Source: Heptranchias perlo
Taxonomy: Eukaryota
Direction of reading: 5' to 3'
DNA: 64,000 nucleotides
Assembly (NCBI RefSeq): GCF_035084215.1
Contig: NC_090362.1
Location: forward strand, 16,554,001 to 16,618,000
Under the pieces are notes generated by a model that was not told where the DNA came from, ran no database searches, and saw only the letters and a program-made list of their open reading frames with translations. Both the position numbers and the translations under genes were made by a program. This document shows positions 1-64,000 of this stretch, piece after piece. The number at the start of each line of letters is the position of its first letter. The first letter of the stretch is position 1.

Positions 1-55
1 GACCACTTTGTAGAAACAGACCGCTTACGTCCCTTAATAAAATAACACAGAATAC

Positions 56-158
56 CTCTCAGATCTTCCACAATGATGTTGTCTTCTTTCTCAGCGATTT
101 GAGATGCCATCCCAAAAATAAGCTCGTCAACATCAGCTGAGGTCTGAAGGTTCGGCTT
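56..158 (-). CDS. DUOX: DUOX coding exon 10 (103 nt)
   Basis: [34 protein letters not shown]; ttcag acceptor, GT donor. Confidence 0.95.
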
Positions 159-1649
159 CTGAAAAATCAATTATCTCTGCTGATAAACAACTGTCTGCTT
201 GATTTACAACATAACAAAAAACAACTTCTGAAAATGTTCATGTCGTAAAGCAATACAGAATTAAAATTAGTATTATTTCATTCTTTTTAACAAACTGTTT
301 CGCATTGGACTAGTTCATCGATGAATTATCCTGTTTAAACAAGTTGTCTCAAATTGTGCTAAACGGTTGGAGACAGTGTTTCTTAAATATTTAGGAGAGT
401 GAGGACACTCTTCCATCTCTGAGTTTTGGCCTTGGCTCCAACTCAGAAGAACAAGTCACAGTTCACAGGTCTTTAGTCTTACATATTTATTGGGTTTCAA
501 TTTGAAGACATTGCACCAGAAAAGACCAAAGAATTCCCACCAATCCAAAAGCAGGGCAGCAAAAGACCATCAGGCCCATCAAGGCCACCCCAATGCGGAT
601 ACGGTTCAACCACCTGCAGCACTGATCTACTTGCTAGCCACGCAATCTCATGGTGAAGTGGGAACTACAGCGATCAGCCGGGAGGGCGCTGAAATAATGG
701 TTCATCGCTAGCTAAATTGGGAATCTCACATCAACAAAGAGAAATGGAATGGACAGAGAATCGCAACCTCCCTGCCCACCGCAGGAAATAATTTTAGGAC
801 AGCGGCCGCTTGAATTCTTTACCCGTCTGCTCCAGAAGTTGTTGCACATCCGAATCGCTGGAGACTCCGTGTGGTAAACGTTGGTGACATTTCGGAACGC
901 GCAAGTCCTGTTTCTGGTTTGAGCCAAAAGAAAAAGAAAATTTAACTTCAGACGTCAGCAAAAACACCGACGTGTTCCATGCTGAAACCATGGGGCAATT
1001 TTAACCTAACCTGACCGGTGGTCAGATCAACCGCCCGTTTCACACCCAGACCAATTTTACATTCCATTGAACAGATAGATCTGTTGTTTTCTTGTGCTTC
1101 TTTTAACGTGTGTAAACTCTGCTTTGAAGAAGGACTTAATGACGATGGAACATATAAATTATTCGATCCCATTTGACTGCTTATGATAAATATAAAGCAT
1201 AGCATCCTCCACAGATATTAAATAAGAGTGTAAGCATTTCTAAAGAAAGAAAGAACTTGCATTTATATATCGCCTTTCATGACCTCAGGACATCCCAAAG
1301 CGCTTTACAGCCAATGAAGTGTAGTCACTGTTGTAATGTAGGAAACACGGCAGCCAATTTGCACACAGCAAGCTCCCACAAACAGCAACGTAATAATGAC
1401 CAGATAATTTGTTTTAGTGATGTTGGTTGAGGGATAAATATTGGCCAGGAAGAACTCCCTGAAATTCTTTGGATAATGCCATGAAATCTTTTACATCCAT
1501 CTGAACAGATAGGTAGGCCCTCAGTTTAACACCTCATCCATAAGACAGGACCAGTCTAATGGTGTAGCACTCCCAAAGAACTGTACTGTCAGCCTAGATT
1601 ACATGCTCACAGCTCTGAGAGAGGGACTTGAACCAACAACCTTCTAAGG

Positions 1650-1680
<31 letters not shown>

Positions 1681-4600
1681 GGTTGATATCTATCGGGAAA
1701 GGCAAAAGAACATTGTGCCAAATAAGTACATTGCATGTTGATAAATTTTCAGCTAACTTGGGCGTTTAAGAAACCGGAACTGATCAATACCTCATCAGAA
1801 GATAAAGAAAACAAATAATAGTTAACCAATAACATATAGATTCCTTGTTACCTCATGTAAACTCCTGGTGGTACCATGGTAGCACCAAATCTCATGGCAG
1901 CAGCCTGAAACTCAGGTGAGATTCCAGGATCAACAAACTTCTTGTACCCTGTAAAACCCAGGAGATAATTTACAGATCTGGTAAGAAAAACTAAAATAGC
2001 ATGCAAGGTTTTCTTTTTTTTTAAAATTGCAATTGAGATGTTTTCTCTCTCTCTGTATCTTACCAGTATAGTTAGATAAGTTTCTTCCCAGGTATTTAGG
2101 TAACCACTCGTAAAGCACAATGTTCTGCAGAGACGAAGGTAATGATTAGTGGAGAGGTGAAGGCATGATTGATGCTGCGGAGGGAAGTGATTTAACACCA
2201 GCTATGAACAACAACAACAATGCTTTCAACATAGTAAAACGTCCCAAGGCGCTTCACAGGAGCGATTATCAAACAAAATTTGACACTGAGACACATAAGG
2301 AGATATTAGGACAGGTGACCAATAGCTTGGTCAAAGAGGTAGGTTTTAAGGAGCGTCTTCAAAGGATGAGAAGGGAGGTAGAGAGGAGGAGAGGTTTAGG
2401 GAGGGAATTCCAGAGCTTAGGGTCTGGGCAGCTGAAGGCATGGCCGCCAATGGTGGAGCGATTAAAATAGGGGTGTGCAAGAGGCAAGAACGAGAGGAGC
2501 CCAGAGATCTGGGAGGGTTGTAGGGCGGGAGGAGGTTTCAAAGGTATGGTGGGGAGGGGCCAAGGAGGGATTTGAAAACAAGGAGCAGGACAGGGAGCCA
2601 ATGTAGGTAAGTGAGCACATAGGTGATGGGAAAATGGGAACATGTCATCTTTGATCCCTTAATAGATCAGTAGGTGAAGTGGTGCTGTGTCATACAGATG
2701 AGATCCGAGTTTTGATCCTTGGCCTGTGGTAAATTAGCTAGCGTGTCAGTGGAGTGTTATAGTTAGCCTCAGCACCCTGGGCTAGGGAGAGAGGAATAAA
2801 TAATGGGGGATAGGGCACTGAGATTAAAGAGAGACAGTGCTGTCAGAGTGGTGGATGATTTTCACAGTCATCTATAAAATGATGCTACTCTGTTAGGTCA
2901 ACATCAGAACAGCTCAGGCCTGTGTCAGATACACATTTGAAATACAGAGTAGAATCCCAATTGCATGTAATTGAGTTGTGTAGAACAGGGATAGCTAAAC
3001 ACTAAAGGAACAGAAACATTGGCAAGTCATCCCTACCACAAGGACTTGATATATTAGCTTTCCCCATCGGTGGGCTTTGGTATAATTAAATAAAATGGAG
3101 GCGTTGATGCAAAGACTGCTGGCTAGAGTAGATTTTGCCATAAAACCCATCCCAGAAGCCATCAGGGTGGTGTTTGAGGCACAGGCTATTCCAGGAACCC
3201 AACTTGTCAGCGAAACACCCCAACATTTCAACACTGCCCTTCTAATGCATGTGTCTACAGGCAATGGCTTCAATTATTTTGAGGTCTCCTGTTCTACAAG
3301 AGAATCCCCATTTTTCAAACCCAGAAGCAGAAAGTTGAACAAAGACCGCTTTTAAAATTGAAGCAATATTTGAGTGAGAAGCTTCAATACAGATTAATGA
3401 GTGCTTCGCAGCCATTCAGGTTACATCATCTGATCTAGCCGTTAGTTGTTATTAATGCAACTGCTTCCTTTAACCCTCACACCAGCTATATCACCAAAAT
3501 TACTGACAGAGGAATTTGATCCTTACTGCAATACTGCGGGGCAAATCCAACACGCTGTAGAGTATATCAGTGTAAAGTTAATTCTTTTACTAAAGTGGGT
3601 TTATAATGACGGTTTAGTAACAGATTTTCCTTCTATGCACAAAGAGCAAAATATACCTCCACATCATTTAAGGTTATTTGTGCAAACAGACATGTGCTAT
3701 AAAATTGCAATTACCTCTGTGTCGCACTGAGTACAGACTGGCAAATTACCTGGAATGCAGCAATCACCCACTTTCTGGCATGTTGGAATATGTCTTCATC
3801 TGACCATGAGGAGTTCTGAGCTGCACATTGAGAAGCCAAGTAATTGTGATAACGGAACCAGATGATGCTCTCTGCCATGATAAATGGGTTTTCATTGGCT
3901 GCTGTATTTCCAAAATCTGTAACAGAATTTTATCTTTGGTAAACAGCTGCTCCTTGCCGGAGGCTAATAGGAATGTGCTGCCTTGCAGAGAACGTGTACC
4001 AGAATGCAATCTTACCGCATCAATCACTCTCTGTAATACATTTGGTCAAATAAAGCCAACCAATTCCTTGTCCTCCCTCTCTTCCTCCCCGAAATACAAA
4101 ATCTGTACATGTTTATTGAGCAGTTATGAGTCCAATTAGAGCATTGTGGGGCTGACTAACTTAGAGGTGCTACAGAAAATACAAAACAATTGATTATATT
4201 CCTAGGTTTTACAACCATAACCTGAATCTTAACTAAAGACTATGGATTTTGCTAAACTCAAAACTAGATAAAGATTGTTGACTATTTTTGGTCTTCATAT
4301 ATATCTAAGCTACTAAATGGCTATTAGCATTGCCCAAGGGACTCACAAGGGCTGTGGGCTCCATTGGGACAGGTATCTAACTAGATCTGTGGGTGCAGAA
4401 AATTGTACCTATTCTCCTCCTGCTCGTGATCTTCTAAGGCCATTAAACAACTGTGGGTAAGATGGCAAGTGAGTAAGCTGTTCCTGAGCCTCCACCAATG
4501 CTGCTATTAAGTTATATCTAGGGGATGGGCGTGACTGGAATGGGAACAACTCTCCTGCCAATTTTACCTATGGATTAAAGTACTTGGCCTCCAAGTTGTG

Positions 4601-7600
4601 CCATCCAACAATGGTGGGCTGAAGTCAAGAGCTCAGTGGAAAGCGAAATTGGACCCATGTCCTACTCCAAAATAATGTCGACTGATGCCTCAACTTGCTG
4701 TACCATTGAACCATCACATTTTCCAGTATTACTTAAGAAGAATTGTTTCTAAATCAAAATCTAATCAGTTTAGTTACATTGTGAAAAGTTACTCATTGTT
4801 AAATTGAAACAAGCTCAAAATGTTACATATTCACCGTAAAATCCTTGGCGCCCAGTCTGACCAGTGGATGGATCAGGATGATTCCACATAGGCAACTTTC
4901 CGGTACTTAGTTTTGGAAGCAGTGGGTCAGAATCAGAAGCAAGTCGGCCACCAGAGAAACTTCTCAACTCATCACACCAAGAATGAGAAGATCCATAAAT
5001 GGAGCTTCCATCAATCCATGCAGTAACGTCATTGACCTGATGAAAATCAATGGAAATAAGTTAAAATGATTCAAAAAGGTCCTCAATAGAAAGAAAATGT
5101 TACAAGGTCCACCTCATCTGGTTCATCTCTTCACTCATCTGTCTTTCCCTGATATATCCTGTTCCCTTCCTTCTTTGTCTTCCTATCATGAACTATGTTT
5201 GCTAGTTCTTTTCTCCCTTTGCCTCTCCATTCTAGCCTCTATAAGTCTATAGTAGTGTTAATGGGCTAAGTGGACACTGATCGAGGTGCCAATGTTCCAC
5301 TGACTTCTGATTAAGGTACTAAACTCTCTGTTCTTCTACCTCCACACAAAAATGAGTGTCACATAAATAAGCCAGGACTTTCATATCTAAAAACTGAAGC
5401 AAGCTTGACGTGTAGCGTGAAACAAAATAAACATTGGAATAATAAAGAATTAATGGAAATAAATAATTTGCAACAAGGCTTATATATCTAACCCTACTTC
5501 AAAAGAATGAAAGAAAGGATAAAAGGGAAAGAGAAGAAAGCCTTGCATTTCCATAGCACCTTTCACAGCTCTCAAAAATATCTCAAAGTGCTTTACATAG
5601 AATTATTTACTTTCGCGTGCAGTGACTGTTATTATGTGGGCAAATGTGCAGCAAGAAAGAAGCAATAATTTAATGCATTAGCACTTAGTGAACATATATT
5701 GTCAATGTCCTTGCTGTATGGAAAGTGTACATTAATATATAATTTGTACAATGTTCTAATTATGTTTCTTCCCCTCCCTCTCCACACATCCCCTATTACC
5801 TGTATCCTTGGGTTGTTAGGGCTCTGCCCTGAGTGACTGTCCCAACCATTTCGTTGATACAGTAGCCTCACATTTCCTGTTTCATTGGGGTCAAATACTG
5901 AGTCACCAGCAGGAATTGGAACATCAAGGAATTCAGGGGGACAAGCAGGGTGCCGTGTATCAAAAATCTCAAACATTACGTGGTATCCTGTAGAAGTTTG
6001 GAACGGGAGAAAGAAATGGTTACTTATCATATAATCTCTCATTTGAAAACAACTGTAAATTGGTAATGTTTGTTTAAGGGACTTATCTCCAAACTGAGTG
6101 CCAAATCTCAAGATTTCTTTATGTGCAATACAGCTTTGAGGAAGCTGAAACATTCACATTGATATTAATCCCCATTATATGGCCTGAATACTTTCACTCA
6201 CTCACTAGCCTGAAACAGGTCATTTTCCAGCTCTATTAAGTTGAAAAACAAACAGCTTGCCAATTTGCAAGTGATATTAGTGTCCTAATAATCCCCCTGC
6301 TCCAATCGTTCCTTTCTTCTGCTTAGTTCCTATATCTGATCATTTGGCGCCTCTCCCTCACTGACTTAGCTCCTTGTCTATATCCAAGGTGCATATCATT
6401 CCATTTTAGGATTAATTTCCTCTGGTTAAAACTCAAGCAGTTTTTTTATGCCACAAAAAAGAGTTAGTTTATGTTAATTCAAGTAAGTTGCAAGTGGTGA
6501 AGAATTTTTAATGAAAACAAAATGCCAGTCCTGTCTAACACCGAGGGTACAGAAAAAAACCCACACTCAGTTAGGTTTATTAATTAATTAATTGTTAATG
6601 TATAAAATTACTGAGCCTACGAATTACCATCCCATATGATATAATGTATGAACACTAATCCTGCACACAGTAATTTCTCCCATTTTAACACAGGTTCTTG
6701 CCCATGTAATTGGTTAGCATCTAGCTAAAATAGAAATAGAATTGACATACAAACCCATTTGGCATTTGTGCGCTAATGTCACACAGCAATTGCTGGGCTC
6801 TGCATCGCTCACACATTGTTCATTAGTAATATTAAAATTTAACACACATTTCCAATAGGATCATTGTATGGAATTGTTACAGGAGTTACACACTCAGGGA
6901 TTTCAACTTTGTACCAAAGCAAACTATGTGGTGTAATTAAGGGCTAAAGTCCATCGCTGTCCATTTATTCAAGTAGGGTTACAGCACATCTACTGCTTGA
7001 GCTTTACTGAGTTACTGCAGTGATGGCTATAGCCCAGTCTGAAGCCAAGCCTATAAGGGACCCGAACTGGAATCTTTTCAAACTTGATTTTTAATAGCTC
7101 TCCCATCCATTTTCTCCTCACGTTGGTGCTGGGGAGTGGAGCCAGGTATTGTCCCTGGTTAGAAGGCCGATATACAACATGTATAATTTAAGCAAACTAT
7201 GAGAGCTAGAAAGGCAGATGAGATAGACAAGCAGATAAACTGAAAATTGACAAACATATTGTGGAAATTGACTAGTGAGATAGAAATGAGAGATAGGTAG
7301 ACTAGACAGTAGGCAGACACATAGATGAACTACAGACATAGTCTAGACAGTCAGAAAATATAAAGAATAGATAGACAGACAGATATAGAGATAGACAGAT
7401 AGTAAAAACAGATATGGAGATAAACTAGACAGATTATTGGTGCTGCTTTCTTAGATAGATAAATTTATCAATGCACTGTGCATAGTAGCATCCTAACTGT
7501 GTTCTTTTTGCTGTATATAGAAACCAGGGCATTCCTTCTCCCATATGCCTCATAAAAGAGCTCCTAAATATCCAAACATATACTTTCAAATCATCCAACA

Positions 7601-10097
7601 ACTACCTTACTTACACTGTACATTTCTTTCATGCCACTACTTAGATAGAAAATGGGACAGACAGACCAGGGAAACAGTTAGAAGGAATGAATTCAGGATA
7701 TAGGGAAAGATTTCCTCTGGTCACCATGTGTAGGAACATCATAAATGCGCTTGTGAAGATTTAGTCTCTTCAGTATTTGTAGCAAAACTGTAAGCACAAA
7801 GACACTTATGATGTTGACACATAACCAGGGAAATTCTCCTTCCTTTGTTCCTGAAATGATGGAGTTGTGTGTATTCTCACTGCCCAGAGCCCTTACCGAA
7901 GAATACACTCAGCACAGTGTTATTCTTGACAGACCGCAGTCCTGATGATCCATTTGATATTATATCACTGATGATTCGTGCGTTTGGTACGTCTGGCTCC
8001 TTCAAAGCCTGATAAACTCCATCAGCATATCTAGCAGGCAACAAACGCATAAAAGGAGCACCTGCAAATAAAACACATATCACAGAAAAGGCAATATATT
8101 ATTTTGATTGACTAGTCTTGCACTGCATTAGGGTTAGGATTAGGGTTATAATAATTACAACTGTGCACAACCTGTTTCCCTACAATTAGTCAGATACATG
8201 TTTAAGTGAATATACCATTTGCAAACAAATTTATTCAGTTATCCAGGCTATTCAGTTAAATGGGGTCCACTGTATTATACAGAAGTGTGGAAATGTAGGA
8301 ATTATTGAAATAATGTAAGTAATTCTGTTTTAAGATAAAGCCAATAGATGAGTTGGACTCTCAAGATTAAATTGCAGCCGTTTACCTCAGTGCTACTGGT
8401 CAGCACAGAGAAATCCCATCACAATTGGGACTTGTGAGCTACAGGGAGTGGGAGTTGAAAACACCACAGTGATTCAATCTCAGAAATGCAGCAGATTAGC
8501 AGTGTGGGGCCCAGAGGATGTGTTGGGCTGGAGTGAAACAGGTGCCAGTGAGAGGCACGACCATCATTTGATCTCAGTGTTACCATTTTCCCTTTATTTG
8601 CTGTTCATCTTCCTTCTCCACTCTGTCTCACTCCATCCTGAAATGCAATAGTTGGACTTCTCTTGTTTCTGTAAACGTGTTTACATTTGCCACTTGCTTA
8701 GTTTGCACTGCGAGTGAATGAGAACAGTTCCAACTTTACGTTGCTAAAACCAGCTCCCTTATTCCAATAGCAGATTCACTGATGATCAAAGGGAGCCAGT
8801 TTTATCAATGTGAACTAGTTTGAATTTGTGCTCCTTTGTCCTACTGTAACAATTTAATTTGAAGTAGTGTCCTGAGTTTTATCTTTCCTGCTCTGTGAAC
8901 TATCTTATATATATCACTAAGGTTCCCTGTCAGTTACTTCTCCTCAAGGCACTTAATAACTAATGTAAGTCTCTAATTTTTAAGGGGTAATTTTAACCTA
9001 ACTTGCCGGGCGGGACACCCATGGGATTGGGTGAAATACTGGTTTTACACCCCGCCCAATTTCCGTCAATTGAAGTCATTGGAGAGTAATATCAGACTAG
9101 AGCAATCCAGAGCAACATCTGGAGCCCAGTGCCCCGTTAAAACCAACCTCTGGAAACACACAGGCTGGATCTCAGGCTGGGCTCACCTCACCCACCTTCA
9201 ATTTTAGTCATTGGAGAGTAATATTGGGCGGGTATAAAACCAGCGTTGCACCCGTCAGTTTCCCGACGGGCGGATTAGGATAAAATTGCCCCCATAGTCT
9301 CTATTCAAAATAACAGTAAATGGAATGGGAAAGAGGTTCTCAAATAATTGATGGAACTTCATGAAGCGAGCTTTTAGAATGCAACTTTTAATAAGACAAT
9401 GTACATCGGGGGCATTTTATGGGAAGTCACTCCCACTCAGTAATGAGAGATGCAAACATATCCAGTTCAAGATCAAGTTCGACCTCTGCAGATTCCATAA
9501 TGATTATCTCTGATATTAATGTCTAACCTAAATGTTAAGAAGTACCTTAAGCTGAAAACATGTAGCGCAATCGTTTATTTATTTTTTGCTGGTGAATTTA
9601 AAATAGGAAAATATTAAAGAGATCATTTCTTACCGGCTGACCCTCGGTTATGATATGCGAGGTTGTTGTACCAGCCATCGTATCTCTGCACCTCCCAGTT
9701 GATATTATTTTGAGCAGCTTGGGGAGAAAATGGGTATTCAATTAATCGAGGGAAAAGTTTTTAAATCAATAATTTGAATCAAGTACATGGCACATGAAAA
9801 GATTAAATGTTGACAAATAAAATGTACTCATGAGGCAAGAACTGGTTGATAAGGAAATCAACATTATCAAGAGAATAAAAAACATATTTCCCTTTCCCAT
9901 CTGTTTTATAATTTATTAAAGAGTAACTGCCAATTGGATGACTTTACACTTTTTGAAAAAGTTGAATATATTTGCAATCGAATTAAGTCTAAGATCCCCG
10001 CCTTCGAAAATGGGAAGTGTTACTTACAGGTGAATGTTAGTTGGGAGAGGTGAACGCAGCCTGTGATCAGCAGTTTCCAGAGGTTGGTTTGTGCCAT
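56..10097 (-). CDS. DUOX: Dual oxidase, 5' part (signal peptide and peroxidase-homology domain); 10 coding exons, gene continues beyond the left edge
   Basis: Exons 10097-10028, 9717-9634, 8061-7897, 5987-5800, 5036-4835, 3916-3750, 2124-2064, 1948-1852, 913-823 and 158-56 join in phase with GT-AG. Motifs [58 protein letters not shown]. Confidence 0.97.
823..913 (-). CDS. DUOX: DUOX coding exon 9 (91 nt)
   Basis: [30 protein letters not shown]; ccag / gtaaag. Confidence 0.93.
1242..1686 (-). mobile_element. tRNA-derived SINE (SacSINE1/DeuSINE-like)
   Basis: Head GTGGCTCAGTGGGTAGCACTCTTGCCTCTGA..GGTTCAAGTCC (Pol III A/B boxes); tail ATATAAATGCAAGTTCTTTCTTT; many copies in window. Confidence 0.8.
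1852..1948 (-). CDS. DUOX: DUOX coding exon 8 (97 nt)
   Basis: [33 protein letters not shown]. Confidence 0.95.
2064..2124 (-). CDS. DUOX: DUOX coding exon 7 (61 nt)
   Basis: [20 protein letters not shown]; ctgcag / gtaag. Confidence 0.95.
2207..2590 (-). mobile_element. L2-clade LINE 3' fragment
   Basis: Minus strand encodes [23 protein letters not shown] (L2 ORF2 C-terminus); (GTT)n tail. Confidence 0.8.
3750..3916 (-). CDS. DUOX: DUOX coding exon 6 (167 nt)
   Basis: [56 protein letters not shown]. Confidence 0.95.
4835..5036 (-). CDS. DUOX: DUOX coding exon 5 (202 nt)
   Basis: [34 protein letters not shown]...[13 protein letters not shown]. Confidence 0.95.
5800..5987 (-). CDS. DUOX: DUOX coding exon 4 (188 nt)
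   Basis: [38 protein letters not shown]...[10 protein letters not shown]. Confidence 0.95.
7290..7460. repeat. Degenerate (GATA/GACA)n simple repeat
   Basis: agatagacagac runs. Confidence 0.6.
7897..8061 (-). CDS. DUOX: DUOX coding exon 3 (165 nt)
   Basis: [33 protein letters not shown]...[10 protein letters not shown]. Confidence 0.95.
8984..9293. mobile_element. Palindromic MITE (probably PIF/Harbinger-derived) with an internal insertion
   Basis: TIR GGGGTAATTTTAACCTAA / TTAGGATAAAATTGCCCCC; central TTGAAGTCATTGG; relatives near 992-1075, 16978-17166, 52426-52605. Confidence 0.65.
9634..9717 (-). CDS. DUOX: DUOX coding exon 2 (84 nt)
   Basis: [27 protein letters not shown]. Confidence 0.95.
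10028..10097 (-). CDS. DUOX: DUOX first coding exon (signal peptide)
   Basis: AAAATGG Kozak context; [23 protein letters not shown]; gtaagt donor in the phase needed by the next exon. Confidence 0.85.
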
Positions 10098-12245
10098 TTT
10101 TTTTTGTAGAAGTCCACTTTTGACGGGGCACTGGGCTCCAGGTGTTGCTCCGGATTGCTCAACTCCGATTCTAAAATCAGTGCAAACACGCTGTGATCCG
10201 AAAGTAACCCGCTGAGGAAACACTTTACAGCCAGTTTAAAAAGGCAACGCCAGAAACCTGGGAATCTCCTTGTCACCACATGGCTATTGATAAAAGTATC
10301 TTTCTACCGAGAACTTGAAACTGAGAATTCTCAATGGGAACTACTTTAAAGTCCGTTTCAAATTGGAAATGGACGAGATTCAGCTCTCGTGAGCTGCAGT
10401 AACATTTTCCTCACGACATCCTAACAAGTATATAAGAAATCATGATCGCAAATAAAAAGACGCCACGGTCCTTGAATGGAAAAAAATTGGAAGCAAATTA
10501 ACTGTCGCTACGAAATTAAACTTTGGGTTGAAATTAAGTCAAAGGCATAGTTTCTTAATTTAAAAAAAATCCCACATGGATGAAAACTGGATTTTGAAAG
10601 TTGAAAGTTTAGGAACAACGAAAAAGTTGATTATTTTATTAATTTTTTATGGACAAAGAGGCTAGAAATTACTAATTGTAGGAAGCAACATTGGTGTGAT
10701 TTCCCTATTTTACAAAAGCGCTACTTGGTCGGTGTTACGATGCATTCACACGACAAATGCAGGGTCCCTGCCAAGTGCTGTCCTTTTACAGGGACGCTGC
10801 AAGTGTAAATGCACTGAATCTGGAGTCAGGGAGCCTAACACTGGGACCAGGAGCAGTGAGACACGGTGGAGTCTGAGTCTCACTCCGCTTCCAACGCAAC
10901 CCTTTCGGTCCCACGCTACACTATCATTGTAAATGCACAGTTAGATGTTTTAACACCTCCATTAAACTATCATACCGGTCTCCTATTATCACTAACAGTC
11001 ATTTCTAGGATTACATGCGTGTAAAAACTATAAGTAACAGGATCTTTTAGACATGAGACCCTTCCGGACTTAATTTTAAAGAATTTTGTTTGTGAATGCA
11101 TAATTAGGTTTGATGTGACTGAATAAATTTCATATTTATTACATCGGATCCCGGATTTTAGGGTGTTTTTACGGTCACATTCTCTTATTCTATGAAAACC
11201 AGTGGTCCTGCTTATAAATATTTCCGTTATTAATTCACTCGTTTGTTTAAACAGCTATTAATGGGCTGATTCCATATATTTCATCGGCCGTTGCGGTTTT
11301 TTTACCACAGCAAATCTGGTGAGTTTCTAACATAAATGTTTCTTTTGATCAAATCGTGACTTTTTTTTTTGCATGTTACAATATATGATTCGGCGGGACC
11401 TGCAACAGAATTTAGATTCTAGAAAAATCGAATAATTCACTGAGCGCAAAACATAAAATAAAAACGTACGAATCCACAAAATCGCAGATGGGGAAAAATA
11501 CATTCCAGTGTAGAGAGGGTGGGTGCGGCCTTTTTAAGATGGAACAAGAAACCGGTTGTTAACCTGAGTTAACGCGGACAAGCTACTTGAAGTTTTCTAT
11601 TGAGACTTTGCAAACCGTAGGGGGGAACTCGGCTCAGGGAACGGGCTGATTCTAGACGTATCTTTTAAAAGATTAACAGCCAGTTTAAGAAGTAGGAAAG
11701 GACAGAAAAAGTTCATTTTCTTATTGAAGATGTTTAGCGCAACTGGTTTAAATTCGATGGACTTACAGTAACTTCAATCTGTGGCTCTTGATTTGAACCG
11801 TAATATTAAAACTTCCAATTCTCCAACTTTTCCTTTTTAATCTTTAACACACATTTTCAAAAAGTACAGTTCGCGCCACGTCATTGGAAATTCCACTTTA
11901 TATATATTTTAAATGAAAAATTATGGGCTTTGGCGAATAATCTATTTATTGCCCCAAGCAATATCTACCACCCTGCCCTGGTTTCCAGTTACTTGATGTA
12001 AGGAATCGTGCCCAGGGTCACAGCATATACAATGAACATGCTGTATTGTACTTAACTGGCCCCTAGCCGTTTCAGACACTGCAATCTGGGTGTGAGATCT
12101 AAGCCGGCCCCCTTGCCTTGATCTACGGTTTGGTTAGCTGAGAATGTGATATCTGATTGAGAGCGGGCACTGTGGCTGGTGTGTGTAACCTGCGCCGAGC
12201 GAATTGGCCAGGGTTGCATCCTGAGTTGCATTCGCCCAGCGCTGT

Positions 12246-12358
12246 AGAAAATGCAAATTGTGATGGTGTGCCAGCTTAGCCTGTGTTCGTTGCCAAACCG
12301 ATGCGGTTTGGCAACGAACACAGGCTAAGCTGGCACACCATCACAATTTGCATTTTCT
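12246..12358. repeat. Perfect inverted repeat, 55-bp arms, 3-nt loop
   Basis: 12246-12300 is the exact reverse complement of 12304-12358. Confidence 0.95.
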
Positions 12359-13032
12359 TTAACGTAGGAAAAACGTCCTACGGAGTCGCAATTTGAAAAG
12401 AAAAACACACATGATACGTTTTCTTCACCGAGCGTCAGAGAGGCGCAATTAATACAACGATAAACAGTCTGCAATACAACTGACTCCCGTCACCAGCTGT
12501 AGCAATAGAATTGGATGCAGGGTCCATGCTACCTGGTGGGATCTGACGTTCTCACATTGTAACAGTAAACACACTTTAGCAAATTAGAATATAACTGTAA
12601 AGTCACGTTTGACCCTTTTTTAATTGATGCAACAGTAATATTCCTGCTCCCTACTCTCTGGAAGCCCCACGTTTCCAATGGCTGTCGATGTCGGCAGGAA
12701 TTTGAGTTTGATTGGGACTTTTACGCATGGACCGGATGAATGGGCTACTCATCACACAAGCGGGCCATGAGGGAGAGGAATCTGTTTAAACACAAATGGG
12801 TCCGGCGTGTTCCGAGCTGAGATTTCCCCCCTAGAACTGGTATGTACATCCTATCATTCAGACAATAACTCTCTGTGTTAATCTCATGTATTTTGTGTAC
12901 AAAGAAAGTTTTGGCTGGGATAGGGAACCACTACCTCGCTAATCTCAGCTCACGACTTCCTCACCTAGACCCAGAAAACCTTCCGGCCATTTAAGAAACT
13001 ATCAAAGATTCCTTCACAACTCACGAGCTTAC

Positions 13033-13413
13033 CTGCAAGTGCTGAGTGTCCGCGGCGTGAACGCGTGCACAGAATCTGCTATGTCCAATTAACCGAGATG
13101 GGGAAAGCCTTAATCAAGGTGGGGAGGGTCGGTATTACGTAGGGAGAGGGCGTGGGTGAATTTGCATCGCTACCAGGAAGGTGATGCGGAAGAAAGTCCC
13201 ATCTATTGTTACTTATCATTGACCTGACGCAAACACCTGGACTTGAGCCTAGACGAGATAAAAAGCAAGAGTATAAATAAGATGGGATTGGGGCTAGAGA
13301 CATCAACAACTTGTAATATTCCGTTTGAAGGAGCGGATTGGTTCGAGATTTACCTTCACAACAAGAAAAAAGAACCAAAACCCATAATCTCTCCAAATTA
13401 TATCCGCGATAAG
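13033..13413. promoter_or_regulatory. Bidirectional DUOX/DUOXA promoter with flanking non-coding first exons
   Basis: Outward-facing strong donors: CAG|GTAAGC on minus at 13033 and AAG|GTGAGT on plus at 13413. TATAAATA 13272-13279 (+), GC box 13148-13155, octamer ATTTGCAT 13160-13167, kB-like GGGACTTTCT (-) 13191-13200. Locally CpG-retaining. Head-to-head DUOX/DUOXA pairing is established in vertebrates. Confidence 0.7.
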
Positions 13414-14082
13414 GTGAGTTGAGTACTGGAACTTTTAATATATATTATTATGTTTTCTTTCATAGATTTTTTTTCCTTTTGATTTGTACAAAGCAAACTC
13501 TTGGATTAAAATTAAAAAGAGCAGCACAAAGTTTGGTGATGTTTTCAAATGATGGGGGGAAAAATACAACGATCAATGTCTGAGTTAACTTTAGAATCTG
13601 TTGGTCTTTTTTAAAAATCGGACATTCGTTAAATAAGTCTTAACTTCTTAAAGGGAAAATCGCTAAAGGTCAAAGTTGTTCACTCTGTGGAGGGAGACAC
13701 CGCGAGGGTTGTGGAGATCCAGGTGGAAAGCAAAGAATAGTCTTTCAACTTGAAAAGGAAACATTTGCAGGGCAAGGGGGAATGGGACTAATTGGATAGC
13801 TCTATCAAAGAGCTGGCACAGGCACGATGGGCCGAATGGCCTCCTTCTGCGCCGTAAGATTCTATGATTCTAATGTGCTACCTTTTTTTAAGTGAAATAC
13901 CAGAACATGAATTGTTTGATCGAGTTTAGCTGGTTTTAACATGAAAGAAAACATGCTTTTATTCTGATTTATGCCGGGTGCGCTGCACTCACCGCCTGTC
14001 ACCTGTACAAGTCTTGCCCAGTAACTTTCTCTCTCTGTCTCTCTCTCTAGTTGTTCTGTAGTATCGCTCGCAGTCACCAGTC

Positions 14083-14229
14083 ATGACGCTCTTCAACGGA
14101 ATCACCCCCTTCTACGGCCAAAACAGAACCTCGGTCACTTTCGCCATCGCTTTACTCGTAGTTATCCTTGTGTTTTTGGTCTTTGCGGTGACGTTTCTCG
14201 TCATTCTACCCGGCATCAGAGGGAAAGGG
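14083..14229 (+). CDS. DUOXA: DUOXA coding exon 1 (147 nt)
   Basis: [49 protein letters not shown]; gtaagt donor. Confidence 0.95.
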
Positions 14230-17200
14230 GTAAGTAAGAGAGAATATTCTCCCTTTTAGCCCTCTTAACGCAAGCCAGCATCTTATTGGCTGCTATTGAA
14301 GGTTTCAGATAACTTCAGGTCATTCTCATCTGAAACACCCAGAGACTTCTTTATTTTACATTTCAGACATAAGTTCCCCCCTAACTGCCCCATGTTATAC
14401 AGAATATGCCGATAGGGTTAGTTGAAATAGGTTGGGAAGAGACACGTGTGGGGCACAAATTCTATGTAATAGTCAGGTCGACTTTTCGCTCAAGTTTTAT
14501 GATCTTCTAATTTTAACTCCACGATTCTCCCAATTTTAAAACGAATTCGTTTTATCTGTTAAAAGAGGTTGACAAATCCACCAAATTTAGGTTGTCTCCC
14601 GTTGAGTAAAATGAAATCCGGAATATTAAAAGATCCATTAATTCGATCAATGGAACTTTCTTTGTTTTAAGTAAATAAAATGTGTTTTCGTTTGTTTTTG
14701 AAATCCAAATTTTGCTTGTTCTATTTTTGCAGCGGCTCTTTTCGTTCTGCAGGGTTGTTATAAGTCTCTTCGTTGGAGTGATCATTGTGGGTGTGTATTA
14801 CATGTTTCTTTTAAAATTAAAATGAATATTGCATCGGATGTACTGCACAGTTCTAGCCCTGCGTTGCAAAGTCCACAACAGAACTATCGATACTATGCAA
14901 TTTGCTATTCGTAATGTTCTGTGGTTTTCAAGAGTTCTGCAAAGATCTAATCTCATTTCCCTGCCCTGAGGGAGACCGTTTTCTGAAACAGTGCTCTCCT
15001 ATAACTCAGGAGGGTCAGACTAACGAGTCCCAGACTCACTCCAGCTTCACCCGGTGCAGTCCCGGATTAGGGCTCTGTGGTCTCGGTGGACGGCGTGTGC
15101 TGGAGGCGTCCTCCGACTGGGTGGGGTTTATTTCGCGAATGCTTACACTCCTGTGAAGTGCCTTGGGACGTTTTTACTATGTTAAAGGTGCTATATAAAT
15201 GCACGTTATTGTTGTACTAGCAGCATACTAAATGGGGGAAGGTTTCCCATGCTTTGCCAACATCCCAAACATAGCAGGAAGGTTCCCCATATTCGCTGTA
15301 TTTAGCAAAATGGTAAACCCCGGGTTTATGAAGTCGCTAAGGCAGAGCAACAGAGAAGATCTACTCTCCCCTCAAACAGCTTTTTTTCAAAATATTTATA
15401 CCATTTCATTTTAGAGAAATACACAGGTAAAAACCTGGGCCATACCAATTTTTGAGCTGTTGTGAATGTAAAAGGAGGGTTTAACAGATGTGTCCAGAGT
15501 TGTGTCCATTGGGTTTAAGGGCTACCACAAGGTCCAATGCACATGTAATGCAAATAATGATGTTTGTGGCTGCATGAGCTGGGTTTTAATCCCACTCTAC
15601 TTGACTAGGCAAGGTCTCTGCATTGTGTTTGTTTACATCACTGAAGCATTGATTGTACAGGATTATCAATATACCACTGTTGACAATCAGTACCATAGAG
15701 CGGCCTGAGATAGATAGCATGGAGAATGGGAAGGTTTCCACAGAGACAGAGGGCCAACATCCTGTAAAAGAAGCTCCCATGGAACCGGAATTATTAGTGG
15801 GCTTGGCAGCTGACTGAATGAAAACCATAAAAAAATATCAATTTGCCAATGATGAGGAATCATGTCAGCCCCATAAGAACGCACAGGCCAATAAAATTTG
15901 CTCAGGCTGAACTGGAATCATAAGCTTTTTGCAGAGACCCAGTTATTCATTTTAATGACACATATCTCCATGAATTTCTCACACATTATACATGAGGGCT
16001 ATACTACTTCTTGGTTTTAAATTTAAGGCTTATTAATAGTATGGATTAATTCTGAAGGTCTAGAAATTATTTGTCAAAGCATGAGTTTAATCCAAGGTGG
16101 TTTGTTGTGGCTTTCTAAACAAGAGAGGACTTTATATTTATTTAAGGAAATCAGACACATGTCAATGAAGATAACTAACTAATCATTATTCATTTTGTAG
16201 TGGTGAACTTTACCAGTGACTGGGAAGCAGGATATGTCACAGTGAACACAACCTACAAGGCTTTCAGCAATGAAATAATCACTGCCAGAGTGGGGCTCCA
16301 AATTGGGCTGGCAGGAATCAACGTGACTCTTAAAGGTAAAGCATCTCCCAACTGTAGTGACGGGCTTTTATTGATGGTAAATTGGCAACAATTCTTGGAT
16401 ACGTAAATGGACTAGAATGGCAGGTGTTGTTAAGAGTTGTGTTGTTACCTGTTAAAGACATTGCGTTGACAGAAAGGCACAGGAACAGATCCTTTAAACA
16501 ACAACTGGCATTTTCGTAGCACCTTTAACATAATAAAAGTCCCAAGATGCTCCTCAGGAGCGATTATCAAACAAAATTTGGCACCGAGCCACATATTAGA
16601 GCAGGTGGCCAAAGATTTGATCAAAGAGGTAGGCTTTAAGAAGTGTCTGAATGTAGGAGAGAGAGGCGGAGAGGTTTACAGAGGGAAAGCACAGTTGGTG
16701 CATTGTTTAAGGCACCGCCAATTTGCTATAGGACAGAGAAGTTATGGATTAAACAGTCTATAATTTGAATGAAGTGATTTTGAATTAAGAATGGACTAAA
16801 TTGTCACAACTCAATGGATAAAAATCAGCTGATGTTACATTGTGATTTGCAATGGGGATACACTGATAAGGAACAAAATTAAGTCAATCAGAAATAATCG
16901 ATATTGTTTACGGGTTCCATTATTCATCACTCGTTGGCAACAATGTGGGCAACTCTGGTCACTATGTATTGGCACAGTGGGCGCAATTTTAACCTAACCC
17001 AGCCGTCGGGAAACTGACGGGATCGGGGGCAATGCCAGTTTTACACCCGGTATGATTTTACTTTCTATTGAAGTCACTGGAGACTAATATTGGGCGGCTT
17101 GTAAAACCAGCGTTTTATCCGATCCCATAGGATTCCCACCCAGCAAGTTAGGTTAAAATTGCCCTCGGTAAGTGTGTTTGTGAAAAGTCCCCCCCGCCGC

Positions 17201-20200
17201 CCCCCCCCCCCTGAAACTAATCTGGGTGACCAATCCCACTCAACAGAAGCAGCAGTGCTCTAGTGAAATAGTAAATGCTCATAACATCACTGTCAAATAG
17301 AGGAGACCTTCACAAATACACTTATAAAGGATGGCACAACACAGATTTAGCTAATGCATTTCAGAATGATTCACCAATACTTTTTATGTAAAGGGATTGG
17401 ATTTTCATCAATTACAATGTGTTATTTTCTATCCTGATGATTTCGTTATAAATATTGTTGCTTTTGTCGTCTGCAATCTGTAACCTGGATTAACATGTGA
17501 GCACACTTCATGCTATGTGCTTGCAGGACTCCCTGTGAACCAGCTCAATGAAACCATAGACTACAATGAGAACTTCCAGTGGAGATTTGACGTAGATTAC
17601 AAAGAGGATTATTACAAAGGACTACAACGAGGGCTTCCAAATCCAATTTTGTACATCGCAGAAAAGTTTAATCACAACGCCCCCTGCCTTGTTCACGCAC
17701 AGTACAGATTTTCTGGGCACTATGCAACAGCCATGATGTGGTAAGTAAGATGCAATATTGCATTTTACCTAGGATTTGTGATCTATTTGAAGATCAAGGG
17801 GTTTTGTTAATTCAAGAACAACCATTTATAGGGAAGCTAGATAAGCACATCAGGAAGAAAGGAATAGAAGGTTTTGTTGATAGGGTTAGATGAAGAGGGG
17901 TGGGAGGAGGCTCGTGTGGAGCATAAATGCCGGCATAGACCAGTTGGGCAGAATGGCCTGTTTCTGTGCTATGGATTCTATGTTAATCTATGTAATCCAG
18001 TGCTTCCTATGTATTTGGATTCAGAACCAAGGCCAGTGACCACCACTAAACAAACAAATGGATTAGGGGTACAGTAGTGTAGCAACTAAGATGTCATGAG
18101 TTCAAATCCCATCATAGCAAAAAGTGAAACTGAATTCTATACATCTGGTCAGTTGTGAGCTAGCACCAGAAAACTACCATGAAAGCAGCCAGATTTGCCA
18201 TTAAAACCCAACTGTTTCACCACTGTCCTTCAGGGAAGGGAACACACCGCCTCTACCCTATCTGGCCCACACTCTTAATGCCCTGCAATGTGGCACAAGG
18301 GACAGTCAGTAAATGTAGCTTGCTGGCGTTGCCCACATCCCGAGAATAAATGTAAAAAAAAACTTTGGAATGGAAAATAAAAGCAGTGGAGGAATATTTG
18401 TTCAGGTCACACTGTGTAGCAACATTGTAAATGAGTTGTGGAGATTTCCGCTTTTGCCTTTTCTTGTGAAATAGTAGACATGTTTACAATTCCATTAGAT
18501 ACTGAGCAGAGCAAATCTTCACAGACACATTGTGATGTACAGTAGTGTAATGGATAAATTATTAGACTCATAATCCAGAGTTCAAACCCCACCATGGCAG
18601 ATAAAAAAAACCTGGAGGAATAAAAAGCTATGTGACCACCAAGCTGTCGGATTGGTTCACAATTGTCCTTTTAGGGAAGGAAACCTGCCATCCTTCCCCA
18701 TTTAACTCCAATCCCACACCAATGTGGATGACTCTTAACTGTTCTATTTAAAGTGCCCTATAACAAGCCACTCAGCTGTATCAAAGTGCTTTGGTTCAAG
18801 CCCCACCCCCACCATTACAGTGCAATTAGGGAGGGGCAATAAATACCGGCTTTGCCAGAAATGCCCACACTCTGAGAATCCATCAAAGAAAAACAATAAA
18901 CTACAGAATCCAGTGATGTATTTTCCAAATGATATCAAGTTGAAATATACTTGTTCCAGCTTCCACAAAGGCAGTATCATTGATAGTTGTGATCACTGCA
19001 CTGTAAAAAGATAAAGAGCATTGTAAAGTATCCAGAACACGACAATACAATCATTGAGCTATAAAGAGAGGTTAGGAATTAAAATATATACTCATTGAAC
19101 AGGAGTGTGAGAAGTATATGACATCAGCTTTTAAAAAATAAAGGAAATGATTATGGTTGATGATTAAAGATATTTGGTGCTAAGCCAGGATAAGAGAAAG
19201 CAAGAACAGGTTTGTAAGTTGTAGACTCACCTAGGGCACTACTCACTGGAGCAGAGACAGGCTAAGGGGACCTCAAGAGCAAAATCCTTAAGTGTTTGCG
19301 AGGCTAAATAGTGAAAGATTATTTCCACTGGCCAATGAATGAGTAACGGTAGGGCATGAACTTAAGGTTGGTATTAGAAGCCTAAGGAGGAGGTTAGAAG
19401 AAGGTGTTTTTTTCCACACAAAGGGTTATTAGGATATGGAATACATTAACATAAGTGGCCAATGAAGCTGAATAAATTACAGCATTTAAGAGGGTGTTGT
19501 TCAAACACTTGAAGAAAACAAATATTAAAGGGTCTAAGGAAAATGGGATTAAATAGTTAGAATGTGGAGCTAAAACCAACATAGGCACAATGAACTGAAT
19601 GGCTTTATTCTGTACTGAAATTTCTACCATCCTATGATCCTAATTAGGAGCTAAACTTAAGGAATAGTTTTTTGAGTTTTATGCTATTTGAATTGTGGAA
19701 TAGACTACCATTAGGTCACATGACTTTTTATTACTCCAATCCATTCAGAAAACAAAATTTTCTCATCTCCCAGGACATTTATGCCAAATTGGGCAGCAAA
19801 TTACACAACATGTAGAAATTCGCTGGATATGTCATGAGATATTTCATTGTGAAAAATCACTTGCCTTAACTATCCCTACGCAGAGTGGACAACTGGCTCA
19901 TCTTGAAGCATCTAAAAGGAAATCTCAACAGTGGGAAGCTGGTTTCAGGATAGGAGAGGGGCAGGTTCAGGAAGGAGATCTAGAGTTCTGGAAGAGCTGA
20001 ATGTTTGTTTGGTACATTCCTATCTTATTGAACAAAGGAAAGTAACATTGAGTGAAGTGTTTAGAAGTAGTAGATTCATTGTAGATTTAAGTTTGTGTTT
20101 TGTTCTTTCCGGTTTAGGGTGGCGTTTTGTGCCTGGGTCATCACTAATATTCTCTTCTCCATGTCAACTATTGTGTATGGAGGGTACATGGCTTTGGTCA

Positions 20201-23200
20201 CATCCGCATTCATGGTCTTTGGAGTCATCTCATTTGCCACTACACTGAATGTACGTCAATGCATTATTCAGTTTGGTCCAACAACGCTGAAGACTAGCTT
20301 GGGTGTTTCTTTCTGGCTGACATTAGCAACTGGTAAGTACTGGGACTTTGTATTCTCAAACAAAGAATGCATACAATGAGCTGATCTAAAGAAAGACAGA
20401 CTTGCATTCGTATCAGGATAACTTTTCCGCTTTAGAGCTCCTGGTGTGAAGCTCCCCTGCTGGGAGTGTGTATCAGGAAATCACGCAAGCAAAGCCCCTG
20501 ATTTTTTGACCACTAAAATGAATGGATGAAAAAATCAGGGGCGCCTCACATAATTTCCTGATTTGTTGCTGTATCCTCAGTGTCAATCGGACTGAAGTCA
20601 GACTGCAGTATAACTCCAGTCTGCTGACTGCACATCATTGGTCTCAGGTTGGTAGCTGCAGTACAACTCCAGCCTAAACATGACATTGTCAGTGAGCTTA
20701 GCAGAGCTTTTTGCAATGCGGACGAGAAAAACGGATGGTTCAGCCCTTGAAACCCATCCCCCTCGAACTCTAAATCCCACAGACTAACATCCAACTGTGT
20801 TTTGAACTCCTCTCAAGTATGCAAATCTACTCCCCTGCCTGGCTGAGTCTTCCAGCCCGCAAATCACCAGATTTATTGAATTCATAAATCTGGTAATTTG
20901 TGGGCTGGCGCTAGAAACAAAAAGTGACCATGAAAGCTGCCAATTTTTGTAAAAGCCCAAATGGTTCTTAAGGAGAGGGAACCTGCCTCCCCGACCTGGT
21001 CTAGCCTACACATTGAGAGGTGATTAAGGGGTGATCTAATTGAGGTGTATAAGATGATTAATGGATTTGATAGGTTGATAGAGAGAAACTATTTCCTCTG
21101 GTGGTGCTGTCCAGAACAAGGGGGAAGTGACCTTAAAATTAGAGGTAGGCCAGTCAGGGGTGATATCAGGAAGCATTTCTTCACACAAAGGGTAGTGGAA
21201 ATCTGGAACTCTCTCCCTCAAAAAGCTGTTGAGGCTGGGGGTCAATTGAAAATGTTAGAACTGAGATTGATAGATTCTTGTTAGGCAAGGGTATTAAGAG
21301 TTACTAAGGCGGGCAAATGGAGTTAAGATACAGAACAGCCATGATCTAACTGAATGGCGGAACAGGCTTGAGGGGCTGAATGGCCAACTCCTGTTCCTAG
21401 CTTCCTTTGTCCCACATGCTCTAATTCCACACAATGTGGTGAACAATTACTGCCCTCTGACGGGGCCCAGTAAGTCATTCAGTTCTTTCATATTTGCAGC
21501 ACAAACATGGTTTTAGTTTTTGCTTAAATAGATGTGGTGTTAAATAAACTGTTAGTTTTGCTTTTGAATGAATGAAAATCCAAAGAGCAATTGCAAAAGA
21601 GCAGAATCGGCTTAAGGAAAGTTAGAAGCAGAGTCACCTTTACTACAGTTTAGGATTTTTTAGATTCTCTTCTCCTACTTGCACCACACACATTTCCCTT
21701 AGCTGAGTAGGTAGGTCCGAACTACTGCCAGGCCTCTCAGTGACACTCTGAAACTGACTTTCCCTTCAATCTCCCTCAATTTGGGGAATGGCTAGGTTCT
21801 GCCAACTCTCTTGACACAATGGCTGGGATTGGGATCTTCCAATTATCGTATTGTTAGAAAAAGTAGATCATGGTGCCCTAACTTGTGTTACTGAGCACCA
21901 AGGTATGGGTTCAGTCCCAGGATTCCTCGCACATTGGCCTCAATATTAATGGGGGGGGGGGGGGGAGCGGGCGATGAACCTGGCAAAAGCCGGGGCTGTG
22001 GAAGCTCTGCCTCTTTTAGATAAAACTCTGCAGACTCCTGCCCGACACCCGGCCAGATTGACTGCCTGGCCGGTGGGTGGGAGTGGAAATTTAGGGGCAG
22101 GAGGCCGCAGCCAGGGACCCGTGGGGATGGACTTCGGCAGTCAGTTAAATAGCTGGGAAGGTGGTGGGTTGGAGCTGGGAGGTAGAATTTTTCAATTTTA
22201 ACCACTCCCACGCACCATTCCGGCTGTGTGTGGGGGGGGGGGGGGGGGAGGAGTAAGGGGAGGAGGTTAAAATCGGGGCCATTAAGTTCCCAATCCCAGC
22301 CAACTGCAGATTTGGAAAGTGCACCAAATAACAGATTCCTTTTTTCTTTAACATAGCATTACTGTGCTTCATTCTCGGAATAATTATAATAGTTATGGAT
22401 CACTGCATCCCAGAAAAACTAAGAACATTCTTTATGCTGAACGGAGAGGATGGTGATGATGAAATGGGTGATGGATTAATTAACCCCAGCTTTACTTATG
22501 ATTATGGAGACGGTCTATATTTAACGGTGAGTAAAAATAGAGCTCACGAAGAATACACTGTTTATCTTAATTACATATTTTCTCTACTTCTCTCGTAATT
22601 ACCACCTTCCTCAAAAGCCACTCACTCCATCTTAATTACCCTTCAAGCATGGGTATGAAGTGCATTCTGCTCAATGGCTGCTGCTCACTGTAAGCTGAAA
22701 GGAGCAGAGTGTTAGGACTTTGTCAACAGATAAGAATGGATAAAATATTGTACAGGTGATAATGTGTTCTATAAAGGCAGTAAGATATCTTGAAGACATT
22801 AGTGGTTAGTGTGATTAAAAACAACATCCGAGGACTAGATTTGCTTTGTACACTATCTATAGTGAGACAACACTTTATAAATGCATTTACAATTTCCTTA
22901 TGTACTGAATACAGAGGAAACCCCCACCATAGCGAGGAATAATGGAATATCCAGGTTATTCCACAAGGGAGTAAGCATTGAAAGCTCTTGAATGACATAG
23001 AAATTCAACATTTGAATTGAGATTAGTGCTGCTCCCTGTGTTGTGACACAATCACAATGTGGCCATATCTGGAAAATGTCCTTAAATCAGGTCAAACGGG
23101 ATTAAAATAACATGGAAAGGAATTTTGCATGAACACACTGAACAGTGAGCTACTGGAGGAAATTAAACCTCCAATTACATTAATTCTACTTATTCTCTTT

Positions 23201-23942
23201 TGTCTGGGGGTGGGAAGAAGCTAAAACTATTTCTAAACCTGGTCTGGGGTGATAGTTAAGCAATATTGGGCAATATTCCTCCTCCCCTTTGCCCGACCAT
23301 TGGCGGTCATGCCTTCAGCCATCTAGGTCCAACTCTAACTTCTGTCTCTGCCTTTAAGACGTTGCTGAAAACCCACCTCTTTGACCAAGCTTTTGGTCAC
23401 CCCCTCCTCTAATATCTCCTTCTTCAGCTCCGTGTCCATTTCTCATCCTCTGGGAAGCACCTGGGATGTTTTTCCACATTTTATGGTGCTATAAAAGGGA
23501 ACTGGATAAGTACTTGAAAGGAAAAAAAATTTGCAGGGCTACAGGGATAGGGCCGGGGAGTGGGACTAGCTGGATTGCTCTTGCACAGAGCTGACACAGG
23601 CTCGATGGGCCGAATGGCCTCTTTCCGTGCTGTAACCTTTCTATGATTCTAGAAGAGTGCAAGTAGTTGTCATTATTTCTGACCTCCATCATTTCTGTTT
23701 TGCATTTCACTGCTGTGTAATATCACTTCAAGGGACTGTAAAAGAGATTAATTTTACTAAACATGCCAGAACCTGTGTAGCTACAGGATGTACTAACAAT
23801 GAATCGCCGTGTTCATCTAATTTACTCAACTACACTTCCATTGCTCTTTCAGTTTTTTATGTGTATTAATTATTTCCAAACCTTTTCATTCCAGAAAAGG
23901 AAAAATAATTTTGAAAACAAAGACTTTGTTGTTTATACCTAA
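14083..23942 (+). CDS. DUOXA: Dual oxidase maturation factor, complete CDS, 7 coding exons, about 328 aa
   Basis: Exons 14083-14229, 14733-14790, 16201-16335, 17527-17740, 20118-20332, 22357-22526 and 23895-23942 join in phase. Motifs [45 protein letters not shown]. Confidence 0.95.
14733..14790 (+). CDS. DUOXA: DUOXA coding exon 2 (58 nt)
   Basis: [19 protein letters not shown]; tttttgcag acceptor. Confidence 0.93.
16201..16335 (+). CDS. DUOXA: DUOXA coding exon 3 (135 nt)
   Basis: [22 protein letters not shown]...GINVTLKG. Confidence 0.95.
16978..17166. mobile_element. Palindromic MITE, same family as 8984
   Basis: CAATTTTAACCTAAC ... GTTAGGTTAAAATTG. Confidence 0.7.
17527..17740 (+). 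CDS. DUOXA: DUOXA coding exon 4 (214 nt)
   Basis: [18 protein letters not shown]...[13 protein letters not shown]...GHYATAMMW. Confidence 0.95.
18066..18900 (+). mobile_element. Two copies of a second tRNA-headed SINE family (about 18066-18362 and 18534-18900)
   Basis: GAGTTCAAATCCC / GAGTTCAAACCC B box; shared body AGGGAAGG..CTCTTAA..GCCCACA; A-rich tail. Confidence 0.6.
20118..20332 (+). CDS. DUOXA: DUOXA coding exon 5 (215 nt)
   Basis: [15 protein letters not shown]...[10 protein letters not shown] (transmembrane segments). Confidence 0.95.
21013..21405 (+). mobile_element. CR1-clade LINE 3' fragment
   Basis: [28 protein letters not shown]; GGGCTGAATGGCC 3' UTR; TTCCT-type tail. Confidence 0.85.
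21936..22280. mobile_element. Non-autonomous PIF/Harbinger-type element
   Basis: TIR GGCCTCAATATTAA / TTAAAATCGGGGCC; 3-bp TSD ATT on both sides; internal G-runs; a related end starts near 63938. Confidence 0.65.
22357..22526 (+). CDS. DUOXA: DUOXA coding exon 6 (170 nt)
   Basis: [25 protein letters not shown]...GDGLYLT; gtgagt donor. Confidence 0.88.
23895..23942 (+). CDS. DUOXA: DUOXA probable last coding exon (exon extends to 23968)
   Basis: ttttcattccag acceptor in phase 0; [15 protein letters not shown]; AAG|GTAATT donor 26 nt after the stop. Confidence 0.6.
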   Translation, partial: KRKNNFENKDFVVYT

Positions 23943-24139
23943 AGCTGAGGAAACCACTGAACTACAAGGTAATTGTATCTGCTCTAAAAATAATAATTTG
24001 AAGCCAATTTTATGGATCACAGTAGTTTTTAGTTAACACGATGCAAAGGTTTACTGTACCAGGGTGAAAGAATGCAGATTTGCATCTGTGATTTTTACAT
24101 AGACAACCAAGTCTTGTGCTCTCAGACAGGTATGAGCAG

Positions 24140-24543
24140 AAAAAAGACTTGCATTTATATAGATCCTTTCATCCCAAAGCACTTTGCAGCCAATGAAGCA
24201 CTTTCGAAGTGTAGTCACTGTTGTAATGTAGGAAACACAGCAGCCAATTTGCGCACAGCAAGATCCCACAAACAGCCATGAGATAATGACCAGATAATCT
24301 GTTTTATGATATTGGTTGAGGGCTAAATATTGGCCAGGGTAGAACTCCACTGTTCTTCTATGAAATAGTATCCTTTTACACCCACCTGAGAGGGCTGACG
24401 GGGCCTCAGTTTAACGTCTCATCCGAAAGACGGCACCTCTGACAGTGCAGCACTCCCTCAGTACTAGATTTTGTGCGTTCTCGAGAGGAACCCACAACCT
24501 TCTGACTCAGAAGCAAGAGAGCTACCAATGAGCCACGGCTGAC
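24140..24543 (-). mobile_element. tRNA-derived SINE (SacSINE1/DeuSINE-like)
   Basis: Same head, body and tail as 1242-1686. Confidence 0.8.
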
Positions 24544-25000
24544 AAGTGTATGAGGCGGGTGGGAAAGAGGGGAGTGGGAGGGAGAGAGAGAGCGAGATGA
24601 ATGGGTACATGTCACAGATGCCACACACATACTGGAAAGCCATCACCTACTGTGGCTATACTCTAGTAATCGTGAGGTGAAATAATCCTCTGTTGCTATG
24701 TGTGGTGACCTCTTAAATGTTTGTGGAGATCTCCCGCTTCAGTCTTTCTAGATAAATTACCATATTTTAGAGCAGAGGAAATTTTCACAAACATATTCAT
24801 GAGACGACAACACTTAGCGATCAGAGGAATTCCTAACTCACGGTCTTCTGTGCTTATTCAGGAGGGAAAGGGGGAAAAAGAGACAAAGGAAAGCGATTGA
24901 GTATTGTAATATGTTACATGATGCTAAATGGGTGTGTGCAATTCATTTAGCAGAACTATCCAGTGCTTGTGAACGAATGCTCTTCTCTCTTCGTTTATAG

Positions 25001-26350
25001 GATTAACATGCAACACCCAGCTCAGTCAATAGTGCAACAGCCTCAGTGTGCAACTCGTGAAGGATGTCAAAATTCAACTGTTGTGCGTGATAAAATAAAG
25101 GACTGTTTCTAGATTCTTTTGTGAATTGGCAGCTCAGTGCCATTGGTCAAAAGGTGCCAACACTACGCCATTGAAAGTGAGCACAGGTCTTGCATACCTT
25201 GTGTAAGATTTGATAATACATCAATTGAAATCAACAGTCGCAGCTTTTTGCTGCATCTTGTGCCGGAGTGCCTGAGGGTGCCAGATTCGGGGATTAACTG
25301 GGAGAATGCAGACTGTGCCAAAAGGAACGAATCATGCATATCAGATGTCATTCACTGTAATACAGTTAAACTGTGGCGACGTTTTAAATGTTTTATTACT
25401 ATGTGTAAAATACGGCAAAAAATCACACTGAGCTGAAGGATACAAGACAAATGCACTTTAATTGATTAGCGTTAGGATTCCTAATGACCAGTTTGCAGTG
25501 GGAGCTTTCAAATCAGGAGCAGACAGACTGTAAGGCGGTTTTTCTTTTGATTTTAGGATTAAGCATCAGATCTAGTCTATACATTATGTATTTAAATTAT
25601 TGATACTCCGGACATTAACAACCTGGAAAGTGCAGTTGGTGATTTGGCAGATGATGTTTTAACACGTTTGTACGACTTTTCTCTGCTCGCTATTTAGCGT
25701 GGAGGTTAACCCATCGCCAACGGTAACGTCTCGACTCATATCTGTGATATGAACTATTAGGGATCGTGTCTCAATTGGGTCCTCCCGGCGAGGAGTTGCC
25801 GACGGTCCTTGATTTTCCATTTCATTGGTAGCACCTGATCGATAAATCAGCCCTAATATCCGTTGATGGGTTGAAACATGCAGCCTGCCTCCTGTATGTT
25901 GTTGATAAGACTGGACGCACACGACAGTGTTAGATATTTTAAAGGAGTAATAATGATGGGGACAGAATTCCTCTGCTCACTAAGTGTAGCGGCTTTGTAC
26001 ACATGTTTATGGAAATTTCCTCTGCCAGTATTCCCAGCAAAATCATAAACATAGAAAATAGGAGCAAGAGTAGGCCATTCGGCCCTTCGGGCCTGCTCCG
26101 CCATTCAAAATGATCATGGCTGATTGACTAACTCAGTACCCTGTTCCCGCTTTCTCTCCATATCCCTTGATCCCTTTAGCATTAAGAAATATATCTATCT
26201 CCTGGGAATATGTCCATTAACATGTCGCTATGCATAGCGAGCAAAGATATGTCCCACTAATTATAAATATGGTTGGCAAAATATCTCCATTTATATTGTT
26301 TGCAAATTGCTCTTAATTTCATATTTATTAATAAAAAATGAATAAGAGAT
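25001..26350 (+). other. DUOXA: Probable terminal 3'UTR exon of DUOXA
   Basis: Strong acceptor tcttctctcttcgtttatag ending at 25000; AATAAA at 25094-25099 and at 26330-26335, the latter followed by a GT-rich tract. Confidence 0.45.
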
Positions 26351-26459
26351 GTTTGTTTGTTTCTTTACGCATTATCTTCAGATGTTTGCGCAGGAGAATA
26401 TATGGAAAATTGAATTTAGGGAAAACTTTGTCATGGACTACAACAACAACTTGCATTTA

Positions 26460-26750
26460 GGAGTAGGGGGCACAGGCTAAAAATTAGAGCCAGACCTTTC
26501 AGGAGTGAGATTAGAAAACATTTCTACACACAAAGGGTGGTAGAAGTTTGGAAAACTCTTCCGCAAACGGCAATTGATGCTAGCTCAATTGCTAAATTTA
26601 AATCTGAGATAGATAGCTTTTTGGCAACCAAAGGTATTAAGGGATGTGGGCCAAAGGCAGGTATATGGAGTTAGATCACAGATCAGCCATGATCTTATCA
26701 AATGGCGGTGCAGGCACGAGGAGCTGAATGGCCTACTCATGTTCCTATGT
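26460..26750 (+). mobile_element. CR1 3' fragment
   Basis: Near-identical to 47450-47750. Confidence 0.85.
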
Positions 26751-26756
26751 TGTGCT

Positions 26757-27099
26757 CAAATCCCTCCATGGCCTCGCCCCTCCCTATCTCTATAACCTCC
26801 TCCAGCCCTACAACCCTCCGAGATCTCTGTGCTCCTCCAATTCTGGCCTTTAGAGCGTCCTCAATTTTCTTTGCTCCACCATTGGCGGCCGTGCCTTTAG
26901 CTGCCTAGGCTCTAAGTTCTGGAATTCCCTCCCTAAACCTCTCTACCTCTCTCCTCCATTCAGATGCTCCTTAAAACCTACCTCTTTGACCAAGCTTTTG
27001 GTCACCTGTCCTAATATCTCCTTATATGGCTCGGTGTCAAATTTTGTTTGATAAAGCTCCTGTTAAAGGCGCTATATAAATGCAAGTTCGTGTTGTTGT
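26757..27099 (+). mobile_element. L2 3' fragment
   Basis: Reverse complement of the 2207 and 60947 copies. Confidence 0.8.
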
Positions 27100-29960
27100 T
27101 CCAAAGATTGATGCTGGGACCTCCATTGTATCTATATGAATAAAAATGGTTTGGACATAGGCACAAGAGGCTTGGTATTGAAGTTTGGTGATGATGCCAA
27201 ATTAGGGAGCATGGCAAACTGAGGAAGAGCGTAGGAGGTTACAGGAGGATATAGCCAGGTTAGTAGAGTAGCCAGTTAGGTGGCAAAGGAAACTTAATGC
27301 AGAGAACTAAGAAGCAACACATTCTGGTAAAAAGAACAGTGAAAGAAAGTCCACCTTAAATGGTGAGATTCTTAATAGAGTGGAGGAACAAAGAAAACTA
27401 GAAGTGGTTATAAAAGGCCATAAAAACATAAGGTTTTATATATATATACACACACACAGGGGAAGATACCACAGTCAGGTCAGAATAGCACTTATTGGCT
27501 CGGAATGTCCTGAGAATCTATGGCGTACGCCATTATTATAGAGCGGAAGTTCCAGGAAATGTTGTCGTAAGTGACTTACACCCTTGCTTACACCACTTGA
27601 TAATCTCCTGGAAATTTTGCACCACTCCACCCCGACCCTGTCCAAAAAACTGTGAGAAATCAATTAGCATAACTTTGCAGTAGCAACGGCAGGGCAATAC
27701 ATGGTGACCCTTAGCAAATCTAACCCCCCCCCACCCTGGCTTCCCACCGCCCACTCCAAAGAATCGATACTGTTGTAATGAAACAAGTAAGTATTGTCAG
27801 TGTATTGGAGCACTCATTGCTAAATGTAACATTTATTGATAATTTTATAGGTATAGTGTCTTCAGTTTGATACAATTTTAACACAGCCTCAACAGTTTTG
27901 GTTCTGCAATGTCCCGTTAATGATAAAAGTTAAAAGTAAATTCTTCCTCTACAATTAGTGCCTTCTCAGTCTAGACCTTGTGGTCCATGCCATGTAGCGA
28001 GGGCAATTTAAATGTGGTGACCAGAAAAACACCCCAGAGATTGCACAGCAATTGAAACAATAAAGATCGATGTTTCACCAAAGCGGCCCTGACAGCCTGT
28101 GAGCACTATCGCTGTTCAGTGGCCATTGGCTGCATCGTTGCGGCAAATCCTAATCAGTTCTCCAGCAAATTTTGGCGTAAATTTGCCGCTGGAGGATTGG
28201 GGCACACGACAATCTAATTTATCACGTTCGTCCCCAATTTCACCATTCCAGGAAATCTGGATTTTTTTTTTCTGCTTTACAATAGCATGGCCTGGTTGCA
28301 CAGTAGAGATACCACATTACTTTGTTTAAAAAAAAACTAGTATCCTTTAAAAAACAGTGAAAGCAATGAGACCTCCTAGTTTCTGAGGGTAACTTTTAAA
28401 ATGAAGGTCATCAATGTTAAGGAATGGATCATTTCTCACTCTGCAACTACTGTCAGTATGAAGTACTCTTAAAGTGAGATCAAGGACAAAGCTCCTTGTC
28501 TCAACAAATAGAACTTAACCCAGCTCCAGATGAGCTTTCCCTTGCCTATCCACGCCACTGAACCATTGCTGTGGCTTCTCCGGGTGATTAACGCAATTAA
28601 CTTTCACCAGGTTTGAATGTATTGTCCCTTTTCCACTATGGCGGCTGAAGGGAGATGAATTGGAAAGTGATCTCACGGAAAGGTTGATAAAGTACGTCAC
28701 AAAATCCCAAGACAATTAATTTAAATCATTTCCTCACAGCTAAAAATCTACAAATAGAATATTGCAAGCCAGTCACTGCACTGAACAAATATTTACACTT
28801 GGGACGCAGACCATAACCCACTCAAGATTTCAACGCTCTTGAATGAATAAGCTTAGTCCTCCTCTGCCTCGAAAAGGCTAGGGAACAAATGGAATATTTG
28901 AAGAAGTTCAGTGCATGTGCAAAGCCGTCAAGAGACTTTGGGACACCCTCGGGTCGTGAAAGGCGCTATATAAATTCAAATCCTTTTAGTCCTTTAAGAT
29001 GAGGGAACTGTTAGGAGTGGGATGTATGATCAAAAGGAATGAGAGAGACATGACAAAACCCGCTTAAGCACATGGAGCTGGGCATATTTTTAAGAGCGAG
29101 ATGCATTAAATCGGCTATATTTTTCCAACCAAAATTAATGAGAGTTTTGCAGGTGTATACCTCAAGAAAACAACAACCTGCTTTACAAGGCTGAGAGGTG
29201 AGCAACAAGCAGGAGATGGGAAAAAGCAAGGTGGAAAAGGATAAATGTACGGTCGGAGAGATAGGGTTTTTAAGAGCAGGGAGGCAGCAAACAAAGTGAT
29301 TATGGGAGAGTTCCAAAAGCAAGGGTGTAGTGACTGAAATATTGGCCTCTGCTAGTGGAAAATGATTGCCATGTTTACCTACTGTCACTGCGTTCCAAAG
29401 TAATTCATTGCATGCAAAGTATTTAGGATGTTTCCAGAGTCAAGTTAAAGTGCTATATAAACGCAAGCCTGTCTTTCTGTTTCCTTGGGATATGAAGCAT
29501 GGGCGGTGACAGGCTGCTGTGTATCTGTCAAAGGCCCCAGAGACATTTAGCCATGGCTTCGATCGCTGTGAGCGGGGACGAGCTGTGGGGTTAGTCTTTC
29601 ACATGTGCAGCTGTTGGATGGGGGACAGATCAAGGAAGCAGATGAGTTGTCATCCAGAGACACAAGTGATGCCTTCCATGCCCATTCCACACCTGTTCCA
29701 CCTATTGGGTAGATCAAATGAGATTACAGAAGCCCCTATTAATACCTTCCTTAATTCAATCTCCTAGCCTGTCTAAAGAACAATCCAAGATCTGCATGAC
29801 AATAGTATGACCATACCTGAGAGATGATATTACAATGTCTGTCACAGAGAGAGAGGAGGGGCTACACTGCAGGTAGCCCTGGACTTGCAACATGCTCCTT
29901 GGCAGCTTCCAACGTTTCTAACATCAGAACACCACACTGACAGGTTGCATAATGCTCCAC

Positions 29961-30284
29961 ACTAGCTGCCTTTGGATGAGACGTTAAACCAAGGCCCCGT
30001 CTGCCCTCCCAGGTGGACGTAAAAGATCCCATGGCACTTTTTCAAAGAAGAGCAGGGGAGTTATCCCCGACGTCCCGGCCAATATCCCTCAACCAACAGC
30101 ACTAAAACAGATTATCTGGTCATTATCTCATTGCTGTTTGTGGGATCTTGCTGTGTGCAAATTGGCTGCCGCATTTCCTACGTTACAACAGTGACTACAC
30201 TTCAAAGTATTTCATTGGCTGTAAAGCTCTTTGGGATGTCCTGAGGTCGTGAAAGGTGCTATAGAAATGCAAGTCTTTCTTTCT
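29961..30284 (+). mobile_element. 5'-truncated SacSINE1/DeuSINE-like SINE
   Basis: Body and tail as in other copies. Confidence 0.8.
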
Positions 30285-32906
30285 ATGCTGAAAGCTGCTA
30301 AGCACGCTCTCCAATTCCTGTAGCAATTCTAAATGCTCAGAAAGCATCCTTCTATCAAAAGCTGGGCTCTCAAAGTGTGTGTGCAAATCATCATTAAAAA
30401 GAATGGCCACAAGCTGACCCTCTGAATACCTGATTCCTGTTTCTCCGGGGCCAATGTCACTTGGTCCTACTCGTCTGTGCTCTGTGTACCACCCGCTGCA
30501 CTGTTTCCAAATTTGTTCCAAAGTCCTACAGGGTCGATGTTCCTAAGCTGGTGCTTTGCAGGATTAGAGTGAGTAACGGTACCTGTTCAGAGGTGCTTTC
30601 TTCTGGCCCCCAACTCCACTTCGTGTGCCATGCCTAGAGTTAGAAAAGAACAACAAAGAGTTAAGGTGCAGCCTCGGTGGCAACTCAGTCAGTATGCTTT
30701 CTGCAGATAGACGGACCAGGAGGTGAGCAGCATCTGCTTTGAGTGAGTGAGTGAACAAATGGAAATAAAGAATGGAAAGAGTTGGGCACATACTCTGAGC
30801 TGGGACCATGTCTTCTGTTTCACCATCCCCTACTTTCTCCATATTGTCCATATTGTCCATGCCCTGAATGTCTTGGGCTGCCTCCTCAAAAGGTGTAATG
30901 GAACTGTGGCTGGGGTTGGCGCAGTGGGGGATGGCTCCTTAAGCTGTGTGGCTTCTCTCCCTCTGGTTATGTGCAGTCTTCTCCTGCAAAAGAAGCAGAA
31001 GGGGCTGAATAGGTTGGCATACTTACCCGCGTATTGGCCTGCTGCCCAGGTCGGACATGGTTGCAAGATTTCCTCTCCGAACAAGACGTCAATTAGTCTG
31101 AACCCGGAAGCTCGTTGGGCTCAGCAGTCATGGACTCAGGCAGATGTCATGCCCGTCATGCCCACCTTCCTCCAGTAACAACACCTTAAATAAAAATTCC
31201 AACCTCCAACCATCTGCCCACTTACTGTCCTCCTGGTTTCCAAATGGTAGAAGTGCTTCCAACTCTTTGCTTTTACTGATAGCCAGCTGAAGTGTTGAAC
31301 TGTACCATTTTGTGGGACAATAACCTCATTCCCATTGTGAAGCATTTCCATCATGTTGTCAGCGAGCTGTCTTCAAATATTTTTTTTCCTGTTGTTTTTG
31401 TGAAATTATTAGGTTAATTTTGTTGATTTTCATGAAAGTGTACCAAAAAAATTGGTATTTAAATTTTCTTCCGTTTAGTTACTTCCTTTTGTTTTCCATT
31501 TTGTTCCTCGAATCGATCTTCCTGTCTTTAATGTTTGTTTGAATCGTACTTTTATATTCAATTTAATTTTGACTTCTTTTACAACACACACTGCAACCAC
31601 CTATCTGAACTTACTGTGAGGCAAAGTTGTCCGCAAGATATCACCTGATCGTACAAGCCGCTAACATCAATCTTGATTAAAAGCATTAAAAAATGAAGTA
31701 TTTTAATCTAAGATTTAACTTTGTACTGGCTTCTTTAATTTAAAATAAAATTCATTCTCAGGATTATGGGCATCGCTGGCAAGGCCGGCCTTTATTGCCT
31801 ATCACGAGTCACCCTTGAGACGGTGGTGATGGGCCTTCTTCTTGAACTGCTGCAGTCCGTGTGGTGAAGGTACTTCCACAATGCAGTTAGGTATGGAGTT
31901 CCAGAATTTTGACCCAGTGACGACAAAGAAAAGGCAATATATGTCCAAGTCGGGATGTTGTGTGACTTGGAGGGGAACTTGGAGGTGATGGTGAACCCGT
32001 GCGCCTGCAATAATCCATGTCCTTCTCGGTGGTGGATATTCTGCGAGCTACTCTTTTCTCAGGAATCCAGCACAAAGATATAAATATTAAATGCTAATTT
32101 AAAGATGGTGTTCCTATACACCCACTGCCCTTGCTTCAGGGTTAGAAACCAAATTCACTGCCAGAAATCGAGTTAACTTGCTGCAACATTTAGAAAAACG
32201 TTAATTGCTTTTTATATAAAAAATACTAAGCAGTCAAATGCTCACCTCCAGGCTGTTCCAGCGATCGAAAGGGAAAAATTCTGGAGAAGCCCCATTGATT
32301 GCTGTGTCAGCAGACCAATCTTGGAGCCAATCCAGAAATCATGCTGGATATGTAGATGGGGAGAGGAAGGGAAATGGAGTGAGTTTGGGATTGAGCTGAA
32401 CAGGGATTGAAGCATATCCAGTCAGCAGCTTGCTATTCTGGAGGGTGGAAGACTTTGGATTAACTTCCAGATCGGCCAAGCTTGTGACCCTCTGCACCAA
32501 CCCCCGCGCCCCCCCCCAACCTCCGCCATAACAATCAAACAACAGCTCTGAAATGCATCAGACAGCTTCCCATCAGTGACATCACCAGAGTAGCCTAGCA
32601 ACAATTAGATCTGACGCGAAAGGTCTCCTTATGGGTTAGACATCAGGGTTTAGCTTCTACTGGTAGTGCACTAGTTAATGCATTCACATAAAACTCTCTT
32701 CGACACTCCTAGTACTCACCCGAAATCCAATGTGCACTACTACTGTGCAAAGCTCTGCGCCTGAAGCTCGAGAAACAAAATGTTAACCCATTCTTTTAGA
32801 ACCAAGTATTATGTTTTATGTACTCTGGACACTTGCCAGATGAAAAGCTACTAATTATAAAGATCTAACTTTGCTTGATAAAAGTGCAACATTATTTCTA
32901 TACCTG

Positions 32907-33768
32907 TGTTAGACTCGAATTTTTGGAGTGAAACCAGACGGAGACGGAACTGCTGACCAAGTTAAAGTTTATTAGAAAGCTTTGTGCACAAAGGGAGAGT
33001 GGTAAGCTTCCTCAAGCTCGCACCTAACTCTCAGAGGAACATCAGCACTACAAGCATGTTTATACCTTTCAACAAGCAACACCCACCTGACGTGAAAGGT
33101 GAGGGTACATGTTTACATAACTACAGTGGGTTTCATTGGGTGGTATAGTCTGCCACTCACTTGTCAGGGGCTACCTTGGGTCATCCCATGACATTAAACA
33201 TCTCACATTCCTGAGGAGGACCCTTATCAGTAAACACATAAGTCCCAGACATTGAGACTGCACGGGGGTCTTCACAAAGTCCTGATCAGCTCATCCCTTA
33301 CTCCCTTTTGTGCTGGGGTGACCTTGGAGGAGGAGCAGTGGATATCTCCAAGGTCACCCCAGCACAAAAGGGAGTAAGGGATGAGCTGATCAGGACTTTG
33401 TGAAGACCCCGGTGCAGTCTCAATGTCTGGGACTTATGTGTTTACTGATAAGGGTCCTCCTCAGGAATGTGAGATGTTTAATGTCATGGGATGACCCAAG
33501 GTAGCCCCTGACAAGTGAGTGGCAGACTATACCACCCAATGAAACCCACTGTAGTTATGTAAACATGTACCCTCACCTTTCACGTCAGGTGGGTGTTGCT
33601 TATTGAAAGGTATAAACATGCTTGTAGTGCTGATGTTCCTCTGAGAGTTAGGTGCGAGCTTGAGGAAGCTTACCACTCTCCCTTTGTGCACAAAGCTTTC
33701 TAATAAACTTTAACTTGGTCAGCAGTTCTGTCTCCATCTGGATTTGCTCCAAAAATTCGAGTCTAACA
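32907..33768. mobile_element. 862-bp foldback element: 423-bp inverted arms, TGT..ACA ends, 4-bp TSD CCTG
   Basis: 32907-33329 is the reverse complement of 33346-33768 (about 7 mismatches by eye); 16-nt spacer; CCTG at 32903-32906 and 33769-33772. Confidence 0.9.
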
Positions 33769-34873
33769 CCTGCAATAGATAAGCAATAAGAGTATTTAAT
33801 CTTTATCCATTAGCAATGCCACAGGAAATCCATTTAATTATATTTTTGCATTGTTACATGGCCATTTGTTCCCATGGATCAATTACACTATTTTACTTAA
33901 ATCTTTTTGCCAATTATTTTTGTCTTTACAAAATTTATTTTCTGCAACCATTTGGGAATCTGTATTTAGGTTTTTTTAAAAAAAGACACCCAACCGAAGG
34001 GAAGAGTAAGAGACTTGTGGAAAGGAGGAGATCGACAAGAGAGAGGAGGAGAAGCACAACAGCATAATTTGGAGTGAAGTAGATAGGCACGCAGAAAGAG
34101 AGTGTGTGAAACACAACAGAAAAGCAAGTGAAAGACATGGGGGAGCCATACTATAGCAGGGAAAGAGAAAGTGTGAGTGGAACACAAACAGGAGGATAAA
34201 AAGTGACAGAAGAAATGAGAGTAGGTAATAAGTAGATAGTTCCAAGAAAAGATAATTGGTAATAGAACCAGAGGCAACACAGGGGAAAAGTTTATGATCT
34301 GGAATGCACAGCCTGAAAGGGTGATGGAAGCAGATGCAATAGTAACTTCTAAAGTGAATTGGATAAATACTTGAAGGGGAAAAATTTGCAGGGCTATGGG
34401 GAAAGAACAGAGGAATGGGACAATTTGGATAGCTCTTTCAAAGAGCTGGCACAGGCACAATGGGCCGAATGGCCTCCTTCTGTGCTGTATCATTCTATGA
34501 TTTTAAGAAAAGAAATTGTCTGTGAGCAATGCCACAATGAGTGGATTAGGAAAAGGTAAAATACCGTAAGTTAATGAAAGGGAGAGACATATAACATCAA
34601 TAAATAGTTTGAGTTACACTTTCATGGTTTTTCATATCATCTGGACCTTTGATTACATTACTGCTTATCACTCAATTCTGCACTTACAATTTACTGCAAT
34701 AATATACTTACAGAAGGGGCTATGATTCATTGTGCACAAACACATAGATCTCTGAATTTATTTACTTTGCATCTGTGGAAATGCCGGAAATGCAGTGAAA
34801 AGAAAGAGAACATGAACCAAGGGATAGCACAATTTAAACAAACGAAAATCTCGCAATGCAGTTATACACAGTG

Positions 34874-34879
34874 TTTATT
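34874..34879 (-). terminator. Candidate polyadenylation signal of SORD-like gene
   Basis: AATAAA on minus about 100 nt after the stop; second copy at 34757-34762. Confidence 0.55.
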
Positions 34880-34982
34880 GCAGAAGGACAGTTGTCTGGG
34901 AGAAGTACATCACAGTGTTTGAGGCCTGTTCTGAGGGGACACTTATACAATGGTCAAGAATGTTAACGCGCAAAAAAAAAAA

Positions 34983-35223
34983 TCAGAAGAAGCTGTGCTG
35001 GGGGCACTGTCTTGTTTGGCATTGTGACTGTGGTTGTGAGCATTGTGATTGCGGGCACAGTGATGGGCACTGCTGTGCTTCACAATTCACAAGCACTTTG
35101 ATTCCTGCACCTTTCTTTACCACATCAAATGCTTCCAGGGCCTGCTCTAGAGGGAAACGATGTGAGATCAGAGGCTTTACATCCACCTTCTTTGAAGCTA
35201 TCAGAGCGATTGCAGTGGGCCAC
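34983..35223 (-). CDS. SORD: SORD-like exon 9 with C-terminal extension
   Basis: [79 protein letters not shown]. Confidence 0.95.
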
Positions 35224-38200
35224 CTAAAACAACAAGAATAGGAAGAGGTAACAAACAATAAGTTCATCATCATAGTGCTGCACTCTACACTTCCATCAAG
35301 TGCTAGCCTTGGCTCAGTGGCTATCACTCTTGCCTCTGAGTCCGAAGGTTGTGCATTCAAAGTCCCACTCTAGAGACTTAAAGACAAAATCTAGGCTGAC
35401 ACTCCAATGCAGTACTGAGGGAGCACTGCACTGTCGGAGTGTGCCGTCATTTAGATGAGACGTTAAACCGAGACCCTGTCAGGTGGACGTAAAAGATCCC
35501 ATATCACTATTTCTAAGAAGAGCAGCAGACTTCTCCCCAGTGTCCTGGTCAATATTTATCACTAAAACAGATTATCTGGTCATTATCACATTGCTGTTTG
35601 TGGGACCTTCCTCTGCACAAATTAGCTGCTACATTAAAGCAGTGATTACATGTCCAAAAAAAAAGTACTTTATTTGCTGTAAAGTGCTTTGGGACGTTGT
35701 GAAAGGTGCTATAGAAATGCAAATCTTTCTTTCTATTTTTTATCGATAAAAGTTAAGCACACTTCTATTCATTATTTGCCTCCTGTTATTTATTTATTTT
35801 TAAAAACATTTTCACCTTTAATGGCTTCATAGCAGTTCCACTGAGTAACCCTCATGTCCCAACATCTGAAAGCTGTTTTGTTGTCTAAATGGAAGTCCTT
35901 ATGTTATGAAGTCTGCTCTTCCAGTGGATCCATGGTCCTCCGATGATCAACAATAACCCTGATTTGCAGTAATCTGCAAACCAGCTTAAATGTGAACTCC
36001 TTTTCTACCATTCCCTCCGATGTTGGACATCAAAATGCCCGATTTTCGAGCTACAATAACTAATGTATTTGTTTACAATTTAGAGAACACAACAAGCCAC
36101 TGGTGTTGGGCCATACCAGGATATCCAAAAATCAACCATAAATCTCCTCAGATATATCCACAAGGAGTTAAGTATCTCTTTTGAATCATCTGATCAAGTG
36201 AAGGTGAAGACCATTTTGCTGTACATACTTTCTTGATGAACCTCCACAAATGAAGCCTTTTTATCCATTATCAGGCCAGCACAATCAGTCTCCATGTTAA
36301 ATTGTCCCTACCACAAACCAGCAGGGACTGCTGAAGGAGAAAACCTTCTGAAAACCTCCCAGAAGAGCAAGAGTATCAGTGAAGTTGTAGTGAACATAAA
36401 GGCAAATAACAAGGGCTTTCCCTCAGCACGTGGGTAAAAGAATTCTTGAAGTACATGTGAGGCCATCTTGTACTTGAGCATAAATAATTAGTTGTAAAAG
36501 AAACAATTGCAAGGGCGTTCTGGAATCTGAATCCAGGCAGGCTATCTCTTGCACCTAACGGGGCAAGTCGATGTATCTTCCTTTCAAGTCTCAGCTCGTG
36601 ATCTGAAACCTGCCGTGGAATATTGCACTTTGGTGGTTCTGGTTTAGCACATAGCATTAAGAGAGATCCAGGCACCGGTCGTCAATCAAGCTTAGCTAAT
36701 CTCACAGTTCGGCGAATGGATCTCCAATTTCCTCTTGTAGGTGGCAAGCCATTTTGAAGAAATAGTTGATCTCTCTTCCTTCTATCTGTCACCTCACATA
36801 TTAGAATAGCAACAGTGGTTCTACTCTTTTAAATTGAACGATAAGGAGACACTGGATTGCCCCCGTGTCATCAAACAAAAGTGCCCACTTTTAAAGGGGC
36901 ACAATAGAAAACAAAATCATTAAATACAAAGGAAACTTTTACACCATCCATTACGCACTCCAGTCCCTGCGGTGTCCACCGGTCGCGGAAGGCCTCAAGC
37001 ATACTGGCAGACAACCGTGTGCTCCTTCTCCAGGGCCACCCGGATACGGAGAAAGCCGCGGAAGAGAGGCAGACAGTCAGAGCGACCGCCCCCACCTGCT
37101 GTGTCCTACCTGGGCCTGTAGATGGCCACCTTGGCCAGGCCCAGGAGCAGACCCACGAGGCGGTCCTCTGACTTGCCCGCCGCCCACCCCCCCCACCCCC
37201 CCAATGCCCACAAATCAGGAACGTGAAACTGAAGTGGAACCAGAAGTTGAGGAGCAACCCCTTTAAATTATGGAACAGGGGACTGTAACCTCTCAGACTC
37301 CATATACACGTGGAAGATGGTACGGTAGCATACGGTTATGTTACTGGACTAATAATCCAGAATCATGAGTTCAAACCCTACCAGGGCAGCTGGGGAATTT
37401 AAATTCAATTAATTAAATAAAATCTGGAATTTAAAAAAAACTAGTATCAGTAATGGTGGCCATAAAACTACTGGATTGTCATAAAAACCCATCTGGTTCA
37501 CTAATCCCCTTTAGGGAAGGACACCTACCGTCCTTACCTGGTCTGGCCTATATATGACTCCGGACCCACAGGATTGTGGTTGATTCTTAATGGCCTAGCA
37601 AGTCACTCAGTTGTACAATCTTGCTACAAAAAGTCATCCAGGTCCTAAAAGTTAGAGGTAGCCTGGGAGTCCATGAAGTGACTTAAAAGTCTATTTGATG
37701 GAACGACTCCGTGCAACACTCTCCACCCCATATCCCCAATGGTGCAGGGGCGGACTCCCACGTAGACAGGATCAGTGGTTCTACTGTGTACATGCCTGTA
37801 GGGTTCTGATATGGGCCTAATCTGTCTGTCAGTCATGCCAGATAATTCCAAGATATTTGCCCAAGTGGCTTGTAACATGTTGCCCTTTCAGAATATCTTT
37901 TTAGCAGTAAACCCACAGGATTAGTGAAAGGTCATTCCAGCCATCTCACAGCTGCTTCAAGGAGGTCTCTCAAGCAGATGTTCATTAACAGCACCTGCAA
38001 ACCAGCTCCCTGCAGTGATCCCTATACCTTTACTGAACCTTACTGTTTGGATTTAGAAGCTGGATAAGCACATGAGAGAGAAAGGAATAGAAGGATATGC
38101 TGGTAGGGTTAGATGACGAGGGGTGGGAGGAGGCTCATGTGGAGCATAAACGCCGGCATAGACCAGTTGGGCCGAATGGCCTGTTTCTGCTGTAGACTCT

Positions 38201-50200: not shown

Positions 50201-53200
50201 TTACATTTAAGAGTGGGGCAATTATATCAGATCGGCTGTGTTCCAATCATGAAGTTTATGGTTGGGGGGAGGGGGAATGAGATGTACCCAGAGTCCAAGC
50301 GGAGACCTATGCTGTTTGCTGAAGGGATGGGAATTGTTCAAATCAAGTTCAAGGATAATTTTGTGATTTTGCTTTTTTGATAAATAAGCATAGGTCAGAG
50401 ATCAAACCTGAAACACAGCAAGCCAGCAGGGGAATTTCAGTGCGTGCACAGACAGGAAACTATACTGCATGTACCCTTCTCCTCAGCTCTACACCTACCC
50501 AGGTTTCATATCCATACAACAAGATGGGGAAAGAGCAGGGAAGTGGGACTAATTGGATAGTTCTTTCACCATGGACCGAATGGCCTCCTTCTGTGCTGTA
50601 AGATTGTATAAAAGCTCAATGGCTGTGGCCTAACCTCAATGTCTAGTCGGCTGAAATGCCAATTCAAATTGGACAGAAATCAAATCAATTCATATGGAGT
50701 GGCTGCACTGCACCTGTGATGTTGAAGTTAAAAGAATCACAGGTGCGCTGTACATCAAACACAGTATGTACTTTCAGACCAAGCTGGCCTGACCTGTGTG
50801 GACCCCAGCCCCTCAAATTATCGGGAACAATTAATCTGAGGAATAGAAGTGGAGTCTGCAATACCCACTCCCAAATTCTGGGTGAGTACAGGTTTAATTT
50901 CTTGGCAAAGGGAGAATGACAACTCCAAGGAATGTGAGCTAAGATCGACAATCAAACTTGGTAGGGGAGAGGAAGGGGTGGTGGGGGAATTGAATTTTAC
51001 CTGCAAGTCCAATTTCTCTTGTTTTTGGCTAGTCAATTGTCTGCTGTTCAACATAGACTTGAACATGTACAGGATTCAGCATCCTTTTGGGGGAAGGAGG
51101 GAGTAACTATTGATGCAACATTTCAGGTGAAATACACAAGCAACTACTTACCGGCTCCACAGATGAAAACTTTTTGGCCCACTTTCACCCGTCCTCTGTG
51201 ACAGGCATGAAGCGCGATAGAGAGAGGCTCTACCAAAGCACCTTCTTCTAAACTGACACATTCAGGAAGCCTGAAACGGAGACAATACAAACATTAACCG
51301 CAGTAATGTACTTAAATACATTAAGCCAACCACCACAATGCGTTACATGTGAATCTTTTCAGAGTAGAGGAGGTTGTTTCTGGCATCCACTGACAGTGTA
51401 GCCAGGCAAAGGAAGTTCTTGTAGGAGGTTTAAGGTATCCCAGGTGAGGCGTATTCATTGTGTGGTTTACTATTGACTAGGGTGTTGATGATGAAGAACG
51501 TCAATGTGCGGAACTGGGAGAATTAACTGGCAGAATGAAGCATTGAGGTGTGGTTGGTAGCTTGCCTGCAATGAGTAATGACGCACAGTCGGGGTGAATT
51601 TCACTGATTTCAATGCAGGTTTCTGTTAGTCCAATTAATGGAAATGAATTAATGGAAATAGACCAGACCCCCACACTGAATCTGAGCAGGTGGTCTGAGG
51701 AGCAAAAGGTTCTCCGGCCAATATTTTCTAAAACGATATCTCCTCAACTGCTGCTGGTGACAGATGCTCACTGTTTGGGCAGACGGGCCCATTTACAGGA
51801 TGAATGAGCTTAGAGCAGGAAAGTCCTTCAGGTAAATGAACAGAGTCGATTATGAGCGGATTATTTAGCCCCGACGTGCTTTCATATTCTGGATGCCTTA
51901 GCCAGCTGGACAATCACAGACTGTCTAAACTCCAACCCCTATAGTTGGTGAACCAAGCAGACCATCAGTATGGCCAGATTAAAGAGGGCTTGATTTTATG
52001 AATCCCCAGATAGATCAAATAACTTTTTAAACAGGCAATAATAATAATATCCTTAAAACTGGTGCCGAGGAACTAACTTGAAGCAGTAGTTGGCTTTGTG
52101 GACATAATATCTGCACATAGCCCCATCATCGGGAGGAATACCGGTTGTGAAGCTTGTTGGGGACAGGTTGTAACGTCCAATTCTAACAAAATCATCGTTC
52201 TCCCTGGGGACACTGGGTTCAATGCTAACCTTGTCACCTGTAGCAAAGGAAAAACTTGGACACTTAGTGCACAATGTTTTTAACAGTGAACATCAGTGCA
52301 GGGCTAAGTACTGCTAGTGGGAACTACTTACTCTTAGATGAATCACAGACAAATCTTTACTGGAAAACTTATTTCCTACTCATACCCTCCACGTACAACT
52401 TGTGTTTCAGCTGCTAAAAGATCGTGGGGGGAATTTTAACCTAACTTGCTGAGCGGAAAACTCACGGGATCGGGTGGAATGCCGGTTTTACACTCCGCCC
52501 AATATTACTCTCTGTTGACTTCAATGGAGAGGCTGAGTGTAAAAACCAACATTTCACCCGATCTCGCCAGTTTCCAGACGGGCAGGTTAGTTTAAAATGA
52601 CCCCCTATAATCAGTACTTTTTGATAATTAGTTCAATAGCCAGTAGAGTACTTTGATTGTACAGTTAATGTATTTTTGGAGTCATAATGGAACGTGTCAA
52701 TGCTGGGGGCATAAAACACCTTTTTGTATGTTGGGCTGCCAGGGTCAGCATCACACACTTCCAGTGTGGACAAATGCAGAGATAGGTCCCCTTTTTTTCT
52801 ACCCAAATATCATGCCATATTATCCCCAGAAGAGCTAGCTCCCTCTATTGCATCAGTGTATGTTTCCATTTCCTACACCAGCCATCTTTGAAAGCTCTGT
52901 GTGCGAGTTGATGAAACCATCTCCAATTTGCCCCAAATGAGCTGTTTTCTGCAATGGGCTTGGGCCCCACTAGGAACTAAGGGGTAAATATTCTAACATG
53001 TCACCCCTTGGCAGGTGCCAGGAGCGCATATCATAAAATAGCTCATTCCTAGCCCACGAGTTTCTATCCATTAACTTTAACTGATGGACGATTGCAGGCT
53101 GGGAGTGCACAGTTTTATCCCATCAAGGGCTGGTGCATTGATATTTCTACCCCGGTGTTGACATAGCCCAAACCTGTTTCAAGATGGAGAATTACAGCCA

Positions 53201-56200
53201 GCAGAGTAAGGACACTTCCATCTGGTTTTATGCCCAGGCCTCAGAAGTGAAAGCATCATGTGCCAACCTAATACACCATCCAGTTCCCCCAAATTATTTT
53301 AGGTGAAGCAGCACATGTGCACCCACCTGGTACAGTGACAGAGGTGAGAACTTCGATATCGGGGTGGGAGGGAATGTGGGCTTCACTTTCCCACTCCCAA
53401 CCTGTGGGAAAATTGTGCTTATTTTGTGGACCCAAATCACATTTACACTTGCAGCTAATAAAAGATTCTCCCACTGTCCCTTGCAATACAGAACTGCATG
53501 CAGACTGACCTGCTTTGAGATGGGTCACTCCACAGGACACTTTAGCTATGGTCCCTGAAACTTCGTGCCCAAGAATCATGGGTTTCTTGACGACAATGTC
53601 TCCAATTTTTCCGTCTAACCAGAGATGGATGTCTGTACCACAGATCCCAACAAAACTGACCTTCACCAGAACATCTAAAAGTACAGCACAGCAAGAAAGC
53701 TGAAACATTGGACATACTACATTCTGAACCAGATAGACAGTGTTTCTTTTACATTGTGGAATGTCAGAGAAATTTTATGACTTTAAAAAGGTGATAGCAT
53801 GCTCTTGGATTTATGTTGATTTTGATAGAAAAAGAACGGTACGATCTGATATTTTAATTAATTAATACTGCCAGTCAAGAATTACTAAATGTACTAATAT
53901 CAACCTATCTGAAGGACTCGTGCTTGCTTGTTGGAACACAAATGATAAAAAAGTTTAGAAATGTTCGAACAACCTACTGGGGGTTTTCTATTTGAAGGAT
54001 ACAAATAGTTCAACTCAAGATAGGGAAAGAGAATAAGGTATTAAGCTCCCAGAAAATGGAAATTATCTATAGCCTGCAGTCAGGGCTAAGAAGTCAATTA
54101 GAAATCTACTTTGTCAATGGTAACATGTCTGAGAACAGTGGGTTTGTTTTATCCCTGAACTCTCCACGCAATGCCACAGTAATTAATTCTGGGAGAAGTG
54201 ACTATGGAAGAGGATTATCTTTGAAAGGGTTGTCCTCAAGAGTTCGATTGGCAACTTGAAGGACCATTGCAAGTATCACTGGACTGGAGTTTGAAAAAGA
54301 TTTTCTTTCCCTGCTTTCAAGAAATCATGTTATGTTATCCTCTTGGTTATAATTGGTCCTAGTGGTTTTAGTTGCTTGGGTTTTTTGTCTTACTTTTCCA
54401 TGGTGTTCCAGGCACTTCTAAGGCTGCTGTTTCTGCTTTCCACATTGCTTTCAGTCTTTTTTCATGCTTCTCATTCCATCCTGCTGAGTGGAATTTTCAT
54501 GGCCTTTTGCCCAGCTCTCTCAGAGCAAACCTTGAACCCATATCCTTTATTAAGTTTACAGTGCTGTACGCAGTTGGATTAAATGAAATCCTTTGGTTAT
54601 CAATTCATGCAATGGATGTAGTCTACAGGCCAAGTTGGAAGCAGCCTGATAATGCAAATTGAGCCGGCTCTACACAGCAGAGTAAAAACATTTGAATGAC
54701 ATAAATGTGTGTTGGGTGGGAGAGGGCATTATTCCAAGGCTTTGTAGTGCTGAGAGATACAGATAAGAACATAAGAACATAAGAAATAGGTGCAGGAGTA
54801 GGCCAATCGGCCCTTCGAGCCTGCTCCGCCATTCAATAAGATCATGGCTGATCTGATCCTAACTTCAAATCTAAATTCATGTCCAATTTCCTGCCCGCTC
54901 CCCGTAACCCCTATTGACGCAAGCATGAGTAGGTTACTTGTCTTAAACTGTGAACATAAAATTAGAGAACTCAGGTTTAAAACTACAACCTCAAACAAGA
55001 TTAGAAAACATGTAGTGGTGAATGGGTGGAGTAAATTCCCAGCTACAGCTGTTGATGATGTGCTCATTAACACTTTGGAAAACAGTTGAATAAACATTTG
55101 GTTAGATACGTAACATTAGTATCTGTTTGGGAATGGAACTGGCTATAGCGATAAGTATGGAGTAAGATCATCAAATCTTCACCAAAACGCTGGGTAGAAG
55201 ATGTTGGAGCCAAGCATGGCTCAGTTATGGAATAATAATGGATGTTTGAATATTCTGCAGTTCTGAGTACTCATTTTTTACCTTTTCCTCAGGAGATTAA
55301 ATGAATGGAATACTGTTCAGGACAGGATAGATTGTACATGGTCTAAACAAATAGTGGCTTTGTGGAGGGACCTGGTGCCAATCTGGATCACAATTGCATG
55401 AGGTGAATTATATATGTTAGATCAAAACTGAATTTCTGAAGTTGTACGGAAAAACATTGCTGAAGAGCGAGAGGCGAGAGAAAGAAAAAAAGGACTAAAC
55501 CTAGAAATTACCAACACTTAATCCCTTTGTATGACATTATTTTCTCCCTATTTTAGCAGAGGCATTAACTTATTTAAACAGGTAAAAATGCCTGTATTAA
55601 AATAGTGGACTAAAGAATTTTGAAACACCTCAAAATAAAGGCTCAAAAGATCAAGGGAGCTTTTTCAAATGCCAGATTTTTACTACCTGTTCTCAGGGCA
55701 TGGGAAATGCAGGCAAGACAACATTTATTATCCACCCCATTACCCTGAGAAAGTGGTGGTGAACCTTCTCCTTGAACCGTTGCAGTCCTTAAGCTGATGG
55801 CGCTCCCCCGATGGTGTTGAGTAGGGAATTCAAGTTGATGTGCCACAAGTAGCCACACTACTAGGACAACCCCATAGTTTAGTCAACAAATTTCCAGTCC
55901 AAAAGAGAATGCTGTCCAGACTGCCAATCTGGAATGAACTGTAAGCGCCTAAGCCTAACTCTGCTCCAACTGATGGCAGCTGTCATATCTGAAAAATGTG
56001 TGTAGGAATGGGTGAAATGCTAGCTAGACTGAAAAAAAATCAAAGCAACCTTTTCTTTAATAATTTACACAGCTAACATGAGTGAACTAAACTAGACGTG
56101 CAGTAGCACAGTTTAATGTAGATTGAGGCATCCAACAGGTTGTTGCCAACCTGTAAAGCAAAGGGTATAATGGTTTGAAAATTGATTTGATCGAGCCCAC

Positions 56201-59200
56201 AACTTTCTATAAGAAAACTTAAACAGGAATAGAGAATGAGTAGTTCAACAGAATGTACAGGCATCAGATACATCAGTACATTTTTCATGACAGCATAACT
56301 TTATTGCACTAGAGGGCTGCTTCCTTGATTGAATACTCCCGGAGAGGAGCAGCACTCACAGGGAGCACCGATCGGGACATCTTGGGCTTGTAGTGCCCGA
56401 ATTCCCATCCATCCATTTAAATTAACGGGCAGAATATCGAGCTGATGATTTCTTGATCAGATCTACGCCTGTGTACACCTCTCCTCAGCAAGAGCATCCA
56501 ATCTAACAATCAGCCCTATAACGCTGGCTTTGTTCCCTCCCTCTCCCACAATGAGGAGGGGGGGGGGGGGACAAAGAAACTAATGTTGCTTATTAAAGAT
56601 TTATTTTTCTACAATGACAAAAAGAGAGAACACAGCTTGTAATAGCAAAGTTCTACTGTATTGACAGTACTAAAGGAGGAAGAAGTAAAGTTGTCCATTT
56701 GAATCATTTCTGCCAGGCAGCAACAATTTGGGATTATTTCAGGATGCACATACACTTGGCAGAAATGCTAAAGTTATACTGTATAAATTAGGAGTTAGGA
56801 CATGACCTGACTACGGAGTAAAGGTTTGAAGACAATCAAAGGTTTAAAGCGTGGAGCTCATAGAATATCTGTTAAAGCTTGAATCGTTTATCACCTAAAG
56901 ATTAATAGTATTATAGTATATTTATACAGATTGACAGAACTCTGATGTCCTTGATCCCCTTAAGAGTGCGTGGACCCCAGTTTGAAAACCTATGGGGTGG
57001 AGGAGTTTACAGAGTTTAAAGTTCGCCTTCACCTGTGAACAATATTCCAATCTCAACCATATTGTAAATACAAATGGTATGTTTTACTTTGTTAGTGATG
57101 GGTAGGGGAAACCAGATCAAAAAACTTTCGGTCTTTATGATGCATTTATATCCTTTGTCAAATAATGTTCAAAGCAACAATCTGCTCAGCTGGGCACAAG
57201 GAAGAAAAAACTTGGGATTATTTCAAGATGCATTTACACTTGGCAGCGATGCTAAAGTTATATTGTATAAACTAGGAGTTAAAACCTGACCCAACTGCGG
57301 AGTAAAGGTTTACGCGGTCTGAAGACAGTCAAGGGTTTGAACCGTGGAGCTCAAAGAATAATCCTTTAAAGCTTAAATCATTTATCATTTAAAAGAGTAA
57401 TAGTATTTATATATATTTATCTGATATATGATGCAGTGCCTGAAAATAACAAAAGTAAAGCAGAGAACAACATTCAAGGATTTTAGCCAGGAAAAAAAAT
57501 AGGCTTACCACCAGGGCACAGCTCTGGAACTGGACGTTTTTCCTGTGGAGAGGAAATGTACCTTTTTAAAATAGGTCAGGTCCTTCAGAGATCATTTACT
57601 CGTGATAGAAATAGCAGGTATAATGATTTCTGCTGCTAATTACAAGTAAACTGGAATTACACAAAAAACTACCTCTTTCATCAGGCCAATTAAATTAGGT
57701 ACTCACTTGGAGTCACCCTTGCTTTTCAGCCAATTAGCCTGGATACTAAAAGGGGAATGGCTCCTTGTATCTCCCCAGTAATCACAAGATAAATGAGGGC
57801 GGTCATTTGGCCCTCTTAGCTTATCAAACCAGGAAAAATCTTACAGTCCCTTGTCATTTCCACTATCTGGGTCATGAACGTATCTAAAACACTTGCCTTC
57901 GCTATCCTATCCTGAAGACCTTCACATGTAGAAGTTCTTCCTGACATGGCTCCTAAGTTGATCTTTCACTAGCTTCAGCCTATGTTCCCCCCCCCCCCCC
58001 CCCCATTCTACGTCTTAGCTTACCTTGAAGTATTGCTCCATAATTACTGAATCCAAATCATTTTATATCTTATATACCCTCTATACAAAGTCCCCTCTCG
58101 GTCACTTCCTTCCAAGGCTAAAGAGCCCTAATTTTTCTAGTCTTTCCTCATAACTCAATCCTCTCATGTTAGGAATCAGCTTTGTGACTCTTTGCACTGC
58201 TGCTATGGCATGAACATTTAGTCTCCAGGTTAATGGGTTTATTCAGCATCACTTCCCTCAAACTGGACAGCCACAGGAAGGAGTCAACCTAGATCCTAGC
58301 CATTAGCTCATTATAATGCCCACTTCATGTTTGCCTGCCTGTTTTACCTCGTTGCCAAATACAGGCTTGTGATTCCACAAATGGTGATCAGCAATTGGCA
58401 GAAACTGAGAGTATTCGGACCAAATGCAACTGTGTGGGAACTAGTTTTAACAGAAATCAATGCTCAATTTGAATTCACTAGGAAGGACTAAAAAGCTATT
58501 GAATTTCCCAGAGTAATCTCTATCCAGGACTGCTTCTGGGCCTAATGATACCCATAATATTCCACGACCGGAAATCTTATTAATAGTTAGACATCTTCTA
58601 AAGTGATTGACACTGCACCCAGATTAACAATATCCCCTCGCCACATGCACTTTTCCACCAAGTATATTTTTAACATCTGGCATAAATAATTGAAATGCCT
58701 CTTCTATTCATGGTTTTATGGGTAGGGGAGATATTTATAAAACAGCTTTAAAAAAAAACGTACTGTCGCTCTGATTCGATGAAATGTCAACTCCCAGCCA
58801 GACCCCACGGTAACTAAAGCGAACCACTCAGGCGGAGTAGGATTTTAAGAAGAGGTTGGTTTTAAATGCATGGGGATGAGGGCTTGTTGAACAAGCGGCA
58901 GCAACTGTGCAACACAGTGAACATATAACAATGCGATGCCGACGTGACATACACCACCCTGTCACGCGTTGACAACAATAGGGGAAAGAGTTGCCAAAAA
59001 AAAAACCCTTTGCAAGTCTTGATGGCTGATCGCTAACCACACAAACATCTTTCAAAGAAGCATGAGTAATGATCCAGACTGAACACACGATGGACCAACA
59101 CAACAGTTGCACCAAGACCACCAAAGCATTTAACCCTGCGCCTCTGACTGCTTCCCCCTAAGAGTGGTCAAGAAGTCAATTTATTAATGGTTTTTTTCTC

Positions 59201-59375
59201 TCTCTGTGCATTGATATCTAGATTCCTCTCTATAAGAAGCTGAGCTTTCATCCTGGAGATTTCGACTTTCTCATTTTATATAAAGATGATATATAGTAGA
59301 AAAAAGAGGGAATTGGATTACCAGTTTCAATTCTCCACAGGCTAACACCAAAGCCAAGTTATCTTGCTGCGACAT
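34983..59375 (-). CDS. SORD: Sorbitol dehydrogenase-like (Zn-dependent MDR family), complete 9-exon CDS, 379 aa; divergent, Cys-rich, with Gln/Cys/Pro tail
   Basis: Exons 59375-59322, 57542-57509, 53674-53510, 52237-52078, 51270-51152, 49012-48947, 42633-42455, 41545-41424 and 35223-34983 total 1140 nt, open, GT-AG, with the same intron positions as vertebrate SORD. Motifs GICGTD, LGHE, GRYNLSP, EPLS, CGAGPIG, HRFPLE. Confidence 0.95.
35304..35733 (+). mobile_element. SacSINE1/DeuSINE-like SINE
   Basis: Full head-to-tail copy in SORD intron 8. Confidence 0.8.
36870..37765 (-). mobile_element. Tx1-type (L1 clade) non-LTR retrotransposon 3' fragment, interrupted by a SINE
   Basis: Degenerate [45 protein letters not shown]; resembles the Tx1 ORF2 C-terminus. 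Confidence 0.7.
37316..37632 (+). mobile_element. Second-family tRNA-headed SINE inserted in the Tx1 fragment
   Basis: GAGTTCAAACCC B box; body shared with the 18066/18534 copies. Confidence 0.7.
38203..39848 (-). mobile_element. Degenerate PIF/Harbinger transposon with Myb/SANT-like DNA-binding gene remnant
   Basis: [41 protein letters not shown], intron, [10 protein letters not shown] (NAIF1-like); 3-bp TSD TAT at 38200-38202 and 39849-39851. Confidence 0.75.
40224..40260 (-). ncRNA. Minimal type I hammerhead ribozyme (Penelope type)
   Basis: UCAC-CUGACGA-A-GGAG-aaagc-CUCC-GAAA-GC-UU-GUGA. Confidence 0.7.
40278..40314 (+). ncRNA. Minimal type I hammerhead ribozyme (Penelope type), CpG-decayed copy
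   Basis: UCAC-CUGAUGA-A-GGAG-aaagc-CUCU-GAAA-GC-UU-GUGA. Confidence 0.65.
40626..41170 (+). mobile_element. SacSINE1/DeuSINE-like SINE with internal insertions
   Basis: TGGCTCAGTTGGTAGCAC..GGTTCAAGCCC head; degenerate body. Confidence 0.7.
41424..41545 (-). CDS. SORD: SORD-like exon 8 (122 nt)
   Basis: [41 protein letters not shown]. Confidence 0.95.
42455..42633 (-). CDS. SORD: SORD-like exon 7 (179 nt)
   Basis: [60 protein letters not shown]. Confidence 0.95.
42700..43004 (+). mobile_element. L2 3' fragment
   Basis: Same family as 26757-27099. Confidence 0.8.
43145..43945 (+). mobile_element. SINE-in-SINE cluster (SacSINE1-like)
   Basis: Full copy about 43359-43783 splits an older copy whose halves flank it. 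Confidence 0.7.
44021..44780. repeat. Inverted duplication, about 270-bp arms, about 200-bp spacer
   Basis: 44021-44292 vs 44492-44780, e.g. CCCAAAACAGGATTACAAAGTATAAA / TTTATACTTTGTAATCCTGTTTTGGG. Confidence 0.85.
44679..45137 (+). mobile_element. SacSINE1/DeuSINE-like SINE
   Basis: Full head-to-tail copy. Confidence 0.8.
45780..48800 (-). mobile_element. Degenerate CR1 LINE (endonuclease end to 3' tail), internally deleted and interrupted
   Basis: [66 protein letters not shown]; (TTCTTATG)n tail near 45780. Confidence 0.9.
46769..47753 (+). mobile_element. Younger 5'-truncated CR1 inserted antisense into the older CR1
   Basis: Open RT C-terminus [36 protein letters not shown]; TTCCTATG tail. 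Confidence 0.92.
48947..49012 (-). CDS. SORD: SORD-like exon 6 (66 nt)
   Basis: [22 protein letters not shown]; gtaagt donor. Confidence 0.93.
50088..50186. repeat. (GA/GAGACA)n microsatellite
   Basis: gagacagagacagagagaaacaga... Confidence 0.9.
51152..51270 (-). CDS. SORD: SORD-like exon 5 (119 nt)
   Basis: [39 protein letters not shown]. Confidence 0.95.
52078..52237 (-). CDS. SORD: SORD-like exon 4 (160 nt)
   Basis: [54 protein letters not shown]. Confidence 0.95.
52426..52605. mobile_element. Palindromic MITE, same family as 8984
   Basis: GGGGGGAATTTTAACCTAAC..TTGACTTCAATGG..GTTAGTTTAAAATGACCCCC. Confidence 0.7.
53510..53674 (-). CDS. SORD: SORD-like exon 3 (165 nt), catalytic Zn ligands
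   Basis: [56 protein letters not shown]. Confidence 0.95.
56728..57407. repeat. Direct duplication of about 190 bp
   Basis: 56728-56911 vs 57212-57407, both begin TTGGGATTATTTCA.GATGCA. Confidence 0.85.
57509..57542 (-). CDS. SORD: SORD-like exon 2 (34 nt)
   Basis: [11 protein letters not shown]; ctccacag / gtaagc; size and phase fit the neighbouring exons. Confidence 0.9.
59322..59375 (-). CDS. SORD: SORD-like exon 1 (54 nt coding)
   Basis: [18 protein letters not shown], similar to the NLSLVVHGPGDLRL start of SORD; gtaatc donor. Confidence 0.88.
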
Positions 59376-59634
59376 CTTTAGTCTAAAATTGGTTTCCTTC
59401 TTACTTCTGGATCAAGGGCTAGCTTCCTTTGTGGAATTTATTGGCTGGGATCTTGGGTTGGAAGTTCAGTTGCAGTATTTGTGGCTCTAATTTAAGCAAA
59501 CCTTCTCCCTTTTCAGTTTTTTTTGCCCCTTTCCCCCGAGCTGGTTGAGATGCCCACCCTTACTGCACCAGCAAAACTGTATAACTTATTTTGCTGACCC
59601 TTGCATGGGGTTTAATATGCTCCTGTCATAGACG

Positions 59635-59772
59635 ATATCCATGGCAACCTTTGAGGCGTAGATAGGCGTCAACGGTTCCCATGGTTACGTCTGTGAGGGG
59701 TACGTCACTCTTTACTCTTCAGGACCATGATTGGTCGAGATACCTTTCTTTGAGCATGTTGTTATCCAATCA
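59635..59772 (-). promoter_or_regulatory. SORD-like upstream motif cluster: two RFX X-boxes, CRE half-sites, CCAAT boxes
   Basis: GTTGCCATGGATAT (-) 59635-59648; GTTCCCATGGTTAC 59675-59688; TGACGTA (-) 59701-59707; ATTGG near 59730; CCAAT near 59766. Confidence 0.55.
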
Positions 59773-60208
59773 AAAGCCATTTTTCCCAATGTAGGTCCCT
59801 CCCACCAACATCATAGGAGCTGGGAGGTTCAGGCAGTAAATTATTTTTGATGGGGTTGGAGGGTACTTTCTGTACAGAGCATCAATCCCACCTGTCTCTT
59901 CCAACACCTTTGGAAGATTAAATAAATTTCCCACAGCATTTTTAGTACTATTAGAATTTTTAGGAACAAGGAAAGGACATAAGGTCTCATCTGAAGACCA
60001 TCTCCACTAAAGCACTCATTGGTCTTGAATTTCCTCAGAGACAGACGTAACCGGGGTGCAAATCAGTAACGCAGCTGAACGATTGCGGAAATTTGGGCGT
60101 AAGTGAGTGATGCGTACGAGTACAATCTGCCCAAATCTCCTCGATCCTTTACACCCGTCTATCCATCCCTCCGCCCATACTAATGGCTCCGCCCCAAGTT
60201 CCACATCG

Positions 60209-60298
60209 TTCACCTGAGGAAGGAGGTAGCCTCCGAAAGCTTGTGAATTTAAAATAAAATTGCTGGACTATAACTTGGTGTTGTAAAATTGTTTACAA
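60209..60298 (+). mobile_element. Penelope-like pseudo-LTR fragment with hammerhead motif
   Basis: TTCAC-CTGAGGA-A-GGAG-gtagc-CTCC-GAAA-GC-TT-GTGAA, then AATAAA..GGACTATAAC.TGGTGTTGTAA as at 40320. Confidence 0.75.
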
Positions 60299-60946
60299 GA
60301 GCCTTATACATGAGTATCCTGCAATTACGTTTGCTCGGAGGCTCTCTTCAAATTACCACCTGATTCTTAGGCGCAGCAGGAAACAAAATCATTTTTTTCT
60401 GGTGTTTTATTGCAATTATTTGAGCGGTATTTTAAAATTTTATCCTCACTGAGACCTGCAGCTGTTTCTTTTAATGCGTCTTTACAGCACAAGTCACCTT
60501 AAAAATTGAAAAGTTTCAACAATTGCAGGTTGTTAAGCATGCAGTACCATGAAAGATGGTTGAATGAGTTGAAACTTTCATTTCCTACTTAAAAGAAGAA
60601 ATATATTGGTGTGAGTTTGCTGCTTCCCTTGGGCCCTGATTGTTTACACTGATTTACCACGTTACGTTCGGGCGTATACTTTTTGGGATTCACCGGAAAT
60701 TTAAGGTTAGCTGGACATTGGCAGAATGAGTGCAGGAATGGGCACATTTTCGGGTCTAATCTTCCGGGTTGTGCCCATGGAGGAAATTCCAGGCCATTGA
60801 TTTTAACAAGAACTGGTGCTTCCAACCACCCTGCAATTGGCCGAAACACCAGATCCTAGAAAGTGAGCATGCAGCAGTAACTAGATGAGTGTATTTTTCT
60901 GGAATTGGTGATTCCAGTTGACTCCCAGCTTAGCCAGAAAGCACTA

Positions 60947-61358
60947 CTACAACAAACAACAACAACTTGCATTTATATAGTGCCTTTAATACAGTAAAAC
61001 ATCCCAAGGCGCTTCACAGGAGTGATTATCAAACAAAATTTTTCATCGAGCCACATAAGCAGGTATTAGGACAGATGACCAAACACTTGGTCAAAGAGGT
61101 AGGTTTTAAGGAAGGTCTTAAAGGAGGAGAGAGAGGTAGAGAGATGGAGAGGTTGGAGGGAATTCCAGAGCTTAGGGCCTAGGCAGCTGAAGACACGGCC
61201 GCCAATGGTGGAGCGATTAAAATCGGGGATGCGCAAGAGGCAAGAACTGGAGGCGCGCAGAGATCTCGGAGGGTTGTCGGCCTGGAGGAGGTTACAGAGA
61301 TAGGGAGGGGCGAGGCCACGGAGGGATTTGAAAACAAGGATGAGAACTTTAAAATCGA
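60947..61358 (-). mobile_element. L2 3' fragment
   Basis: Same family as 2207-2590. Confidence 0.85.
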
Positions 61359-63295
61359 GCTAGCTTCCATTAATAGAACCTCTCCAGGATACTCCTGAAA
61401 TATCAGTCTCCATGAATGCATTTACAATACAGTACTACGGTTATAGTGTACCTGCAGCCTCAATGCAGTGTCAGGGCTCAATCTGACACTGAAACAAAGC
61501 AGAGTGATATTCCCTGGCAGAGAGAGTCACACTCTACTTTGGAGTCAGTGGAAATCTTTACACCTCATTTACATTACCATAGAAACATAAGTAGCTCTTT
61601 GAGCCTGTTCTGACAGTCAATTAGATCATGGCTGTTCTTCATCGTAGATGTGCAAGAATTTTGCCCACTCAATTAATCTATCAATGTCCCTTTGCAACTT
61701 TCTGCTCCCATCTACACTACTTACTGTGCCCAACTGTACTTAATGTCGTCAGCAAACTTGGATATATGGCTCTCTATTCCTTCATCTAAGTCATTGATAA
61801 ATATAATGAAAAGCTGAGGCCCCAGTACAGATCCCTGGGGGATACCACTAGTCACATCCTGCCAATTGGAGTACAATTAGCACAGTACAAAGCCCAAATT
61901 GGTTTCTTCAACCCTAAACTTGTAGTGCGACTGCACTGTAGAATAACTTAAAACGGAGTTTGCCATTGCTTATTAGTCATATTCCACTAAATTTTCTGGA
62001 TTTTCTTCCTTCACTTTTCAACTTCACTTAGAATTTATATTATGTTTACAGTTCCTGCATCAAAGACAAAATAATTTGCCTTTCAATAGTGAGGTGTCTG
62101 AGTATTTAAAAATCTATTAAATGCTCACATCTTAGCTTGTGCCCACCTGTACTTAAGCACTTTGGGCTTAGGTAAGTGGGGTTGCGTCCCTACAGAAAGA
62201 GATAGACTATCGTTTCCAATGTGGGACCCACCTCCAAAATGGACAGTGAGATTAAGGAGGCAGAAGAAATAACACAAGTAAACATATTTAAAGGATTTTT
62301 CTGGAGAAAAAAAAGGTGGTAGGAATTTTAACATAGATTTTATTAAAATAATGGAGTAAAAGTAAAATAAAATAAAAAAATATATGAGAGTGAACAAAGG
62401 AGAGAATTGGGGAAGGAATGCCAGGCAAGCAGAAATGCTTTCTCAAATATTTGTTTCTGTCGCGTAGAATTAACCCTTGCTGTTGGCTTGTTGGGATGCA
62501 AGCTCACTGTCTGGGCCGCCAACAAGATGCACCAATGGTACTCTGACATGAGAAAGTCACGTCAACGATCAATGTGTTCACTTCATAACATGACCAGGTC
62601 AATCTTCACACCTCGAGGCGTCAACTGTTTCAGGATGGTGGCCAGAATCAGGGACCAATATTCTGCTATGGTGCTCTCACCTGCAAAAATGCATAGTGGA
62701 GATATGGGCCTGTTTGCAGTCCTCCTGGGGGAGGTGGGTTGATGTTCTTGCTGTAGACCCTTTGTCAGAACTCTGGCAGTGTAGGGGGAGGATAGCTGCA
62801 TCCCTGACGTCGATTCTTTAATGTGAACCTGCCTGAGATAATCTTTTATGTCATCTAACAATCTCCTGCTTTTCTTTTAAGCTATGTCGCAGGTCATTCA
62901 ACCCCTTAACTTCCTGTGATTGGAGTATCTGTTTATTTTCTCAACTCCTCCTCCACTTTATTCGAATTCTAATACGCCCGTTCATCTTTCATTTTCCAGT
63001 TGTGTCCAAAATGTTAACGTTTTCTCTCATTATAAATGCTGTCTGACATGCTGTGTATTTCCAGCATTTTTTGTGTCAGAATATCCAGCATTTGCAGTTA
63101 AATGGTTGTATTTAATACACCTCAAAAATTAATTGCTTTGTGATGTCGCTTTAGCATTGTGATGTCATACGATTTAAAATATCTTTTATTTTCTTGGGAT
63201 TTTTTTCCTTCACAAAACTATGGGAAATGTTCCTAATGAAAACAAGGAGCTGACTACCGATTTTGAAATTATAATGATGCTTAATAGGTAAAAGA

Positions 63296-63530
63296 ACCAG
63301 GGGCTGAGATGAGGAGAATTTTTTTAAAATGCGGCGAGTTATGATGATCTGGAATGCACTCCCTAAAAGGGTGTTGGAAGCAGATTCAATCTTAACTTTC
63401 AGCAGGGAATTGGATATATACTTGAAAGGGAAAGAGCAGGGGGAGTGGGACTAATTGGATAGCTCTTTCAAAGAGCGGGCAAAGGCACGATGGGCCAAAT
63501 GGCCTCCTTCTGTGCTGTAAGATTCTATGA
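63296..63530 (+). mobile_element. CR1 3' fragment
   Basis: GGATAGCTCTTTCAAAGAGC..GGGCCAAATGGCCTCCTTCTGTGCTG..ATTCTATG; relatives near 13760, 23490, 34290, 40480. Confidence 0.8.
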
Positions 63531-64000
63531 ATGTGATACATTAGTGGATGAATGCTTAGCTTGTTCATTTGACATCACTCTGTCTGCTGTTTTAATGGAG
63601 ACGTAAACTCCTTTAAAATGAACAGGTTAATGTCTCTGTTAAAATAGCAGACAGAAGAATGTCAAATGAAACCAACAGGCCCTGGTCTGCTGATATCACC
63701 AGCTGTCATCTTCAGGGCATTGTTTTGACACAGTGACAGGACTATTTACTTAGTGGGAGGAAAAGGCAAATATATCCACTTCATAGCAACTAAAAAATAA
63801 AGTAACTTCACATATGGTTCAGGATTCTGTGTGTAGGGAGGGAGAAGAGGGTATATGGCAGAGGAGACAATAGACATTGTCTTCCTTCTGCTCAAATCAT
63901 CTTAGCTTTTGACATTGCTCAGGACAATTGATACATTGGCCCCGATATTACCAGGGAGGCGGGATGGCAGCAGGAGGAGGCGACTGGGTGCGTGGGTAAC

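Follow-up and report, generated by a model that had tools for sequence, protein, structure and literature searches.

The window analysed here, a stretch of 64,000 nucleotides from Heptranchias perlo, contains a SORD gene on the minus strand, which we designate D. Its nine exons have GT/AG ends and join into a 1140-nt coding sequence free of internal stops, and the 379-aa product, with 26 Cys, matches database protein P0143, recorded as Heptranchias perlo, at every residue, so that both the intact gene and the Cys count given by the first-pass annotation stand. DUOX and DUOXA, ~15–30 kb to the left of D, are the next genes recognised on that side, and tblastn of the 64-kb window found neither a second SORD nor a match to a sturgeon upstream domain. 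The features are, in window coordinates:

1854–1973, DUOX, Pfam PF03098 match (context)
5800–5991, minus strand, DUOX exon (context); matches DUOX1 structures 6WXR and 7D3E, E 5e-17 and 3e-15
20098–20334, plus strand, DUOXA exon (context); Pfam PF10204, E 4.9e-19
34863–34982, minus strand, 3′ UTR with AATAAA at 34874–34879; a relative's contig matches down to 34863
34983–35223, minus strand, exon 9, coding part including the stop codon
34986–35081, minus strand, Gln/Cys/Pro tail, 32 aa, residues 348–379; low confidence in the structure model
41424–41545, minus strand, exon 8: S294-F295-K296-C297 (human V296-F297-R298-Y299)
42455–42633, minus strand, exon 7, with D200 and R205 of the NAD site and six gained Cys (202, 211, 223, 225, 238, 244); present in a spliced contig of a relative
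48947–49012, minus strand, exon 6
51152–51270, minus strand, exon 5: E152 (human E155) and the start of the GxGxxG motif
52078–52237, minus strand, exon 4: rebuilt substrate loop S113, T115, G117, I118
53510–53674, minus strand, exon 3: zinc ligands C41, H66, E67; T43, H46; pocket L47, I56
57509–57542, minus strand, exon 2; doubles as acceptor for an alternative first exon
59322–59375, minus strand, coding exon 1 (ATG, residues 1–18)
59635–59648, no strand assigned, second X-box-like site, two mismatches to the X-box consensus, ~260 bp upstream of the ATG
59667–59707, no strand assigned, two CRE half-sites (59667–59671, 59702–59707) flanking the better X-box, followed by CCAAT at 59730, 59766 and 59786
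59675–59688, no strand assigned, RFX X-box-like palindrome, one mismatch to the X-box consensus, 300 bp 5′ of the ATG

By both sequence and fold, the closest match to D is vertebrate SORD (EC 1.1.1.14; human 1PL6, sheep 3QE3), which is its best PDB sequence match (E 7e-134). D combines PF08240 and PF00107 (GroES-like and Rossmann) in an MDR fold, in a model whose mean pLDDT is only 61, and lacks a structural-zinc cysteine cluster. The catalytic zinc ligands and Glu155 are all present, C41, H66, E67 and E152 corresponding to Cys44, His69, Glu70 and Glu155 in human numbering, and Cys44 is a zinc ligand of SORD; also present are the GxGxxG motif and the equivalents of Asp203 and Arg208, which form the NAD site. 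C41, H46, H66, E67, E152, D200 and R205 are invariant in 15/15 D orthologs, and the GxGxxG glycines in 14/14. The role of His/Glu/Glu in the catalytic zinc site is described in PMC2731777. That the zinc, NAD and Glu155 residues do not vary speaks against D being dead as an enzyme, and the loss half of an earlier suggestion that sorbitol activity was altered or lost is not supported. Pseudogene status of D was likewise rejected. What distinguishes D from vertebrate SORD are its core cysteines, its tail, eight pocket changes, and its place as one of five paralogs.

In human 1PL6 numbering, the pocket changes are Y50L, F59I, I116S, F118T, A120G, T121I, R298K and Y299C. The window's protein thus keeps only Phe297 of the sorbitol-pocket set Tyr50, Phe59, Phe118, Thr121, Phe297, Arg298 and Tyr299, in agreement with the remodelled polyol pocket described at first pass. 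Tyr50, Phe118, Thr121, Arg298 and Tyr299 are residues of this pocket. Phe59 and Phe297 are identified as such in PMC2731777, and a literature search on SORD active-site numbering found nothing. Among D orthologs, pocket positions 56, 115, 118 and 296 vary, and the hydroxyl of the Ser46 equivalent is lost in 2/15 (Ala, Ile) versus 0/74 bony-vertebrate and 0/50 A/B/C/E sequences; both observations fit relaxed catalysis in D. Overall, the D pocket change reads as a shift in specificity.

Fungal L-arabitol dehydrogenase (LadA; 3M6I) offers a partial parallel. Phe occupies human position 50 in 14/15 D orthologs, and 3/15 have both Met59 and Tyr297, a pair linked to the low sorbitol activity of the fungal enzyme in PMC2731777. 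However, LadA belongs to a separate family, is 37% identical and has a cysteine cluster absent from D, and the window's protein, with Leu50, Ile59 and Phe297, contains neither Met59 nor Tyr297. Descent of D from the LAD clade is not supported, since SORD matches at E 7e-134 and LAD at E 7e-70 and the D orthologs sit among vertebrate SORD paralogs (in a tree without any LAD row).

The core of D contains 21 Cys, compared with 8–13 in 74/74 bony-vertebrate SORDs, and the protein ends in a tail of 32 aa (10 Gln, 5 Cys and 4 Pro), compared with 7 aa in most canonical SORDs, which confirms the new Gln/Cys/Pro tail noted earlier. Across sharks and rays, 19–26 Cys sites are retained in D; the five tail Cys are invariant in 14/14 aligned orthologs, and the Cys-rich exons 5–7 are 88–94% identical within D. 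On this sequence evidence, the Cys gain and the tail are old and conserved. None of the 14 D-typical Cys sites falls on a hydrophobic column, compared with 35% of all columns (Fisher p 0.003), so that the gained Cys are likely surface sites; their exposure is judged from column hydrophobicity, without coordinates, because the model is poor (pLDDT 61). At 155, 188 and 202, close to the active or NAD sites, a gained Cys stands where a small residue is otherwise well conserved. Searches for relatives of the tail returned no match at E 0.001 and no Atlas match at ≥0.9, with a 34-aa low-complexity query that makes a weak test, also for SPRR/LCE homology. The MSQQ start, counted as a further signal in the first-pass annotation, is present but is not independent, since untailed copies in the same species start with MAQQ (P0059) and MEQQ (P0091).

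Sharks and rays have five SORD paralogs (A–E), D being recorded in 19 of their species; most bony vertebrates have one SORD. The matches to D included none from Scyliorhinus. A canonical SORD and three further paralogs are recorded for the same species as the window, apparently on the same contig, so D is, as proposed, a paralog and not the sole SORD. D is about as conserved as canonical A (80–88% versus 77–87% in eight matched species pairs). Untailed A has the canonical pocket and untailed B an altered one, tailed E has the canonical pocket and tailed D an altered one, and C is a fifth, untailed copy. The pocket of B is of the D type (F50, G120, K298 and a hydrophobic residue at 121 in 5/5), and that of E has drifted the same way as B and D in the two lamniform sharks examined. 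E (P0162) and the chimaera copy P0220 resemble D in Cys gains at 142, 225 and 238 and in a Gln/Cys tail of 41–54 aa; they differ in their canonical sorbitol pocket and 14–20 core Cys, are known as database predictions only, and the E tail, unlike that of D, consists of a Gln/Cys/Leu repeat that contains few Pro or none. Because B has the altered pocket without a tail and tailed E keeps the canonical pocket, tail and pocket change are separable. The claim that four independent signals converge on this gene does not survive this comparison: B has the pocket without the Cys and tail, E and the chimaera copy have the Cys and tail without the pocket, and the MSQQ-like start occurs in untailed copies. 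The reading of D as a species-specific novelty was also rejected; D is recorded in 19 species, and a chimaera has a tailed counterpart.

With 23 pocket and Cys columns dropped, P0220 groups with D at 81/84 support. A sister relation of D and B was well supported in a first tree that lacked E and the chimaera copy; it was gone after both had been added and these columns dropped. In AU tests, D+B (p 0.24) and D+E (p 0.37) both remain acceptable, so that shared descent, gene conversion and convergence are alike compatible with the D pocket. Among the literature matches listed, no paper on SORD of sharks or elasmobranchs was found; published supplements may still contain tissue data for these genes.

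Upstream of D, the one-mismatch X-box at 59675 is the only such site in the window (expected 0.26 per 64 kb and 0.002 per 500 bp), and 2 Mb of simulated sequence contained no pair of two-mismatch sites ≤60 bp apart. We conclude that the paired X-box-like sites are beyond chance. The RFX half of the RFX/CRE promoter proposed at first pass is thereby upheld, but CRE occurs as half-sites only, with no full palindrome in the 64-kb window. RFX factors also act beyond germ cells. According to PMC4498915, 14-bp X-boxes near the start sites of spermatogenesis genes are bound by RFX2, and the mouse RFX2 and CREM target sets barely overlap, so X-box plus half-CRE does not amount to double evidence. Sord was not found in four supplement files of that paper.

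Transcript contigs were examined in six of the ten runs listed (X1, X2, X6, X7, X9 and X10); eight of the ten rows had small shares, none was listed as RNA on record, and the contig tables of X1, X2, X9 and X10 were mostly crowded by repeats. Contigs across exon junctions reveal spliced D mRNA in relatives, and D transcript is present in each of the four samples listed for one study, so the possibility raised earlier that D is not transcribed is not borne out. In runs X2 and X6 (two organisms), a long spliced contig has, ahead of exon 2, a different leader of 134–206 nt, while the ATG exon is covered by just one 155-nt contig (X2), which matches 59321–59454 and indicates a 5′ leader of at least 80 nt; runs X1 and X7 have no piece over exons 1–2, which is not evidence of absence. 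Since the main spliced contigs use the other first exon, transcription of D does not start from the X-box promoter alone, and most of it may start elsewhere. The alternative leader has no match in the window at three mismatches, and its best match in 57543–64000 has 7 mismatches of 20. Transcript assemblies account for 0/19 members of the five full-length D clusters (one separate 205-aa fragment comes from an assembly), compared with 18/20 unnamed members for skate A and 8/12 for skate B; untailed paralog C is as rare in them as D. D is thus rarely seen in public transcript assemblies, which suggests narrow expression. The word 'sorbitol' was not found in the main text of a catshark tissue atlas, and the 10 of 20 dogfish supplement files that were searched gave no match.

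The reading we favour, tentatively and at somewhat below an even chance, is that D is a dehydrogenase whose polyol specificity has shifted and which is anchored through cross-links, probably in male germ cells. The enzyme would likely oxidise a polyol other than sorbitol and would likely be anchored to a cell structure, possibly the sperm tail, by disulfide, perhaps transglutaminase, cross-links; the paired X-boxes and the apparently narrow expression suggest synthesis in male germ cells. GAPDHS, GPX4, ODF1 and SMCP are anchored or cross-linked sperm proteins, and D resembles them as a housekeeping fold with Cys gain or an extension and an X-box-like promoter; however, they have no sequence relation to D. 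Zeta-crystallin, an MDR enzyme recruited to the lens, is of the same superfamily but belongs to the quinone-reductase branch, which lacks the catalytic zinc.

A stronger form of the first-pass idea holds that D is mainly structural, with the zinc and NAD sites kept for folding, catalysis dispensable, and the tetramer acting as a cross-linked building block. The loss of the Ser46 equivalent in two orthologs, a pocket that varies between lineages while exons 5–7 stay so similar, and the addition of Y299C, Y50L and F59I in the window's species all suit this form, but no other catalytic or cofactor residue varies among the 15 orthologs, and the pocket type recurs in untailed B while tailed E is canonical; we consider it rather unlikely. 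Cross-linking could also take place outside sperm, in an epithelium (such as a cornified-envelope-like layer), the lens or another tissue, the tail serving as a transglutaminase and disulfide handle. This is unlikely, given a tail with no relatives detected by the short query and X-boxes, which are not known as a usual feature of genes for cornification or crystallins; in its favour, the chimaera P0220 tail (48 aa, Gln/Cys/Pro) is like SPRR/LCE in composition, and transcripts with the other leader occur in several runs. That D is instead a soluble isozyme for another substrate, its Cys used for redox control, metal binding or lipid (palmitoyl) anchoring and not for polymer cross-linking, strikes us as quite improbable: the intact catalytic core, the pocket common to D and untailed B, and the gained Cys near the active or NAD sites are consistent with it, yet it leaves unexplained both the Gln-rich tails of D, E and the chimaera copy and the Cys sites held across sharks and rays.

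The neighbourhood itself invites the notion that DUOX peroxide oxidises and cross-links D, the two forming one functional system, DUOX and DUOXA being the next recognised genes; we judge this very improbable and rejected it as part of D function. DUOX releases peroxide outside the cell, whereas D has no evident signal peptide. Human SORD also lies beside DUOX, and since all five paralogs seem to have originated on the same contig, the D–DUOX adjacency follows from local duplication. Nothing was found in support of the peroxide link that had been speculated upon.

For the anchored dehydrogenase of shifted specificity that we favour, a tailed, Cys-gaining SORD copy would have arisen before the chimaera/elasmobranch split, and D and E would each be the anchored form of one of two enzyme activities, providing NADH and a ketose at the site of attachment; glycolytic isozymes fixed on the mammalian sperm fibrous sheath provide the model. 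Possible but doubtful is a broader scenario in which, >400 million years ago, polyol dehydrogenases became covalent parts of the sperm tail of cartilaginous fishes, independently of the mammalian case, chimaeras with one tailed copy and sharks and rays with E (for sorbitol) and D (for another sugar alcohol), as an attached energy supply for sperm that are stored for long periods after internal fertilisation. The accessory columns of the shark sperm tail would thereby become open to molecular study for the first time.

The common view of SORD is of one enzyme that is well understood. Sharks and rays hold five old copies of it, in which pocket type and cross-linkable tail occur in all four combinations, a natural experiment on how an enzyme acquires an anchor and a new substrate. 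The recurrence of the pocket change in B, D and lamniform E points to a further sugar alcohol that elasmobranchs metabolise. Should D and E prove to be proteins of the sperm tail, they would represent a convergence with the anchored sperm enzymes of mammals and could serve as markers for the maturation and storage of shark sperm.

D, the sorbitol dehydrogenase (SORD) gene under study, comprises nine exons on the minus strand, all with GT/AG ends, and its 1140 nt encode a 379-aa product with 26 Cys, identical to the Heptranchias perlo database protein P0143. Both SORD Pfam domains are present, and the top PDB matches by sequence and fold are human and sheep SORD. The core contains 21 Cys, versus 8-13 in 74/74 bony-vertebrate SORDs, and is followed by a 32-aa tail (Gln ×10, Cys ×5, Pro ×4); the Cys enrichment and Gln/Cys/Pro tail described in the first-pass annotation are thus both confirmed, as is its location beside DUOX, with DUOX and DUOXA exons to the left of D. 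A near-perfect 865-bp palindrome (32906-33769, arms 97% identical), possibly a fold-back or LTR-derived element, lies ~1.1 kb beyond the 3' end of D, while intron 6 carries an inverted repeat (about 44103-44700, arms of ~200 bp, 82% identity) and long open frames on both strands (46501-48920, up to 384 aa), which we take to resemble nested LINE reverse-transcriptase and endonuclease fragments.

Besides D, no second SORD occurs within the 64-kb window; protein searches and cluster look-ups reveal five SORD paralogs in elasmobranchs. In Heptranchias perlo all five, including the canonical copy sought, are recorded on a contig of one and the same length:
A: P0091, the canonical SORD
B: P0059
C: P0241
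D: P0143
E: P0162
Each paralog forms one strongly supported clade, and tree tests settle no branching order among B, D, and E. The D-type records, some of which are partial or fused models, represent 19 species of sharks and rays; no D record was found for Scyliorhinus or Hemitrygon among the best 120 matches per search, where other paralogs of these genera are listed. The chimaera Callorhinchus has one untailed SORD plus P0220, which combines a canonical pocket with a 48-aa Gln/Cys/Pro tail and a total of 26 Cys. P0220 groups with D (81/84, modest support) when pocket and Cys columns are removed. A tailed P0220 grouping with D suggests that the tailed type likely predates the chimaera-elasmobranch split. 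Paralog C (P0241, P0018, P0014) shows pocket changes of its own (Met116, Cys118, His274, Met296) and all but lacks a C-terminal tail. In the database model P0144, B-type exons precede a D sequence that starts at exon 2, an arrangement suggesting that B is the immediate upstream neighbor of D, in the same orientation and past the right edge of the window. In sturgeon and paddlefish models (P0002, P0013), SORD is fused to PF15101, presumably the meiotic protein TERB2, which hints that its upstream neighbor is a meiotic gene; the PF15101 domain of the sturgeon model has no match within the window.

The remodeled polyol pocket proposed for D is borne out by eight changes relative to human SORD (Y50L, F59I, I116S, F118T, A120G, T121I, R298K, and Y299C; human numbering). 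The four signals said to converge on D are separable: B has a D-like altered pocket in 5/5 species but lacks a tail and has just 10-12 Cys in its core, whereas E pairs a Gln/Cys tail and 13-17 Cys (counted across residues 36-347) with a pocket that is canonical in most species. Nor is the MSQQ start new, because the untailed A and B of Heptranchias perlo begin MEQQ and MAQQ. The E tail (P0162, P0161, P0163, P0164, and relatives) consists of a Gln/Cys/Leu repeat that is highly conserved and has regularly spaced Cys, possibly a disulfide-locked helix.

The proposal that sorbitol-enzyme activity was lost is not upheld: C41, H66, E67, H46, E152, D200, and R205 (D numbering) are unchanged in 15/15 D orthologs, partial models excluded. 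D is conserved to the same degree as A (80-88% versus 77-87% over eight matched species pairs). Published roles are used for positions 59, 69, 70, 155, and 297, and the remaining residues are given the roles usual for SORD. One study places residues 59 and 297 at the wall of the substrate site and reports that fungal L-arabitol dehydrogenase has Met59 and Tyr297, the latter lowering sorbitol affinity ~5-fold (PMC2731777); 3/15 D orthologs share this Met59/Tyr297 pair. Lamniform E (P0208 and P0165, from the two lamniform species covered, neither of which yielded a B) is shifted toward the B/D pocket (Thr46, Leu/Phe50, Ser120, Leu/Ile121). Such repeated change at the same pocket sites fits selection for another substrate. 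On the other hand, the Ser46 equivalent is Ala or Ile in 2/15 D orthologs (0/124 other SORDs) and four pocket sites differ among D lineages, so catalysis may be partly relaxed.

The D-typical Cys, mostly in place of Ser, Gly, Glu, Asn, or Thr, avoid hydrophobic columns (0/14 vs. a 35% background, p 0.003, with the Ala188 column close to the hydrophobicity cut-off); they are likely surface sites, although a poor structure model gave no confirmation. In the tail, five Cys are invariant in 14/14 aligned D orthologs while Gln run lengths differ, the pattern that would be expected of an inter-chain cross-linking handle.

Of the proposed RFX/CRE promoter, the RFX part stands: an X-box with one mismatch, the sole such site in the window, lies 300 bp upstream of the D ATG (0.002 expected by chance per 500 bp, scored against the general X-box consensus), with a second X-box-like site 40 bp away; the CRE matches are only half-sites. 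In mouse, RFX2 binds 14-bp X-boxes close to spermatogenesis gene start sites, and its targets hardly overlap those of CREM (PMC4498915). Transcription is seen in public sequencing data from relatives. One contig of 1372 nt (run X2), ending near the AATAAA at 34874, contains exons 9 and 7 separated by 123 letters, the size of exon 8, which shows that the D ortholog is spliced. Contigs in X2 and X6 connect exon 2 both to exon 3 and, at its other end, to a leader of 134 or 206 nt. The leader differs from exon 1, and a search of the window did not recover it; exon 1 itself is covered by a single 155-nt X2 contig. The X-box promoter is therefore one of at least two. The D models P0145, P0138, P0133, and P0006 have other N-termini or an internal Met start instead of exon 1, in keeping with the alternative first exon just described, though prediction errors may be the cause. 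Proteins derived from transcripts are frequent for skate A (18/20 cluster members unnamed, and all 13 of those listed assembly-derived) and skate B (8/12) but scarce for C (1/29), E (2/3 in the skate cluster, none in other E clusters), and D (0/19, plus one fragment), a rough sign of narrow expression with no particular tissue indicated.

Chondrichthyans have internal fertilization, sperm storage, and accessory columns in the sperm tail. We tentatively favor, at somewhat under even confidence, D as a polyol dehydrogenase that would oxidize polyols with altered substrate preference while held in place by its cysteines and tail, most probably in spermatids and in sperm. According to a review, mammalian sperm motility is fueled by aldose reductase and SORD (PMC5923003). 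The passages searched in two shark reproduction papers (PMC11173109, PMC8388383) contain nothing on sperm tail columns or disulfides. A mainly structural role is unlikely; cross-linking in some other tissue is slightly less probable, and a soluble isozyme less probable again. Coupling to the neighboring DUOX is very improbable.

All five copies are named "sorbitol dehydrogenase-like" in the database, and no paper on shark SORD paralogs was found in the openly available literature searched. D is a real, so far undescribed variant of the known enzyme SORD. The results of this analysis are the spliced transcript, the alternative first exon, the convergence on L-arabitol-dehydrogenase residues, and the two-by-two pattern of A (untailed, canonical pocket), B (untailed, altered), E (tailed, canonical), and D (tailed, altered), which we infer to represent a free and an anchored form of each of two enzyme activities.
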